Part shown: positions 1 to 48,002 of the stretch, one piece after another
Layout of the letters: every line of letters begins with the position of its first letter
How positions within the stretch are numbered: the first letter of the stretch is position 1
Translations under genes and position numbers: made by a program
Notes under the pieces: model-generated
What the model saw: the letters and a program-made list of their open reading frames with translations, nothing else
The model's database searches: none
What the model was told of the DNA's origin: nothing
Origin: Candidatus Dojkabacteria bacterium
GTDB lineage: Bacteria; Patescibacteriota; Dojkabacteria; J137
Assembly (NCBI GenBank): GCA_937944235.1
Contig: CALDYZ010000020.1
Coordinates: 1-48,002, forward strand
Direction of reading: 5' to 3'
Length of the DNA stretch: 48,002 nt

Positions 1-192
1 TTTCTTCCATTTAAAAGATAGTATTCTAGTTTTTATCTTTTTTCAAGTTCTTTTAATTATCGTCCGGCAAATTGAAAATAAATTTCATGTGTATTTAATG
101 CTTTTTGGCTGAATACTCGTGATTTGAGCTGAGTTTTGCTCATAATTTCTTGACGCTTTCATTAATCAATTTCCACTTGTCATACTGATTCA

Positions 193-219
193 ATAGTATA
201 AATAGTATAAATAGTATAA
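193..219. repeat. Three perfect head-to-tail copies of the 9-mer ATAGTATAA
   Basis: Read directly: atagtataa x3 at 193-201, 202-210 and 211-219, inside a ~420-bp non-coding stretch. Confidence 0.9.
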
Positions 220-424
220 ATGGATTGGTAAATAATAGTTTAAAATCCATAATCAAGTGGACAAAATGAAATAAATCGGGGAAAAAACAAGAGTGGAGTA
301 GAAGCCCGTTTCTGGGATCTATTTGTTCGGAAGAAGGACAAAAAATTAAAATTTTAGTTTAAAAAAATAGTGAGCAAGTCCTTTTAGAAGAAGAAGACTA
401 TGATTTTTTTTCTTTTTACAAAAA

Positions 425-509
425 CGGAGAGTACAGGATTCGAACCTGTGAAACATTTCTGTTTACTCGTTTTCGAGACGAGCCCTTTAGACCACTCAGG
501 CAACTCTCC
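425..509 (-). tRNA. tRNA-Ser (anticodon CGA)
   Basis: Minus-strand cloverleaf. Acceptor GGAGAGT/ACTCTCC, anticodon stem CTCGT/ACGAG, loop CT-CGA-AA, long variable arm, T-arm ACAGG-TTCGAAT-CCTGT, discriminator G. No encoded CCA. Confidence 0.93.
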
Positions 510-529
510 ACAGGTTATATTTGTATAGT

Positions 530-603
530 TGCACTTGACAGGACTCGAACCTGTAACCGCTTCTTCCGCAAAGAAGTGCTCTATCCAATTGAGCTACAAG
601 TGC
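530..603 (-). tRNA. tRNA-Arg (anticodon GCG)
   Basis: Minus-strand cloverleaf, 74 nt. Acceptor GCACTTG/CAAGTGC, D-arm GCTC-AATTGGATA-GAGC, anticodon stem CTTCT/AGAAG, loop TT-GCG-GA, T-arm ACAGG-TTCGAGT-CCTGT, discriminator A. Confidence 0.9.
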
Positions 604-633
604 GTTTTTATAAATTTATATAAATATTGATTT

Positions 634-1191
634 TTAATTTTCTCGAATAAAAGTGTCCATTGTTACATGTTCACCATGTACAAGTTTGGTTAAAAAATTA
701 AAACCTACTTCTACCTTATCGCCATAATCAATGTAACCTTCAAGTATTTCAAATATTTCTTTCATTACATTTTCATTTGGGACTAAAATTGAGATTCTTT
801 TAAACAATATTTCCAAATTAGCCTGCTCTATGTATGTATCCAAATGTAATAATATGTTATCGCCCTTTTTGCTGAACCAAAAATGTCTGATTTCTGACCA
901 TCTAACTAATTGATCATAAAATTTTATACCAGAATTCATAATTTGATATACAACAATGTCGGGAGGTATTATTGCGTGTGTAAACCACAAAAAACTAAAA
1001 GCTATGATTGCCAGAACAAATATCAATTGACCTATCAACAATCCAATTATTACTAAAAAAATAAACAAAGCAGAATAACCTATGTACCATTCTCTAGGCT
1101 TTTCTTCCCAAATTCTTGATTGAGTGGTCCATTGGTACAATTCATAGTATTTACCCTTATTCAAATCTGTGTATAGTTTCTTAGCATTCAT
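634..1191 (-). CDS. Hypothetical membrane protein, two TM helices followed by a PH-like soluble domain
   Basis: 185-aa ORF with ATG start. Hydrophobic segments IGYSALFIFLVIIGLLIGQLIFVLAIIAFSFLWF, then a beta-rich C-terminal half similar in layout to bacterial PH (bPH) membrane proteins. Confidence 0.6.
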   Translation of the reverse strand: MNAKKLYTDLNKGKYYELYQWTTQSRIWEEKPREWYIGYSALFIFLVIIGLLIGQLIFVLAIIAFSFLWFTHAIIPPDIVVYQIMNSGIKFYDQLVRWSEIRHFWFSKKGDNILLHLDTYIEQANLEILFKRISILVPNENVMKEIFEILEGYIDYGDKVEVGFNFLTKLVHGEHVTMDTFIREN

Positions 1192-1214
1192 GTATAAAAA
1201 TTGTTAATTTATTA

Positions 1215-3002
1215 TTAATATTTTTTATTAAAAATTTTTACATTTTTTCTGTTTTTCAATTTTATTAAAATAAATAAAACAATTATGAATATTATAGCTA
1301 TTTCGACAAAGTTTTGGAACTTGATACCAAATTGACTAAAAAAGGCAGATGTAACTTCATTTATATATTGTATGAAATCTTCAATAAGACTTATTAAATA
1401 GTTATTTTCTAACTCATTATTTTTTGAGTATTTCTTGAGTATTTCATCAATATTTTGTAATGTCTTTAAATTAATGTCATCCTTGTATGCTTTTATTTCG
1501 AATTTAATATCCGGTAAATTATTGTTTTGTATTAATGATGTTAATGTTAGCCTGGGTGGATCATCTGGACTTTTACTAGCTGTATATAAAAAAATATGAT
1601 TTAGTTCAGGTCCTATTACTTGTCTACCACTTTCACCCCAAGTTGTATCCACGGAATTCCAATGATTATCATAAAATATCTCCGCCCATTGATGGGGTTC
1701 TACAGAATTTTTAAATCCATCATACCCATATCCAAAAACTGCTTTAGCAGGTATACCAAGTGCTCGTGATGTAGCAATTAATAAGTCTGAATACTCCATG
1801 CAAACGGCCCCAGATCCTCTTAAAGTTGCTAGTGCTCCTTGTCTTTTGTTAATGCCGTATTTTTTAACTTCACTGTAATCTATTCGTTCTACAATTTCAT
1901 TGTACAAAGTATTTATCAAATTTTGTTTGTTTAGAGCAGATTTTTGTTTTATTGTATTAGCAAATAAAACAATTTCTTCGTGGTCAGATTCCCAGTATTT
2001 AGCACTTTCTAAGTATCTACTTTTATCTAAAAATTTAATATCCTCTACGCCTGTTTTTGTTATTTCAGATACAAAAACACCTTCTAAAGTTATGGTGGTA
2101 TCTTCATATGATCGAGTTTTAAAAACTCCAATTAAGTTATTTTCTCTATCTTTTTCCACATATAATGGCTCTGGTTTTATATATCGGTAAAACGTTTTTT
2201 GTTGAAAATTTTTGTAGATTTTGTCTCCTGGTATCATCATTTTAACAATATTTACACCTATAGGTGCAGTACTCGATCTCGGAATTTTTTGCTCAAATTT
2301 AAATATATATTGTTGTTTATTGCCTAATTGAATTCTCGGAGTTATTCCCTTCATAGCTTCTGTATCAAATTGTAGAATTATGTTGTCTTTATACTCCTTC
2401 GATTTGTAATCTATACTCACAAAGTTGATGTCTGGAGCACTTTTTGGTTTTATAAACTCAGTGGTTACATATTCTGCGGAATTCCCACTTTGAAACTCAT
2501 ACGTTTTTGAATAACCAGGGATATAAATATCATAAATTAATCCGTAAGAATTCAATAGAGTGTAGTTGTCATATTCAACTGTTATTTGTAAAGGTTTGCC
2601 AAATACTATGTCAGTTAAAATTTCAATATCGACTAAAATTTTAGATTCACTTTTCTCTTCTCTAATTGATTGTATTTTAGTATTTTTTGTTGTAAGTTTG
2701 ATAGATTTTTTGATTTTTTCTAAAATATCATCATTTAAATTATTGTTAATTAATACTATCTGTAAAGTTTCTAATGAATTTGAACCTATACGCCAGTTGG
2801 GCTTTTTTACTGATATGTTAATATTTTCTATAACTTTGATAAATTCTTGATAAAAAAAATATTGTTTGTTGATGTTTCTTTCTACAATCAATTCACTTTG
2901 AGCTTGTAGTTTTACTTTCCCTGGTGTTATAAAAAAAACAATAAACAGTAATATGGTTATTAATTTAAAGATATTTTTTATGAAAAAAAATTTTTTCATC
3001 AT
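1215..3002 (-). CDS. Secreted or anchored transglutaminase-like cysteine protease-fold protein
   Basis: Transglutaminase core motifs GSGAVCMEYSDLLIATSRALGIPAKAVFGYGY ... HQWAEIFYDNHWNSVDTTWG (Cys-His-Asp arrangement). N-terminal signal/TM MMKKFFFIKNIFKLITILLFIVFF and a C-terminal TM plus basic tail. The track ORF begins at a TTG (3038); the ATG at 3002 is the more likely start. Confidence 0.8.
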   Translation of the reverse strand: MMKKFFFIKNIFKLITILLFIVFFITPGKVKLQAQSELIVERNINKQYFFYQEFIKVIENINISVKKPNWRIGSNSLETLQIVLINNNLNDDILEKIKKSIKLTTKNTKIQSIREEKSESKILVDIEILTDIVFGKPLQITVEYDNYTLLNSYGLIYDIYIPGYSKTYEFQSGNSAEYVTTEFIKPKSAPDINFVSIDYKSKEYKDNIILQFDTEAMKGITPRIQLGNKQQYIFKFEQKIPRSSTAPIGVNIVKMMIPGDKIYKNFQQKTFYRYIKPEPLYVEKDRENNLIGVFKTRSYEDTTITLEGVFVSEITKTGVEDIKFLDKSRYLESAKYWESDHEEIVLFANTIKQKSALNKQNLINTLYNEIVERIDYSEVKKYGINKRQGALATLRGSGAVCMEYSDLLIATSRALGIPAKAVFGYGYDGFKNSVEPHQWAEIFYDNHWNSVDTTWGESGRQVIGPELNHIFLYTASKSPDDPPRLTLTSLIQNNNLPDIKFEIKAYKDDINLKTLQNIDEILKKYSKNNELENNYLISLIEDFIQYINEVTSAFFSQFGIKFQNFVEIAIIFIIVLFILIKLKNRKNVKIFNKKY

Positions 3003-3045
3003 GACTAGCATATTACAAGTATAATCTAAATAAAGCAAATTTCAT

Positions 3046-5196
3046 ATGATAGATTTAAGCAATCTTAATTTACAACAAAAAGCTGCTGTTACGACCACTG
3101 ATGGTCCATTGTTAGTTTTAGCAGGAGCAGGTTCTGGTAAAACCAAAGTGTTAACTTTCAGAATAGGTTATTTACTCGATACAGGTTTGGCTTCCCCTCA
3201 GAGTATTATTGCAGTTACGTTTACCAATAAAGCTGCAGGTGAAATGAAAGAAAGATTGGTGAGTTTACTGAACAAGTCAAATATAAATATAAATATACAT
3301 GATTTAAAATGGATAGGTACTTTTCATTCTGTGTGTGTAAAAATACTCAAACAGTATGGACATTTAATAGGTATAAATCCAAAATTTTCAATATACGATT
3401 CACAAGATCAATTAATGGCAATAAAGATTGCTATGGATAATTTAAAAATATCAACAAAAGAGCTGATTCCAAAGGTTGTTCTTTCAAATATTTCCATGGC
3501 TAAGAATAATTATGTTAGTTTCATAAAGTACAAACACTTAGCATATGGGTACTTTCAAACAAAAGTGGCTGACATATATGAAGAATATCAAAAAGTTCTA
3601 AAACAAAATAACGCGGTAGATTTTGATGATATTTTATTTTTTACTCTTGAACTTTTAAATAAAGAGGGTAGTGTACTAAGTAATCTACAAAATTTGTTCA
3701 AATATATTTTGATAGATGAATACCAAGATACAAATCATGTACAGTACTTACTTGCTAATTTACTTGCCCAAAAATATAGAAATATTTGCTGTGTTGGTGA
3801 CGATGATCAAAGTATTTATAGTTTTAGAGGTGCGACTTTATCAAATATAATAAGTTTTGAGCAAGATTACCCTGAAGCCAAGATAATCAAACTAGAACAA
3901 AACTATCGATCTACAAAAACTATCCTACAAGCATCATACGATGTTATCTCAAAAAATAAAAATAGAAAAGAAAAGAAGTTATGGACTGAGAATTCAGACG
4001 GTGAAAAAATATATGTTTACCAATCTTATGATGAGAATGATGAGTCTGAATGGATAGCACAGCAGATAAGAATTATACTAAACAAAGGAGGAAATTTATC
4101 AGACGTTTGTATTTTATATAGAGCAAACGCTCAGTCAAGAAGTGTAGAAGAAGGACTTTTACGTAATGGTATTCCTTACAAAATAGTAGGAGCCACACGT
4201 TTTTATGACAGAAAAGAAATAAAAGATATAATTAGTTATTTAAAAGTTGTACAAAATCCATCAGACTTTAACTCTTTATCTCGTATAATAAATGTTCCAC
4301 GCCGTAACATAGGTGACAAGTCTTTGATAGAGCTTCAAGAGATTTCTTATAAATTAAATGGTGAAGTTTTTGACTTATCTTGTTTAAGAAAAGAAGATTT
4401 ACCTAATAAGTATCATGATTTTTTGTTAACTTACAATGATTTACTTTCCAAATTGAACGAACTATATTTATCCGAATATATAGAATTTTTATGTAACAGA
4501 GTGGGGTATATGGAAATGTTAAACGATGGTACTACAGAAGGATCAGCTAGAATTGAAAATTTAAAAGAATTATTTTCTCTGGCCACGAATTATAATTTTG
4601 GCAAAGCTTCTGAAACTTTAGGGTCTTTTCTTGATGACATAGGTTTATTTGAAGATTTTTCTGATGAACAAGATTATTTTAATAATAGTCAAAAAGTAAC
4701 ACTTATGACCGTACATGCATCAAAAGGTTTAGAATTTGATCATGTTTTTATTGTGGGTATGGAAGAGAATTTATTTCCTCATAGTAATTCTACATCAGAA
4801 GAAGATATTCAAGAAGAAAGAAGGTTAGCTTACGTTGCTATAACTAGAGCTAAAAAATGTCTTTATATAACTGTTGCTTTTAATAGAACTTATTTTGGTA
4901 AAAAACAACGTAATCCAGTTTCTAGGTTCTTAAAAGATATAAGCTTAGATCTAATAAATGTGTATTCTTCTGAATTTATAGAAAATGATTTCTTAAATCT
5001 ATCTAATAATAAAATTTTTGATAATGAGAGAGCTAAATTAATGTTAAAAGTAGGTAATAAAGTAAAGCATCCCTATTTTGGAGAAGGTATTGTTAAGGAT
5101 TGTGATTTAGATGTTGTAGTAGTCGACTTTGGTAATGAGTACGGTACTAAAGAGCTTTTATTGGAGTATGTAAATTTAGAGTTGATACTAAAATGA
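3046..5196 (+). CDS. pcrA: UvrD/PcrA-family ATP-dependent DNA helicase
   Basis: SF1 helicase motifs AGAGSGKT, TFTNKAA, DEYQDTN, SIYSFRGA, QNYRST, VHASKGLEF, RRLAYVAITRAK, plus a C-terminal Tudor-like tail (HPYFGEGIV). Confidence 0.95.
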   Translation: MIDLSNLNLQQKAAVTTTDGPLLVLAGAGSGKTKVLTFRIGYLLDTGLASPQSIIAVTFTNKAAGEMKERLVSLLNKSNININIHDLKWIGTFHSVCVKILKQYGHLIGINPKFSIYDSQDQLMAIKIAMDNLKISTKELIPKVVLSNISMAKNNYVSFIKYKHLAYGYFQTKVADIYEEYQKVLKQNNAVDFDDILFFTLELLNKEGSVLSNLQNLFKYILIDEYQDTNHVQYLLANLLAQKYRNICCVGDDDQSIYSFRGATLSNIISFEQDYPEAKIIKLEQNYRSTKTILQASYDVISKNKNRKEKKLWTENSDGEKIYVYQSYDENDESEWIAQQIRIILNKGGNLSDVCILYRANAQSRSVEEGLLRNGIPYKIVGATRFYDRKEIKDIISYLKVVQNPSDFNSLSRIINVPRRNIGDKSLIELQEISYKLNGEVFDLSCLRKEDLPNKYHDFLLTYNDLLSKLNELYLSEYIEFLCNRVGYMEMLNDGTTEGSARIENLKELFSLATNYNFGKASETLGSFLDDIGLFEDFSDEQDYFNNSQKVTLMTVHASKGLEFDHVFIVGMEENLFPHSNSTSEEDIQEERRLAYVAITRAKKCLYITVAFNRTYFGKKQRNPVSRFLKDISLDLINVYSSEFIENDFLNLSNNKIFDNERAKLMLKVGNKVKHPYFGEGIVKDCDLDVVVVDFGNEYGTKELLLEYVNLELILK

Positions 5197-5867
5197 AAAT
5201 GAGAATAGATATAGTAACCTTATTTCCAGAAGTATTTAGATATTTTGATATTAGTATAATTAAAAAAGCTAAATTGAAAAATATAGTGAATATAAACATT
5301 CACAATATTAGAGACTTCTCGGAAGATAAGCATAGAAAAGTTGATGATAGACCTTATGGGGGCGGACCAGGCATGGTTTTGCAGTTGCAACCAATATATA
5401 AGTGTTTGAAATTTCTAGCTGTATATCCAAATAAATCAAGTAAGACTAAAATAATACTTACCAAACCCGGAGGGGTTTTATGGAATCAAAATTTTGCTAA
5501 GGATTTCGCTTGTAATGTAGAGAGACTAGTTTTGATATGTGGGCATTATCAAGGTGTTGACAATAGAGTATCAGAATATTTTGTTGATTTAGAAGTATCG
5601 ATAGGTGAATATGTTTTGACTGGAGGGGAGATCCCGGCTATGGTTATAGTTGACAGTATAGTTAGATTAATTCCAGGTGTATTGGGTAACCATTTATCTA
5701 CTAATAAAGAAACTTATACTGACGATATAAAATATAATTATCCTTTATACACTCGACCATCTGTTTTTACTACAGAAGAAGGCTATACACTATCTGTTCC
5801 AAAGATTTTAACAGAGGGTAACCATAAAGAAATAGAAAAATGGAAACAACAAAACATAAATTTATAA
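5193..5867 (+). CDS. trmD: tRNA (guanine37-N1)-methyltransferase
   Basis: TrmD motifs DDRPYGGGPGMVL and SIGEYVLTGGEIPAMVIVDSIVRLIPGVLGN. The start overlaps the pcrA stop (ATGA). Confidence 0.95.
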   Translation: MKMRIDIVTLFPEVFRYFDISIIKKAKLKNIVNINIHNIRDFSEDKHRKVDDRPYGGGPGMVLQLQPIYKCLKFLAVYPNKSSKTKIILTKPGGVLWNQNFAKDFACNVERLVLICGHYQGVDNRVSEYFVDLEVSIGEYVLTGGEIPAMVIVDSIVRLIPGVLGNHLSTNKETYTDDIKYNYPLYTRPSVFTTEEGYTLSVPKILTEGNHKEIEKWKQQNINL

Positions 5868-6259
5868 AATTTTTTTAATTTTAAAGCAATCATACGAATT
5901 CACTTGTTAGTAGTGCGCATCAGCTGTATATATTCGCAACAAATTTATTTTGTTACATTTTTTATAAATTATAGTTTCACGTATAATAAAAATTATATAT
6001 GTGGATAACTATAAAAATGTTAAATTACAAGTTCTTAATAGTTATGAATTTTATGAAAATATTTTTATATGGTTTAGTGGCTATAATTATTATTGAAAGT
6101 ATTTGTTAAGGATAGATGTTATAGTGTTCTTTATTTATTTATAGTAATAAAGTGTAATGAATTAAAGAAAGACACTTACAAAAACACAACAGATAAATTT
6201 TTCAAAATATAAACAAGGATTTAAAAAACTTGATAGACAATAAAATCACTCAACCAAAC

Positions 6260-6556
6260 TCACTCATTCTTCCCCATAGCTTCATTTATCTTTTTTAACA
6301 TTTCTGGATCATTTGTACTTCTGATAGCGAATTTGTACATTCTTCTTCTTTCACCGACAAGCCTTAAAAGACCTCTCCTTGAATGTTTGTCTTTTTTGTT
6401 TTTTTGTAAATGTTCTGTCAAATATTTTATTCTTTCCGTGAATAGAGCTATCTGAACAACGGCAGATCCTGTGTCTCTTTCTGACAAAGAATACTTCTTT
6501 ATAATCTCTTGCTTCAAACTTTTATTCTTACTAAACTTTGATTTGTTACTTGACAT
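6260..6556 (-). CDS. rpsO: 30S ribosomal protein S15
   Basis: [46 protein letters not shown] is a typical S15 core. Confidence 0.95.
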
Positions 6557-6580
6557 TATTAAACATACTTAAACCAAATC

Positions 6581-6609
6581 ATTTTAGTATTTATAAATAA
6601 AAATTGCAA
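6581..6609 (-). promoter_or_regulatory. Sigma-70-type promoter candidate for rpsO
   Basis: On the minus strand: TTGCAA, 17 nt, TAAAAT. The -10 ends about 25 nt upstream of the rpsO ATG. Confidence 0.45.
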
Positions 6610-6692
6610 GAGGTATAAGCAAGCAGATAAACCTATAAACTAAGTTAAGCTTGTTGATATGAAATATTTGTAGGTTCAGAGATTCATCCTTA

Positions 6693-6911
6693 TTACTTGT
6701 TTTTCTTTAATAAATTTAAAATAATCTCTGTAACTTTTGAGATTGTACTAATAATTCCTGAAATAGAATTAGCCTGATCTAATAGTTTTATAATTTTTCT
6801 AATTAGTATTGTTATATTGAAAATAAAAAACGCAAAAGAAATAGATATTAAGCTTACAGAGAGAGATAGAAAAATGGATACAATAATCTTTGCAAGTTCA
6901 TCTTGAGTCAT
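6693..6911 (-). CDS. Small hypothetical membrane protein
   Basis: 72-aa ORF with ATG start and one long hydrophobic segment (IIVSIFLSLSVSLISISFAFFIFNITILI). No recognisable family. Confidence 0.4.
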   Translation of the reverse strand: MTQDELAKIIVSIFLSLSVSLISISFAFFIFNITILIRKIIKLLDQANSISGIISTISKVTEIILNLLKKNK

Positions 6912-7023
6912 ATAATTTTTTTATTAAACTTTATAAGTAACATACCTAATGATTATATAATACAATATTGACAAATTAAATCATTTAGCTATAAAATACA
7001 TTGATTGATGTTAATTATGTTAT

Positions 7024-7416
7024 ATGAAAAAAGATTCAAAAGGAAGGGTCATTGCATCCTTGACAGAAGTTAAAAATAAAACGGGAGACATATTCGCTTT
7101 GGTGGATCAGTGTGGTTCTGTATACTTAACTTCTTATAACAAGATTAGATATAAGATAGAAAAGGTAAGTATAGAAAGTCTGTTGTTAGATCAACACGAT
7201 AAAAATAAAAATGAAGAAGATAGTAGTGATTCAAAACCAACTTCTTTATTAGGTTCAAGCAATGAAAAAGCCGCTGAAAGTCTGAACATTAACGAGGTGA
7301 GTTCATCTGACAAAAGAGCATTAGACTTGCGCATTATAAGTTTAATTGATATTAATGAGTTTGACTTATCGATGGAATTGGATTTTGTTAAACAATCAAT
7401 CAAGCCTCTTATATGA
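7024..7416 (+). CDS. Putative antitoxin (Phd/YefM-like N-terminus, acidic Ser-rich tail)
   Basis: 130-aa ORF immediately upstream of a PIN gene. The N-terminal ~50 aa resemble the Phd/YefM fold pattern; the C-terminal half is low-complexity (D/E/S-rich). Confidence 0.5.
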   Translation: MKKDSKGRVIASLTEVKNKTGDIFALVDQCGSVYLTSYNKIRYKIEKVSIESLLLDQHDKNKNEEDSSDSKPTSLLGSSNEKAAESLNINEVSSSDKRALDLRIISLIDINEFDLSMELDFVKQSIKPLI

Positions 7417-7447
7417 TATTTATTTAGTTATATTTATATTAAAGTGT

Positions 7448-7828
7448 ATGAAAAGTCTTGTTTTAGTAGATACATCTATTATTTTGGAGTATCTTAAAAC
7501 TGGTAAAGGTGCTTTACCTGCTGCTTATGAAAAGTATCAAATATGTGTTCCAGTGACAGCTTTAATTGAGATTTTTGCAAGTAGTACTTTTCGAGACGAA
7601 TCTTTAAAAAAAGATGTTGAAGAGTTTTGTGATAAATACTTAACTTTCAAAGATATAAACAAACAGACTGCTTTCTTAGCTGCAGATTTGGTGAGAGAAC
7701 ACAAAATAACTTTTGCAAAGGCTTGTTTATGGGCTTTATCAATTCAGGAAGATATAGACCTTTTGGTAGATTCTATCAAAGAAAAAAATGAAGCTTCGGC
7801 TGTGGGTGTGAAGGTTTTGTTAATGTAA
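7448..7828 (+). CDS. PIN-domain (VapC-like) toxin
   Basis: MKSLVLVDTSIILEYL gives the canonical N-terminal PIN Asp, LIEIF gives a Glu, and the size is about 126 aa. The ATG at 7448 is preferred over the track start at 7346. Confidence 0.65.
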   Translation: MKSLVLVDTSIILEYLKTGKGALPAAYEKYQICVPVTALIEIFASSTFRDESLKKDVEEFCDKYLTFKDINKQTAFLAADLVREHKITFAKACLWALSIQEDIDLLVDSIKEKNEASAVGVKVLLM

Positions 7829-7885
7829 TTTGAAGTACTTGCCAATAAGATGTAAAATTGTTCTGAATTTACCTGTGAAGTATTT

Positions 7886-7959
7886 CGGAGGATAGTTCAA
7901 TTGGCTAGAATATGCGGTTTGGGACCGCAGGGTTGCAGGTTCGAGTCCTGTTCCTCCGA
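7886..7959 (+). tRNA. tRNA-Pro (anticodon UGG)
   Basis: Acceptor CGGAGGA/TCCTCCG, anticodon stem TGCGG/CCGCA, loop TT-TGG-GA, T-arm GCAGG-TTCGAGT-CCTGT, discriminator A. Confidence 0.95.
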
Positions 7960-8016
7960 TTTATGTTTTTTTGCCCCTTTTTTATACTATTTACGGTTTG
8001 ATTTTTATATTTGTTT

Positions 8017-8835
8017 ATGACCAATAATTTTGTTTTTCTTCCATACGTAATTGCAGTGTTATTTTTATATTTATTTTTTATTAATTTTATTAACTGGGAG
8101 TACTATCGTAACGGAGGATATACATATATATATGAAATTAATAATAAAAATGTAAAAACTTTTTATTTAATTTATTTAGATAAAGTTTTAAAGTATGATT
8201 TAGACTACAATATTTTAGACCTGCAAGACTTAAATTACGACATAGTCTCTGATTATAAATTTTCATTGTTTGAAAAGGATTTTCTTTTTTTTGAAAAATT
8301 TGGTCTGAACAAGGATAATGTAAGTCCGATAGACTATTTTGAGAGATTTGGAGCATTTTACGATATTAATTCAACAGTAACAGAAGAGGGAAAAAAGTGG
8401 AATGAACTAGAGTTAATTGATAAACAAAAGTTGTATAACGAATGGATTGATAGATTGTACGATAGATTCATCACATTACTTGATCTTAAAGTTGAAGATT
8501 TAATAAAACAAGATCACGGTACAGTAGTTGTTTTTGTGTTTTATGATTTTTATACTTATCATGACAAAAACATCTTATCGAGCATTTTAAATAAAGTTTT
8601 TAATTACTATTACCGGATCTCAAAAACGACTGTTAGCACAGGTAAAATCAATCGAGTAGACATATTGAATACAAAGGAAATTAATGTTTATATGCCAAAT
8701 TTAAAGGTAAAAATAGATATTGAGCAGAGTTTAGATTTACAAACACAAAGACTCAAAATAATTTTTGACAATTATGATATATCTCAAATTTCTTATGTTG
8801 ACGTGACATCAAGTAAAATGTCGATTTTAAAGTAA
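8017..8835 (+). CDS. Hypothetical protein with an N-terminal TM anchor
   Basis: Long ORF (track start is a TTG at 8011; first ATG is at 8017). N-terminal hydrophobic helix FVFLPYVIAVLFLYLFFINFI. No recognisable domain. Confidence 0.6.
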   Translation: MTNNFVFLPYVIAVLFLYLFFINFINWEYYRNGGYTYIYEINNKNVKTFYLIYLDKVLKYDLDYNILDLQDLNYDIVSDYKFSLFEKDFLFFEKFGLNKDNVSPIDYFERFGAFYDINSTVTEEGKKWNELELIDKQKLYNEWIDRLYDRFITLLDLKVEDLIKQDHGTVVVFVFYDFYTYHDKNILSSILNKVFNYYYRISKTTVSTGKINRVDILNTKEINVYMPNLKVKIDIEQSLDLQTQRLKIIFDNYDISQISYVDVTSSKMSILK

Positions 8836-8920
8836 TTAATTGGTAATAAGCTATTTATTTTTAAAAATTTTAATATTATAGTAAAATGATGAAAATATTA
8901 ATTTGTAAGTACAAAAGTGT

Positions 8921-10219
8921 ATGGCAAATATAATTACTGCTATTGATATAGGTTCTACAAAGATAGCTACAGTGATTGCTGGTATAGATGATTCATCTTC
9001 AAGTGTTAAGGTACTTGGAGAATGTACAGTTCCGTCTTCGGGTGTCAGAAAAGGAGAGATAACAAGTATAGATGATGTTGTGAATGCTATATCCGCTTCT
9101 TTGAACGGAGCTGAGAGAATGGCCGGCATCAGGGTTCCGTCTGCTTATGTGTCTGTAAATGGTAAAAATATATTGTCAAACAATAATAAAGGTGTTGTGA
9201 CAACATCAGATGTCGAGATTACGGAAGATGACGTGTTTAGAGCTTTAGAGCAAGCTAAAACTGTTTCTATACCGAATTCCCGTGAAATACTTCATGCTAT
9301 ACCGAGGGAATTTGTTGTAGATCAACAAAATGGAATTAAGGTACCCATAGGAATGACGGGTTCAAGACTTGAAGTGGATACTCATATAATATCTTTTCCG
9401 CAGACCACCCGATATAACTTAGAAAAATGTATACAGAGTAATGGTCTAAAGCTAGATGGTATAGTTTTTACAGGTTGGGCAGCGGCTCAGGCTGTATTGA
9501 CAAATACCGAAAAAGAGTTAGGTGTTTTATTGTTAGATTTTGGAGGAGGTACTGTTTCTATTACTCTTTTTGAAGAGGATGCAATAGCTTATAGTGCTGT
9601 ACTGCCATATGGAGGGAGTAATATAACAAGGGATTTAGCTGGTGTGCTTAAGGTTTCACTAGAAGATGCTGAAAATTTAAAATTACATGCTGCTAGTTTA
9701 CTCAAGACTAATGATGGTAAATATATACTTGATGACAAGGTAGATGATAGATCAAGAGAAGGTGAAGAAATGTCAGATATATCTGATATAATTGATGTTA
9801 GTAAGTTTAACATAGAAGGTGTTAAAACGATTTCACGCAAACTTTTTTTATCCGTTATAGAAGAAAGAGTACAAGAAATATTTGAATTTATAATCGAAAA
9901 TGTACAATCAGCAGGTTTTAACTATAAGTTACCAGCTGGAGTGGTTATTACAGGGGGCAGTTCACAACTACCATTTATATCCACGATGTCAAAAAAAACA
10001 TTTGGTGTATCTGCTAGAGTGGCTCATCCGAATGTGTTGAAAGGTTTAGTGGATGGTATATCAGATCCAGAATTTTCTGTTGTACAAGGTTTAATACTAT
10101 ATGGTATGCAGGATGAAATTTTTAGGGGTGGAGGAAATTATTCTAATTATAGGTCGGTAAACAGAAAAGGTTATGGTATTGGGAAAATAACAAATTTTAT
10201 CCGTAGGTTATTTCCTTAA
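8921..10219 (+). CDS. ftsA: Cell division protein FtsA
   Basis: Actin-fold phosphate motifs AIDIGSTKIATVIAG and LLDFGGGTVSITLF, plus VITGGSSQLP. C-terminal amphipathic helix GKITNFIRRLFP. Lies directly upstream of ftsZ. Confidence 0.95.
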   Translation: MANIITAIDIGSTKIATVIAGIDDSSSSVKVLGECTVPSSGVRKGEITSIDDVVNAISASLNGAERMAGIRVPSAYVSVNGKNILSNNNKGVVTTSDVEITEDDVFRALEQAKTVSIPNSREILHAIPREFVVDQQNGIKVPIGMTGSRLEVDTHIISFPQTTRYNLEKCIQSNGLKLDGIVFTGWAAAQAVLTNTEKELGVLLLDFGGGTVSITLFEEDAIAYSAVLPYGGSNITRDLAGVLKVSLEDAENLKLHAASLLKTNDGKYILDDKVDDRSREGEEMSDISDIIDVSKFNIEGVKTISRKLFLSVIEERVQEIFEFIIENVQSAGFNYKLPAGVVITGGSSQLPFISTMSKKTFGVSARVAHPNVLKGLVDGISDPEFSVVQGLILYGMQDEIFRGGGNYSNYRSVNRKGYGIGKITNFIRRLFP

Positions 10220-10260
10220 AATATTATATTTTATTTAATTAATAATTTACTTATAAAATT

Positions 10261-11403
10261 ATGCTAGTAAGACCACAAAGTACCATGTCTGCAAAAATTA
10301 AAGTGGTAGGAGTTGGAGGAGGAGGAGGTAATGCTCTAAATACTATGGTAACAGAATATAACATACAAGATGTAGAATTTATAGCTATAAATACTGATGC
10401 TCAGGCCTTAGCTGAATCAAAGGCTGACGTAAAGCTTAGAATAGGAGAGCAGATAACTAGAGGTTTAGGAAGTGGGGGAAACCCTGTTATAGGGAGAAAG
10501 GCGGCTGAAGAGAGTATAGATCAGATACACGAACATCTCGCAGGAGCGGACATGGTATTCATTACTGCTGGAATGGGAGGAGGTACTGGTACAGGTGCAG
10601 CACCTATTGTAGCTGGAATAGCCAAAAATTTGGGTGCTTTAACTGTGGCTGTAGTAACAAAACCTTTTAATTTCGAAATGAAACGTAGAATGGATGCTGC
10701 TTTAAAAGGTATCGAAGAATTAAAAGACAAAGTAGATACTTTAATTGTTGTGCCTAATCAGAGACTATTAGAAACTTTAGATTTGAATATCACTTTTAGA
10801 GAAGCGCTCAAAAAAGCAGATGATGTTCTAGCACAAGCTGTGCGTAGTATATCTAATTTGATAACTCAAACAGGTTTGATTAATGTTGATTTCGCAGATG
10901 TTAAATCTGTGATGTCTGATGGTGGTACAGCTTTGATGGGTATCGGAGTAGCTAAAGGTGAAGATAGAGCTCAAACAGCGGCCAAGATGGCTATAGAGAG
11001 TCCTTTGCTTGAGGTGTCGGTAGATGGAGCAAAAGGTGTATTGTTTAATGTTATAGGAGGAAAAGATTTGACCATGAATGAAATTAGTCAAGCTGCTGAG
11101 GTTATAAGGGAAAAAATATCTCCCGATGCAACTTTTATATTTGGTGCAAATATTGATGAATCTTATGAAGATATTTTTGAAGTGACTGTGTTAGCTACTG
11201 GTTTTGATATGGATTACAAAACTGGAGAAGTATCCTCGTTTGTACGGTCTGATAAAGTTTCTCAAACCTTTAAAGAAGGAGAATTTCAGCAACAACAAGC
11301 TAGTAGTTCTTCTTTTTCCTTAGATGGTAAAACTTCAAAGTATGGTCAACCAGATGATGATGAGTTTGATACTTTGCCAAGTTTTATGAGGCGTAGAAAA
11401 TGA
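10261..11403 (+). CDS. ftsZ: Cell division GTPase FtsZ
   Basis: GVGGGGGNALNTM, the tubulin signature GMGGGTGTGAAPIVA, and the C-terminal FtsA-binding peptide DDEFDTLPSFMRRRK. An alternative start is the Met at 10282. Confidence 0.97.
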   Translation: MLVRPQSTMSAKIKVVGVGGGGGNALNTMVTEYNIQDVEFIAINTDAQALAESKADVKLRIGEQITRGLGSGGNPVIGRKAAEESIDQIHEHLAGADMVFITAGMGGGTGTGAAPIVAGIAKNLGALTVAVVTKPFNFEMKRRMDAALKGIEELKDKVDTLIVVPNQRLLETLDLNITFREALKKADDVLAQAVRSISNLITQTGLINVDFADVKSVMSDGGTALMGIGVAKGEDRAQTAAKMAIESPLLEVSVDGAKGVLFNVIGGKDLTMNEISQAAEVIREKISPDATFIFGANIDESYEDIFEVTVLATGFDMDYKTGEVSSFVRSDKVSQTFKEGEFQQQQASSSSFSLDGKTSKYGQPDDDEFDTLPSFMRRRK

Positions 11404-11425
11404 TTAAAATTAATCCTTTTCATTT

Positions 11426-12229
11426 TCACTGAGTTTTTCTTGCCAGAACAATGAATCTTTGTGAGTTATTACCTAAAGGATAACAAGTGAATAAGGTTAA
11501 TGTGTCTGTGTTTGGTGTATTGCTTATTATGCTTAAATCTTGAGGGTTAACAACCTTGGTCCTAAATACAGTGTATTCGTATTTGGCTTCTTTGAAATCT
11601 AATATTATTTTGTCTCCTATTTTTATTTCTGGCAAAAAGGAAAATGCCAATTTTGGATCATTTTTTTGTGGATTATATATCATACTAGCACTATGACCAT
11701 AAATTACAGTATTGGATTTTTCGTCACTTAAAGGTAAACCAGTATATTTAAAATGCGCTAGTGTATTTTCTAAAACTTTTTGATATATTGACTCTGTATC
11801 ACTTTGAACATTTGGGGTTACTGGCAGATTATAAATACCTATTGAAGGTATGCTGATGAAGAATTTTTGTGTAAAAGATAATATGTTGGGATCCATTATC
11901 AATTTTCCACCTTTCATAGCTTTTTCAGTAAGTTCAGTTAAACCAACGGGTTTTGCTATGTAATTGTCAACTAACAGATATCCCTCTTCTACTGGGGTTA
12001 TATTATTTTGAACATCTTTACCTATTGCTAGTATCAAATTTTGATAGAGGTTATCAATAATTGGTATTGCCGCGATTGTAAAACCTAAAAGTATTGACAT
12101 TATTGATATAAATTTTTGAGCAAAATTTGCAGTACTTAGTGTATATTTTATATATTCAAATATATCTGCTAAAATTACTTTGAATTTTAACTTTTTTTGT
12201 TTTCTTTTATGAAAATAGCTGTCAATCAT
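11426..12229 (-). CDS. Sortase-family transpeptidase
   Basis: N-terminal TM, catalytic His in VIYGHSASM, the TLxTC motif (LTLFTCYP), and a downstream Arg (RFIVLARK). The track start at 12250 is a TTG; the ATG at 12229 is preferred. Confidence 0.85.
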   Translation of the reverse strand: MIDSYFHKRKQKKLKFKVILADIFEYIKYTLSTANFAQKFISIMSILLGFTIAAIPIIDNLYQNLILAIGKDVQNNITPVEEGYLLVDNYIAKPVGLTELTEKAMKGGKLIMDPNILSFTQKFFISIPSIGIYNLPVTPNVQSDTESIYQKVLENTLAHFKYTGLPLSDEKSNTVIYGHSASMIYNPQKNDPKLAFSFLPEIKIGDKIILDFKEAKYEYTVFRTKVVNPQDLSIISNTPNTDTLTLFTCYPLGNNSQRFIVLARKTQ

Positions 12230-12259
12230 TATTTTTTGTCTTTTTATCAATAAAATTAT

Positions 12260-13552
12260 ATGGCAATAAAATCAGAAGATAAAGATACAATAAGATTTTT
12301 AATTGCTAAAGCATCTAAACAAGGTTATATAACGCATGATGAGATATTAGAGTGTTTTCCAGAAATAGAGGACAATTTACCTTTATTGGAGGTTATAGTG
12401 GATACCCTACAAGATGCACAGATCGAAATAATAGAATCATTGAGTGATGATGATCTAGACTGTTTATCAGAAAGTAATAAAAAACATACTGGTCTTTCCT
12501 TTGAAGAGAAAATTCAAATTTTAAAACAAATAAAAACACATGTAAGTACTGAGCCAATGAGAGCATACTTGTATGAAATAGGTAAAGTTCCTTTATTGAA
12601 TGCAGAAGAAGAAATAATATTAGCTAAAAGAATTGAAGAGGCTGATAAAGAATTTATCAGAATAATATCTGAAATTGGTTCTCGGTCAAATTCAAAACCA
12701 GCTTATAAAAAAGCTTTTGAAGTTATTAAGAAGGGAATATTGAGAGACCCTCTTATAGATGAAGCCAAAAAGAGCATTATAGAGCATGATAAAATGTATA
12801 TGAATTCCGTCATAAAGTCAGGTTTAGAGGCAAGAACAGTATTGATAAATGCTAATTTACGGCTAGTTGTATCGATAGCTAAAGGTTACGCTAAAAGAGA
12901 GCTAAACATATTAGACTTGATCCAGGAAGGGAATTTGGGATTAATGAGAGCGGTAGATAAATTTGAATACAGGAAGGGGTTTAAATTTTCAACTTATGCT
13001 ACTTGGTGGATAAGACAGGCTATAACCAGAGCTTTGGCTGATCAAGGAAGGACTATTAGGATACCAGTGCACATGATTGAAACCATAAACAAATTGAGTA
13101 GAGTGTCGTCAATGTTAAGTACAGAGTTAGGAAGAAAACCTACACATGCAGAAATTGCAGAAAGAATGGATTTGCCAGTGGAAAAAGTACATGAAATAGT
13201 AAAAATAGCCCAAAAACCTCAATCTTTAGAGTCTCCATTATCTGAAGATTCGGATAGTGGTGCTTCATTGAGTGAAGTTATACATGACGAGTTCACTTCA
13301 TCTCCCCAAGACATAGCAACATGGTCCTATCTAAAAAAACAAATTAATCAAGTTTTAAGTGGACTCAGTGAAAGAGAAAGGAAAGTATTGGAGCTAAGAT
13401 TTGGATTGAAAGATGGCGTTGCAAGAACTTTAGAAGAAGTTGGGCATGAATTTAATGTTACCAGAGAAAGAATTAGACAAATTGAAGCAAAAGCCCTGAG
13501 AAGAATTAAAAATGATAGTTTTGTGCAAGCACTAAAAGACTATTTGGATTAG
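12260..13552 (+). CDS. rpoD: RNA polymerase primary sigma factor
   Basis: Region 2 LIQEGNLGLMRAVDKFEYRKGFKFSTYATWWIRQAITRA, region 3 IRIPVHMIETINKL, region 4 TLEEVGHEFNVTRERIRQIEAKALRRI. Confidence 0.95.
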   Translation: MAIKSEDKDTIRFLIAKASKQGYITHDEILECFPEIEDNLPLLEVIVDTLQDAQIEIIESLSDDDLDCLSESNKKHTGLSFEEKIQILKQIKTHVSTEPMRAYLYEIGKVPLLNAEEEIILAKRIEEADKEFIRIISEIGSRSNSKPAYKKAFEVIKKGILRDPLIDEAKKSIIEHDKMYMNSVIKSGLEARTVLINANLRLVVSIAKGYAKRELNILDLIQEGNLGLMRAVDKFEYRKGFKFSTYATWWIRQAITRALADQGRTIRIPVHMIETINKLSRVSSMLSTELGRKPTHAEIAERMDLPVEKVHEIVKIAQKPQSLESPLSEDSDSGASLSEVIHDEFTSSPQDIATWSYLKKQINQVLSGLSERERKVLELRFGLKDGVARTLEEVGHEFNVTRERIRQIEAKALRRIKNDSFVQALKDYLD

Positions 13553-13570
13553 TTAAAAAAAATCTTTGTT

Positions 13571-14389
13571 ATGCTTGACGTTAACTTTATGAACAATTTA
13601 AAATTGTGGCTTTTGCAAGCGAAGTATGATTTATCTGTTAGTTTAATTTCAAAGGAGAATCATTTTTTGGAGTGGGCCATGTATCAATCTTTACAATCAT
13701 CAGAAAAATGCTTAAAGGGACTAATCTCGATAGTTACCAGAGATATACCGAAAACTCATAAATTATCCTTTCTCTATAAATTTATAAATAAACTTGGCAT
13801 TAAAAATATACCTGTTGATATTTCGTCAATGAAAAAATTGGAAGTATACGTTTACGTATGTAGATACCCATTTATAATAGATTCCTCCAATGTTCCTCAT
13901 AATTTGATATCTTTAGCAGATGTGAATTTTAGTATTTTAACCGCTGAACAATTGTTGAAATATTCGGAAGGTTATTTAACAGGAGATATAGATGTAACCA
14001 ACCATTTTGTCAATGATGATAGTATTTTAAGATACTGGGATAGAAAAGAAATTTTAGATATATTAAATCTTATAATTCAAAATATAATTGAAAATGGTAA
14101 ATATAAGGTTTTAAAAATAATCTTGATTGGTGATTATGCAAGAGACTTTGCACAGAGAATTGATAAAACGATTGATCTTTTGATAATTGTTGAAAAAGAT
14201 TCAAAAAACAATTTTGGATTTATAGAATTAACAAATTTTTTTAATAATTTATTAATAAATTATGACGTTAACTTAGATATAATTGCTTATAGTAAAGAAG
14301 ATTATGATGCTTTTATGTACATAATGAAAGATGGATTCCTTGAGTCTGCCATAAAAAATGGGAAGGTACTCTGGGAGTCAAACAAATAA
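13571..14389 (+). CDS. Fused HEPN-domain / minimal nucleotidyltransferase-like protein
   Basis: The N-terminal half has a HEPN-like helical pattern (WLLQAKYDLSVS...EWAMYQSLQSSEKCLKGLI...CRYPF). The C-terminal half has an MNT-like strand-turn motif LIGDYARDFAQRIDKTIDLLIIV (compare GSYARG...SDIDLL). Confidence 0.65.
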   Translation: MLDVNFMNNLKLWLLQAKYDLSVSLISKENHFLEWAMYQSLQSSEKCLKGLISIVTRDIPKTHKLSFLYKFINKLGIKNIPVDISSMKKLEVYVYVCRYPFIIDSSNVPHNLISLADVNFSILTAEQLLKYSEGYLTGDIDVTNHFVNDDSILRYWDRKEILDILNLIIQNIIENGKYKVLKIILIGDYARDFAQRIDKTIDLLIIVEKDSKNNFGFIELTNFFNNLLINYDVNLDIIAYSKEDYDAFMYIMKDGFLESAIKNGKVLWESNK

Positions 14390-14428
14390 TGGTTAATGTT
14401 AATGATTTTAATATATAAAGAGTTTAGA

Positions 14429-15895
14429 TTATTTAGCTTCTACGGTCTCCCTAAATTCTCTTATAACTGTTACTTTTACAACGCCGGGATATTTCTGGTT
14501 TTCTTCTATTTCTTTAGATATATTATGTGCAATCAGCGTAGCATCTTCATCCGTGGTTTCTTCAGCTTTAAGTATGACCCTAATTTCTCTACCTGCGTAA
14601 ATTGCATAAGCTTCTTTAACACCTTTTTGCCTTAATGATATGTCTTCCAATTCTCTTACCCTTTTTACATAATCCTCATAATTATCACGGCGTGCACCTG
14701 GCCTGGCTCCAGATATTGCATCTGCTATTCTAACAATTTCTGCTTCTATTGATTTAGCTTCAATGTCAAAATGGTGTGCTTCCACTGCATTAGCTAGTAT
14801 TTCATCATTTGGAAAATACCTTCTTGTTATTTCACCTGATATATGGTGATGTTGTTTACCTTCCTCTGGTAAAACTTTGCCAATATCATGTAGTAAGCAT
14901 GCAAGCTTAGCTAACTTCACATTCGCCTTTAGTTCTATAGCTAGTGATTCCGCAATTTTTACCATTTCTAGAGTGTGCGTTATTAAATTTTGTCCATAAC
15001 TAAATCTGTATTTAAACCTCCCTAAATACATAATAATTTCGTTAGGAATGTTATTTATTCCAGCAGAATATACAATTTTTTCTCCAGTTTTCTTGATTTC
15101 TTTTAAAATGTCTTTTTTGACTTTTTCAATTGTTTCTTCTATTGAACCAGGATGAACTCTGCCATCTTTTAGCAATCGCTGAATAGCTAAACTTGCAACT
15201 TCTCTTCTTATAGGATCAAAACATGATACTGTAACTTGGTTAGGAGCATCATCTATAATTAGATCAACTCCAGTCAAGCGTTCAAAAGTTCTAATATTTC
15301 TACCTTCTTTGCCAATAAGCTTGCCTTTAAGGTTTTCATCTTCTATTGTTATTGTGGTTGTCGTGGTTTCTGCAACATAGTCAGTAGCAGCATTAAGCAT
15401 ATTTTCTACCAAGAGGTCTCTAGCTTTTTTCTCAATTTCAAAGTTTATTTCATTTTCTGCTTCTTTTATTTTTTTTACTTTCCAACTTTTTAGTTCATCC
15501 TCAACTTTATTCATTATATGTTTTTTTGCTTCTTCCCGAGTAAAGTTTGCTATTTCTTGTAGTTTTTTATCTAACTCTAAAGTTTTTTTTTCTAATTCTG
15601 CGGACTTGTCTTGTATTTCTTTCTCTTTTAGCAAAATTTTGTCAAACTTTTCATCAAGTAAACGATCTCTCTGGATCAACTTGCTTTCTTTGTCTTCTAA
15701 TTCTTTTTGTAACTTTTTGATTGCATTCTCTTTTTCGGTTAGATTTTTATGTGGTATAGCTTTACTTTCATTTTTTTGTTTATTTATTTCGCTTTCTAGA
15801 TCATCTAATCTTTTTTTGTAACTTTGACTCTTGGTTATATAATAATAAAGTGATCCAGACAGAAATATTACAAATAAAACAATTAATAGTTCCAT
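14429..15895 (-). CDS. rny: Ribonuclease Y
   Basis: N-terminal TM, long coiled coil, KH domain (LIGKEGRNIRTFERLTGVDLIIDD), and HD domain (HTLEMVKIAE...LLHDIGK...EAHH). Confidence 0.95.
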   Translation of the reverse strand: MELLIVLFVIFLSGSLYYYITKSQSYKKRLDDLESEINKQKNESKAIPHKNLTEKENAIKKLQKELEDKESKLIQRDRLLDEKFDKILLKEKEIQDKSAELEKKTLELDKKLQEIANFTREEAKKHIMNKVEDELKSWKVKKIKEAENEINFEIEKKARDLLVENMLNAATDYVAETTTTTITIEDENLKGKLIGKEGRNIRTFERLTGVDLIIDDAPNQVTVSCFDPIRREVASLAIQRLLKDGRVHPGSIEETIEKVKKDILKEIKKTGEKIVYSAGINNIPNEIIMYLGRFKYRFSYGQNLITHTLEMVKIAESLAIELKANVKLAKLACLLHDIGKVLPEEGKQHHHISGEITRRYFPNDEILANAVEAHHFDIEAKSIEAEIVRIADAISGARPGARRDNYEDYVKRVRELEDISLRQKGVKEAYAIYAGREIRVILKAEETTDEDATLIAHNISKEIEENQKYPGVVKVTVIREFRETVEAK

Positions 15896-15979
15896 AAAAT
15901 TTCTCTAAGTATTTAAACATAGCAAATTATACCACTTTAATTTAGTTCGAGTGATGCTGACAAGAAGCAGCGGTCAAAT

Positions 15980-17185
15980 CTAAATATTTAGAATTTTAAC
16001 TATTCTGTCTATTATATTTTTTCTTTGTTTTTCTTGGATTTTTTTACTCTTTTTTTTATTGACTCTTTCAGGGTGGTAGTATTCGCCTTCTACTATTACT
16101 TTGTAATTAGATAACTCAGATTGCATCTGTGAAATATATTGATTTTTTAGCTGTAACAATTTATTTAAGTTCGCAATCATTTTTTGTAGATCTTCGATAT
16201 TTTTTCTTTGTATTTCGGTAATTCTTTCTTGTTCTTTTGACTTTTTTTCTAATTCTGTGAACATTTTTGCGTTTGAGTGTATTGTTTTAAATTCTTCTCC
16301 CTCCACAATAGTATATATCAATTCAATCTCGCTTATACCAGTATTCAGATGATTATTGATCTCAGAATCGTTTGGATCCCTATTAAGAATTTTCTTATAA
16401 ACGGATTTTATCATCTCTTTCCTTTGATTTCTGTCCATAATGTTATTACTTTGTTGTGTATTCGTTGAAGTATATTTGTTACCATTCTTGTCGCTACCAT
16501 TATAACTACTTGTCGATGTAAATGGCATCAGATCCATATCTAATCCTTCATTGTTATAGTCGGTGGTGCTATACACAGACTTTTTGTTTATATTCTTAAA
16601 AAAGTTGATCTCTTCCTGATTTATTTTATTGTTATTTAAGAATGTATTTAATGAATCTGCTATTTTTTCAGTTACAGCATTTAACTCTTGGTCATTATTT
16701 AAAATTTTGATGTCATCTTCGTTATCAATAAAAAGAAGTTCCAAACATGTGCCAGGTATGGCGTTTTCACTTAATACAATTAATTTTTTTAATTCGTGAT
16801 CATATTCGCTTTTTGCTCCGAGGTTTGTCCAATTAAATTTTAGTGACAACTCGGAGGTTATGAATCTTGCAAGTTTTTCCGATCTGTTATTTTCGTTGTG
16901 TTCACCGCAGTACCATGCTTCAACACCTCTTTTGCCTCCGTCATTTATGTGAAATTCAAAAAAAATATCTCCATTTTCAACTGATACTTTTTGCTTTTTT
17001 ATCCAATTTAAACGATCAAGCAAATTTAGATCTAGCGGTACAGTTATATAATCAACATTAAGCCTTATTAAGTGTGGAATTATCATAGATAAAAGTTTCC
17101 TGGTCAGATCTGCTTCTCTCAAGCCTTTGAACACGACTCCTGGATTATCTATTGTATGTGCAGCTGAAATAACAAGTTTAGACAT
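15980..17185 (-). CDS. N-acetylmuramoyl-L-alanine amidase (Amidase_3-like) with DUF4214-like module and C-terminal coiled coil
   Basis: Amidase_3 pattern VISAAHT..NPG, FFEFHINDG, GVEAWY, CLELLFIDNEDD. Then MIKSVYKKILNRDPNDSEINNHLNTGISEIELIYTIVEGEEF (DUF4214-like). Then heptad-rich KSKEQERITEIQRKNIEDLQKMIANLNKLLQLKNQ. The start overlaps the parB stop by 8 nt. Confidence 0.75.
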   Translation of the reverse strand: MSKLVISAAHTIDNPGVVFKGLREADLTRKLLSMIIPHLIRLNVDYITVPLDLNLLDRLNWIKKQKVSVENGDIFFEFHINDGGKRGVEAWYCGEHNENNRSEKLARFITSELSLKFNWTNLGAKSEYDHELKKLIVLSENAIPGTCLELLFIDNEDDIKILNNDQELNAVTEKIADSLNTFLNNNKINQEEINFFKNINKKSVYSTTDYNNEGLDMDLMPFTSTSSYNGSDKNGNKYTSTNTQQSNNIMDRNQRKEMIKSVYKKILNRDPNDSEINNHLNTGISEIELIYTIVEGEEFKTIHSNAKMFTELEKKSKEQERITEIQRKNIEDLQKMIANLNKLLQLKNQYISQMQSELSNYKVIVEGEYYHPERVNKKKSKKIQEKQRKNIIDRIVKILNI

Positions 17186-18056
17186 TTTGGCTAATTTTTT
17201 TAACTATATTATCTAATTCCTCATCATTATTGAAAAGTATAACTATTTTCCCGCCCTTATTTGATCTGCTAATAGATACTCTTTCTCCAAATGTATTCTT
17301 AAATATTTTTTCTATTTGCAAAGTTTTCTCATCATTCACAATTATTGAATTTACTCTTCGATTTTTGGTTTGTCCTTTGTTAATTCTTCTGACTAGTTCT
17401 TCAACTGCTCTTACTGATAAATGATCTCTTACAACTATTTTGTATGTTACTAAGATTTGATCTTCATTTGTAAGGCCCAATAATGCTCTGGCATGTCCTT
17501 CTGATATTTTCTGTTCCAACAGACCTTTTTTTACTTCATCAGGCAAAGATAACAATCTTAACTTGTTTGCTACTGAAGGTCTACTTAATCCTACCTTTTT
17601 TGATATTTGTTCATGAGTTAAGTTAAATATTCTTACCAGTTGCTCAAATGCCATGGCTTCTTCTAGTGGATTAAGGTCTGCTCTTTGAATATTTTCTACT
17701 ATAGCAATCTCTAACATTTCTTGTGGTGATGATTCTCTTATAACTACAGGAACAAAATCCAATCCAGCTAATTTAGCCGCTCTTAGTCTTCTTTCCCCTG
17801 CAATAAGTTCATAAGTTCTATCATCGATTTTGGTCACTAACAAGGGTTCAATTATACCGTGTTCTCTGATTGAATCTGCCAATTCGACTAATTTTTCTGG
17901 ATTCATATCTATTCTAGGTTGGTAACGATTAGGTTTTATGAATTCTACTGGCATTTTTAGAACAAAACCACTCTCCATTTGACTAGAATTTGTATGCTCC
18001 AAATCTTTTTTTATCAATGCAGATAACCCTCTACCTAATGATGTTTTATCACTCAT
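17178..18056 (-). CDS. parB: Chromosome partitioning protein ParB/Spo0J
   Basis: ParB box IAGERRLRAAKLAG, and HTH EQISKKVGLSRPSVANKLRLL. Confidence 0.95.
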   Translation of the reverse strand: MSDKTSLGRGLSALIKKDLEHTNSSQMESGFVLKMPVEFIKPNRYQPRIDMNPEKLVELADSIREHGIIEPLLVTKIDDRTYELIAGERRLRAAKLAGLDFVPVVIRESSPQEMLEIAIVENIQRADLNPLEEAMAFEQLVRIFNLTHEQISKKVGLSRPSVANKLRLLSLPDEVKKGLLEQKISEGHARALLGLTNEDQILVTYKIVVRDHLSVRAVEELVRRINKGQTKNRRVNSIIVNDEKTLQIEKIFKNTFGERVSISRSNKGGKIVILFNNDEELDNIVKKISQNV

Positions 18057-18861
18057 ATACTTTTATTAAAGGATTAACTAAGTCTATATTATCAAATCTT
18101 TTGATGAATTCTGTAGCAAGATTTCTAAAAGCAATAGAGCCAGAGGAGTGCTGAGAGTATATTGAGATAGGTAAACCATGTGACGGAGCCTCGGATAATT
18201 TAATGTTTCTTGGTATAATAGTAGAAAATAGTTTTTTATCAAAGTATGTATTAATTTCTTTGTAGATCTCCTTACTTAAGTTTGTTCTTTGATCATACAT
18301 TGTTAAAAGCACACCTCCAACTTCTAATTTAGGATTCAAGCTTACTTTTATTAGGTTAATAGTATCCACAAGTAATCCTAGACCTTCTAAAGCAAAATAT
18401 TCTGCTTGAACTGGTATTATAACGTAATCAGAACAAACAAGACTGTTAATTGTTAATAATCCTAATGATGGTGGACAATCTATGAAAACGAAATCAAAAT
18501 ACTTGCAAACATCATTTATTTTCCTTTTTAATATTGTTTCACGACTTAAAGCAGCAACTAACTCAACTTCTGCTCCAGCCAAATCTATTGTTGCAGGTAT
18601 TAAATATAAATTTTCATTATGGACTTTTTGATCCTTTATGTCTTCATAATTAATGGTATTATTACTTATGAGTAATTTATATGTGTCAACAATTACATCT
18701 GAGTCTCTAAATTGATACCCAAATCCAGATGTTGTATTAGACTGAGGATCTAGATCTAACACTAGAATTTTCTTTCCTAGAATCGATAGTTCATAAGATA
18801 AATTTATGACTGTGGTTGTTTTGCCGACACCACCTTTTTGGTTACTAACGGAAAGTATCAT
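18049..18861 (-). CDS. parA: Chromosome partitioning ATPase ParA/Soj
   Basis: Deviant Walker A NQKGGVGKTTT, VLDLDPQ, and Walker B FVFIDCPPS. Confidence 0.95.
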   Translation of the reverse strand: MILSVSNQKGGVGKTTTVINLSYELSILGKKILVLDLDPQSNTTSGFGYQFRDSDVIVDTYKLLISNNTINYEDIKDQKVHNENLYLIPATIDLAGAEVELVAALSRETILKRKINDVCKYFDFVFIDCPPSLGLLTINSLVCSDYVIIPVQAEYFALEGLGLLVDTINLIKVSLNPKLEVGGVLLTMYDQRTNLSKEIYKEINTYFDKKLFSTIIPRNIKLSEAPSHGLPISIYSQHSSGSIAFRNLATEFIKRFDNIDLVNPLIKVYE

Positions 18862-21854
18862 CCCAGAATTGTAACTTTAATTTCATTATCACTATGTATA
18901 ACAGTGATTGTGCTTATTTTTACTTTTGTTATAGATTCTATTTGACTAATATTTTTATTAATAATATCCCTAATAGCACTGTTGCAGATTATTTTGATTC
19001 CGACCATCTCTCCATATTTTACTCCCGATTCTTTACGGGTTATTTGTATTAGTCTAATGACGTCTCTTACAATACCTTCTTCTAAAAGATCGTCATATAT
19101 GTATGTGTCTATTTTAATCAATAAGTCAAGACTATTATTTCTATGTTCTTTTATATAGTCTACCTCTACCGAAGTTATACCTTCAGTAGAGATATTTTTA
19201 ATGTTCAACTCTTTTAATATTATTCTTTTGATCTCGTCAGAGATGTTTTTATTTACATATATCGTTCTTAAAGGCTGTCTTGACTTTATGTTATTTGATC
19301 CTCGTATTTCATTTCCCAAATCTGTTATAGCTTGAGCTACACTCATATGTTCTAAAATATCATTGTCTAGATCAAAATCTTTGTATGTTATGTATTTGTG
19401 TAGATGTATAGATTCTCCAGATATTTCTGTTTCATCTATCATGTTCATGTATATTTCTTCTGTTATAAACGGAATTACTGGTGAAATAGTTATCAACAGT
19501 ACTATTAATACATATGATAGGGTTTCCAAAAATTCTACATTATTATACTGACTATTAAACGAGTCTCTGTTTATTCTAATGTACCATCTTGAGATTTCTC
19601 CAATTATGTCTTTTATGATCTTTACTGCTTTCTGAATTTCATAATTTTCAAAGTATAATGAAAATTGTTGGTTGAATTTAATTATCTTGTTTATTATCCA
19701 CTTGTTTGTTATGTCGCTGACCAGTTTCGATGGGTTATTGGTAACTAGATCATCATCCAAACTAAACTTTTTTATGAATTCTTTTGTTATTTTAAAATTA
19801 TGCATTTCGGCATAGGTGCTCAAAAATTGGTATATGTTAAAAATCGGAAGCAATATTTCTTGTACTTGAATTTTTAGATCATGCTCATTGAACGAAATAT
19901 CATTTCCTGACAATAAAGGTGATCCAAGTAAATATAATCTCAACGCGTCACCTCCGTATTTTTTTATTGTCTCTTCAGGATCAGGATAGTTTTTGAAACT
20001 CTTACTCATTTTTCTTCCGTCAGTTCCACTCAAATTACCCGTCGTTAATATGTTTTTAACTGGTATATTGTCAAACAGGATAGTAGAGACTTTTAGCAGA
20101 ACATTAAACCATGCCCTAGTCTGACCTATATATTCGGTAATAAAATCAGCTGGGAAATTTTGTTCGAATATTTTTTTGTTTTGCTCATCAAAAGGGTAGC
20201 TATATTCAGCAAAAGGGACAGAACCACTGTCTAACCAACAATCAAGTACATCTTTAACTCTATAGTATTCTTTTCCATCTTGGAATAAAACAATATCATC
20301 GCATACGTCCCTGTGAAGATAAATTAATCTGTCTTTGTAATACCATATTCTCTTTCCGTTATTAATTTTGTACTTTATATCGCTATTAAATTTAGACATT
20401 TCTTCTATGCTACCAATCACCAATTCATCTCCATCTTTGGATTTCCATAAAGGCATGATAGTTGCCCAGTAACGAGTTCTGGATATACACCAATCAGGAG
20501 AATTTTTTATAACATCATAAAATCTACCAGTTTTTAAGTGTTTAGGATACCAATTTATACTTTCATTTAATTCCAAAATCCTGTTTCTAATTTTATCTAC
20601 ATTTATATAATATGCATCTTGGGCTTTGTATATTAAAGGATTATTACCTCTAAAAAAAGCCAATCTGTGAGTATACATTTCTCTTCTTAGCAACAAATTC
20701 TTGTTCTCCAAATCTTTGGCTATTAGTTCGTTAGCCACCCTTAAATAAATACCTTTCCATTCTCCCACAGTCATGTTACCTTCATCATCAATGTCCTGAT
20801 AGTCACTCAAACCAAACTTTTGGCCAAGTAGAAAATCTTCTTCACCAAATCCAGGAGCTATGTGTAGAACTCCTGTACCTTCATCCATATTTACCCCTTC
20901 AAATTCATATACTTTAAAATCTGCATCATTTTTTGCGTTAAAAAAATCGTATATTCTCTCATATTCTAAACCTACAATCTCTGATCCTTTCACAGTTTTA
21001 ATTATAGATGTCACTGAATATTTATCCTTGAAAGTATATTCATACCTTTTTTTCGCCACAATTAAAAATTCGCCTTGTGATTCAACTATCACATAATCTT
21101 CATTAGCATTTACAGCAAGAGCAAAATTAGATGGAATTGTCCAAGGCGTAGTAGTCCATGCAACTATAAAAGTATTCTTAGGTAAGTCGATTATGTATTT
21201 GTTTTTATCATGTTCTTTTATTTTAAATTTAACGAATATACTTAAATCATCGACATCTTTGTAATTGTTAGATTCTGCTACTTCAAAGTCAGAAACAGGT
21301 GTACCTGTATCTGTAGAGTAGAGAGAAACTCTCTTGCCTTTGTATATATATCCCTTGTCCCAAGCTTGTTTAAATAACCATATGACACTTTCATTAAACT
21401 CAGGTTTCATAGTGTAGTAAGCGTTATCCATGTCTACCCATCTACCAACGGATTCAATATACCATCTCCATTTTTCTGTTATGTCTTTTACGAATTCCCT
21501 ACACTCTCTTACGTAATTTGATATACCAAAAGCCTCTATGTCTTTTTTATTTTTTAATCCAAATTTTTTACTTACTTGTTCTTCAATAGGTAAACCGTGA
21601 CAATCCCATCCCCATACTCTACGGACATAATACCCCTTCATTGACCAAAATCTTGTAACCGTATCTTTCGCTATAGAAGACAGAAGTGTCCCATAGTGTG
21701 GCATGCCAGTTACGAATGGTGGACCATCGATAAATACAAACCTTTTTTGTTCTTTATCTTTGTTAGTTTTTTCAAAAATTTTATGCTCCTTCCAATAATC
21801 TATCAGCTTTTGAGAGATTTCGTAAAAATCTATTTTTGAAGGAAATCTTTTCAT
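18858..21854 (-). CDS. ileS: Isoleucine-tRNA ligase, eukaryote/archaea-like (type 2)
   Basis: GPPFVTGMPHYGTLLSS (compare PPFATGxPHYGH of type-2 IleRS), WDCHGLP, KMSKS (GRKMSKSFKNYPDP), about 1000 aa. The Met at 21854 (MKRFPSKIDFYE) is preferred; the track start is 21890. Confidence 0.93.
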   Translation of the reverse strand: MKRFPSKIDFYEISQKLIDYWKEHKIFEKTNKDKEQKRFVFIDGPPFVTGMPHYGTLLSSIAKDTVTRFWSMKGYYVRRVWGWDCHGLPIEEQVSKKFGLKNKKDIEAFGISNYVRECREFVKDITEKWRWYIESVGRWVDMDNAYYTMKPEFNESVIWLFKQAWDKGYIYKGKRVSLYSTDTGTPVSDFEVAESNNYKDVDDLSIFVKFKIKEHDKNKYIIDLPKNTFIVAWTTTPWTIPSNFALAVNANEDYVIVESQGEFLIVAKKRYEYTFKDKYSVTSIIKTVKGSEIVGLEYERIYDFFNAKNDADFKVYEFEGVNMDEGTGVLHIAPGFGEEDFLLGQKFGLSDYQDIDDEGNMTVGEWKGIYLRVANELIAKDLENKNLLLRREMYTHRLAFFRGNNPLIYKAQDAYYINVDKIRNRILELNESINWYPKHLKTGRFYDVIKNSPDWCISRTRYWATIMPLWKSKDGDELVIGSIEEMSKFNSDIKYKINNGKRIWYYKDRLIYLHRDVCDDIVLFQDGKEYYRVKDVLDCWLDSGSVPFAEYSYPFDEQNKKIFEQNFPADFITEYIGQTRAWFNVLLKVSTILFDNIPVKNILTTGNLSGTDGRKMSKSFKNYPDPEETIKKYGGDALRLYLLGSPLLSGNDISFNEHDLKIQVQEILLPIFNIYQFLSTYAEMHNFKITKEFIKKFSLDDDLVTNNPSKLVSDITNKWIINKIIKFNQQFSLYFENYEIQKAVKIIKDIIGEISRWYIRINRDSFNSQYNNVEFLETLSYVLIVLLITISPVIPFITEEIYMNMIDETEISGESIHLHKYITYKDFDLDNDILEHMSVAQAITDLGNEIRGSNNIKSRQPLRTIYVNKNISDEIKRIILKELNIKNISTEGITSVEVDYIKEHRNNSLDLLIKIDTYIYDDLLEEGIVRDVIRLIQITRKESGVKYGEMVGIKIICNSAIRDIINKNISQIESITKVKISTITVIHSDNEIKVTILG

Positions 21855-22241
21855 AATGATTAAATTACTAGATAAATAATTGTTAAACATTTTACAACAA
21901 AATTACCAACAATTGAACATTATTATTCTGTACCGTGATGGTACTGTGTATAATGACGATAAATATAATTGGAATAAATACGAGTTAAATGTATGATTTA
22001 ACCAATGTATATACTTACATGAACTATTTGCATACCAAAAGCTAATATCGTTGCTAGTTTAATATAATTGTATTCTGGTTAATTACTTTCGTCATGAGCA
22101 GATAGAAAAGAAAGAGAGCATGGTAACTAGAAATCATGCTTAATTGGATAAAAATAATAAAAATAAATAAAAGTTATGTTATTTAGATCGATTAGATCAA
22201 AGGTATTGCTATTGATGAAATGTGTTTGTGTTCACATGATA

Positions 22242-22316
22242 TGGCTCCTCGAGTAGGATTCGAACCTACAACCAACCGGTTAACAGCCGGACGCTCTACC
22301 ATTGAGCTATCGAGGA
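22242..22316 (-). tRNA. tRNA-Asn (anticodon GUU), CCA encoded
   Basis: Acceptor TCCTCGA/TCGAGGA, anticodon stem TCCGG/CCGGT, loop CT-GTT-AA, T-arm GTAGG-TTCGAAT-CCTAC, discriminator G, then CCA. Confidence 0.95.
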
Positions 22317-22464
22317 TCAGAATCAAAAAATTGTATCATAAAAATTATATTCTTAAATAAATTTTATGGAAAAATTGATAAAATAACTTAATTGTCAATA
22401 GAATCATAAAAGACAAATTAGACACGAACTAAATCTTTTTGTCTTGTTTACTTAATTTTCGCTT

Positions 22465-25434
22465 ATGCAACAAGTTATAAAGCGTCAAATATATATAGAC
22501 ATACTTAGGGGTATGGCTGTTTTGACCATGATCTTCGCACACATGACCAATTTGTTTTGGATAGATAGCAGTAGTAATGGTCTTTCTCAATTCGTTAATC
22601 TGTTTGGTCAATTTGGGGGTATAGTGTCTTTTTCTGTTTTTTTATTTTTAAGTGGTGTAGCTATTAAAGTCAGTTATCTGTCGCAAATTGATTTTAATGA
22701 TAAAGTAGCTATTTACAATCTAAAGATAAAATTTATTTTGAAAGCTATTAAGCTATTGTTTGCATATTATGTGATAGCCGTTTTGTCTGTAATCATTCAT
22801 CAAAAATTTTGGTCTCAAAGTTTTGATTTTTATTATATATTAGACGCTATAACGTCAATTTTTTACTTCAAGGTAGTACCGCCTTTTGTAGAGTTTATTT
22901 TGACATTCAGTATATTTTACTTTTTAGTAGCATTTTCAACAAAATTTTTCTTTTATTTATCAAAAAATTTAGTCGTTAATTTAAGTTTTTCAATTTTGTT
23001 ATGGATTTTGGCTTATTTAGTTCAGGTAAGTGAAATACTGGAGAATTTACATTTTATTAGATATTTTTTTATTCTTTTTGTGGGAGATATTAATAATGTA
23101 AGCGGGAACGTATTTCCAGTTTTATTGTATTTCTTTGTTTTTTCTTTGGGATTATCTTTTGGAGGTATTCTAATCTCAAATATTTACAGGAGACAGAGGA
23201 ACGTAATACTTTTACTATCAACAATTTTGTTATTGCTGTTGTTTATGTCTGTTTATTTATTGAATTCATATTTCCCTTCAATTAGTCTATTCAGATATAC
23301 TCAATATGATGCTAGGTTTCCTCCCACTTTCGGTTTTTTTGTTTTTTCTTCTTTTCTAGGTTTGTTATTCATCTCATCTTATTCATTTTTGGAGAAATAT
23401 GTTAGCAGTTTTATAAAAATGGTTTTGTTTTTCATAGGCAAGAATTCTATGGGATTTTTTGTTTTTCATACAGTATTGATTTTTTTGTTTACATTTCTTG
23501 AAAGAACGGAAAATTCTTTTATTTTTTATTCATCTGATAACCCTGTTACTCTGATAACGTTATATTTATTGTTAATTTTATTAACTACAATTTTTGTTGT
23601 TGTAAAAAATACCCTAAAGAAGAATGTAAACTCCACAATACAAATGACTCCTTTTTCAAAAGAGTTTTGGTTTTTGCAACCTAGTTTTTTGAAGTTTTTT
23701 TTGTTCTTTGCAGGAATATTTTTAATTTTTTCAAATTCTGTTCTAGCTAATTCGTATCAAAAAACTTTTGATGAGAAGTCTTATGTATTTAAAAAAATCT
23801 TATTAACAGAGTCTTCAGGTTTTTCTAGGTGGTGGAATAATAACTTTATGGGTTATGTACAGATAGAATTACAGGATAATTATGATAAAGGTAGGTGGTT
23901 AACAGTTTATATTGATTTAAATGATGAAAGATTATTGTCTAAAACTGGCGATTTTAGCGATTTTGTATTAGTTAGATATAATGATGATTATGACACATTC
24001 ATAGATATACCTGCATCTTATCACTTAAAAAATAAATATTTAATGGTGAAGTTTAAAAATGTTACTTATACAAAGAAGCTAGATGATAAATACTTTATAT
24101 ATTTTGGTTCTGTGAATCCTTATCCTAGAAAAATAACAAATGAAATAGCCGATCTGGAATTAGGTTCAGATATAAAATTTAAAAGTATATACATCAATAA
24201 CATAACATCATCTATAAATAAAAAATGGCACATCAAGAAAATATCTAGAGCTTTTAACGAGGCTACTTTAGAGTTTGAAGTAAAAACTAATAATGTTTCT
24301 ATTTCAAATAAAGTTTCTTGTATATATGTTGTTGAGGGAACAAACCTGAAAGGGAAAATGCAACCTTTGGGTAATGGAGTATATAGGTCAAGTATCAAAG
24401 TTTCAGATTTAGATCCTGGTGTATATAATGTAGTTGGTTACATATATGACTATGCAGATGGTATAAAGCTACTTACTAGTCAAAGTAGCATTTTTTATGT
24501 AACTTATCCATTATATGTTACATGGACAATGGATTGGGAAGGTTGGGATGTAGCAGATAATGATTTAAACGAAATAGCTTATATAGCTAATAAGTATAAA
24601 GTACCTATAACTCACTTTTTCAATCCTCGTATATATATAGATAATCAATATACAGTTAAACAAATAACTGAAGAACGTGCTCAATACTTAACTAGGTGGG
24701 TAAGTGACAGAAAACAGAAATACTTTGAAGAAGTAGGTATGCACATGCACATGTGGGGAGACATGGTCGCAGAGGTAGGTATAATACCAAAAAATCAGTA
24801 TATAGTGGGTACGTATGGGGTAGATGTACCAACTTATGTTTATTCTGAAGATGAACTATTTCAAATCTTTGACTGGGGAAGAAGAAAACTTGCAGAGAAT
24901 GGATTAGGAGTACCTATTTCGTATAGATCAGGAGCATGGATGTCTGGTGTACATGTTCTTAGAGCAGCAGAGAAAGCAGGTTTTAAGATTGATTCTTCTG
25001 GAAGAACACCGGGTCCAGTGAACCCAAGCATATCAACAAGCACCAAAGTACCATGGAATTTAAGATCAACTACTCGTCCTTATTTACCTAATAAAGATGA
25101 TATTAACGCATGGAGTGCGCCACTAAAGGATAGAATGAAAATTTGGGAATTTCCAAATAATGGTGCAGATTCTTATTGGTTTTCTTTGAATGATTTGATT
25201 TCCAGATTTAATGATAACTATATGGTTAAAAATCAAATAATGTATTATCCGCAAGTGGTTAATTATTTAAGTCATCCTCATTGGTTTATAAATGTTGATA
25301 AATGGAAGATTAGAGGCTTATTTGATTATTTAGAACAATTTTTGCTTAGCAATGACAGGGGTCCAGTTGTATACGAAACCTTAGAAAGAATATATGCAGA
25401 ATGGGAAAAAGATAAATTTTACAACGGGAGTTAA
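22465..25434 (+). CDS. Large polytopic membrane protein: N-terminal DUF1624/acyltransferase-like domain fused to extracytoplasmic domains, including a putative deacetylase-like metal-site domain
   Basis: N-terminus QIYIDILRGMAVLTMIFAHM followed by about 12 hydrophobic helices (aa 1-430). Then soluble beta-rich domains. C-terminal ~330 aa carry TWTMDWEGWD, GMHMHMWGD, SYRSGAW and KIDSSGR, loosely resembling NodB/CE4-type motifs. Confidence 0.65.
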   Translation: MQQVIKRQIYIDILRGMAVLTMIFAHMTNLFWIDSSSNGLSQFVNLFGQFGGIVSFSVFLFLSGVAIKVSYLSQIDFNDKVAIYNLKIKFILKAIKLLFAYYVIAVLSVIIHQKFWSQSFDFYYILDAITSIFYFKVVPPFVEFILTFSIFYFLVAFSTKFFFYLSKNLVVNLSFSILLWILAYLVQVSEILENLHFIRYFFILFVGDINNVSGNVFPVLLYFFVFSLGLSFGGILISNIYRRQRNVILLLSTILLLLLFMSVYLLNSYFPSISLFRYTQYDARFPPTFGFFVFSSFLGLLFISSYSFLEKYVSSFIKMVLFFIGKNSMGFFVFHTVLIFLFTFLERTENSFIFYSSDNPVTLITLYLLLILLTTIFVVVKNTLKKNVNSTIQMTPFSKEFWFLQPSFLKFFLFFAGIFLIFSNSVLANSYQKTFDEKSYVFKKILLTESSGFSRWWNNNFMGYVQIELQDNYDKGRWLTVYIDLNDERLLSKTGDFSDFVLVRYNDDYDTFIDIPASYHLKNKYLMVKFKNVTYTKKLDDKYFIYFGSVNPYPRKITNEIADLELGSDIKFKSIYINNITSSINKKWHIKKISRAFNEATLEFEVKTNNVSISNKVSCIYVVEGTNLKGKMQPLGNGVYRSSIKVSDLDPGVYNVVGYIYDYADGIKLLTSQSSIFYVTYPLYVTWTMDWEGWDVADNDLNEIAYIANKYKVPITHFFNPRIYIDNQYTVKQITEERAQYLTRWVSDRKQKYFEEVGMHMHMWGDMVAEVGIIPKNQYIVGTYGVDVPTYVYSEDELFQIFDWGRRKLAENGLGVPISYRSGAWMSGVHVLRAAEKAGFKIDSSGRTPGPVNPSISTSTKVPWNLRSTTRPYLPNKDDINAWSAPLKDRMKIWEFPNNGADSYWFSLNDLISRFNDNYMVKNQIMYYPQVVNYLSHPHWFINVDKWKIRGLFDYLEQFLLSNDRGPVVYETLERIYAEWEKDKFYNGS

Positions 25435-25458
25435 TCATATTTTAAGCGGTCACATGTT

Positions 25459-27357
25459 ATGTATATCAGTATCGCCTTAAAATTATTACTTAAAGCTGTA
25501 ATGTTGACAATGCTATTTTGTCTAATTATTCTAATTTTGTATATCATTAGTCCTCCTAGGATAGTAAGTTCATATCCTATTACTGAGACAGTTTGGGACA
25601 CGTATTCACATCATATACAGATAAATTTTAATGTTCCAATTATTAAAGATAATATAAAAACTTCAATTGTACCCAACATATCTGGGCAGTGGGTATGGAA
25701 TGATTGTATAATTACAAACTTAGTTTGTGGGGTCCAATTTTTTCCTACATCTTATGTTGCATCTAGAACAAGATTTGTCATTTATCTTGCTGGATTGTCT
25801 CGTTTAGGTTTCTCTGAGTCACATGAACATGGTATAGTTTTTGATGCTCCAAGGTTGCCGATGATTTCAAATATAAAACCTAGTTTGGGTGATATCATTG
25901 ATGTAGGAGATACATCAAGCGTCATCCATTTGAATCTTGATAAAAGTTTGGAGCCTAACAATAAGATATTATTTAAAATGAAATCTACAGAGAAGTTTTT
26001 TGATCTTGAATATGAAAGTTCTAACAACAAATTTTATAAAATACAACTTCCAAAAGAAAACCTTGATTATAATTCGATCTTAGAAATAGATGTTTTTTTA
26101 ATTGAAGAAGTTGGTGATCAGAGTTACAGGCATAGGATAGGTTACTTAATGTACAAAACTCCTCCAAAGATAGGTTTCAAAGGTGTTATACCTTATGGTG
26201 AATCGGTCAAGCCAAATTCAAAAATTAGATTAAAGTTCGATAAGCCGGTTGATTTGCAAAGCGAAGTTGATTCATATATTGAAATTATACCTAACGTATC
26301 ACATGAGAAAAAATGGTTATCAGATACAGATTTAGAGTTGATAAAAAAGGAAGATTTAACCAAAAATACTAAATATGATATAATCCTAAGAAAAGGGTTA
26401 CTATACAAGGATGGTACTCGTCAGATCCAAGAAGTTGTACACTCTTTTAAGACTTATGGAGTAGCCAAAATAATAGAATCTTTCCCAAATAATGATGTTA
26501 ACTTATCTGTAGACTTTTTACAGATAAGATTGAAATTTAATCAACCTATGTCAGATTCTTCTGTTTATGATAGTTTTTACATTGTACCTTATGTTGGTTT
26601 TGTTATGCGTCTTGTAGATCAGTCAACATATATATTTGAGGTAACTAACTTAGAGTACAACACAGTGTATATCTATGGTTTAAAATCGGGGGTTCATAGT
26701 TTGTACGGACTAGATACTGATCAATCATATCAATACTCGTTTAAAACAAGAGACAATGTTTTTATTATGAATGTACCAAATTGTTCTTTAATTTCTCCAC
26801 AGTACTGCCAGCCTCAACAGCCTGTTTCTTTTTCTTGTAATATTTATGCTTTAAAAATGGTTTTAGCTTGGAAAGGGTACAATCTCTCGGCACAATCTAT
26901 AATTGCAGAGATGGGATATAACTCTAACTATACATCAATTTGGACAGGTAACCCAAACAAAGTTTACGTAGGTAATTCGGATGGTAGTTGGGGTTACGGT
27001 GTGTATTGGGACCCTACACAAAAAATACTGAATAACAGGAATATTGTTTCGGAAATTAAGAAAAATTGGAATATAATAGATCTTGTAAAGGAGGTAGAAA
27101 AAGGACATCCAGTTATAATTTGGAGATATAATGGGACTAGTACACCTGGTTATTTTAGCTGGATAGCAGATGATGGAGAAAAAATTAAAGCTATAAACGG
27201 ACAGCATGGTGGAGTTGTTACAGGTTTTAGAGGTTCTTCGAATAATCCTACACATATTCATTTAAATGACCCATGGTTTGGTTCCTTATGGTTAGATAAA
27301 AACACATTTGATTATTATTGGAGCTTTTTGGATAGAGTAGGTCTTGTGATATACTGA
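25459..27357 (+). CDS. Membrane-anchored protein with Ig-like (SbsA/Big_5-type) repeats and a C-terminal C39-like cysteine peptidase domain
   Basis: N-terminal TM. Repeated IRLKFDKPVDLQS / IRLKFNQPMSDSS strands. C-terminus has FSCNIYALKMVLAWKGYN (nucleophile Cys), GHPVIIW, NGQHGGVVTGFRG (His) and LNDPW (Asp). Confidence 0.7.
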   Translation: MYISIALKLLLKAVMLTMLFCLIILILYIISPPRIVSSYPITETVWDTYSHHIQINFNVPIIKDNIKTSIVPNISGQWVWNDCIITNLVCGVQFFPTSYVASRTRFVIYLAGLSRLGFSESHEHGIVFDAPRLPMISNIKPSLGDIIDVGDTSSVIHLNLDKSLEPNNKILFKMKSTEKFFDLEYESSNNKFYKIQLPKENLDYNSILEIDVFLIEEVGDQSYRHRIGYLMYKTPPKIGFKGVIPYGESVKPNSKIRLKFDKPVDLQSEVDSYIEIIPNVSHEKKWLSDTDLELIKKEDLTKNTKYDIILRKGLLYKDGTRQIQEVVHSFKTYGVAKIIESFPNNDVNLSVDFLQIRLKFNQPMSDSSVYDSFYIVPYVGFVMRLVDQSTYIFEVTNLEYNTVYIYGLKSGVHSLYGLDTDQSYQYSFKTRDNVFIMNVPNCSLISPQYCQPQQPVSFSCNIYALKMVLAWKGYNLSAQSIIAEMGYNSNYTSIWTGNPNKVYVGNSDGSWGYGVYWDPTQKILNNRNIVSEIKKNWNIIDLVKEVEKGHPVIIWRYNGTSTPGYFSWIADDGEKIKAINGQHGGVVTGFRGSSNNPTHIHLNDPWFGSLWLDKNTFDYYWSFLDRVGLVIY

Positions 27358-27382
27358 ACTTATTCGATTAGAAATTGTTGTT

Positions 27383-28477
27383 ATGAATCAAATTCATAGA
27401 GATAAGATAAAATTTATATCCTTTGTGCTAGTTTTCTTTTTATTATATCTGTTGAATGTAACCATGTTTTTGAGGTTTCTAGGAATACTGACTTTAAGTT
27501 ATGTAGCAGTACTTTTGATTTATCCATTATATGCTAGACTGTTAAAATCGCTAAAGTCTAAATCTTTAACTGCCATTGTAAGTTATTTTATATTCTTACT
27601 TTTTATATTGGTGCCTTTTGGTTTATTAGTTATAATTATTGTTAATGAAATTATAAACATTATAAACAATATTTCATTTACCGAATACATTAATAACGTT
27701 ACCGAATTACAAAATGCAATAAATAATTTAATATCGACAATTAATCAAGTTTTTATAAATTTGAACTTGGACTTCAAAATCTCTTACATAGATCTAAATA
27801 CATTTTTTAAAGATATCGATACTTCTAACTTTATTCAAAATCAACTAATACCTTTTTTTAGGAACTTAGCTACATTTAGTGTAGATTTTTTATTTAGTTT
27901 TTTTATTTTTAGTTTGTCAGTGATACTCATATTACCTGAGTGGCCAAACATACCTGTTTACTTTAGTAAAATATCTCCTTTGGATGATAAATATGATCTA
28001 ATGATTATTAGTAAGATAAATCTGGCAATAAGAAATATACTATTTGCAAGTTTTGGGGTATCTTTATTACAAGCAACCGCTGTTTTGATTCCTATGTTGT
28101 TCTTAAACGTAAATTCACCAATATTGCTATGGATTATAATGGTTTTAATGTCGATTGTACCAGTAGGGTCAGGCGTAGTTTGGTTTCCAGTAGGAACAAT
28201 TTACATCATTAATGGGCTTGTTTCTTTTAATTTTGGTTATGTCTTAACAGGTCTATTATTCATAGTATACTCTGCGATTATTATTAATTTAATAGAAGCT
28301 TATTTTAGACCTAAATTTATGGATAATGCTTTAGGAATTCATCCTCTGGTAGTGATATTGAGTGTCATAGGCGGAATTGGAGTATATGGTGCACTCGGTT
28401 TGATATATGGACCTGTATTGGTGGTTTTGCTAATAACTTTTGTAAATATATACAAAAAGAGTTTAGAAAATATATGA
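27383..28477 (+). CDS. AI-2E (PerM/UPF0118) family transporter-like membrane protein
   Basis: 364 aa, about 8 TM helices, with the size and helix spacing typical of the family. The assignment rests on overall pattern only. Confidence 0.6.
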   Translation: MNQIHRDKIKFISFVLVFFLLYLLNVTMFLRFLGILTLSYVAVLLIYPLYARLLKSLKSKSLTAIVSYFIFLLFILVPFGLLVIIIVNEIINIINNISFTEYINNVTELQNAINNLISTINQVFINLNLDFKISYIDLNTFFKDIDTSNFIQNQLIPFFRNLATFSVDFLFSFFIFSLSVILILPEWPNIPVYFSKISPLDDKYDLMIISKINLAIRNILFASFGVSLLQATAVLIPMLFLNVNSPILLWIIMVLMSIVPVGSGVVWFPVGTIYIINGLVSFNFGYVLTGLLFIVYSAIIINLIEAYFRPKFMDNALGIHPLVVILSVIGGIGVYGALGLIYGPVLVVLLITFVNIYKKSLENI

Positions 28478-28505
28478 GAGTTTACGATGTTATTGATAAT
28501 AAAAA

Positions 28506-28748
28506 ATGAAATCTAAAATTACTAAATTTTTAGTAGTGTGTGTATTGCTTTTTTTATCTTATTATGCATATATTCATTATATAGGTATACCAAAGACTTT
28601 GGCTAGACAATATTATCTAAAAGCACAAAATTATCGTAAATTTGGAAATTATGAAAAGTACACTGAATTATTAAGTAAAAGTAAAAGTTTCTTTCCAGAA
28701 GAATATATCTTGACAGAGTTAACCAAATTTCTTAAAACTGTGGATTAA
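28506..28748 (+). CDS. Small hypothetical protein with an N-terminal TM helix
   Basis: 80-aa ORF with TM FLVVCVLLFLSYYAYIHYI followed by a helical, TPR-like tail. Confidence 0.45.
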   Translation: MKSKITKFLVVCVLLFLSYYAYIHYIGIPKTLARQYYLKAQNYRKFGNYEKYTELLSKSKSFFPEEYILTELTKFLKTVD

Positions 28749-28757
28749 AACAATTGA

Positions 28758-29015
28758 TTACTTTTTTTTTAAACTGTTTTTAATAATCCAAAGTCCTAAG
28801 ATAATCATTATGATCGCTAAAATTAGTAAAAAGTTTTGTTGATGTATTGTTACAAATTCCATGAGTTCTTCAGGTCTTGTAAATATTTGGTGTATAGTCA
28901 GTCCAAAGATATATGTAAAAAAAATAAGTACAAAACCTTTAATCAAAAAATCGACATCAGGGACTGTGATTAAAAACTTTATTCTACCTATCGTAATTGT
29001 CTTAAGTTTCTTCAT
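28758..29015 (-). CDS. Small hypothetical two-TM membrane protein
   Basis: 85-aa ORF. Its start lies 1 nt downstream of the mltG stop, so it is probably co-transcribed with ruvX-mltG. Confidence 0.5.
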   Translation of the reverse strand: MKKLKTITIGRIKFLITVPDVDFLIKGFVLIFFTYIFGLTIHQIFTRPEELMEFVTIHQQNFLLILAIIMIILGLWIIKNSLKKK

Positions 29016-29016
29016 C

Positions 29017-30048
29017 TTATATTAAACCTAATAGTGTTAGCTTTTGGATGTGTTCATCATAATTTTTTGAAAAGTATGTTTTGTTATTATGGTGAAAAAA
29101 ATAAAACCATTCGCTTTGTACCTCTGAAAAAGATGCTTCTATAGACCTTAAGCCTGGATTACAAATTGGAGAAGGAGGTAATCCGGTGTTTTTATAAGTA
29201 TTGTATGGGCTATCTATCAATAAATCAGAAATTAGTACACCTGGGTCATTTTTTTTTGTTATAAAATTGACTGTTGCATCAGATTGTAAAGGCATATTAA
29301 TTTTGATTCTATTTTTAAAAACACTTGCTATCAAATTTGGATCATCTTCCTTGCTTGATTCTCGTTCAACAATTGATGCTAAAATTAATTTACTATAGAA
29401 ATCAGGATTTTCGTGGTATTTTCTAGTTTTAGATATGAAATTGCTAAACATTTTTGTAATAATGTCTTTTTCATCAACATTATTATTAAATTCATATGTA
29501 TCAGGGAAAAGCATTCCTGAGATCCCATATTTTTCATGAATGAAACTTAAAAGGCTTTTATTAAAATATATAGAAATTGTTTTGGGATTTTTAATTATAT
29601 CTTCAAAAGTTTGTCTGCTCAATTGGGGAAATCTGTTTATCAATACGTCTATTATTTGGTCATCTCTTAAACCTTCTATTATTGTGACAGTAATACCTTT
29701 TTCGATGGTGTCCGTATTAAGGACTTTTATTATATTTTCTATATCGTTATTTTTTTTTAGTGTATGTTCTCCAAACTTAAAATTTAGCGGAATTTTATTC
29801 AACAAACTATAGATTCTGAAGGCTAAGTATGACTTAATAAAGCCTTCATGTTCTAATCTTTTGATGATATCACTAATATTTTCACCTTCATTTATAATAA
29901 ACTTAAATTCATCATCTTGTTGGGTATCGTTTATTATTTTTATAGATCTTTCCCACCACGAGAGCGATATATTCAAAAATATTCCCAAAAAGATTACTAT
30001 GAATAATATCAATTTAAACTTAAATTTAACTTTTAATAAGTTTTTCAT
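29017..30048 (-). CDS. mltG: Endolytic murein transglycosylase MltG (YceG-like)
   Basis: N-terminal TM, ASIVERES, LQSDATVNF, DSPYNTYKNTGLPPSPICNPG. Conserved synteny downstream of ruvX. Confidence 0.9.
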   Translation of the reverse strand: MKNLLKVKFKFKLILFIVIFLGIFLNISLSWWERSIKIINDTQQDDEFKFIINEGENISDIIKRLEHEGFIKSYLAFRIYSLLNKIPLNFKFGEHTLKKNNDIENIIKVLNTDTIEKGITVTIIEGLRDDQIIDVLINRFPQLSRQTFEDIIKNPKTISIYFNKSLLSFIHEKYGISGMLFPDTYEFNNNVDEKDIITKMFSNFISKTRKYHENPDFYSKLILASIVERESSKEDDPNLIASVFKNRIKINMPLQSDATVNFITKKNDPGVLISDLLIDSPYNTYKNTGLPPSPICNPGLRSIEASFSEVQSEWFYFFHHNNKTYFSKNYDEHIQKLTLLGLI

Positions 30049-30050
30049 AG

Positions 30051-30461
30051 TTATTGATCGATTGTATTATTAAAATAATCCTCTGCTATAAGCATCGCTG
30101 ATATAACGTCATGGTTATATTTTTTATGATTTTTATCTTTTTTTTTGATGAATTGCTTCTGTATTTCAGTGGTCAAAGTTTCGTCGATGAATGAGTAAGG
30201 AATATTTGTTAGTTTATAAACATGTCTTGCAAAATTTTTTATATCTCTTTCTAGGTTATGTAAATTATTAAAGTTGTTGTTAATATTGTTTGGAACTCCC
30301 CAGACTATCTTTTCAATTTGATATTCTTTTGCAAAATTTTCTATTTGGTTCAACAAAAGTTTTGTCTGCACTTGTTTCAGTGGCATAATTATTTTGGTGC
30401 TGGAATCACCCAAAGCAGTACCGCAACGCTTTAGACCGTAATCCACGAATAATATGAACAT
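30051..30461 (-). CDS. ruvX: Putative pre-16S rRNA nuclease / Holliday junction resolvase-like YqgF
   Basis: N-terminus ILFVDYGLKRCGTALGD, size 136 aa, and position upstream of mltG. Confidence 0.85.
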   Translation of the reverse strand: MFILFVDYGLKRCGTALGDSSTKIIMPLKQVQTKLLLNQIENFAKEYQIEKIVWGVPNNINNNFNNLHNLERDIKNFARHVYKLTNIPYSFIDETLTTEIQKQFIKKKDKNHKKYNHDVISAMLIAEDYFNNTIDQ

Positions 30462-30463
30462 AT

Positions 30464-31228
30464 ATGAGTTATAATTTTATTTGTATATTACCAAATACGA
30501 TTATATCAATTATGTGGAGCCTATCTAACTACTTTAAAAAATTATCAACCTTATTAATGAATTTAATATGGCCAAAGATTTGTTATGGATGTGGAAAGTT
30601 TAATGATAGATATATCTGTAAAAATTGTTTTCTAAAATACATATTCCCTAATAAAGACTTTAAATGTATAGTGTGTAATCAAAACAGTGATAATGGTTTA
30701 ACACATAAAGAATGCTTGGAATATACCTATGTTGATCAATTGTTGGTTTTTGCAAAATATCAGGGAGTAATTACCAAAATGTTAAAAGATGGGAAGTACT
30801 CTAGAACTTTTGATGTTTATAGAGAATTATCTTTTTATTTGTATAAACAGTTTGATAATTTTATAAAGGATCGTAGTTTTGCGTTTGTACCTGTTCCTCT
30901 ACATAGATACAAATTTAGAGAAAGAGGTTTTAATCAGGCAGGTGTGATTGCAAAAAGTCTATCAGTGTACTGTCAGAAAAGATTTTTGGACTGTCTCGAA
31001 CGTAAAATGAATACGGTTTCACAAACAATAAAAAATCGATCAGATAGATTTTTAAATTTGTTGGATGTATTTACTATTAAAAAGTTTTATAAAAATTCTT
31101 TACCTGATAAACTAATACTGGTAGATGATGTTTTAACAACAGGTTCAACACTGAATAACTGTGCAAAAATTTTAAAAGAGAATGGCTGTAAGTTTGTTAT
31201 GGCTTTGGTAATTGCAAGTGAAAGGTAA
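30464..31228 (+). CDS. comF: ComF-family phosphoribosyltransferase-domain protein
   Basis: N-terminal Cys pairs (CYGCG...CKNC; CIVC...HKEC) and the PRPP-binding loop LILVDDVLTTGSTL. The true start may be an internal Met (30512). Confidence 0.85.
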   Translation: MSYNFICILPNTIISIMWSLSNYFKKLSTLLMNLIWPKICYGCGKFNDRYICKNCFLKYIFPNKDFKCIVCNQNSDNGLTHKECLEYTYVDQLLVFAKYQGVITKMLKDGKYSRTFDVYRELSFYLYKQFDNFIKDRSFAFVPVPLHRYKFRERGFNQAGVIAKSLSVYCQKRFLDCLERKMNTVSQTIKNRSDRFLNLLDVFTIKKFYKNSLPDKLILVDDVLTTGSTLNNCAKILKENGCKFVMALVIASER

Positions 31229-31290
31229 AAGATAGGTTTTGTAAAAATTTGAAACAGGATAATGTTTTAGCCTAATATTTTTGGTAGGTA

Positions 31291-31319
31291 TTGAAAATAT
31301 TCTATTTTAGCTGTACAAT
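31291..31319 (+). promoter_or_regulatory. Sigma-70-type promoter candidate upstream of ssrA
   Basis: TTGAAA, 17 nt, TACAAT, about 75 nt upstream of the mature tmRNA 5' end. Confidence 0.4.
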
Positions 31320-31394
31320 CACAGGTGAATATTTCAATTATAACATTCGCTCTGATTTGTTCGGATTGTCGTGAATTTTATTGGACTAATCACA

Positions 31395-31866
31395 GGGGAT
31401 GTTATTTTGACAACAAGCTGGAATAGCCGGTTCATGCCGTTTAAGTAAAGTATTTACGTTAAAATACTTACCCTTGTAAAAGGTTTTTATTTTAAACGTC
31501 AAATCAACATTTAATTCTGTAGCTAATGCTCTTGTGAACTTTGCTAATAAATTCGTAAGTACTTTTGTACTTAATTTGAATTTAGCTTACACAAGAGTTT
31601 AAAAGATACAGAACAAAGACGAATAAAAAAAGTAGTCTTTGCGTTTAAAGTTACTTTTTATTGACGAGTGCTTTAAACGTCACAAAGTCAATATGCCGAT
31701 ATTGTTGTGCCCTCAACATTATCGAAAGAATAAGAAATAGGGTATGTGTAAGAAAACTTTGATGGAAAAGTTTCTTACACTTAAGTTTTATTTCCATCTT
31801 AAGCATGTGAAACAAACTTGTTATTGAAAGCTTCGTTGGACACGGATTACACCGTCATCTCCACCA
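31395..31866 (+). ncRNA. ssrA: tmRNA (transfer-messenger RNA), one-piece, unusually long (~472 nt)
   Basis: The 5' GGGGATG pairs with 3' CATCTCC-ACCA, including the G3:U wobble (alanine identity). 5' GGTTCATGCCG and 3' TAAGCATGT resemble the conserved tmRNA helix-2 strands. The 3' end GGACACGGATTACACCGTCATCTCCACCA parallels the E. coli GGACGCGGGTTCAACTCCCGCCAGCTCCACCA. Confidence 0.85.
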
Positions 31867-31890
31867 ATTTTACATATAGCATTCTTTTAT

Positions 31891-32712
31891 ATGGATATAT
31901 TTTTTTTAATATTTTATCAACCTGCTTTTAACTTACTAGTTTTTTCTTCGCATTTATTGGGTGGTGGATTTGGTTTATTAGTAGGGATAGTATTGATAGG
32001 TTTTATAGTAAGATTGATAATGTTTCCGATAGTAAAGAGACAGGTGTTTATGAATGTTAAGAATTCTGAGTTGCAAGAAAAATTGAGACAAATAAGGGAT
32101 AAATATTCTAACGATAAGGAAAAATATTCGGAAGAGATGTTTAAATTGAACAGCGAATATATGCCCGTTATGCTATCTGGTTGTTTGCCGTTAATTTTAC
32201 AAATAATCTTGTTTATAAATATTGATAGAGTATTTAGAGATTTGTTCGATCCATCTAAAGGTATAAGTGAGTTTGCAAAGTTTTTGTATGACCCTAGTAT
32301 TTTAGGTTCTAATTTTCAAATTGATTCAAACTTGATTGTTTTTGATATATCTTTAACTCCATCTTATGTTATTAATCAACAGGGTTTTGGAGCTTTTATA
32401 CCTTATTTAGTAATTTTATTGCTAACTGCTATAGTACAGTTCCTTTCCTTAAAACTTGCATTTTATTATGCAAAAAAGCGTAAAACAAAATTTGATATAG
32501 ATATACAAAGGAAATCAAAAAAAGAAGTTTTGGATATGTCAGAATCTGTAAATAGAACGACTGAACAAATGATGTATCTTTTTCCGATTTTACTGTTTTT
32601 TGGCGCAATGAACTTTCCTTTGGGCCTCACCATATATTGGTTAGTACAGAGTGTATTAGGTTTATTACAGCAATATTATTTTGCTAAGTTGTTAAATAAA
32701 ATTTCAAATTAG
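31891..32712 (+). CDS. yidC: Membrane protein insertase YidC (short form)
   Basis: 273 aa, about 5 TM helices. Charged helical hairpin after TM1 (KNSELQEKLRQIRDKYSNDKEKYSEEMFKL). C-terminal PLGLTIYWLVQSVLGLLQQYY. Confidence 0.85.
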   Translation: MDIFFLIFYQPAFNLLVFSSHLLGGGFGLLVGIVLIGFIVRLIMFPIVKRQVFMNVKNSELQEKLRQIRDKYSNDKEKYSEEMFKLNSEYMPVMLSGCLPLILQIILFINIDRVFRDLFDPSKGISEFAKFLYDPSILGSNFQIDSNLIVFDISLTPSYVINQQGFGAFIPYLVILLLTAIVQFLSLKLAFYYAKKRKTKFDIDIQRKSKKEVLDMSESVNRTTEQMMYLFPILLFFGAMNFPLGLTIYWLVQSVLGLLQQYYFAKLLNKISN

Positions 32713-32787
32713 CTTTATAAAGTTAGTTTATCATGGTACAATCCTTCAGAAATTCATAATTTAAATTTAATTTATAGATGTTAGTAT

Positions 32788-33414
32788 ATGAACTTAGAAT
32801 TTAGAAACTTATTCGGAAAGCAAAACAAAAAATTAAGAAAATCAGGCAAAGTTCCGGGGTGTGTGTATGGACAAGGTATTTCGACTATACCTGTTCAAGT
32901 TGAATTAAAAGAATTAATGAAAGCTTACAAGTATTATGGTAAAAGTTCTTTTTTTGATGTAAGAATAGGAGGAAGTGTATATTCTGTGGTCTTTAAAGAC
33001 ATTAAGTTTCATCCGGTCAATGATCAACCAATTAATTTTGATCTTTTTAAGGCTGATCAAAGATCAAAGATAAGCTTTGAGGTTCCCTTGGTTTTGGTTG
33101 GGGAGTCACCGGCGGTTAAACAGGGTATGGGTATTTTGTTATGTAATTATGAGAAATTGAATGTTTATTGTTTGCCCAAAGATTTACCAAGTTTTATACA
33201 AATTGATGTATCGTTTGTGGCGGGTGTTGATAGTGTAATGTTATTATCGGATTTAAAGTTACCTGAAGGTGTTGATTTAGATTCCTCTTATGATTTATCT
33301 TCGATTTTATTACAGATAGTTGCACCTCAAAATAGTACCGAATTGAGTGCAGAAAGCGAAAGCGGTGTAGGCCAAGAGACTGATGTGGCCAGTATATCGA
33401 GTAATTTAAATTAA
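32788..33414 (+). CDS. rplY: 50S ribosomal protein L25 / general stress protein Ctc (long form)
   Basis: RKSGKVPGCVYGQG at the N-terminus, beta-barrel pattern, and a Ctc-type C-terminal extension. Confidence 0.9.
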   Translation: MNLEFRNLFGKQNKKLRKSGKVPGCVYGQGISTIPVQVELKELMKAYKYYGKSSFFDVRIGGSVYSVVFKDIKFHPVNDQPINFDLFKADQRSKISFEVPLVLVGESPAVKQGMGILLCNYEKLNVYCLPKDLPSFIQIDVSFVAGVDSVMLLSDLKLPEGVDLDSSYDLSSILLQIVAPQNSTELSAESESGVGQETDVASISSNLN

Positions 33415-33485
33415 ATTTACATGTTGTATATAAACTAACTTGCATAACTGTTTTCCAATTCTATTCTGTGGTGTATAATCTAGTT

Positions 33486-34625
33486 ATGTCGTATTCTTAT
33501 TCTCCTGAACTTAAAAGTTTGATTGTCAAAATACAATCAAATTCTGATTTGCCTAAAGAATTAAAAAACAAATTGTTTGATATGGTAGGTCGTATTGTAA
33601 AAGTTGAAAGAGCTGGTATGGTGTCAAACGAATATGAATCAATATCACAGTATGTAGATTGGACAACTAAAATTCCTTGGAATAGATATTCAGCTGAGGA
33701 TATGGATCTTAGTCAGGCTAAAGAGATTTTAGATAAGTACAACTACGGTTTAGAACCAGTTAAACAGAGAGTTTTGGAGTACTTAGCTGTTTTGAAGCTA
33801 AAATCTAAAAAAAATAATAATGAAATTGTTGATAGTGAACGGCATCAAAGTGTGGATATAGTAGAACAAATGAGAAGTAGAAGAGGCAGTTCATCAAATG
33901 CTCCAGTATTATGCTTTGTTGGTATACAAGGTGTTGGTAAAACTTCTATAGCAAAAGCAATAGCGATAGCTTTAAACAGAAGTTTTATTCGTATAGCAAT
34001 GGGTGGTTTGGCTAATATTAATGAAATAAGAGGATTAAATAGGAGTTTACCTAATTCAGAACCAGGACAGATAATAAAAGCTTTGATAAGAAGTGGTAAC
34101 ATGAACCCAATAATTTTATTAGATGAAATAGATAAAGTAAGTAAAGATTCTGGTTTGAGAGCAGATATTATGGCAGCTTTGTTAGAAATTTTAGATCCTG
34201 AGCAAAATTCAACCTTTATAGATAGGTATATTGATTATCCTGTTGATTTATCTAGATGCATTTTTATAACAACTGCAAATAATTTAGGTGGAATTTCTGC
34301 GGCTCTTTTAGATAGATTGGAAGTTATTCGATTTGGGAGCTACAATGATAGTGATAAAATTATTATTGCTAAAAATTACTTATTGCCTAAAGTTTTAGAG
34401 GCAGCTGGGATAAGTGATGAGAATTTGCAATTTGATGAAGATGTATGGCCATTGGTAATAAGGCCTTTGGGTTTTGATGCAGGTGTTAGACAGTTAGAAA
34501 GAACATTAATGGATTTGGCTAGAAAAATAGCTTTAAAAATTGTTAAGGGTGAAGGTCAACATTTTAAAATAACTAAAGAAAATTTTAGGCAATACATTCC
34601 AGATGATATGGGTGTTTACACTTAA
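33486..34625 (+). CDS. Lon-like AAA+ ATPase module without LAN N-domain and without protease domain
   Basis: YVDWTTKIPWN, YGLEPVKQRVLEYLAV, Walker A GIQGVGKTS, Walker B ILLDEIDK, sensor FITTANN, LLDRLEVIRF, and AGVRQLER. All are collinear with the Lon A-type ATPase, and the ORF stops where the protease domain would begin. The track start (33468) is a GTG; the ATG is at 33486. Confidence 0.8.
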   Translation: MSYSYSPELKSLIVKIQSNSDLPKELKNKLFDMVGRIVKVERAGMVSNEYESISQYVDWTTKIPWNRYSAEDMDLSQAKEILDKYNYGLEPVKQRVLEYLAVLKLKSKKNNNEIVDSERHQSVDIVEQMRSRRGSSSNAPVLCFVGIQGVGKTSIAKAIAIALNRSFIRIAMGGLANINEIRGLNRSLPNSEPGQIIKALIRSGNMNPIILLDEIDKVSKDSGLRADIMAALLEILDPEQNSTFIDRYIDYPVDLSRCIFITTANNLGGISAALLDRLEVIRFGSYNDSDKIIIAKNYLLPKVLEAAGISDENLQFDEDVWPLVIRPLGFDAGVRQLERTLMDLARKIALKIVKGEGQHFKITKENFRQYIPDDMGVYT

Positions 34626-34633
34626 GTTTTTTA

Positions 34634-35827
34634 ATGCTAAGTATGTCAAACAACAAAATAAATACTTTTCTATCTATAGATATAGGTACAGAAAATTTGA
34701 AAATAGCTTTATGTACGGTACATTTTAATACAGTAGAGATAATAGGTTTCAAAAAACTTCCACAGGTTAGAGGTTCGGTAAGGTCTTCTTTTATAATAGA
34801 TATAGCCTCAGTTATCGAAAAAATTGATTTAGGAGTAGGTTTGATAATTAGTGAAGTTAAAGATGAGTATGATATAAATTTACCCAACACCGCTGTTTTT
34901 GGTGTAGCTGGAGAATCTGTTTTGGGCAAAACAGTTCATATAGAATTTGTGCGAAAAAAAAATAATGTAATTTCTGAGTCAGAGTTTTTGTCTATTGTAA
35001 ATGCTGCAAAGGATGGTGTATTTGAATCAGTAAAGCCTAACTTAGCTGAAAATTCACTAATAGATGAACATCTACTTGCAGAAGTTACAACAGAGCTGAT
35101 AGGTATCAAATGTGATGGTCAATACGTAAAGGAAGCTGTTGGAGTTAGTGCAGGCAATATAGAATTAGTTTTTTATGTCGCTTACGCTCCACAAATATAT
35201 TTAGATAGTTTATCTAAAATAGCGAATAAATTTTCATTATCAGCGTTTAAAACTTTTGTAGAACCTTTTGCTATATCACAAACGTTAGATTTAGATGTAA
35301 ATTATGCTAATAATTGTGTTGTGGTGGATATAGGTGGAGGAACTACAGATGTAGCTGTGATGTCTAATAAAGAATTAGTTGGCACTAAAATATATGGAAT
35401 AGGAGGAAATACTTTTACGCAGTATATAGCTGATAAATTAAACATTAATTTTGATAAAGCTGAAGAATTAAAACTTCAGTATTCCAACCAAAAATTAACT
35501 CATACAGAAGAAGTAGAGTTATCGCGGATTATAGATAAGGCAGCATATGTTTGGGCCCGGTCATTAGAATTGGCTTTATTAAAACTGATAGATACGAAGG
35601 AATTGCCTTATAACTTTTATTTTTGTGGAGGATCATCTCTTTTACCCAATATTCAGCAAATAATGATTAGTTATCCTTGGCAACAAAAACTAAATTTTGT
35701 TAAATATCCCAAATTTAACTATTTGTTTCCAAACAAAATAAAGGATGTTGTGGACAAAACTAGAACAGTTAATTCATTGTCTGATGTTGCTGTGATGTCT
35801 TTAGCGAGTTATTTTGTAAAAAAATGA
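34634..35827 (+). CDS. Second actin-fold ATPase (FtsA/PilM-like paralog)
   Basis: LSIDIGTENLKIAL (phosphate 1), VVVDIGGGTTDVAVM (phosphate 2), GIGGNTFTQYIA, and FYFCGGSSLLPNI (adenosine). An SHS2-like insert sits between phosphate 1 and 2, as in FtsA. Confidence 0.75.
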   Translation: MLSMSNNKINTFLSIDIGTENLKIALCTVHFNTVEIIGFKKLPQVRGSVRSSFIIDIASVIEKIDLGVGLIISEVKDEYDINLPNTAVFGVAGESVLGKTVHIEFVRKKNNVISESEFLSIVNAAKDGVFESVKPNLAENSLIDEHLLAEVTTELIGIKCDGQYVKEAVGVSAGNIELVFYVAYAPQIYLDSLSKIANKFSLSAFKTFVEPFAISQTLDLDVNYANNCVVVDIGGGTTDVAVMSNKELVGTKIYGIGGNTFTQYIADKLNINFDKAEELKLQYSNQKLTHTEEVELSRIIDKAAYVWARSLELALLKLIDTKELPYNFYFCGGSSLLPNIQQIMISYPWQQKLNFVKYPKFNYLFPNKIKDVVDKTRTVNSLSDVAVMSLASYFVKK

Positions 35828-37650
35828 TAATACATTCATCTAAGTATTTTTTAGATTTAGATACAAATTTATTTAATGTTTATGACATTTTAGAAAATGA
35901 AGGAAAGGACCATATAATAATTGTTATACCTACTGATAGTACTTTGTTTGATGGTCAAATAAATTTTGATATAATCAGAACATTTTGCGATGACCTTAAG
36001 AAAGTCGTTGTGATAGTTACAGAAGATGAAAAAGGTTTAAAAATGATACAAAGAAGTGGTTTGGTTGGAGTTAAAAAGATAAGTCAGGTAACGGTAGATT
36101 TGTGGCAAGTAGCTGAACAGAGAGTTTATTTAGCACAGAGAAATAATGTATCAAATATTCAAGAAGTTGAAAATGTTTATCAAACAAATGATTTGTCATA
36201 TGAACATTCTAAGTTGAAGTATACTGATGAAAGTGAAACTGATAATGATAGTTATATGGTGAATTTTGATGAGAAGGATGTAGTTTTTTATGTAGGTAAG
36301 GATGTAAAGAAGATAGTGAGTAAATCTAAGAAAGAGGATATACAAAGAGTTGAAAATTTCGGATCTCTGATTGCAGGTAATGACTATAGCAAGTTTCTCT
36401 TTAAGAAGAATGATAGAAATAAAAATTATTTGTATTTTGTTTTGAGAATATTGTCAAGTTTGTTTTTTTTTAGAAAAAACTTGTTATTGTTTTCTGCAAT
36501 AACGATCTGTATACTTATTAGTGCATTAGTAATATTTAATAGGTTCTTAATAAGTGAGGTATTAATAACCACCGTTAAAGAAGAAATAGTTAAGGAATTT
36601 AAAGTAATATTGTCTGAAAGCTACAATGAAGATGATACGTATACTACCGATGGTGTAAAGTCATCATTAACTATAGAAGAGATAGAAGATGTGTCTATAT
36701 CAAAAACTTTTAACATATCAAAAAAAACAAAAACAGGTAATAAAGCAGTCGGTTTAATATCTTTGTATAATTTAACTGATCAAGATATAAACTTGCCAGT
36801 GGGTACAAAAGTAAAGTCTCTTATTCTAGGCAAGGAATACGTAGTAACCAAAGAAGTGGTTGTGCCTAAAGTATCCAGAAACTCCCTAGGGGAAAAAATC
36901 CCACAATCTGTAGAAGATGTAACAATACAAGCTTTGGAATATGGCGAATCTTATAACTTGTCTCTTTCTCAAGGGGATGATAATTTTATTATCTTGTTAG
37001 ACGGTTATGACGATGTTTCCAAAGCTTCAGGTCGTATATTCAGAGATATAAAAGGGGGAGAATCGTTTGAAGTATTTAGAGTCTTACAGAGTGATGTTGA
37101 TGATGTAATAGAAGATATAAAAAATGAACTCCGATTGATAACAAAAGATAAATTGTTAAGTAGAGTTTTAGCTACAGAAATTGCTTTTACAAAGAATATA
37201 AATTATATATTAACTGAAAAAAAAATCTTACCAGACATTGGGGAGGATTCTGCAGACGGATTGTTTACTATATCTATGAAAATGAAGGGAGAATTACCAA
37301 AAATATCAAAGTTTAAATTAGATGAGTTGGCTAAAATTTATTTTCAGAATGTTAATGAAAAACAGCTAGAAACTCAAAATCTAAAATCACAGATCTTAGA
37401 TATTGTTTATGATGAACAAAACAAAGTTTATCATTTGAATGTTGGTTTATCAGCCAATGTTATTAGTAGATTTTCTGAAGAATACATTTTTAACCTAATT
37501 AAGGGAAAGTTTGATGCGGAAGCAAAATACATTTTGTCGAATAATGAAAATATATCTTCTGTAAACATACTTTTTAAACCTGGCTTTGTACCTGATTTTA
37601 TGAAATATATACCAACAGATAAAGATAGAGTGCAAATACGCATAATTTAG
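35824..37650 (+). CDS. Large bitopic membrane protein (about 210-aa cytoplasmic N-domain, one TM, about 370-aa outside domain), unknown family
   Basis: 608-aa ORF whose start overlaps the upstream stop (ATGA). Single TM LLLFSAITICILISALVIFNRFLI. No motif I can name. Confidence 0.7.
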   Translation: MIIHSSKYFLDLDTNLFNVYDILENEGKDHIIIVIPTDSTLFDGQINFDIIRTFCDDLKKVVVIVTEDEKGLKMIQRSGLVGVKKISQVTVDLWQVAEQRVYLAQRNNVSNIQEVENVYQTNDLSYEHSKLKYTDESETDNDSYMVNFDEKDVVFYVGKDVKKIVSKSKKEDIQRVENFGSLIAGNDYSKFLFKKNDRNKNYLYFVLRILSSLFFFRKNLLLFSAITICILISALVIFNRFLISEVLITTVKEEIVKEFKVILSESYNEDDTYTTDGVKSSLTIEEIEDVSISKTFNISKKTKTGNKAVGLISLYNLTDQDINLPVGTKVKSLILGKEYVVTKEVVVPKVSRNSLGEKIPQSVEDVTIQALEYGESYNLSLSQGDDNFIILLDGYDDVSKASGRIFRDIKGGESFEVFRVLQSDVDDVIEDIKNELRLITKDKLLSRVLATEIAFTKNINYILTEKKILPDIGEDSADGLFTISMKMKGELPKISKFKLDELAKIYFQNVNEKQLETQNLKSQILDIVYDEQNKVYHLNVGLSANVISRFSEEYIFNLIKGKFDAEAKYILSNNENISSVNILFKPGFVPDFMKYIPTDKDRVQIRII

Positions 37651-37658
37651 TTTTCCCC

Positions 37659-37688
37659 TTGACAAAAATATTTTGCATAAATTATACT
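37659..37688 (+). promoter_or_regulatory. Sigma-70-type promoter of groESL
   Basis: TTGACA (37659-37664), 18 nt, TATACT (37683-37688), immediately upstream of the CIRCE-like palindrome. Confidence 0.55.
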
Positions 37689-37697
37689 AACTTTTAG

Positions 37698-37724
37698 TTA
37701 GCAGGTTAGCATGTGAGATGCTAA
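37698..37724 (+). promoter_or_regulatory. CIRCE-like inverted repeat (putative HrcA operator)
   Basis: TTAGCAGGT-N9-AGATGCTAA compared with the CIRCE consensus TTAGCACTC-N9-GAGTGCTAA. The outer 6 nt of each arm are exact. Located between the promoter and groES. Confidence 0.55.
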
Positions 37725-37767
37725 AGTGACTATTTTGTAGACAATTTTATTTGTTAGGTTATTTTTT

Positions 37768-38079
37768 ATGTCGAGTGACAAAAACAAAATAACAATAACT
37801 CCTGTTGGAGAGTACATACTTGTGAAGCCTCATAAAGAGGAGGAAACTACAGCTTCAGGTTTGATTTTACAGACATCGGGTAAAGGGGAAAGGCCACAAA
37901 AAGGCGAGATAATTGCCCTAGGTAGTGGAAAGTTAAATGAGGATGGAGAAAGATTACCTTTCTCAGTGAAAGTTGGTCAAAATATTCTTTTTAAAAAGTA
38001 TTCTCCAGAAGAGATAGAGGTTGATGGAGAGATATTTTTGCTTATGAGAGAGCAAGATATTCTTGCAATAATCAACTAG
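37768..38079 (+). CDS. groES: Co-chaperonin GroES
   Basis: PVGEYILVKP...TASGLIL...GEIIALGSG...VGQNILFKKY is a typical Cpn10, upstream of groEL. Confidence 0.97.
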   Translation: MSSDKNKITITPVGEYILVKPHKEEETTASGLILQTSGKGERPQKGEIIALGSGKLNEDGERLPFSVKVGQNILFKKYSPEEIEVDGEIFLLMREQDILAIIN

Positions 38080-38107
38080 CTATTTTAAGTTATTTTATTT
38101 GTTATAG

Positions 38108-39745
<1,638 letters not shown>

Positions 39746-39780
39746 GGTTTTGATTATTGCGCGTTTCAAAAAACTCAAGA

Positions 39781-39814
39781 AGCGAACCAAACAAAAATTT
39801 GGTTCGCTTTTTTT
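39781..39814 (+). terminator. Rho-independent terminator of groESL
   Basis: Perfect 11-bp stem AGCGAACCAAA / TTTGGTTCGCT, 6-nt loop, followed by a run of T residues. Confidence 0.85.
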
Positions 39815-39887
39815 AGGCGAAGATATTGAGTTATTAATTTTTTTATGTTTATACTATTTTAATGTGTATTTATATATATTTTTTGTT

Positions 39888-40256
39888 ATGAAAAACTTAA
39901 TAAGTCTAATTCTGAGTTTGTTACTTGTTTTTCTTTCTTATAATATCAGCGTGTTTGCTAATGCTGGAGGATTTGTTCCAAGAATACCAAATCCTAGTAA
40001 ATTCAATACTGGTGAGGATATAATCAATGCACTAGCTGGTCTGATTAGACCTGCTTTCTTGATTGGTTTTGCTGCAATGTTGTTTTTTGGTGCGTGGACA
40101 TACCTTACAGCAGGTCCTGACGATGGTAAAATTAAGAATGCAAAAAATATAATTACTGCAGCCATTGGTGGTTTTATATTGGCGGTGCTGGCACCAACAA
40201 TCATGAATTTTATTGGCGGTTTACTTGGTGTACAAGGTGGTTTAACAATTTTGTAA
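39888..40256 (+). CDS. TrbC/VirB2-like (T4SS-pilin-type) small membrane protein, paralog 1
   Basis: Signal peptide MKNLISLILSLLLVFLSYNISVFANA, TM1 LIRPAFLIGFAAMLFFGAWTYL, loop TAGPDDGKIKNAKN, TM2 IITAAIGGFILAVLAPTIMNFIGG. The start at 39888 lies downstream of the groESL terminator. Confidence 0.75.
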   Translation: MKNLISLILSLLLVFLSYNISVFANAGGFVPRIPNPSKFNTGEDIINALAGLIRPAFLIGFAAMLFFGAWTYLTAGPDDGKIKNAKNIITAAIGGFILAVLAPTIMNFIGGLLGVQGGLTIL

Positions 40257-40257
40257 A

Positions 40258-40866
40258 ATGAGAGTTTTACTTTTTATTATTTTTTTTGCTGCTATTATAT
40301 TTTTGTACAATTCATATTTGTCAGCTAATGAAGGTAGTGATCCGTGTGCTATTGTTAAAAGCCAGTGTCCCAAACCTTGTAAAGGTATTCAGAATGAGCT
40401 TAATTGTTACATACCTAATTTTGATTGTTTATCTAAAAAACCATTAGAACCGAAGTTATCGTGTTGTATATCTAAATGTAAGGATAGTGCAAAATCGGGT
40501 TTTAATGAAAATGAACTGAAGGAATTTTATCGGACTTTTAATTTTTTTGGCACGAAGGTCAACGTAAATACTAGTAGTTTGGTGGGATGGGTTACTCTGT
40601 CAGTGCAAGCTTTCCTAGCTGTTGTTTCTGTTGTAGCTTTATTAAGAGGGATTAAGGCAGGAGCATTTGATTTACCAAGAGGAGATAAACTTGAAGAAGT
40701 AAAAAAAGATGTGAGGAATACTTTATTAGGTTTTTTCTTAGCATGGGGTGCTATTTTTATTATCCAAGTCGTACTTTCTGTGCTAGGTATACCTGGTTTG
40801 AACGAGTTGGTAATCATTGGAGATCAACCTGGTTCTAAAACTGGCGGTACTATAGTTATTAAATAG
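40258..40866 (+). CDS. Two-TM hairpin (pilin-like) paralog 2 with an 8-Cys N-terminal ectodomain
   Basis: Signal peptide, 8 Cys in about 50 aa (DPC..SQC..KPC..LNC..FDC..SCC..SKC), TM1 LVGWVTLSVQAFLAVVSVVALL, basic loop, TM2 TLLGFFLAWGAIFIIQVVLSVLGI. It begins 1 nt after paralog 1. Confidence 0.7.
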   Translation: MRVLLFIIFFAAIIFLYNSYLSANEGSDPCAIVKSQCPKPCKGIQNELNCYIPNFDCLSKKPLEPKLSCCISKCKDSAKSGFNENELKEFYRTFNFFGTKVNVNTSSLVGWVTLSVQAFLAVVSVVALLRGIKAGAFDLPRGDKLEEVKKDVRNTLLGFFLAWGAIFIIQVVLSVLGIPGLNELVIIGDQPGSKTGGTIVIK

Positions 40867-40888
40867 TTAATAATAATAATATAACAAT

Positions 40889-41377
40889 ATGATGTATCGA
40901 ATTTTAGTACAAATATTTCAAAATAGTGGATCTGATAAAATTTTACCTGAGCAAATATCTGATAAAATCAAGCCTATTGAAATCCCAATTTTCCCAATTG
41001 TGGTCGAAGGTTTTGATCCGAAATATTCCACCATTTTATCATGGTTATCTTTTGCTGGAGTAATCTTGACAATAATTGTTTTAGCAATTTTCATAGTGAG
41101 AATCGTTTTTTTAAGTTATAAAATGATAGTTCAAGGGTCAGAAAAGGAAGAAGTTGTTGGTGATGTATTTAAAAAATTTAGGTTGAATTTTGTAGGTTTA
41201 ATTATTACTTTTTTGACGCCAATTATATTATCTTTAATAGGTGGATTCCTAGGTATAGGTAACATTTTTCGGTGGCCAAAGATGTTTAGTTCTTGTTCTG
41301 GATCTGAATATGAATTCTATTTTGAAGCTTACTTAAGAGAAGGTACAGATGCCGACAATTTATGTTTTACTAATTAA
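40889..41377 (+). CDS. Two-TM hairpin (pilin-like) paralog 3
   Basis: TM1 ILSWLSFAGVILTIIVLAIFIVRIVFL, loop KMIVQGSEKEEVVGDVFKKFR, TM2 LNFVGLIITFLTPIILSLIGGFLGI. C-terminal tail with 2 Cys. Confidence 0.65.
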   Translation: MMYRILVQIFQNSGSDKILPEQISDKIKPIEIPIFPIVVEGFDPKYSTILSWLSFAGVILTIIVLAIFIVRIVFLSYKMIVQGSEKEEVVGDVFKKFRLNFVGLIITFLTPIILSLIGGFLGIGNIFRWPKMFSSCSGSEYEFYFEAYLREGTDADNLCFTN

Positions 41378-41394
41378 GTATTTATTTATGTTAT

Positions 41395-41775
41395 ATGAAT
41401 GAAAAACGTAACTATAATGCTTGTGATATTCTTGGCTGTCCAGAATCATTAATAGATGGCGGACAGATAGTATCTTCTGGTTCAAGTCTGGTCGAGTATG
41501 CAGTATCTTTGGTTTTCCCCGGGCTAATAGTTATTGGAGTCTTTGTGATAGTAAAATCTGCTTATAGGTTTATTAAAAGTGAAGGGGTAACTCAGGAAAT
41601 AGAATCTTCTCAAAAAGCAATAAAGAGAGTTTTTATTGGGATAATAATGCTGTTTTTGGGCTTTGTGGGTTATATATTGATACTAAGTTTTTTTAACGCA
41701 TCTAAAATAGATCTAAGTTCAGATAGTATTGAAAAACCTGGTGTTATAAAAAATATAGATGTCCCATTTATATAA
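41395..41775 (+). CDS. Two-TM hairpin (pilin-like) paralog 4
   Basis: N-terminal CDILGC pair, TM1 VSLVFPGLIVIGVFVIVKSAY, loop KSEGVTQEIESSQKAIKR, TM2 VFIGIIMLFLGFVGYILILSFF. Confidence 0.65.
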   Translation: MNEKRNYNACDILGCPESLIDGGQIVSSGSSLVEYAVSLVFPGLIVIGVFVIVKSAYRFIKSEGVTQEIESSQKAIKRVFIGIIMLFLGFVGYILILSFFNASKIDLSSDSIEKPGVIKNIDVPFI

Positions 41776-41805
41776 AAAAAAGATTTATTATGTATATGAA
41801 TAATT

Positions 41806-42609
41806 ATGAATATTACTAAATTCTTAATATCGTGCTTTGTCTGCTTCTTTTTAGCTATCAATAACAACATGCTTGTTGATACAATTTTTGCTCAAGGATT
41901 TTCTGGTAATGATCCTTCAAGCTACCAGTGTTTTGATTCCGAAGGAAAGAAATTGGATGTAAGGCCGACTCTAAAGGATGGTGTGATGACATGTGAATAC
42001 GAAGGCAAAACCTATCAAGCAGTACTAAAACCTGTAAGTTTACAGCAATTAGAAATATGGTTTATAAAAATAGTCTACTTTATATGGGCATTTGTTGCAA
42101 CGTTCTCTTTTGTTTTGTTACTTGGAGTAGCTTACCAATATATGATTTCTAGAAATGCTGGATCAGCTTTGGCACAGGCTCGTCAGAGAATTTTTCAATA
42201 TATTCTTGGTTTTGCGTTGGTGTTTTTAGCAGTACCAATACTTAGTACAATGTTTAGATTACTGGGAGTAGATGACTCGATAGAATGTTACTCTGGACTT
42301 AGTGGTGAAAATAATGTCGGTATTGGTTTTCAGTTTATATTTGCTGATTTGTGCACTGATCCAAAAGGCAAGTATCAGGATATACTAGGACATTTAGGCA
42401 GAGTAATCAATAGAGAAAGATCTAAAAGCCCTACTAATCCTATTGCTGTGCTAACAGCACTAAGAAATGAAATTGACAAAATAAATGGAACTGCATGTGA
42501 TGAAAGATCTTTTAGGGAAAATGTTCAGTGTATTGGAAATATCAAAGTAAGTATAGCATGTGTTAATGCTAGGTATAATGTAACAGTAGATTTTCCTTGT
42601 AATAAATAA
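41806..42609 (+). CDS. Two-TM hairpin (pilin-like) paralog 5 with Cys-containing N- and C-terminal ectodomains
   Basis: Signal peptide, 2-Cys N-module, TM1 IVYFIWAFVATFSFVLLLGVAYQYMI, loop SRNAGSALAQARQR, TM2 IFQYILGFALVFLAVPILSTMF, and a C-terminal ~110 aa with 6 Cys. Confidence 0.7.
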   Translation: MNITKFLISCFVCFFLAINNNMLVDTIFAQGFSGNDPSSYQCFDSEGKKLDVRPTLKDGVMTCEYEGKTYQAVLKPVSLQQLEIWFIKIVYFIWAFVATFSFVLLLGVAYQYMISRNAGSALAQARQRIFQYILGFALVFLAVPILSTMFRLLGVDDSIECYSGLSGENNVGIGFQFIFADLCTDPKGKYQDILGHLGRVINRERSKSPTNPIAVLTALRNEIDKINGTACDERSFRENVQCIGNIKVSIACVNARYNVTVDFPCNK

Positions 42610-42627
42610 AATTAAAAAGTAAGCAAA

Positions 42628-44013
42628 ATGTTTTACCTGAATTGTAAATCTTTATTTTTTAGAGTTTTCAGAAAAGGACATTTAATGTATGTTTTAGATA
42701 AAAAAACTGCTTTTGATCTAAAAAGTAGTTTACAATTAAATAATCTAAGATTCGTTTCGACTGAACTTAGTTTGGAGCAAATTTTATCTGGGAAACATGA
42801 AGTCACTATAGAATTTTTTAGATTTGCTGATGATTTAAAATTATTAACACTATCCGACGTTTCATCGAAAGATTCTAATCATGTAGACAGTAAAATAATC
42901 ATAGACAGAAAGAATTTAATTAATAATACTAGATCACTTCTCAGTGAATTGGAAGTGAATCAAGATTCATTAGATAAATATCTGCGTAAAATTCAGCTGA
43001 GATTTTTTGAAAGTCAGATCAAAATTTACGATGATTCGATAAATAACAGCAAAAAAGACCATGAAACTAATCTAGAAAATTTAATATCTCAAAGAACTGC
43101 TTTTGAAAAATTAGTAAAAGATTTGAGTTATTTTCAAAATAAACTAAATTCAGTTGACCAACAAATTCAAAAACTACATGGACTGTTCCAAAATTTAGAT
43201 TTAAAAAAATATGTAGAAGATTTAAAAGTGAAAAGATTGATGCTTGTAAACCAGAAATTGAGAAATCCAACCATTGGTAATATACATAGTTCTTCTGTGG
43301 ATGAAAAGTTATCAGAGTTTGATAGCTTTGTAGGTGAAGGTATATTGATTCTTTCATTTGTACAAATTTTAGTGGCAACTTTATTTTTTGTAAATTTAGG
43401 TTTTGTGAAGGAAAATATAATATTTTCTACTTTTTACTTAATCTTTAATTTCTTTTCTTTTTTAATATTCAACAAATTGAGATTTAAACAAAAATTTGAA
43501 AGATTTTTAGACTCTTCCGAATCTCAAAAATACGAATTCGAGAAATTAGTAGGAACATTATCAAAAGAAACTGTAGAAAAAGTAAAACAAATATCTTACT
43601 TAGAAGCTTTGAATTATGAAAAAAAAATTATAGAAAAATCAATGAATTTTTTGAGTGGTGGTAAAAGCGTAGATGAATTAAAAATTACAATAGAAGAATT
43701 AGATAAAAAAATTAATGAATCGGTCAATTTAGATGACCGTTGGATAATTGATGAGGATCAATATTATTACTGCAAAAGAGAAATAAATCTACTTAAATTA
43801 GAAGTCGATGATTATGATGCTGAGATTGAAGTAGAAAATTTAAATAAATTTGCAAGTGTGGGTGATTTTTTATCAAAATTACATCTTATGAAAGATGAGT
43901 ATATGTTGCCATTATTTATACAAGTTGATAGTGGTTTTGATTACAATAAAGATTTTGATCCACAAAGATATGATATCAAAGATAAACAAATTATATTTAT
44001 AAGTTTTGCATAG
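42628..44013 (+). CDS. Coiled-coil membrane protein (two central TM helices), unknown family
   Basis: 461-aa ORF. Heptad-rich segments flank the TM pair ILILSFVQILVATLFFVNLGF / IIFSTFYLIFNFFSFLIF. An alternative start is the Met at 42685. Confidence 0.65.
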   Translation: MFYLNCKSLFFRVFRKGHLMYVLDKKTAFDLKSSLQLNNLRFVSTELSLEQILSGKHEVTIEFFRFADDLKLLTLSDVSSKDSNHVDSKIIIDRKNLINNTRSLLSELEVNQDSLDKYLRKIQLRFFESQIKIYDDSINNSKKDHETNLENLISQRTAFEKLVKDLSYFQNKLNSVDQQIQKLHGLFQNLDLKKYVEDLKVKRLMLVNQKLRNPTIGNIHSSSVDEKLSEFDSFVGEGILILSFVQILVATLFFVNLGFVKENIIFSTFYLIFNFFSFLIFNKLRFKQKFERFLDSSESQKYEFEKLVGTLSKETVEKVKQISYLEALNYEKKIIEKSMNFLSGGKSVDELKITIEELDKKINESVNLDDRWIIDEDQYYYCKREINLLKLEVDDYDAEIEVENLNKFASVGDFLSKLHLMKDEYMLPLFIQVDSGFDYNKDFDPQRYDIKDKQIIFISFA

Positions 44014-44101
44014 AAATTAGTGCTAGAAACTGGAAATATGAATTACTTGAGAAAGTTTTATAGAAATATTAAAATTTGATTTAGTGTTAAATTTTAACTT
44101 A

Positions 44102-45916
44102 ATGTTATCAAAATTGTTTATTTTCCCATTTTGTTTTCTTGTTTGGTCGTTTTTAGCTCCTCAATTAGTATTTGGGCAAAGTTCTATAGACTTTCAAAAT
44201 CTAATAGCTAGTAAAGAGTACGAGCTAAATGAGTTAAATAAAAAAATCAAAGATATAGAGGAAAAATCAAAGTTGATTTCTTTAGATTTATTAAAAACAA
44301 GTTCTGAATTAGAAAAATTAGACAGAGAGTTAGTTTACTATGAAAATGAAATTGAGAAGATTAATTTATTTAGACAAAGATCATTATTGGAAATTGAGAT
44401 ACATAAATCTAAAAAAAAAGAATTAAGCTTGATACAAAATGCTGCATCAAAGATCACATACAAGAATTGGAGGTCAAGTAATATATTGCAAAAAACTTCA
44501 ATATTCTTCGTAACAGAGCTATATGATCCGAAAAGATATGAAAAATACAATGATACGTATTTTAGTAATGTTGATTTAAGTATAACTGATGTTTCTAGGA
44601 ATATATTGTTTTTGGATGAACAGATATCAAGAACTGCTGAAGGGATCAATGATTTCAACAAAATCAAAAAGGATTTAGTAGCAAAAAAAGCAGAGATACA
44701 ACAAAGTTTGTATTTGTTGAGTAATGAGAGGAACAGCTACAGAAAAGAGTATTTGTCAATTAGTGACAATATAAATAAGTTGAAGTCTGATATAACCTTT
44801 TTAAGTAATGAGCAAAAAAAAGCAATTGAGAGAGAAATTATGATGTTAGCTAATGCTAATCCAAGTAATAATCAAGTTTCTTTACAGCCCGGTGAATTTT
44901 ACTTTAAAGGTCAGGGAAGAGATTTATATCAAGGACATGGAGTAGGTATGAGTCAATTTGGTGCCCATGGAGCTGCTTTAAACGGCTATAGTTATGACCA
45001 AATTCTGAAATTTTATTATCAAGGAGTTGAAATTTCTGACTTGCATCATACACAAAACATAATGGTTGATGGTTATGGGTATATGGATATTGAAGACTAT
45101 GTATCAGGACAGGGAGAGGTCCCAGCTTATGCGTGCGGAACACAAGATCAAATTGATGAATGGCGGATATACGCAGATGTTCAAGGTTGGGAACACAATG
45201 ATCCTAGGAGAAAAAAGTATGTAATTGATGATACTTCTACTATATGGGATTGCTGGCCAGAAGAAGCAATAAAAGCTCAAGTTGTTGCTTTTAGAACCTA
45301 TGCTTTAAATTATGTATCCAGGAAAGGTTCCATATGTACCTCGGCTGCTTGTCAGGTGTATAAAAACAATAAAAATTCAGCATGGGCTGCAGAGGAGACC
45401 AAAGGTAAGGTTATTACTTACAGTGGTGAATTGATAGAGGCCCTTTACTCTTCGGATAACAATCAAGGTTATGGTACTGCAAACAACGATACCGTGTTTA
45501 CCAATTTTCATGGTGATGGAACACCATACCCGTATTTAAGGTCTGTAAATGACAGTACTTTTGCAACAAAAACGTTTTATTCCAATTGGAAATATAATAC
45601 TAGAAAATATACTTTTGAAAGCATTTTTCAGATGCTTAGTTACATAGCCTATGCACCCAATAGTGATATAGATAGATATGATAGTTTTGTCCGAAATAAT
45701 ACAAAGTCCTTAATAAATGGATCGATAAGTATTAATTCTATATCTTTAGAATTAGATCCATCTAAGAGGGTTAAGAAAGTTTTTATTCAATTTGATAATG
45801 GGAGTATAAAAAGCATCAGCGGTTATTGGTTTAAATATATGTGGAATGTTTGGTCGTTTTATACAGGTAGTTATGACTATATTTATAGTCAGACGTTTGC
45901 CTTAGCATATGAATAA
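44102..45916 (+). CDS. Secreted coiled-coil + SpoIID/LytB-domain protein
   Basis: Signal peptide MLSKLFIFPFCFLVWSFLAPQLVFGQ, about 230 aa of coiled coil, then SpoIID motifs GHGVGMSQFGA, AIKAQVVAFRTYALNY, CTSAACQVYK, ETKGKVITYSGELIEALYSS. The track start (44084) is a GTG; the ATG is at 44102. Confidence 0.85.
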   Translation: MLSKLFIFPFCFLVWSFLAPQLVFGQSSIDFQNLIASKEYELNELNKKIKDIEEKSKLISLDLLKTSSELEKLDRELVYYENEIEKINLFRQRSLLEIEIHKSKKKELSLIQNAASKITYKNWRSSNILQKTSIFFVTELYDPKRYEKYNDTYFSNVDLSITDVSRNILFLDEQISRTAEGINDFNKIKKDLVAKKAEIQQSLYLLSNERNSYRKEYLSISDNINKLKSDITFLSNEQKKAIEREIMMLANANPSNNQVSLQPGEFYFKGQGRDLYQGHGVGMSQFGAHGAALNGYSYDQILKFYYQGVEISDLHHTQNIMVDGYGYMDIEDYVSGQGEVPAYACGTQDQIDEWRIYADVQGWEHNDPRRKKYVIDDTSTIWDCWPEEAIKAQVVAFRTYALNYVSRKGSICTSAACQVYKNNKNSAWAAEETKGKVITYSGELIEALYSSDNNQGYGTANNDTVFTNFHGDGTPYPYLRSVNDSTFATKTFYSNWKYNTRKYTFESIFQMLSYIAYAPNSDIDRYDSFVRNNTKSLINGSISINSISLELDPSKRVKKVFIQFDNGSIKSISGYWFKYMWNVWSFYTGSYDYIYSQTFALAYE

Positions 45917-46526
45917 ATCTTATTTAAAAAGAAAAATATTGGAGGATATTCTGAAGAATCAGGAATATCGCAGGTGTGCAAATGAATTAAAAAGAAAAAT
46001 TTATTTTAATGGACAGAATCCAGACGAAGTTATTTTTGCAAAGTTAAGGAGTTCATATATTAGAAACATTTCTTGGCTAATTGAAATATTATTTCTTTTT
46101 GTTTTGCCCATTTTGTTACCTGAATTAATAAATTTTATGAACAGTCTAAATGTAATTATTATTGAAAAAACTTTTTTAAGTTATACAGTTATTTTCGTCG
46201 CATATTACAGTATTTTATTAACTTTTTTTGTTTACAAGTTTTTAGACTGGTATTTAGATATTTACTTAGTGACCAGTCAAAGACTTATAGAAATAGTATT
46301 TAGGCCTTATGGTGACATTTACACAAAAGAAATATGGTTAGGAGATATAGATACTATAAAAACTAGTAGCTCTGGATTATTAGGACTTATTTTGAATTAT
46401 GGGGACATTAAAATTATAACTCGTACTGAAAGTGGAGGAGCAGAATTAAAATATATATCTAATTTTAACAAAGTTAAGAATTTGATATCTGATTTAAGTA
46501 AAATTAGTAAAAAGTATGAAAATTAG
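45909..46526 (+). CDS. Bacterial PH-domain (bPH_2/YdbT-like) membrane protein
   Basis: Two TM helices, then LDWYLDIYLVTSQRLIEIVFRPYGDIYTKEIWLGDIDTIKTSSSGLLGLILNYGDIKIIT. It overlaps the SpoIID-gene stop by 8 nt. Confidence 0.75.
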   Translation: MNKSYLKRKILEDILKNQEYRRCANELKRKIYFNGQNPDEVIFAKLRSSYIRNISWLIEILFLFVLPILLPELINFMNSLNVIIIEKTFLSYTVIFVAYYSILLTFFVYKFLDWYLDIYLVTSQRLIEIVFRPYGDIYTKEIWLGDIDTIKTSSSGLLGLILNYGDIKIITRTESGGAELKYISNFNKVKNLISDLSKISKKYEN

Positions 46527-46547
46527 AATTATTTAAACAAAGAAAGA

Positions 46548-46757
46548 ATGTTTGAAGATAATTTATACAATTTCATAAAGATTTGTCTTTTATTAGTTAG
46601 CGTAGTGCATGTTGTTTTTGCTACTTTGTTGTATTTACAAGTTAATAGATATACTAGGATATTGGTCTTACATGACAATAAATTCATAATTATTGCAAAG
46701 AAAATATATATGTTGATAGTATTATTAAGTAGCTTAATAATTATGTTTGTAACATGA
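46548..46757 (+). CDS. Small hypothetical two-TM protein
   Basis: 69-aa ORF with hydrophobic segments ICLLLVSVVHVVFATLLYL and IYMLIVLLSSLIIMFV. Its stop overlaps the next start (ATGA). Confidence 0.45.
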   Translation: MFEDNLYNFIKICLLLVSVVHVVFATLLYLQVNRYTRILVLHDNKFIIIAKKIYMLIVLLSSLIIMFVT

Positions 46758-48002
46758 GTAAGTTTGTTTCGGAGTATTTAGTTAAAAATAATTTGGAAGG
46801 TGTTATTTCTTCTATATATGGTAGTCAACTTAACTTACCAGAACGTGAAGTGAATTTGTTAATTTTATTAAGTACTTCTGCTAATAAACAAAACAGAGAA
46901 TTATCGATTATTAATAAATTCATATCTGACGATTTACTTGCTTTTATTTCGGCCGAGATTTCGGCAGGTCGAGAAAATATGGATGTTCTAGAAAAAGTTC
47001 AATTAAGATTAGAATATGTAGTGAACAATGTTTTGGAAAAAGATGTAGAGTTGTCTGAGACAGGAATAGATATAAATATGATATTTGTTATTTTAGAAGA
47101 AGAATACTTTTATATATACACTTTTGGAGAAGTTTTCGCTTATTTGAAGAGACTAGATAAGTTTGTTTCAATATCTGATTTGTTAAATCAGGCATCCAAG
47201 CGGAATCACATTAAATTGGGTAGTATGCACCTGCAGGATTCAGATAGATTAGTTTTGGGAATACTTGCTGACAAAAATAAGGAAGATTTGGATCTTATTT
47301 TACATGAAATTCTTGATAAACTTGATTTGCAAATTTTATCAAAATTTTCAAGTTTCGTATCTACCTGTTTGGCTAATTCTGAAGATTCGTGGCCGGTTGA
47401 TTCTGTTAGTAAGGTGAATTTGCAAGATTCAGACAATACTTTAAAAATTAATGAAACGAATCCTAAAGCTGTTAAGACTGAAAATGGTTATGCTGCAAAT
47501 ACAAGTGTAGAATATGAAAAAGAAAGCGAATCCTATCATTTTGAATATCGAACAAATTCCTATTTTTCTAAGTTAACTCCTAATTTGTTTAACTTTTTTT
47601 ATCAGTTACTGGAGAGTGTATTTAAAAATAAAAAGAGATCTCAATCTGGGGATAATTCTGAAAATAGTACTTCTAGTAAACAAAATACATTTTTACAGAA
47701 GACGATCAGAGATTTTGTGTTAAAAATCCAGAATTTTATTAGATCAGAGGGCTTTGTTTTTTTGAGATCAAGATTTATATTATTTTTAAACCAGATTTTA
47801 TCATACATTAAAAAACTTTTATTCGTACCATCTGACATAAATCCAAGAAACAGAGTTTATTATCACAAGGTAGTTACAAGAAATAGACTCATTTTAGTTG
47901 TTGTTTTTGTTTTACTTGTAGTTTATGTGTATAACTCTTATAAAAATGCGGAAATACAAAGACAGGAAATCTTATATAAGGAAAGGGTAACTACTGATTT
48001 TA
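46754..48002 (+). CDS. Partial CDS (3' end outside the window): degenerate PP2C-like N-domain, linker, TM helix
   Basis: My own translation from the ATG at 46754 is open for 416 codons to the window edge; this ORF is not in the supplied track. GIDINMIFVILEEEYFYIYTFGEVFAYL and MHLQDSDRLVLG resemble PP2C strands, with the GDSRAY Asp replaced by Glu. TM LILVVVFVLLVVYVY lies near the end. Confidence 0.6.
   Translation, partial: MSKFVSEYLVKNNLEGVISSIYGSQLNLPEREVNLLILLSTSANKQNRELSIINKFISDDLLAFISAEISAGRENMDVLEKVQLRLEYVVNNVLEKDVELSETGIDINMIFVILEEEYFYIYTFGEVFAYLKRLDKFVSISDLLNQASKRNHIKLGSMHLQDSDRLVLGILADKNKEDLDLILHEILDKLDLQILSKFSSFVSTCLANSEDSWPVDSVSKVNLQDSDNTLKINETNPKAVKTENGYAANTSVEYEKESESYHFEYRTNSYFSKLTPNLFNFFYQLLESVFKNKKRSQSGDNSENSTSSKQNTFLQKTIRDFVLKIQNFIRSEGFVFLRSRFILFLNQILSYIKKLLFVPSDINPRNRVYYHKVVTRNRLILVVVFVLLVVYVYNSYKNAEIQRQEILYKERVTTDF

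Follow-up and report, generated by a model that had tools for sequence, protein, structure and literature searches.

A widely conserved gene pair encoding an FtsA/PilM-class actin-like ATPase and a baseplate-J-like membrane protein in a Dojkabacteria genome

Introduction

In type II secretion, the protein GspL includes an actin-like cytoplasmic domain, a transmembrane (TM) helix and a periplasmic domain in one chain. In the PilM-PilN(-PilO) system, the gene for an actin-fold ATPase of the FtsA/PilM class, devoid of an anchor of its own, is located directly upstream of the gene for a bitopic (N-in/C-out) protein, PilN, which carries a short N-terminal peptide. We analyzed a stretch of 48,002 nucleotides (the window; contig CALDYZ010000020.1) from a Candidatus Dojkabacteria bacterium, for which an initial annotation had proposed a three-gene module comprising a protease-less Lon-like AAA+ protein, an FtsA-like ATPase and a 608-aa bitopic membrane protein (hereafter, the partner). 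We report here that the conserved unit is the actin-like/partner pair, not the trio.

Results

The genes and sites of the locus, together with the relevant genes located elsewhere in the window, are the following:

8921-10219: canonical ftsA (PF14450 and SHS2)
10261-11403: canonical ftsZ
29017-30048, minus strand: mltG/yceG (Pfam YceG)
30051-30461, minus strand: ruvX (Pfam RuvX)
33452-33479, plus strand: promoter-like site TTTCCA-16-TATAAT (10 of 12 consensus matches in a scan)
33486-34625, plus strand: AAA+ ORF, protease-less Lon-type ATPase (379 aa, ATG start)
34626-34633, plus strand: 8-nt spacer from the AAA+ stop codon to the actin-like ATG, read from the sequence
34634-35827, plus strand: FtsA/PilM-class actin-like ATPase paralog (397 aa)
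35824-35827, plus strand: ATGA start/stop overlap of the actin-like gene and the partner gene, read from the sequence
35824-37650, plus strand: bitopic (N-in/C-out) membrane protein of a baseplate-J-like family (608 aa)
37659-37724, plus strand: downstream boundary, groES promoter-like site and CIRCE-like inverted repeat

Direct reading of the sequence confirmed the three ORFs, the 8-nt gap and the overlap initially annotated. The AAA+ stop codon (TAA, 34623-34625) is followed after 8 nt by the actin-like ATG at 34634, and the partner ATG (35824-35826) overlaps the actin-like TGA (35825-35827), an arrangement that predicts translational coupling of the latter two genes. All three ORFs have many homologs under purifying selection and are not chance ORFs. 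The AAA+ ORF has an alternative GTG start at 33468; as the N-termini of the homologs agree with the ATG at 33486, this ATG is the fitting start. The TTTCCA-16-TATAAT site ends 6 nt short of it, and the AAA+ start is possibly leaderless; the site is no more than a match to a pattern, and the region contains as many sites of this kind as expected from shuffling. At the other end of the locus, a promoter-like site (TTGACA-18-TATACT, 37659-37688, 11 of 12 matches in a consensus scan) precedes groES, and 3′ of it lies a CIRCE-like inverted repeat, TTAGCAGGT-N9-AGATGCTAA (37698-37724). The CIRCE consensus, used as the yardstick for this resemblance, is TTAGCACTC-N9-GAGTGCTAA. This agrees with the initial description of groESL as independently promoted. 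The canonical ftsA was indeed found elsewhere, beside ftsZ. The mltG/yceG and ruvX genes of the window lie about 3.4 kb upstream of the pair on the opposite strand; in other genomes, these genes are the usual immediate downstream neighbors of the pair.

The actin-like protein, which has more than 1000 homologs, matches FtsA PF14450 with 61 bits. Family and structure searches with its AF2 model (pLDDT 93.2, pTM 0.90) placed FtsA closest, followed by PilM, MreB and ParM (Foldseek TM-scores normalised by query length of 0.74-0.77, 0.54-0.67, 0.39-0.47 and 0.32, respectively); when normalised by target length, the score against FtsA is up to 0.82. The best PDB sequence match is M. xanthus PilM. 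Identity to the canonical FtsA of the window is only 20%, in agreement with the view that this gene is a second paralog of the FtsA/PilM class. Residues D16/G18/T19, D232-G-G-G-T-T-D239 and G332/G333 are invariant among 53 homologs, and the ATP-binding motifs are intact. The SHS2 model gave no match in the Pfam search. Whereas the canonical FtsA ends with a linker followed by GKITNFIRRLFP, the paralog stops at its core helix (...MSLASYFVKK), and neither its sequence end nor its AF2 model includes a C-terminal membrane-targeting helix, as the initial annotation had noticed.

For the partner, fold prediction of 35824-37650 (pLDDT 75.6, with an alignment of 10 sequences behind the model) yields the following parts:

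35833-36078, plus strand: cytoplasmic N-terminal alpha/beta domain (residues 4-85, beta-alpha-beta-alpha-beta-alpha-beta)
36079-36423, plus strand: disordered, charged cytoplasmic linker (residues 86-200, pLDDT <50)
36460-36546, plus strand: single TM helix (about residues 213-241)
36550-37647, plus strand: extracytoplasmic beta-rich ectodomain with baseplate-J/gp6-like domains (residues 243-608, pLDDT ~90)

The partner family comprises 13,450 clusters at 50% identity (E<=1e-3), with full-length matches. The N-domain (model pLDDT ~80) is conserved across the family, P36 and K60 being invariant; it has no sequence-level match in PDB or Pfam, and the equivalent region of the counterpart in Southlakia is parsed as 'SpoIIaa-like' (DPAM). 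The linker varies in length and aligns poorly. A hydropathy peak at about residues 213-249 is the sole hydrophobic segment (model helix 220-241), which bears out the single-pass topology first proposed, and one TM segment is present in every partner homolog. Within the ectodomain, a GlxA-type beta-barrel is found at about residues 307-378 (Foldseek E 2e-7). The ectodomain also matches the baseplates of cyanophage A-1(L) (8kea; Foldseek E 1e-5, 353-366 columns) and phi812 (9euf; Foldseek), as well as 'Baseplate J like protein' in BFVD (E 1e-5 to 1e-4). PF04865 is matched by 17 and the GlxA barrel by 25 of 80 family members; the Natroniella ortholog reaches 33 bits against Pfam Baseplate_J (gathering cutoff, 21.1). 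The window partner is below the Pfam Baseplate_J threshold and has no PHROG match. In the model, similarity to baseplate-J proteins appears at the domain level only, global TM-scores being 0.13-0.23. As this fold match does not explain the pairing with an actin-like ATPase, the partner was not found to belong to a well-characterised family that accounts for it.

In 31 of the 33 named genomes that could be assessed, the partner gene directly follows the actin-like gene in the same orientation. These genomes come from Saccharibacteria, Moranbacteria, Dojkabacteria, Peribacteria, Howlettbacteria, Chloroflexota, Dormiibacterota and Natroniella (a cultured Firmicute); adjacency was also found in 9/9 contexts from an exact-protein look-up. 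Every downstream partner examined is homologous to that of the window in both N-domain and ectodomain. The usual position of the pair is between alaS and ruvX-mltG, with ruvX and/or yceG directly 3′ of the partner in 23 of these 33 loci and also in loci L005 and L007. The neighborhood includes ruvX-mltG, a LysM/CHAP hydrolase, alr-VanY-ddl, a sortase, ftsK, a RodZ-like HTH gene and ireB. At 12 loci, a degenerate, minimal actin-like domain is fused to the N-terminus of the partner, replacing its ordinary N-domain (hhalign against the actin-like family: probability 99.3%, E 2e-20, 230 columns). A separate actin gene is absent from all 12 and lies directly upstream in 40 loci with an ordinary N-domain; fused domain and separate gene coexist in none of these loci. 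This pattern of fusion and complementarity indicates that the pairing is not incidental and, together with the adjacency, strongly backs the suggestion that the bitopic partner could anchor the actin-like protein. Loss of the ATP motifs in the fused variants implies that some of these systems can do without ATPase or polymer activity.

Fitness data are available for Southlakia epibionticum (PMC10633639, Table S1). SEML1_0655 (baseplate J/gp47 family) has Tn-seq calls NE/ES/ES, with reads going from 373 to 34 and then 24, and SEML1_0656 (PilM/FtsA-like) NE/NE/GD, with reads going from 2427 to 660 and then 221; both are flagged there as core, Patescibacteria-enriched families. We consider them probable counterparts of the window genes from their annotation, size, domain parse and identical synteny. 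By these calls, the partner is essential in Southlakia and the actin-like gene has a late growth defect; the SEML1_0655 calls could be partly polar on the essential downstream ruvX. Annotation pipelines name the actin-like gene 'pilus assembly protein PilM' or 'cell division protein FtsA' and the partner 'baseplate J/gp47 family protein'; some automatic annotations point to a PilM-PilN-type reading of the pair. The initial statement that no known system is involved holds in part: our literature search found no paper discussing or explaining the pair and no mechanistic study, but generic annotations and supplementary-table fitness data already exist. The pair is widely conserved and uncharacterised.

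A reading of the pair as a divergent version of the PilM-PilN alignment subcomplex, serving a type IV pilus or a related surface filament, is unlikely. Although the actin-like protein has a PilM-like fold and PilM as best PDB sequence match, its structure is closer to FtsA, and its TIGR01175 score (38.6) is far under the cutoff of 133. The partner is bitopic, as is PilN, but it is not PilN-like, in line with the initial annotation: it displays a folded 85-residue N-domain and a baseplate-J-like ectodomain instead of a PilN/PilO-type periplasmic domain. Patescibacteria depend heavily on type IV pili (PMC11623550), yet the pair lies beside pilB, pilC, pilT, pilN, pilO or pilin genes in no locus examined, and Saccharibacteria hold separate, complete PilM/N/O sets within pilus loci.

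Pfam AAA and Lon_lid are the only domains of the AAA+ protein. Of the 795 positions of the NCBIfam lon profile, the match covers only 260-571, so that the protein lacks the LAN and the S16 protease domains; it is protease-less, as first described, and so are 80/80 of its closest relatives. In the PDB alignment it retains Walker A/B, Arg finger and sensor 2, and the Lon sequence RRTYVGAMPG is replaced by NRSLPNSEPG. We regard it as improbable that the three genes constitute one system in which this AAA+ protein would remodel or disassemble actin-like filaments anchored by the partner. The AAA+ and actin-like genes share a strand, with no terminator-like site in the 8-nt gap according to our scan, but the two genes directly abut only in the window and its closest relative (L001/L002). 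The next-closest relatives show a gap of about 0.8 kb; in Dojkabacteria a sortase gene intervenes, and one complete genome combines an intact pair with an AAA+ gene broken into three ORFs. A partner-family gene lies <=10 kb downstream of the AAA+ gene in 16 of the 28 metagenomic loci with enough flank, and linkage persists across lineages whose actin proteins are only about 30% identical; however, 36/36 named-genome loci with both genes of the pair have no AAA+ gene within 10 kb, and Southlakia keeps the pair without any Lon-type AAA+. Among the 80 closest relatives, the usual neighbors are S15-pnp upstream and UDG-RNase J downstream; the AAA+ gene directly follows pnp in 57, with very short gaps, and is immediately followed by the actin-like gene in none. 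These data do not support the proposed three-gene module. The AAA+ gene is a separate, conserved Patescibacteria gene, unrelated to the pair and only recently located beside it; its probable co-transcription with the pair in the window would result solely from the loss of intervening genes in this lineage. A lineage-specific functional link may exist in the window, where the AAA+ gene is 8 nt upstream.

The view of the partner as a leftover or a domesticated part of a prophage tail or contractile injection system, incidentally paired, is hardly tenable and already largely refuted: its ectodomain resembles phage baseplate wedge proteins and some family members match Pfam Baseplate_J, but the vicinity contains no further gene for a tail, sheath, tube or spike, the housekeeping context is conserved across at least four phyla, the window partner lacks a PHROG match, a TM anchor and a cytoplasmic domain are not features of phage baseplate proteins, both SEML1 genes are core, Patescibacteria-enriched and affect Southlakia fitness, and the fusion pattern speaks against an incidental pairing.

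Discussion

The folds, topology, conserved adjacency and natural fusions established for the pair, and the effects on fitness seen in one cultivated relative, lead us to favor, with moderate confidence, a two-gene, translationally coupled module that would form an envelope-spanning scaffold with an anchored actin-like ATPase and a role in the cell wall or division, the AAA+ protein being a bystander. The actin-like protein would be a cytoplasmic ATPase without its own membrane anchor, recruited to the membrane by direct binding to the alpha/beta N-domain of the partner. The linker and TM helix would couple it to the large baseplate-J/gp6-type ectodomain, predicted to oligomerise and to occupy the wall region of these monoderm cells. 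By analogy with PilM-PilN and GspL, nucleotide-dependent assembly inside could connect with an outside platform that oligomerises or contacts the wall. Because of its genomic company, we propose a role for the pair in growth of the cell wall, in division or in assembly at the surface. The alaS-ruvX-mltG block is mixed and deeply conserved, so that adjacency to it may reflect inherited gene order instead of shared function.

With respect to LonA, the window AAA+ protein shares the AAA+ module, the Lon lid and a preceding helical region (50-60% similar to LonA/LonP1), with the nucleotide-handling motifs intact; it differs in the missing LAN and S16 domains, in the pore-loop-1 tyrosine (L, E or M in 5/5 aligned members) and in being a conserved family of its own, usually beside pnp and RNase J. 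Canonical FtsA provides the closest solved structures, and its subdomains are arranged as in the actin-like protein, with a 1C-type insert in both; in genome scans, the canonical ftsA-ftsZ loci come out as the nearest outgroup. In contrast to FtsA, the actin-like protein has neither an SHS2 match in Pfam nor a C-terminal amphipathic helix, scores 67 with TIGR01174 (cutoff, 176), and is encoded not beside ftsZ but with a dedicated membrane protein. Phage baseplate wedge proteins (Baseplate_J/gpJ/gp47/T4 gp6) match the ectodomain over about 350-370 columns (Foldseek probability ~1.0), with beta-barrel and gp6-type domains in common and some family members reaching PF04865; the partner, unlike them, is cellular and chromosomal, in a housekeeping context without other tail genes, is anchored by a TM helix with a cytoplasmic domain, and has low global TM-scores.

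The pair resembles PilM-PilN(-PilO) in gene order, the two genes being adjacent and often overlapping, and in that the bitopic partner would tether an anchorless ATPase. It differs in that the partner is larger than PilN by a factor of three to four, with a folded domain of ~85 residues and a disordered linker of ~115 residues instead of a short peptide, and a baseplate-J-like ectodomain; pilus genes are not nearby, and genomes with the pair also carry ordinary PilMNO sets. Like GspL, the 12 fused variants combine a reduced actin-fold domain (in this case with the nucleotide-binding motifs lost), a linker, one TM helix and an ectodomain. They differ from GspL in ectodomain fold and genomic context, with no secretion ATPase or pseudopilin genes, and their fused domain is homologous to the actin-like family of the pair. 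The fused variants are to the two-gene form what GspL is to PilM plus PilN.

Organization of the locus

The three genes considered here lie in a sequence of low GC content (~30%), which is also present in marine-metagenome DNA but in no RNA run. From its gene order and its best named matches, the sequence would come from a relative of Dojkabacteria within Patescibacteria. The canonical ftsA of the window, located by family search, is found elsewhere, next to ftsZ.

8921–11403, canonical ftsA (with SHS2) and ftsZ
33486–34625, forward strand, protease-less Lon-type AAA+ ATPase ORF (alternative GTG start at 33468)
34634–35827, forward strand, actin-like ORF
35824–37650, forward strand, ORF of the 608-aa bitopic membrane protein (the partner)

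Reading of the sequence bears out the three ORFs and junctions reported in the initial annotation: the AAA+ stop codon (TAA, 34623–34625) is separated by an 8-nt spacer from the ATG at 34634, and an ATGA overlap (35824–35827) joins the actin-like gene to that of the partner. No Shine-Dalgarno-like sequence is found in the 8-nt spacer. As the promoter scan of the region returned no more sites than shuffled sequence and no terminators were found in the scanned region, operon structure is proposed from spacing only. Within 33452–33486, a −10-like TATAAT ends 6 nt 5′ of the AAA+ ATG, and because of this short distance the AAA+ mRNA may be leaderless. The downstream groES gene, previously described as independently promoted, does possess a strong promoter-like site of its own (11/12 consensus matches). 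Just 3′ of that site there is a CIRCE-like inverted repeat (TTAGCAGGT-N9-AGATGCTAA, 37698–37724), which points to heat-shock regulation of the HrcA type in this small genome.

Downstream of groEL (39750–46526), a T4SS_pilin-like gene (39750–40256) is followed by those of several small family-less membrane proteins, an unknown protein of 461 aa and a SpoIID-domain protein of 610 aa. The same string follows groEL in L001, one of the two loci most closely related to the window, and may represent a Patescibacteria surface or secretion cluster. An AI-2E family transporter is encoded near mltG-ruvX both in the window (27383–28477) and in the Firmicute Natroniella (locus L041, 3483–4544, just 5′ of alaS), which points to a very deep conservation of the neighbourhood. 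Further envelope- or stress-related genes of the window encode a HEPN-domain protein of 272 aa, located after sigma-70 (13571–14389), a sortase directly after ftsZ (11426–12250, reverse strand), an Amidase_3 protein with a DUF4214 match (15980–17185, reverse strand) and a transglutaminase-like 607-aa protein (1215–3038, reverse strand).

The actin-like protein belongs to the FtsA/PilM class

In the family search, the actin-like protein matched FtsA (PF14450, 61 bits) and, more weakly, the MreB and PilM models. Scores against the specific families lie far below their cutoffs (TIGR01174, FtsA, 66.9 bits vs 175.85; TIGR01175, PilM, 38.6 bits vs 133), and PF11104 (30.5 bits) covers residues 224–313 only. 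PF02491 (SHS2_FTSA), which scores 97.8 bits in the canonical FtsA of the window, has no match in the actin-like protein. Its predicted structure (pLDDT 93, pTM 0.90) was compared with solved structures by Foldseek. Against FtsA (E 1e-24), TM-scores normalized by target length reached 0.82, and those normalized by query length were 0.74–0.77; the latter were 0.54–0.67 for PilM, about 0.39–0.47 for MreB and 0.32 for ParM. From this ranking, with FtsA first, PilM next and MreB and ParM far behind, the model assigns the protein to the FtsA/PilM class, with a predicted 1C-type insert. Across 53 homologs, no variation is seen in the phosphate-1, phosphate-2 and adenosine motifs.

The two actin paralogs of the window share 20% identity and differ at their C-termini: the canonical FtsA ends in a linker plus 'GKITNFIRRLFP', and the actin-like protein ends in a core helix (residues 382–396, '...MSLASYFVKK'), where a linker and amphipathic membrane-targeting helix are absent. 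Its description as a second FtsA-like paralog lacking such a helix was hence correct. Identity as a canonical FtsA was rejected on account of the sub-cutoff TIGR01174 score, the missing PF02491 domain and membrane-targeting helix, and a location not adjoining ftsZ. Identity as PilM was likewise rejected (sub-cutoff TIGR01175 score, a partner that is not PilN-like, no pilus cluster). FcmB, which has lately been presented as a 'fifth actin family', was discarded as a relative, being ParM-derived and unrelated.

The partner is a member of a large family with a baseplate-like ectodomain

The partner has one hydrophobic segment. The predicted structure (pLDDT 75.6) comprises the following parts.

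residues 4–85, N-domain, beta-alpha-beta-alpha-beta-alpha-beta
residues 86–200, linker, disordered
between linker and ectodomain, TM helix
residues 243–608, ectodomain, beta-rich, confidently modeled (pLDDT about 90)

Foldseek aligned the ectodomain with solved baseplates and with BFVD 'Baseplate J like' models over 350–370 columns (E 1e-5 to 1e-4, probability 0.99–1.0) and, locally, with the GlxA barrel. Because global TM-scores against baseplate proteins are only 0.13–0.23, the predicted likeness to baseplate wedge and Baseplate-J proteins is one at the domain level. No Pfam family was found in the window partner beyond a faint GlxA beta-barrel (17.3 bits vs a cutoff of 27); PF04865 is not matched. 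Among 80 members of the partner family, 17 match PF04865 (E<=0.01) and 25 the GlxA barrel, and the Natroniella ortholog reaches 33 bits for PF04865, above the Pfam gathering cutoff of 21.1. Sequence searches of the N-domain against PDB and Pfam returned nothing credible.

Word-indexed searches gave 3 to 10 relatives, and the partner was at that point taken for an orphan. This was overturned by an exhaustive HMM search, which yielded 13,450 clusters at 50% identity (E<=1e-3), 6,826 of them at E<=1e-30, with full-length matches typically of about 550 aa. The cluster look-up provided no useful names for the family. One member, P0131 (703 aa), has an N-terminal region that resembles neither the ordinary N-domain nor the fused actin type described below; by eye it is actin-fold-like, yet the family HMM does not match it.

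The actin-like gene and its partner are conserved as a pair

In nine contexts retrieved by exact-protein look-ups, the actin-like gene is always followed by that of a 533–728-aa protein without a Pfam match. Wherever the sequence of the downstream protein was obtained, it showed homology to the 608-aa protein over the N-terminal ~90 and the C-terminal 370 residues, and one TM segment. For a genome scan that took a single genome from each species, the query was the actin alignment, the partner alignment lacking a sufficiently conserved stretch for back-translation. The scan returned 36 true loci of the actin-like family, the next-best matches being canonical ftsA-ftsZ loci. Represented among the 36 are Saccharibacteria, Moranbacteria, Dojkabacteria, Peribacteria, Howlettbacteria, Chloroflexota (Limnocylindria, Chloroflexia), Dormiibacterota and Natroniella sp. 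ANB-PHB2, the sole cultured Firmicute with the pair. Custom HMMs identified the partner directly downstream of the actin-like gene in 31/33 assessable loci, in the two exceptions about 3 kb away, and ruvX and/or mltG directly after the pair in 23 loci. Other recurrent neighbours are a LysM/CHAP hydrolase, alr-VanY-ddl, sortase, ftsK, a RodZ-like HTH protein and ireB. Of the three genes whose conservation was to be checked, two are conserved as a pair, across Patescibacteria and beyond.

A 719-aa protein without a clear family is encoded in Natroniella between ireB and the actin-like gene (L041, 7722–9881), and unknown proteins of 214 and 522 aa are encoded 5′ of the actin-like gene in loci L005 and L006, respectively. 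They could be a variable third component of the pair.

A fused form lacks the separate actin gene

In 12 loci, the partner gene lies directly after alaS and a separate actin gene is missing (among them L127, L128, L142, L143, L145, L151, L153, L161, L162, L167 and L168; for instance, partner ORF L151:18404–20638). These partners are 680–766 aa long, and their match to the partner HMM does not begin before the TM region. Over ~250 residues, their N-terminus shows homology to the actin-like family (hhalign probability 99.3%, E 2e-20, 230 colinear columns), with the 1C insert and part of 2B deleted and with degenerate nucleotide motifs (DIGTE to EIDxx, DIGGGTTD to GLGEKKI, CGGGS to LYDGE). The fused genes are often followed by a sortase gene.

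Table. Form of the partner N-terminus and presence of a separate actin gene
N-terminus; separate actin gene; loci
ordinary N-domain; directly upstream; 40
fused actin domain; none; 12
fused actin domain; present; 0
ordinary N-domain; none adjacent; 3 (actin gene about 3 kb off in 2, ORF-overlap artefact in 1)

Fused domain and separate gene are thus perfectly complementary across loci. The fusion and this pattern constitute strong genomic evidence that the actin-like protein and the partner of the window would act as one physical unit, that the partner N-terminus is cytoplasmic and that the N-domain would serve to keep an actin-fold module at the membrane, presumably by binding it. Direct binding of the actin-like protein to the cytoplasmic part of the partner would also be consistent with the translational coupling of both genes. 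The idea that the bitopic protein anchors the actin, present in the initial annotation, gains weight from both the 31/33 adjacency and the 12 fusions.

Published data on a related pair

No publication dealing with the pair turned up in the searchable literature. For Southlakia epibionticum, supplementary tables of Wang et al. (2023; PMC10633639) show the gene order alaS-SEML1_0656-SEML1_0655-ruvX-mltG-LysM-obg. SEML1_0656 is labelled 'pilus assembly protein PilM' (KO ftsA, PF14450 only) and SEML1_0655 'baseplate J/gp47 family protein', and the tables mark both as core, Patescibacteria-enriched families. DPAM assigned to SEML1_0655 a SpoIIaa-like domain (6–105), a beta-barrel, a G3P-like domain and gp6 domain III. 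Judging from synteny, size and domain parse, they are probably the counterparts of the window pair. In the Tn-seq data of that study, SEML1_0655 is scored NE/ES/ES (class II essential), with reads falling from 373 to 34 and 24, and SEML1_0656 NE/NE/GD, with reads falling from 2427 to 660 and 221 (PMC10633639). Insertions in SEML1_0655 may be polar on the essential ruvX.

The PilM label and the structural likeness to PilM would fit a pilus alignment subcomplex. In Southlakia, a true PilM is encoded separately, in a pilus locus together with PilN and PilO, and a true FtsA adjoins FtsZ; type IV pilus genes adjoin the pair in none of the loci examined. We consider a pilus function of the pair unlikely.

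The AAA+ ATPase is a conserved family separate from the pair

The AAA+ protein matches PF00004 (72 bits), PF22667 (Lon lid, 40 bits) and Lon structures (E 1e-72). As the NCBIfam lon profile (TIGR00763) is matched only at positions 260–571 of 795 (342 bits vs a cutoff of 608), both the LAN domain and the S16 Ser-Lys protease domain are absent, the ORF stopping right after the lid; its designation as a protease-less Lon-like AAA+ was accurate. Five aligned members, 50–77% identical even where the actin proteins are about 30% identical, keep Walker A/B, Arg finger and sensor 2, and all five have lost the pore-loop-1 tyrosine (Lon 'RRTYVGAMPG' to 'NRSLPNSEPG' and similar). The 80 closest metagenomic relatives are all protease-less (330–429 aa stop to stop). 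The gene lies directly after pnp in 57 of them (median ORF gap 32 nt) and after L25, as in the window, in 11; downstream are UDG (54) and RNase J (51). Taken together, these features may indicate a role close to RNA turnover and not one in proteolysis. A search of the searchable literature on natural protease-less Lon ATPases returned no paper.

The tight packing in the window might suggest that the three genes form a functional trio, in which the AAA+ would be the remodeller. Of the 28 loci with sufficient flanking sequence, 16 do have a partner-family gene within 10 kb of the AAA+, as part of a long conserved gene string (S15-pnp-AAA+-UDG-RNase J-ftsK-RodZ-like-YtxH-alaS-partner) and not of an operon. 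The actin-like gene immediately follows the AAA+ in none of the 80 relatives, and the two adjoin directly only in the window and in L001 and L002, the loci most closely related to it; in Dojkabacteria a sortase gene lies between them. No Lon-type AAA+ was found within 10 kb of the pair in any of the 36 genome-scan loci, and Southlakia, where the pair is kept, lacks such a gene altogether. The packing in the window is thus a recent, derived state. The AAA+ constitutes a conserved family of its own, and we regard a functional trio as improbable; the three-gene module initially proposed reduces to an actin and its anchor.

In the Dojkabacteria complete genome AP024679 (L003, 4102–5183), three ORFs of 117, 98 and 139 aa stand in place of one AAA+ gene, either a pseudogene or an assembly error. 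In a sister assembly (L004, 4105–5220) it is intact (371 aa), and the pair is intact in both.

Discussion

The reading best supported by these data is that the pair forms an envelope-spanning two-protein scaffold. The actin-like ATPase would dock on the cytoplasmic N-domain of the partner, and linker and TM helix would tie it to the baseplate-J-like ectodomain, which would lie in the wall zone and oligomerise. The recurrent neighbours suggest that such a scaffold acts in wall growth, division or surface assembly. The ectodomain fold might also betray a prophage remnant, a scarcely credible origin given that PHROGs lend no support to a phage origin of the pair, with no match for the window partner, and that in the loci examined the pair is flanked by housekeeping genes and never by phage tail or contractile-injection genes. 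A defence origin was also discarded, as PADLOC gave no support for the pair and the AAA+ matches in PHROGs and PADLOC are generic Lon/AAA+.

We put forward more tentatively, as a possibility we ourselves doubt, that the pair is a third, ancient FtsA/PilM-type class beside divisome FtsA and pilus PilM, spanning Patescibacteria, Chloroflexota, Dormiibacterota and some Firmicutes. Its actin-like ATPase would control an extracytoplasmic baseplate-J-type platform needed for normal growth of ultrasmall bacteria. This platform would also be a cellular relative of phage baseplate wedge proteins, either their source or derived from them.

The pair is very widespread, relevant for fitness and mechanistically unstudied, and the partner family, although very large, flagged as core and Patescibacteria-enriched, and scored essential in the one available Tn-seq screen, has no assigned function. 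Two vaguely named 'hypothetical' genes are now the subject of a testable hypothesis, a dedicated companion of a distinct FtsA/PilM-class actin, with a natural fusion and an irrelevant AAA+, that bears on envelope organization in reduced-genome monoderm bacteria and flags a cellular use of the phage-baseplate fold. Southlakia and the cultured Natroniella are genetically tractable hosts. The analysis also yields, as a by-product, a conserved Lon derivative, protease-less as well as pore-loop-less, with links to PNPase and RNase J.

Several known systems share features with these proteins. LonA has in common with the AAA+ the AAA+ module with a Lon-type lid, but its S16 and LAN domains and its aromatic pore-loop-1 residue are missing there. 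Baseplate_J proteins share the wedge fold with the partner ectodomain at the domain level, but in the loci examined the partner lies outside phage tail gene sets. The actin fold with a 1C-type subdomain is common to canonical FtsA and the actin-like protein; canonical FtsA adjoins ftsZ, whereas the actin-like gene adjoins its membrane partner (31/33 genomes), with ftsA-ftsZ elsewhere. PilM sits in a type IV pilus cluster and the pair does not, true PilMNO sets being located elsewhere in Saccharibacteria. In PilN, the cytoplasmic N-terminus is a short conserved peptide and the periplasmic domain is of the PilN/PilO type; the partner, as initially remarked, is unlike it, with a folded 85-residue alpha/beta N-domain and a baseplate-J-like ectodomain in the model. 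The pair nonetheless follows the logic of PilM-PilN, GspL and FtsA with its anchor: as in PilM-PilN and GspL, obligate genomic coupling is seen together with a fused form, and the fused and two-gene versions mirror GspL versus PilM plus PilN.

Follow-up and report, generated by a model that had tools for sequence, protein, structure and literature searches.

Gene content and organization of the locus

The window, i.e., the whole stretch of DNA that was analysed (positions 1 to 48,002, forward strand, of contig CALDYZ010000020.1, assembly GCA_937944235.1, Candidatus Dojkabacteria bacterium), harbours at 39888-42609 five same-strand (+) ORFs, designated c1-c5, that code for proteins of 122, 202, 162, 126, and 267 aa and are separated by intergenic gaps of 1, 22, 17, and 30 nt. 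The ORFs were re-found on the + strand where an earlier reading of the DNA (the sequence-only reading) had placed five consecutive genes, and the shared core that it had described, a hydrophobic hairpin with a short charged loop, is borne out by Kyte-Doolittle hydropathy, which detects two adjacent transmembrane (TM)-like segments in 5/5 proteins.

Around this hairpin, the five proteins are built differently. c1 (39888-40256, +) consists of a signal peptide with predicted cleavage after VFA, a 20-aa N-segment, and the TM hairpin; its ectodomain is almost nil (20 and 10 residues only), and its mature form has 0 Cys, as do its orthologues in nearly all species. c2 (40258-40866, +) carries a signal peptide and an 83-aa N-ectodomain with 8 Cys, of which C57, C69, and C74 are invariant in the family, ahead of the hairpin. 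In c3 (40889-41377, +), the hairpin is flanked by a 46-aa acidic N-tail and a 38-aa C-tail with 2 Cys, a number found exactly in 25/25 orthologues, while c4 (41395-41775, +) combines an N-tail that bears a conserved CxxxxC pair (2 Cys in the N-ectodomain of 22/25 orthologues), the hairpin, and a 25-aa C-tail. Lastly, c5 (41806-42609, +) has a signal peptide, a beta-rich 51-aa N-ectodomain (2 Cys), the hairpin, and a 115-aa C-ectodomain (6 Cys); C42, C63, C161, C183, C231, and C252 are invariant, and in its AF2 model (pLDDT 80.7) the hairpin helices (79-114 and 119-152, ~35 residues each) lie between folded ectodomains.

Upstream, an intrinsic terminator after groEL (39780-39814, +), on which sequence reading and scan agree, comprises a 12-bp stem (AAGCGAACCAAA / TTTGGTTCGCTT) followed by T7 and divides groESL from the pilin array. 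A promoter-like site (TTGAGT-18-TATACT; 39826-39855, +) lies 33 nt upstream of c1; since such sites are no commoner in the region than in shuffles, it is a weak candidate promoter only.

Family membership of the five proteins

Profile searches and profile-profile comparisons indicate that c1-c5 are, with high probability, paralogues within PF18895, the T4SS_pilin family of VirB2-like pilins in Patescibacteria. The resemblance of c1 to this family, proposed in the sequence-only reading, is confirmed by a score of 35.0 bits (E 1.6e-8, profile positions 6-71 of 71), above the gathering score of 26.6 bits, and c1 orthologues reach 44.5 bits (E 1.6e-11). c3 (14.6 bits, E 0.034) and c4 (16.5 bits, E 0.0093) fall below the gathering score, and c2 and c5 themselves have no PF18895 match in the Pfam scan of window ORFs, so that standard HMM cut-offs detect c1 only and miss 4/5 copies. 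The homology of c2-c5 to the family emerges via intermediate sequences and profile-profile comparison. The best orthologues score 26.3 bits (8e-6) for c3, 18.6 bits for c4 (orthologues at E 0.0019-0.0072), and 17.9 bits for c5; moreover, PF18895 is carried by 31/48 c5 homologues (retrieved at E 1e-30 to 1e-55; NCBI names one of them 'pilin') and is matched in 33/67 members of the c2 family (best E 5.8e-9).

The hhalign comparison of families gives probabilities of 96.8% for c2-c5 (E 2.7e-10), 96.8% for c1-c5 (E 2.9e-10), and 96.1% for c1-c2 (E 2.9e-9), and the alignments run in register from the last part of TM1 through the loop and TM2 to an LLGV motif, while c1-c3 reach 76% and c2-c4 71% with thin profiles of 3 sequences each; unrelated TM proteins used as controls gave at most 2%. 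The like motif at the start of the second helix, pointed out in the sequence-only reading, reflects real homology, as hhalign pairs c1 KNAKNIITAAIGGF with c5 AQARQRIFQYILGF and c2 EEVKKDVRNTLLGF. The proposed HMM and mutual comparison of the five proteins thus returns all of them as PF18895-family paralogues.

The kinship with VirB2/TrbC claimed on the basis of topology stands in part: the hairpin is present in 5/5 and the proteins belong to PF18895, but all matches to PF04956 (TrbC; gathering score 27.9 bits) are sub-threshold, the best being a c1 orthologue with 20.5 bits (E 5.7e-4, positions 6-97 of 98), and a c5 orthologue reaching 14 bits (E 0.06). The c1-family profile retrieved no solved pilin from PDB sequences at E up to 10, and Foldseek with the whole c5 model against the PDB returned nothing at E <0.08, the query being dominated by its ectodomains and the bare helical hairpin being a poor target. 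Because both searches were matchless, the link to canonical VirB2 runs through Pfam family naming and one sub-threshold TrbC match.

Topology and disulfide-rich ectodomains

An N-terminal signal-like segment is present in c1, c2, and c5, and c3 and c4 lack it in this genome; in most other species, the c3 and c4 positions carry a third, N-terminal hydrophobic segment. The hairpin loop has a net charge of +1 to +3 in every copy, which supports the predicted N-out/C-out architecture, and the other segments are neutral to acidic save the Sec-exported N-ectodomain of c2 (net +3). Recounting returned the same numbers of Cys in the mature proteins, namely 0, 8, 2, 2, and 8 for c1-c5, all of them in predicted ecto-segments and 0 in the hairpin. 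Cys make up 9.6% of the c2 N-ectodomain and 5.2% of the c5 C-ectodomain, versus 0.58% of 12 housekeeping proteins of the cytoplasm that the window encodes. The ectodomain Cys are invariant or nearly so among orthologues, and the even counts that had been taken as a sign of disulfides are conserved per position and mostly even across the families (34/37 c5-family and 62/67 c2-family members). In the c5 family, mean column identity is 64% in the membrane-proximal part and 21% in the distal C-ectodomain on a constant Cys scaffold, a pattern expected of an exposed binding surface.

Conservation across Dojkabacteria

Every copy has syntenic orthologues at 50-73% identity, and the order c1-c2-c3-c4-[c4b]-c5 is fixed in 23/24 species-level Dojkabacteria genomes, where c4b is a sister paralogue of c4 (hhalign 99%) whose presence gives most Dojkabacteria six pilins. 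Each position of the array forms a separate orthologue group, recognisable by a particular length, arrangement of domains, and Cys pattern. Judged from these sequence comparisons, the members of the array are ancient paralogues that form a fixed set, and not recent duplicates. The synteny elsewhere that the sequence-only reading proposed to look for is thus present, while its term "diversified", which implies a fast-evolving array, has to be abandoned given ancient orthologue groups in an order fixed across the class.

Downstream genes and assembly machinery

The array is followed on the same strand by a gene for a coiled-coil protein of 461 aa with a pair of TM segments at its centre (d6; 42628-44013, +), recognised by synteny and located directly after c5 in all relatives, which matches no Pfam family and, in the PDB, only coiled coils. 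Next come a 610-aa SpoIID-domain protein (44084-45916, +; PF08486, E 1.7e-12), a candidate peptidoglycan-remodelling enzyme whose gene is part of the cluster in roughly two of three relatives; a conserved 205-aa membrane protein (x208; 45909-46526, +), also recognised by synteny, with no Pfam, NCBIfam, or PDB match; a 69-aa two-TM protein (s73; 46548-46757, +), whose orthologues match DUF5657 weakly; and the N-terminal 416 aa of an orthologue of the p804 family (46754-48002, +), cut at the window end, whose full-length members have a C-terminal NHL-type beta-propeller. In relatives, p804 is followed by SmpB, a ~190-aa gene (p190), and a VirD4/T4CP-like ATPase. The ATPase gene is located seven genes downstream of c5 in 16/16 relatives with enough flank and, by synteny, is expected ~2.4 kb past the last base of the window; its product has ~800 aa with a ~300-aa N-terminal domain, DUF8128, and a P-loop domain that scores best against coupling proteins.

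The Pfam scan of all window ORFs of at least 90 aa detected no VirB4, VirB6, VirB11, VirD4, or relaxase, and no VirB4, VirB3, VirB6, or TrsD was found within 10 kb of the array in the loci examined. The arrangement of virB4-centred Patescibacteria T4SS clusters, with pilins within ~20 CDS of virB4/trsD/virB3/virB6, was accordingly not found in the 48-kb window or, in relatives, in the 10 kb on either side of the array. The statement that no secretion machinery is in view therefore holds for the window, but it is partly a contig-end effect, because a T4CP-like ATPase is linked to the array in relatives and expected just beyond the last base.

Comparison with known systems

The locus is a Dojkabacteria version of pilin arrays described in Patescibacteria. 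The novelty implied by the sequence-only reading does not hold, since tandem arrays of 2-11 divergent VirB2-like pilins have already been published for this phylum (PMC12102498, PMC10633639, PMC12857230) and the kind of array is known. The survey by Quinonero-Coronel et al. (2025, Microb Genom; PMC12102498) reports 441 arrays, each with 2-11 pilin genes, across 383 assemblies, an average inter-copy identity of ~25%, and a pilin gene near virB4 in 1135/1948 assemblies, with many arrays not beside virB4. These arrays share with the locus PF18895, tandem same-strand organization, low inter-copy identity, chromosomal location, and the lack of a relaxase; conversely, the survey makes no mention of ectodomains rich in cysteine, of a groEL or SpoIID context, or of orthology by position, all of which are features of the Dojkabacteria locus. 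Its criteria (i-E < 0.001 and >50% HMM coverage) would presumably detect c1 alone, and the locus would count as a single pilin.

A comparable case is Ca. Southlakia epibionticum ML1, which possesses an essential six-pilin cluster inside its T4SS locus (Wang et al. 2023, Cell, PMC10633639; review PMC12857230). This monoderm CPR bacterium likewise has about six sequence-divergent VirB2-like pilins, as most Dojkabacteria do, and no relaxase; however, its pilins lie within a virB4/virB3/virB6 cluster, whereas in Dojkabacteria the 10 kb on either side of the array contain none of these genes and the linked ATPase resembles T4CPs. With the canonical VirB2/TrbC/TraA pilins of Gram-negative T4SSs, the proteins share the signal peptide, two hydrophobic helices, a short basic loop, and a predicted N-out/C-out membrane pool. 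Mature VirB2/TraA/TrbC pilins have ~60-80 aa, whereas in the monoderm Dojkabacteria mature sizes extend to ~237 aa with globular disulfide-rich ectodomains; further differences are the absence of a signal peptide in c3 and c4 and of any above-threshold match. The VirB2 paralogue arrays of Bartonella and Anaplasma, whose members are read as versions of a single subunit that differ in antigenicity or host range (as cited in PMC12102498), also arise by tandem VirB2-like amplification, but the Dojkabacteria copies are of ancient origin, differ in architecture, and keep fixed positions. c1 also matches NF045849, the Mbov_0395 family of Mycoplasma ICEs, with 20.2 bits (3.5e-4), below the 40-bit cutoff; members are small two-TM VirB2-like proteins of a wall-less/monoderm lineage, but they are ICE-encoded and lie outside any array.

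Other surface and membrane proteins were considered and rejected. Type IV (T4P) pilins have a single N-terminal helix and a globular C-domain, versus two TM helices in 5/5 here, and a loose regex for the class III signal peptide (G followed by F/M-x-x-x-E) found only 'GSSLVE' at the start of c4 TM1, with a spacing unconserved in orthologues. Sortase-assembled Gram-positive pilins carry a C-terminal sorting signal of the LPXTG type, whose motif, [LIV]PX[TSA]G, occurs in 0/5 proteins. Phage holins, two-TM proteins encoded beside a wall hydrolase, were discarded as no PHROGs family matched at E up to 0.01 and the genes lie in a housekeeping part of the chromosome that is conserved class-wide.

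Proposed mechanism and alternative explanations

The best reading, to which we give somewhat more credence than doubt, is that c1 is the major pilin and the other proteins are minor pilins bearing disulfide-bonded ectodomains. c1 is the candidate for the major subunit because its gene opens the operon and the protein is small, lacks Cys, and ranks with the better conserved positions, and the ancient, positionally fixed, and architecturally distinct paralogues argue for a heteromeric filament of major and minor pilins over antigenic variation. In the corresponding mechanism, for which the balance of probability is even, Sec/YidC would insert each protein in the cytoplasmic membrane as a helical hairpin with the net-positive loop in the cytoplasm and the termini outside, and the ectodomain Cys would be oxidised to disulfides, probably via the MdbA-like oxidoreductase in which CPR bacteria are enriched (10.1101/335083). 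A VirB2-type pilus would then form as c1 is withdrawn from the membrane pool and polymerises as its major subunit, while c2-c5 may be incorporated in small amounts as minor, tip, or base pilins, adorning the filament and establishing contact with the host cell. The assembler would be a T4SS-type apparatus outside the window, i.e., a VirB4 system elsewhere, possibly with the downstream cluster that ends in the VirD4/T4CP-like ATPase. Such an apparatus is supported by the VirB4-positive Dojkabacteria genomes among the rows listed of the published Table S1 and by the constant downstream linkage of the T4CP-like ATPase gene.

Some observations weigh against a pilus: no Dojkabacterium has been observed to bear a filament, the tight helical packing of such pili may be sterically at odds with ectodomains of 80-115 aa, c3 and c4 are devoid of a signal peptide in this lineage, VirB4/VirB3/VirB6/TrsD are absent within 10 kb, and no solved pilin is matched.

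The absence of VirB4, VirB3, and VirB6 nearby also speaks for a self-contained cluster, in which the co-linear products of d6, x208, s73, p804, p190, and the DUF8128 ATPase gene, rather than a VirB4 T4SS, would assemble the pilins as a previously undescribed VirB2-pilin organelle. The block from c1 to the T4CP gene retains its gene order, strand, and close spacing in 16/16 species-level loci with enough downstream flank, even where c5 identity drops to 36-48% and ClpB or SpoIID is inserted or lost, and the ATPase is VirB4-like in size (~800 aa, DUF8128) though its P-loop is closest to coupling proteins. Nevertheless, housekeeping smpB lies within the block, which is itself bordered by groESL, yidC, and L25, so that its synteny may merely mirror a generally collinear chromosome region; d6, x208, s73, p804, and p190 match no T4SS component in Pfam, NCBIfam, or PDB sequences; Patescibacteria T4CP homologues number ~2 per genome and are usually unlinked to virB4; the T4CP homologue is dispensable in S. 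epibionticum; and Dojkabacteria genomes among the rows listed of the published Table S1 are reported as VirB4-positive. We consequently deem this explanation unlikely. Its most far-reaching form, a class-wide surface organelle in which extraction and polymerisation of six VirB2-like pilins with disulfide-bonded adhesin domains would be driven by a T4CP-type ATPase instead of VirB4, is decidedly improbable; if true, it would be a new type of machine made of T4SS parts.

A membrane-resident display, with the hairpin as a mere anchor and no polymerisation, would make the proteins a hetero-oligomeric adhesin/receptor platform of disulfide-rich domains. The c2 and c5 ectodomains are indeed large relative to known VirB2 pilins, solved pilus subunits give no structural match, and assembly machinery is not adjacent; however, c1 is a typical T4SS_pilin with ectodomains of 20 and 10 residues for which an anchor-only function is not obvious, and the homologous array of S. 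epibionticum sits inside an essential T4SS cluster, which makes the display an improbable explanation too. Very little weight falls on interchangeable major pilins for antigenic or host-range variation: tentatively suggested for Patescibacteria by the survey paper (PMC12102498) and consistent with the low inter-copy identity and with a distal c5 ectodomain that varies between species, this idea meets a separate orthologue group per position, an order fixed in 23/24 species, and copies that are neither recent duplicates nor interchangeable in architecture. Virtually no credence attaches to the idea that c1-c5 are spurious or degenerating reading frames of AT-rich intergenic DNA, as a genome GC of ~30% and upstream regions in which Shine-Dalgarno sequences are not clearly seen might suggest, because conservation (syntenic orthologues at 50-73% identity, recurrence in 23/24 genomes, class-wide orthologues of 5/5 ORFs with invariant residues and cysteines, database relatives numbering n=73 for c2 and n=48 for c5) rules it out.

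Biological significance

What is specific to this locus is a fixed set of ancient paralogues, ectodomain Cys conserved per position, and four copies that lie below HMM cut-offs; it is a lineage-specific case of a described system, whose category is unchanged. As standard HMM cut-offs detect 1/5 of its genes, the literature probably underestimates the number of pilin arrays. Patescibacteria live as obligate epibionts; S. epibionticum, the sole genetically tractable species of the phylum, cannot grow on its host without the T4SS and its array of VirB2-like pilins. In Dojkabacteria, the conserved disulfide-scaffolded ectodomains with variable distal surfaces are candidate modules for host recognition.

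Organization of the array

Five genes, c1 to c5, follow one another on the forward strand at 39888-40256, 40258-40866, 40889-41377, 41395-41775, and 41806-42609, exactly where the sequence-only reading had placed them in the window, with gaps of 1, 22, 17, and 30 nt in order. Hydropathy analysis returned two neighboring TM-like segments in each protein, bearing out the hydrophobic hairpin core (two TM helices joined by a short loop) that had been proposed for all five, and an additional N-terminal signal-like segment in c1, c2, and c5. The hairpin loops carry net charges of +1 to +3. Outside the loops, charge is neutral to acidic, with the Sec-exported c2 N-ectodomain (net +3) as the one exception; this distribution is compatible with a loop-in, termini-out topology. 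The previously noted cysteine counts, excluding signal peptides (0, 8, 2, 2, and 8), were reproduced, and every cysteine falls within a predicted extracytoplasmic segment, with a density of 5-10% in these segments; the corresponding value for twelve cytoplasmic housekeeping proteins encoded in the window is 0.58%.

A canonical intrinsic terminator (39780-39814; 12-bp stem plus T7) lies 3' of groEL and a weak promoter-like site is located upstream of c1, so that the five genes probably form a separate transcription unit. Promoter prediction was uninformative (45 sites vs 44.8 in shuffles). The window, with a GC content of ~30%, further encodes UvrD, TrmD, S15, FtsA, FtsZ, a sortase, RpoD, RNase Y, ParAB, IleRS, YidC, L25, GroES/EL, and a SpoIID-domain protein, and VirB4, VirB6, VirB11, VirD4, and relaxase domains are absent from it. 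The genes for a PIN-domain protein, a HEPN-domain protein, the sortase, an Acyl_transf_3 fusion (989 aa), and a Big_5 + Peptidase_C39-like protein (632 aa) jointly occupy 7346-7828, 13571-14389, 11426-12250 (reverse strand), and 22465-27357. A further pair of genes occupies 34634-37650 (+): one encodes an FtsA/PilM-like actin-fold protein of 397 aa, not to be confused with the true FtsA (gene at 8921-10219), and the other, which it overlaps by 4 nt, encodes a 608-aa protein (p608) that has no Pfam or NCBIfam match; the same pair lies 5' of groES in the Dojkabacteria relatives for which the upstream flank was retrieved.

Family membership and homology of the copies

The five proteins share a hairpin core and are paralogues within the VirB2-like T4SS_pilin family; the original family assignment was right, directly for c1 and through orthologues, homologues, and profiles for c2-c5. 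Specifically, c1 matches PF18895 (T4SS_pilin) with 35.0 bits, above the cutoff of 26.6, and a c1 orthologue reaches 44.5 bits and touches the TrbC/VirB2 model PF04956 at 5.7e-4. The PF18895 matches of c3 and c4 are sub-threshold (0.034 and 0.0093), with better values for orthologues of c3 (8e-6, 26.3 bits) and of c4 (0.0019). PF18895 does not match c5 itself and is found in 31 of 48 database homologues of c5 (E 1e-30 to 1e-55), one of which is a "pilin" by its NCBI name. The outlier copy is c2, for which profile searching of the whole library yielded 73 representatives; PF18895 matches 33 of the 67 aligned members of its family, the best at 5.8e-9.

Profile-profile comparison of the deeper alignments relates c2 to c5 (96.8%, E 2.7e-10), c1 to c5 (96.8%, E 2.9e-10), and c1 to c2 (96.1%, E 2.9e-9), and places the three profiles in one register from the end of TM1 through the loop and TM2 to a terminal LLGV-like motif. 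When thin profiles of three sequences each were compared, scores among the pilin copies ranged from 11 to 77%, the exception being c1-c4 (1.4%), and unrelated membrane proteins encoded nearby (the downstream neighbors d6 and x208, and YidC) did not exceed 2% as controls. The PF18895 matches and the profile-profile alignments therefore indicate, at the sequence level, that the core common to c1-c5 reflects homology beyond mere topology.

Holin, T4P, and sortase-pilin readings of the array proteins were rejected. Where TM1 of c4 begins, residues 29-34 (GSSLVE) bear a loose resemblance to the cleavage site of type IV prepilins. In orthologues the distance to the Glu is not maintained and the CxxxxC tail upstream is retained; the likeness was judged to be due to chance.

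Position-specific ectodomains

Each position of the array has its own ectodomain with conserved, mostly even-numbered cysteines. The c1 position is Cys-free in nearly all species, the c2 N-ectodomain mostly contains 6 or 8 cysteines, c3 has exactly two in its C-tail in 25/25 orthologues, c4 and its additional paralogue c4b carry a CxxxxC-type pair, and c5 has six invariant cysteines on both sides of the hairpin; totals are even in 34 of 37 c5-family and 62 of 67 c2-family members. Within the c5 family, mean column identity is 61% in TM1, 72% in TM2, and 64% in the membrane-proximal C-segment, and the distal C-ectodomain combines 21% identity and variable length with a constant Cys scaffold.

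A usable AF2 model of c5 (37-sequence alignment, mean pLDDT 80.7) predicts a signal helix (residues 3-22), a small beta N-ectodomain (40-71), hairpin helices (79-114 and 119-152), and a C-ectodomain with helices (193-227) and a beta-sheet (239-262). Foldseek found nothing significant for this model in the PDB, the non-significant matches being AMA1 (38 residues, E 0.08) and MglB/Ragulator roadblock folds, and the c1 profile found no solved pilin among PDB sequences. The c2 model, built from a 4-sequence alignment, was too poor for use (pLDDT 52).

Conservation of the locus in Dojkabacteria

The closest named relative is the Candidatus Dojkabacteria MAG GCA_003694175.1, whose c2 and c5 are 52% identical to those of the window. 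Gene order is unchanged in close-relative loci (c2 identity of 60% and 52%) and likewise in far more distant ones (c5 identity of 36-48%). When one genome per species was scanned, 24 genomes, three of them represented by chromosomes or contigs of 1.11-1.19 Mb, proved to encode a member of the c5 subfamily; all belong to Dojkabacteria or to unclassified or auto-labelled Patescibacteria MAGs. Annotation of these loci with HMMs made from the window's own families returned the array in 23/24 and an invariant order, p608 - GroEL - (ClpB) - c1 - c2 - c3 - c4 - c4b - c5, continuing with the neighbor genes d6 - (SpoIID) - x208 - s73 - p804 - SmpB - p190 - ATPase; the gene order is fixed across a bacterial class. 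Sequences carrying the locus include three Dojkabacteria chromosomes that are complete or nearly so (OY969472.1, OZ246402.1, and BOLA01000001.1). The array usually comprises six genes, seven in a few genomes, and five in the window and its nearest relatives, which are devoid of c4b, a paralogue of c4 at 99% probability.

Where present, c4b (signal peptide, one Cys pair, hairpin) lies between c4 and c5, as in locus L007 (9847-10416) and most of loci L016-L039, and the seventh copy is an additional c1 or c4-like gene. In more distant relatives, groEL and c1 are separated by an insert, absent from the window, of a ~108-aa gene and a ClpB-like 860-aa gene (L013:4356-7270, L014:4424-7329, and L015:3597-6496), and in L015 this region also contains an IS200/IS605-type Y1 transposase. 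The sole locus with a c5 homologue and no detectable c1-c4 or groEL in 10 kb upstream is L026 (JANWZV010000032.1), whose lineage may be very divergent or rearranged.

The downstream cluster and its ATPase

The p804 gene (start 46754, +) is truncated by the window end at 48002; in relatives it is followed by SmpB, a ~190-aa gene (p190), and a ~805-aa ATPase gene that, by synteny, would start ~2.4 kb past the window end. Metagenome scanning retrieved homologues of this ATPase, and it is encoded in all 16 loci with sufficient downstream flank, linking the pilin array to it. The family matches DUF8128, DUF87, T4SS-DNA_transf, TrwB_AAD_bind, and TraG-D_C, and its profile hits DotL (5.4e-6) and TrwB (3.1e-5) in the PDB. 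Its identification as VirB4 was not adopted, as PDB and NCBIfam profiles place coupling proteins (TraD, TraG, CD1115, VirD4-like) far above VirB4 (0.02-0.06), and by these profile matches the ATPase is VirD4/T4CP-like. It measures ~805-820 aa, with one N-terminal TM helix, a ~300-aa DUF8128, and a VirD4/TrwB/DotL-like P-loop domain, and in Dojkabacteria always lies seven genes 3' of the array (L004:19649 onward, L015:17111-19531, and L014:16876-19335). The linkage is suggestive of function rather than proof of it, because T4CP homologues are abundant (5,713 in 2,918 genomes), mostly unlinked to virB4, and non-essential in S. epibionticum (PMC12102498).

No T4SS component was matched by the d6, x208, and p804 profiles among PDB sequences, nor by the relatives' d6, x208, s73, p804, and p190 in NCBIfam or Pfam; in these searches d6 gave coiled-coil matches only, x208, s73, and p190 gave none, and p804 proved to contain an NHL-type beta-propeller (E ~1e-13 to PknD-derived "Pizza" proteins). 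The p804 family (~800 aa; 46754-48002 (+) in the window, cut by its end, and full length at L004:16197-18611) is bitopic, with a C-terminal six-bladed NHL-type propeller and a conserved, predicted cytoplasmic N-terminal domain. The SpoIID-domain protein (44084-45916, +), with a long N-terminal coiled-coil, is encoded inside the conserved cluster and is missing from it in about one third of relatives; that it stands in for a VirB1-type wall hydrolase is speculation.

Proposed function and relation to known pilin arrays

The pilin-like proteins would be inserted into the membrane by Sec/YidC with their termini outside, and their ectodomains may be oxidized by an MdbA-like oxidoreductase; such a family, reported to be enriched in CPR bacteria, has a conserved CxxC (10.1101/335083). 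The Cys-free c1 would be the major pilus subunit, and c2-c5 minor, tip, or base pilins that may expose disulfide-stabilized, distally variable domains for host contact. Such exposed domains could also be displayed on a membrane-resident adhesin platform that never polymerizes, an unlikely reading. No locus shows a VirB4 gene in the 10 kb on either side of the array; Dojkabacteria-class genomes appear as VirB4-positive in a portion of the published Table S1, and a preprint counts Dojkabacteria among T4SS-bearing groups. A self-contained organelle powered by the linked T4CP-like ATPase seems quite improbable. Antigenic variation, an idea floated for such arrays, is argued against by a paralogue set that is fixed and non-interchangeable.

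The putative pilus proteins belong to a kind of feature that is already established, since comparable series have been published. In a survey of 3,035 Patescibacteria genomes based on PF04956, PF18895, and CONJScan profiles (i-E < 0.001, >50% coverage), Quinonero-Coronel et al. 2025 (PMC12102498) found VirB2-like pilins in 1,948 VirB4-positive assemblies, near virB4 in 1,135 of them, and recorded 441 arrays of 2-11 pilin genes. Within the T4SS cluster of S. epibionticum, a run of predicted pilin genes is essential (Wang et al. 2023, PMC10633639), and the products are described as six VirB2-like proteins, structurally conserved, sequence-divergent, and unique among monoderms (2025 review, PMC12857230). 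Judging from the Pfam scores of c1-c5, only c1 of the window would be counted under the survey criteria, and the survey mentions neither cysteines or disulfides nor groEL or SpoIID. The array is a lineage-specific member of the described class of Patescibacteria VirB2-like pilin arrays; new here are ectodomains with many putative disulfides, "cryptic" members that score below threshold, orthology by position throughout Dojkabacteria, and the conserved presence in the locus of genes for a T4CP-like ATPase and an NHL-propeller protein.

What the first reader, a model, noticed from the sequence alone, without database searches (positions are those of the whole stretch)
39888..48002. Operon of at least 10 genes joining the pilin-like array to peptidoglycan-remodelling and signalling-like membrane proteins
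All genes from just after the groESL terminator to the window edge are co-directional. Gaps are 70 nt or less, and two junctions overlap start with stop (45909/45916; ATGA at 46754). The order is: five pilin-like proteins, a coiled-coil 2-TM protein (461 aa), coiled-coil-SpoIID, a bPH membrane protein, a 69-aa 2-TM protein, then a degenerate PP2C-like TM protein. A cell-wall-opening enzyme next to pilin-like subunits recalls the VirB1 or lytic-transglycosylase role in trans-envelope machines, but here the enzyme is of SpoIID type. As far as I know this combination is not a described system.
Basis: inference. Interest (0 to 1): 0.7.

Follow-up and report, generated by a model that had tools for sequence, protein, structure and literature searches.

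The report
Pilin array with SpoIID wall-opening module
In this ultra-small (CPR/Patescibacteria) bacterium, five conjugation-type pilin genes lie next to a conserved four-gene membrane module built around an unusual cell-wall-cutting enzyme; this pairing recurs across several CPR classes and may supply the missing wall-opening function of their essential but poorly understood type IV secretion-like pili.

Summary
From the groEL terminator to the contig end, ten co-directional genes have gaps of -8 to 70 nt.

The locus is a composite of three parts:
- Five VirB2/TrbC-like T4SS pilin paralogues. Such arrays are already described in Patescibacteria.
- A decayed, ATPase-dead SbcE/YhaN-like SMC protein. 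It is probably a bystander relic.
- A four-gene module: a coiled-coil, circularly permuted SpoIID lytic transglycosylase; a 2-TM bPH protein; DUF5657; and a receptor-like pseudo-PP2C-TM-NHL-propeller protein.

The module was found as 82 distinct copies across Dojkabacteria, Microgenomatia and WWE3. Pilin arrays lie within six genes of SpoIID in 39 of about 51 informative loci, against 1 of 35 control loci. They are co-directional in Dojkabacteria and divergent elsewhere, often with a VirB6-like gene.

Caveats:
- smpB is linked just as tightly.
- The bPH-DUF5657-pseudo-PP2C trio also occurs without SpoIID or pilins.
- No VirB4 lies nearby.

The best reading is a regulated wall-opening module serving the VirB2-type pilus, standing in for VirB1 (confidence 0.45). 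The main rival is a general growth or division hydrolase module. I found no paper describing the association. I rate it a new variant of a known kind.

The parts
39780..39816 (+). Intrinsic terminator after groEL (13-bp stem, then a T-run). It marks the 5' boundary of the cluster.
39826..39855 (+). Promoter-like site (TTGAGT-18-TATACT), 33 nt upstream of pil1. Consensus match only.
   Evidence: Such sites are not enriched over shuffled sequence.
39888..40256 (+). pil1: VirB2/TrbC-like T4SS pilin (122 aa; signal peptide plus two TM helices).
   Evidence: PF18895 at 1.6e-8, 35 bits against a cutoff of 26.6. TM scan.
40258..40866 (+). pil2: pilin paralogue (202 aa) with a Cys-rich N-terminal ectodomain.
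   Evidence: hhalign against the pil1-type profile: 95%. TM scan.
40889..41377 (+). pil3: pilin paralogue (162 aa).
   Evidence: Weak PF18895 match, 0.034. hhalign 96.7%.
41395..41775 (+). pil4: pilin paralogue (126 aa).
   Evidence: Weak PF18895 match, 0.009. hhalign 97.2%.
41806..42609 (+). pil5: pilin paralogue (267 aa) with a Cys-rich C-terminal extension.
   Evidence: hhalign 97.8% against the pil1-type profile. Orthologues found.
42628..44013 (+). cc461: decayed SbcE/YhaN-like SMC protein. The Walker A head and signature motif are lost. The central TM hairpin, the coiled coil and remnants of Walker B and the H-loop are kept.
   Evidence: Alignment. hhalign: a profile of cc461, L001 and L002 together gives 97% against the full-length SbcC-like profile, but cc461 with L001 alone gives only 60%. 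Intact SbcD plus SbcC-like genes at this position in relatives.
44047..44075 (+). Promoter-like site (TTGAGA-17-TAAAAT, 10 of 12 matches) in the gap before SpoIID. A possible internal promoter.
   Evidence: Consensus match only.
44084..45916 (+). Membrane-anchored SpoIID/LytB lytic transglycosylase with an EnvC-like coiled coil. The catalytic domain is circularly permuted and the catalytic-Glu motif WPEEAIKAQ is intact.
45909..46526 (+). 2-TM protein with a cytoplasmic bacterial PH (bPH_2-type) domain. Its start overlaps the SpoIID stop by 8 nt.
   Evidence: 9 of 12 family members hit PF03703
46548..46757 (+). 69-aa 2-TM protein of the DUF5657 family.
   Evidence: 17 bits, below the cutoff. 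Orthologue at 25.9 bits against a cutoff of 25. bPH and s69 overlap in 52 of 70 loci.
46754..48002 (+). Receptor-like bitopic protein, cut by the contig end: a cytoplasmic pseudo-PP2C domain (aa 1-210), a linker, and one TM at about aa 373-391. Orthologues continue into an extracellular helix and a PknD-like NHL beta-propeller (about 800 aa in total).

Best explanation
The cluster is a composite envelope locus of a Dojkabacteria (CPR) chromosome.

Pilins. Five divergent VirB2/TrbC-like pilin paralogues are exported and, with machinery encoded elsewhere, form or decorate a type IV secretion-type pilus or conduit. In other lineages a VirB6-like channel protein is encoded in the same operon. A T4CP-like ATPase lies three genes beyond the contig end in close relatives.

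Module. The adjacent four-gene module is a regulated wall-cutting device.
- The SpoIID-type lytic transglycosylase is held on the outer face of the membrane by its N-terminal helix.
- Its long EnvC/PcsB-like coiled coil keeps it under the control of a membrane complex made of the bPH protein, DUF5657 and the pseudo-PP2C-TM-NHL-propeller receptor.
- When triggered, it opens the peptidoglycan locally so that the pilus or conduit can cross the wall. This is the job done by VirB1, PrgK or CwlT in classical T4SSs, here by non-orthologous replacement.

Bystander. The SbcE-like cc461 is a decaying neighbour.

Shown: gene identities, folds, intact catalytic motif, conserved neighbourhood. Inferred: complex formation, regulation through the coiled coil, and service to the pilus.
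For: Pilin homology.

SpoIID enzyme:
- The domain scores above curated cutoffs and the catalytic E-A-I-K-A-Q motif is conserved.
- The coiled coil's best sequence match in the PDB is EnvC, profile E 1.8e-9. RipC- and PcsB-type hydrolases are also listed, but only at 0.004-0.005, below generic coiled coils.
- The best fold match is EnvC in the FtsEX complex.

Module conservation:
- 82 distinct modules were found.
- SpoIID is immediately upstream of bPH in 62, and within four genes in 8 more.
- bPH and DUF5657 overlap in 52 of 70 loci, suggesting translational coupling.

Pilin adjacency:
- Arrays lie within six genes of SpoIID in 39 of about 51 informative CPR loci, against 1 of 35 control CPR loci. 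Fisher p is about 1e-8; that test also counted 17 non-CPR SpoIID loci, so it is conservative.
- This holds in record-named Dojkabacteria, Daviesbacteria, Shapirobacteria and Gottesmanbacteria.

Links to other T4SS genes:
- VirB6/TrbL-like polytopic genes sit in the pilin operons. In one locus the VirB6-like gene is 12 nt from SpoIID.
- Divergent operons have start codons only 40-67 nt apart, which implies a shared control region.
- A T4CP-like ATPase is adjacent in both Dojkabacteria and Levybacteria, in different orders.

Literature:
- Most CPR pilin arrays lack a VirB1 (PMC12102498).
- The Saccharibacteria T4SS carries an essential, unrelated lysozyme-type hydrolase (PMC10633639).
Against: - smpB, a housekeeping gene, is linked as tightly: 67 of 82 modules, median gap 12.5 nt. 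Conserved adjacency in CPR does not prove shared function.
- The bPH-DUF5657-pseudoPP2C trio occurs without SpoIID and without pilins, next to lepA, in Paceibacteria-type and WWE3 loci.
- Levybacteria and one Dojkabacteria subclade lack adjacent pilins.
- A single inversion of the pilin operon explains the orientation change, so orientation is not independent evidence.
- No VirB4, VirB3 or VirB6 lies in the window or within 10 kb in the closest relative.
- EnvC/PcsB/RipA-like coiled coils are typical of division hydrolases.
- There are no expression or localisation data.
Confidence: 0.45

Rival explanations
1. The SpoIID-bPH-DUF5657-pseudoPP2C module is a general cell-wall growth or division device. 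It would be a CPR counterpart of FtsEX-EnvC/PcsB/RipC or of PASTA-kinase/PP2C wall sensing. In this reading it splits or remodels peptidoglycan during the cell cycle, and the pilin array is only an inherited neighbour.
For: - The coiled coil matches EnvC. PcsB and RipA/RipC are listed much more weakly.
- The trio exists without SpoIID or pilins among housekeeping genes such as lepA and smpB.
- The receptor architecture resembles PknD and PstP wall or division signalling proteins.
- Some lineages lack adjacent pilins.
- From my own knowledge, not checked here: SpoIID homologues act at the septum in Chlamydiae.
Against: - Pilin arrays are strongly enriched next to SpoIID.
- VirB6-like genes abut SpoIID.
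- The divergent intergenic regions are very short.
- Neither the division genes ftsA and ftsZ (8921-11403) nor the Amidase_3 gene (15980-17185) is near the module.
Confidence: 0.35
2. There is no functional relationship. The ten genes are a block of slowly rearranging CPR synteny, made of unrelated envelope and housekeeping genes that happen to be co-directional.
For: - groESL, clpB, sbcCD-like genes and smpB are interleaved in relatives.
- A promoter-like site lies before SpoIID.
- The + strand run extends well upstream of the cluster.
Against: - Flanks differ between classes while the pilin-SpoIID-bPH-DUF5657-pseudoPP2C block persists.
- The frequency is 39 of about 51 loci against 1 of 35 controls.
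- Start-stop overlaps occur within the module.
Confidence: 0.12
3. The pilin-like genes are not pilins. They would be small membrane holin-like or anchor proteins that work with the SpoIID hydrolase as a lysis or autolysis cassette.
For: Small 2-TM proteins sit next to a wall hydrolase.
Against: - All five are homologous to PF18895/VirB2-type pilins.
- pil1, pil2 and pil5 begin with an N-terminal hydrophobic, signal-peptide-like segment, and pil2 to pil5 carry Cys-containing extensions outside the 2-TM pilin core.
- VirB6-like genes sit in the same operons.
- There are no phage genes, and the context is chromosomal and housekeeping.
Confidence: 0.03

Closest known systems
Patescibacteria T4SS with VirB2-like pilin arrays (Southlakia epibionticum SEML1_0006-0019, Wang 2023 PMC10633639; survey by Quinonero-Coronel 2025 PMC12102498)
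   Same: - Tandem array of divergent PF18895/VirB2-like pilins on a monoderm CPR chromosome.
- A peptidoglycan hydrolase is encoded alongside.
- No relaxase was seen.
   Different: - No VirB4, PrgI/VirB3 or VirB6 lies in or near this locus.
- The hydrolase is SpoIID-type rather than lysozyme or glucosaminidase.
- The bPH, DUF5657 and pseudo-PP2C-NHL partners are absent from the S. epibionticum genome tables.
VirB1 / PrgK / CwlT / TraG(pIP501) wall hydrolases of T4SSs
   Same: - A glycan-strand-cleaving enzyme encoded with pilin and channel genes.
- The presumed role is local wall opening.
   Different: - The fold is unrelated: SpoIID/LytB rather than SLT/lysozyme or CHAP.
- It carries a long regulatory-type coiled coil and three dedicated membrane partners.
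SpoIID of the sporulation DMP engulfment machine (PDB 4RWR, 5I1T)
   Same: - SpoIID/LytB domain with a conserved catalytic Glu motif.
- Membrane-anchored.
   Different: - The domain is circularly permuted: GHGxGxSQ precedes EALKAQ in 25 of 25 CPR proteins, against 2 of 37 non-CPR proteins.
- A coiled coil of about 200 aa is added.
- No SpoIIP or SpoIIM turned up among the window ORFs scanned, and CPR bacteria are not known to sporulate.
FtsEX-EnvC / PcsB / RipC / CwlO coiled-coil wall-hydrolase systems
   Same: - Secreted or anchored coiled-coil hairpin followed by a wall-acting domain.
- EnvC is the top sequence and fold match for the coiled coil.
   Different: - No FtsEX lies in the locus.
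- The neighbouring membrane proteins (bPH, DUF5657, pseudo-PP2C) are unrelated to FtsX and FtsE.
- The catalytic domain is a lytic transglycosylase.
PknD (NHL-propeller sensor kinase) and PstP / SpoIIE (membrane PP2C phosphatases)
   Same: - Bitopic receptor layout.
- The NHL six-blade propeller outside matches PknD (1RWI, 1.2e-12).
- The PP2C fold inside matches SpoIIE (5MQH, 1.6e-8).
   Different: - The metal-binding Asp motifs are lost, so it is probably a pseudo-phosphatase.
- I do not know of any described protein with this combination of domains.
SbcE(YhaN)/SbcF(YhaO) of Bacillus subtilis (PMC2811018)
   Same: - Relatives carry an SbcD-like nuclease plus an SMC-like ATPase with a hydrophobic central domain at this position.
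   Different: - The window copy (cc461) has lost the Walker A head, the signature motif and its nuclease partner.

Membership tests
Patescibacteria VirB2-like pilin array (PMC12102498) | Two or more tandem genes homologous to VirB2/TrbC/PF18895 pilins | tested here: met
   Five genes. pil1 exceeds the Pfam cutoff. pil2 to pil5 give 95-98% hhalign probability, against less than 1% for controls.
Type IV secretion system (any MPF class) | VirB4 ATPase encoded in or near the locus (the hallmark of a T4SS) | tested here: not met
   None in the window. None within 10 kb in the closest relative by precomputed Pfam. The nearby 805-855 aa ATPase is T4CP-like, not VirB4: its best matches are TrwB, DotL and plasmid T4CP annotations. 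No dedicated VirB4 profile was available.
Type IV secretion system (any MPF class) | VirB6/TrbL-like polytopic channel protein | tested here: not met
   No hit in the window at E<=10. It is present in the pilin operons of Microgenomatia-type relatives: Pfam TrbL at 9.8e-6, and a jackhmmer family of 16 hits with up to 11 predicted TM segments.
VirB1/PrgK/CwlT T4SS wall hydrolases | SLT/lysozyme-like and/or CHAP/NlpC-P60 catalytic domain | tested here: not met
   Only SpoIID/LytB models match. The case is analogy, not membership.
SpoIID/LytB lytic transglycosylases | Domain HMM above the curated cutoff, and a catalytic Glu in the E-A-[LI]-K-A-Q motif | tested here: met
   PF08486 48.2 bits against 23. 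TIGR02669 142.6 bits against 83.3. E393/E394, K397, A398 and Q399 are invariant in 9 orthologues, and at least 90% conserved in 54.
SpoIID/LytB lytic transglycosylases | Canonical linear order of domain segments | tested here: not met
   The C-terminal GHGVGMSQ segment precedes the catalytic segment. The HMM coordinates are reversed relative to 4RWR and 5I1T. Motif order is reversed in 25 of 25 CPR proteins and in 2 of 37 non-CPR proteins.
FtsEX-regulated coiled-coil hydrolases (EnvC/PcsB/RipC/CwlO) | N-terminal coiled-coil hairpin homologous to EnvC-type | tested here: inconclusive
   Profile match to EnvC chains at 1.8e-9 and 3.2e-8, but generic coiled coils also hit at 1e-4. The Foldseek top hit is 8tzl_E with probability 0.99 but E 0.03.
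FtsEX-regulated coiled-coil hydrolases (EnvC/PcsB/RipC/CwlO) | FtsE/FtsX partner | not testable with these tools
   The ten cluster genes and the larger upstream ORFs that were scanned give no FtsE/FtsX-family match; several ORFs were not scanned. The rest of the genome is not available, because the contig is the window.
PP2C (PPM) phosphatases | PP2C fold | tested here: met
   AlphaFold2 pLDDT is about 96 for aa 1-210. All top 50 Foldseek hits are PP2C; the best is SpoIIE 5MQH at E 1.6e-8. Ten of the 12 profile hits in the PDB are PP2C.
PP2C (PPM) phosphatases | Metal-binding Asp residues (DGxGG, GDS, DG, DN motifs) | tested here: not met
   By my reading of the family consensus, FAVxR stands where canonical PP2Cs have DGxGG, GES stands for GDS, and no DG or DN motif is conserved. 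Only G104, G125 and D164 are invariant. This points to a pseudo-enzyme.
SbcC/SbcE (YhaN) SMC-like ATPases | Walker A head, signature motif, Walker B, and a nuclease partner (SbcD/SbcF) | tested here: not met
   cc461 lacks Walker A and the signature motif, and no SbcD gene is adjacent. Only the TM hairpin, the coiled coil and degenerate remnants of Walker B and the H-loop align. Intact pairs occur in relatives.
Bacterial PH domain (bPH_2, PF03703) | HMM match to the PH domain after two TM helices | tested here: inconclusive
   The window protein has no hit at E<=0.1. Nine of 12 aligned family members hit bPH_2, best 3.7e-5. There is no sequence match in the PDB.
DUF5657 (PF18901) | HMM match above the gathering score | tested here: inconclusive
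   The window protein scores 17.2 bits against a cutoff of 25. The positional counterpart in L002 scores 25.9 bits. The family profile matches the window protein at 4.8e-21.

The most novel reading that the evidence does not exclude
The VirB2-like pilin array, the VirB6-like channel, the T4CP-like ATPase and the SpoIID/bPH/DUF5657/pseudo-PP2C-NHL module together form a previously undescribed, VirB4-independent trans-envelope machine in Dojkabacteria and Microgenomatia. In this reading the NHL-propeller receptor senses contact with a host cell or a wall cue. It then licenses the coiled-coil SpoIID enzyme to open the wall, and a pilus or conduit assembles for DNA or protein exchange. The system would resemble the archaeal Ced DNA-import system, and the SbcE/SbcF-type nuclease of relatives would process the DNA.
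Probability: 0.15. Interest if true: 0.85.

Novelty: new variant of a known kind. Interest (0 to 1): 0.6.

Why it matters
T4SS-like pili are among the few known essential host-interaction machines of Patescibacteria. Their parts list outside Saccharibacteria is largely blank. The published survey found no VirB1-type wall hydrolase for most pilin arrays and concluded that one may not be needed.

What the finding adds:
- A conserved, permuted SpoIID lytic transglycosylase next to these arrays in Dojkabacteria and Microgenomatia is a concrete candidate for the missing wall-opening function.
- It comes with three dedicated membrane partners, including a receptor-like pseudo-phosphatase. These could explain how wall opening is triggered.
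- It assigns a genomic context to DUF5657 and to a family of bPH proteins.
- It reveals a permuted SpoIID subfamily.
- It identifies VirB6-like genes in Microgenomatia, where they were reported as scarce.

If the link instead turns out to be to growth or division, the module would still be a new type of regulated wall hydrolase system in bacteria with minimal divisomes.

Tried and rejected
Searches that led nowhere:
- Exact-sequence lookup of the window's bPH protein found nothing on record.
- A word-indexed homology search with the truncated 'last' protein found nothing. A full HMMER scan later gave 44 representative clusters.
- phmmer of the downstream ATPase against the PDB gave nothing. 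A profile was needed.
- Foldseek on the whole SpoIID model returned only coiled-coil matches with E>0.01. The catalytic domain was not recovered, probably because of the permutation and the dominance of the coiled coil.
- The bPH profile had no match in the PDB.
- The VirB6 profile had no hit in the window.
- The S. epibionticum supplementary tables contain no SpoIID, DUF5657 or PP2C entry, so there are no essentiality data for this module.

Readings considered and rejected:
- The downstream ATPase as VirB4. All the better matches are coupling-protein (T4CP) families.
- 'last' as VirB6. It has a single TM.
- A mobile element or prophage. The context is housekeeping and the GC content is an even 25-37%.
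- A hydrolase swap in Paceibacteria-type loci. The 593-600 aa gene upstream of bPH there begins with a translational-GTPase motif (IIAHIDHGKTTL) and is LepA-like by inspection.
- The Levybacteria 395-406 aa gene upstream of SpoIID as an N-extended pilin. It has no predicted TM segment and no pilin-profile hit.
- A holin-endolysin cassette (see rival explanations).
- Orientation change as independent evidence of re-association. One inversion of the pilin operon would explain it.

Full report
**1. Observation**

The region 39888-48002 carries ten + strand genes. The junctions are 1, 22, 17, 30, 18, 70, -8, 21 and -4 nt. An intrinsic terminator after groEL (39780-39816) marks the 5' edge. The last gene runs off the end.

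The window is the entire public contig: P0001, the SpoIID gene call, has a longest contig of 48002. The sequence is about 30% GC. It carries ftsA, ftsZ, rpoD, RNase Y, parB, ileS, yidC, L25 and groESL, so the locus is chromosomal.

The best relatives are Candidatus Dojkabacteria/WS6 MAGs. Co-directionality alone is unremarkable, because the + strand run begins near 30464.

**2. What each gene is**

*Pilins.*
- pil1 is a PF18895 T4SS pilin (1.6e-8).
- Profiles for pil2 to pil5 match the pil1-type profile with 95-98% hhalign probability. The bPH and DUF5657 controls give less than 1%.
- All five have the pilin-type pair of TM helices. pil2 to pil5 also carry extensions containing cysteines.
- These are VirB2/TrbC-type pilins, not type IV pilus pilins.

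*cc461.* Its positional counterparts in many relatives are an SbcD/Mre11-type nuclease plus a 693-750 aa SMC-like ATPase (AAA_23, AAA_27/YhaN, SMC_N, SbcC_Walker_B) with a central hydrophobic segment, which the alignment shows as a two-helix hairpin. The alignment shows three things about the window protein and its nearest relatives:
- They have lost the Walker A head and the signature motif.
- They keep the TM hairpin and the 'EYLxxRRELDxLK' segment.
- They keep remnants of Walker B ('PLFIQVD') and the H-loop ('QIIFIS').

hhalign support is uneven. A profile of cc461, L001 and L002 together matches the full-length SbcC-like profile at 97%, but cc461 with L001 alone gives only 60%. The architecture matches B. 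subtilis SbcE(YhaN)/SbcF, an SMC-like pair with a hydrophobic central domain that acts in double-strand-break repair and competence (PMC2811018). I read cc461 as a decaying bystander.

*SpoIID protein.*
- It exceeds curated cutoffs: PF08486 48 bits, TIGR02669 143 bits.
- The catalytic motif WPEEAIKAQ is conserved.
- The domain is circularly permuted. The GHGVGMSQ segment is C-terminal in solved SpoIIDs, but here it precedes the catalytic segment. The order is reversed in 25 of 25 CPR proteins and in 2 of 37 non-CPR homologues.
- The AlphaFold2 model (pLDDT 83) shows an N-terminal helix, a coiled-coil hairpin at residues 34-235, and a confident catalytic domain.
- The coiled coil's best sequence match in the PDB is EnvC (1.8e-9). 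PcsB- and RipC-type hydrolases are also listed, at 0.004-0.005. The Foldseek top hit is EnvC in the FtsEX complex, with RipA and PcsB further down the list. These matches are only moderately specific.

*bPH and s69.*
- The bPH protein has two TM helices and a PH domain. Nine of 12 family members hit bPH_2, but the window copy does not.
- s69 belongs to DUF5657 at family level.

*'last'.*
- Residues 1-210 fold as PP2C (pLDDT about 96). All 50 top Foldseek hits are PP2C, led by SpoIIE at 1.6e-8.
- The metal-binding Asp motifs are not conserved, so it is probably a pseudo-phosphatase.
- One TM follows.
- In full-length orthologues an extracellular helix leads to an NHL six-blade propeller. Its best natural match is the PknD sensor domain (1.2e-12).

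**3. What lies beyond the contig end**

The closest relative is L251, with SpoIID 50% identical. Its gene order matches the window from the AAA protein, the PilM-like protein and groESL onward. It then continues with the 801-aa receptor, SmpB, a 197-aa protein, an 805-aa ATPase, an integrase and FtsH. The same continuation is seen in L001 to L008.

The ATPase is coupling-protein-like (T4CP), not VirB4:
- NCBIfam matches are of the TraD, VirD4 and MobC type.
- The best PDB profile hits are TrwB and DotL.
- Plasmid tblastn hits are annotated as T4SS DNA-binding or TraM-recognition proteins.

It is near-universal in CPR. Elsewhere it usually sits among housekeeping genes: a XerC-like recombinase, RNR and DnaX.

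**4. Neighbourhood conservation**

*SpoIID anchor.* This finds only Dojkabacteria. Beyond them the hits drop to generic SpoIID/LytB.

*bPH anchor.* This reaches much further.
- 82 distinct bPH-receptor modules were found.
- The deposited record names include Dojkabacteria, Daviesbacteria, Shapirobacteria, Gottesmanbacteria, Woesebacteria, WWE3 and others. Levybacteria copies came from the ATPase-anchored scan.
- Many TPA records are evidently mislabelled as Gammaproteobacteria or Saccharibacteria.
- SpoIID is immediately upstream of bPH in 62, and within four genes in 8 more.
- bPH and DUF5657 overlap in 52 of 70 loci.

*Pilin adjacency.*
- VirB2-like arrays lie within six genes upstream of SpoIID in 39 of about 51 CPR loci that have at least 3 kb of upstream sequence.
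- In 17 they are co-directional (Dojkabacteria-type loci). In 22 they are divergent (Microgenomatia-type loci).
- Among ATPase-anchored CPR loci without the module, the figure is 1 of 35. Among non-CPR SpoIID loci it is 0 of 45.
- Fisher p is about 1e-8. That test used 39 of 68, because it also counted 17 non-CPR SpoIID loci, so it is conservative.

*Structure of the divergent loci.*
- The pilin operon starts with a 370-600 aa N-extended pilin. The examples examined have start codons 40-67 nt from SpoIID.
- It ends with a polytopic VirB6/TrbL-like protein with up to 11 predicted TM segments.
- In two co-directional loci the VirB6-like gene abuts SpoIID, with gaps of 12 and 50 nt.
- In Levybacteria the T4CP-like ATPase lies within two genes upstream of SpoIID instead.

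**5. Caveats**

- smpB follows the receptor gene in 67 of 82 modules, with a median gap of 12.5 nt. Tight, conserved adjacency in CPR can therefore include a functionally unrelated gene.
- The bPH-DUF5657-receptor trio occurs without SpoIID or pilins in WWE3, Paceibacteria-type and Saccharimonadales-type loci. In the two Paceibacteria-type loci it follows a LepA-like GTPase gene.
- One Dojkabacteria subclade and the Levybacteria lack adjacent pilins.
- The orientation change can be explained by a single inversion.
- No VirB4, VirB3 or VirB6 lies within reach of the window's locus.
- A promoter-like site at 44047-44075 suggests the SpoIID sub-operon can be transcribed on its own.

**6. Mechanism**

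*Best reading (confidence 0.45).* The module is a membrane-controlled wall-opening device.
- It consists of an anchored lytic transglycosylase restrained through its EnvC-like coiled coil.
- It is governed by a complex of bPH, DUF5657 and the receptor-like pseudo-PP2C-NHL protein.
- It serves the assembly of the VirB2-type pilus or conduit, replacing VirB1, PrgK or CwlT.

This fits three published points. T4SS loci usually carry a wall hydrolase. Most CPR pilin arrays lack VirB1 (PMC12102498). The Saccharibacteria T4SS carries an essential, unrelated lysozyme-type enzyme (PMC10633639).

*Main rival (0.35).* A general growth or division hydrolase system, with the pilin array as an inherited neighbour.

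*Other rivals.* Pure synteny (0.12) and a holin-like reading (0.03) are less likely.

**7. Comparison with the literature, and novelty**

- VirB2-like arrays and a Patescibacteria T4SS are described (PMC12102498, PMC10633639; review PMC12857230).
- No paper in the library combines SpoIID with Patescibacteria or Candidate Phyla Radiation, and none mentions DUF5657.
- The S. epibionticum tables contain no SpoIID, DUF5657 or PP2C entry.

The finding is therefore a new variant of a known kind: a CPR pilin or T4SS-like locus with an undescribed, conserved SpoIID-centred accessory module. Two side results are a permuted SpoIID subfamily and VirB6-like genes in Microgenomatia.

Noticed in passing
window 44084-45916; same in L001-L013 and L172-L250: The SpoIID/LytB catalytic domain is circularly permuted. 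The GHGxGxSQ segment is C-terminal in solved SpoIIDs, but here it precedes the catalytic EALKAQ segment. This holds in 25 of 25 CPR proteins and in only 2 of 37 non-CPR homologues.
   Followed up: partly
window 42628-44013; L006 4008-7281, L012, L013, L174, L176 and others: Relatives carry an SbcD-like nuclease plus an SMC-like ATPase with a TM hairpin at the coiled-coil apex (SbcE/YhaN-like). In the window's subclade the nuclease is gone, and the ATPase has decayed to a headless 2-TM coiled-coil protein that is still an intact ORF in at least four genomes.
   Followed up: partly
L001-L008, L172-L250 (downstream of the receptor gene); beyond 48002 in the window's genome: smpB follows the pseudo-PP2C receptor gene in 67 of 82 modules, with a median gap of 12.5 nt, across several CPR classes. 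This is unexplained tight linkage of a trans-translation gene to an envelope module.
   Followed up: partly
L001 7368-9809, L251 16070-18487, L092-L171: An 800-855 aa T4CP-like ATPase, with one N-terminal hydrophobic segment in the copy checked (L001), appears to be near-universal in CPR: more than 590 species-level hits at about 37-42% identity. In many loci a small gene of roughly 150-190 aa lies directly upstream; the eight Dojkabacteria-type copies checked have no predicted TM. It often lies near a XerC/D-like recombinase, which hints at a chromosomal DNA-translocase role rather than conjugation.
   Followed up: partly
window 34634-37650: A second FtsA/PilM-like actin-fold ATPase (397 aa) overlaps the start of a 608-aa single-TM protein with no family match. 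The pair is conserved just upstream of groESL in L008 and L251. The canonical ftsA-ftsZ pair is elsewhere (8921-11403).
   Followed up: no
L212 3138-4256, L219 7044-8198, L249 5731-7530, L005 4296-5411: The first gene of many pilin operons encodes a 360-600 aa protein. It has a signal peptide, a large ectodomain and a C-terminal VirB2-like 2-TM pilin module. It may be a tip or adhesin pilin. No such gene is in the window.
   Followed up: no
L005 7659-9233 (also L200, L210): A 498-524 aa ORF on the opposite strand, with no family match, interrupts the pilin array between pil4 and pil5 in some Dojkabacteria.
   Followed up: no
window 22465-28477: A co-directional trio: a 989-aa Acyl_transf_3 membrane protein, a 632-aa Big_5 plus Peptidase_C39_2 protein, and an AI-2E family transporter. 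This may be another envelope or export unit.
   Followed up: no
record titles of L096, L103, L184, L198, L212, L219 and others: Many TPA metagenome bins are titled 'uncultured Gammaproteobacteria', 'Pseudomonadales' or 'Candidatus Saccharibacteria'. Yet they carry gene blocks that otherwise occur in records named Dojkabacteria or Microgenomates-group phyla. The deposited taxonomy appears unreliable.
   Followed up: no
window 37743-46753 (25 nt upstream of each of the 12 gene starts from groES to 'last'): None of the twelve start codons is preceded by a recognisable Shine-Dalgarno sequence. The upstream 25-mers are AT-rich.
   Followed up: no
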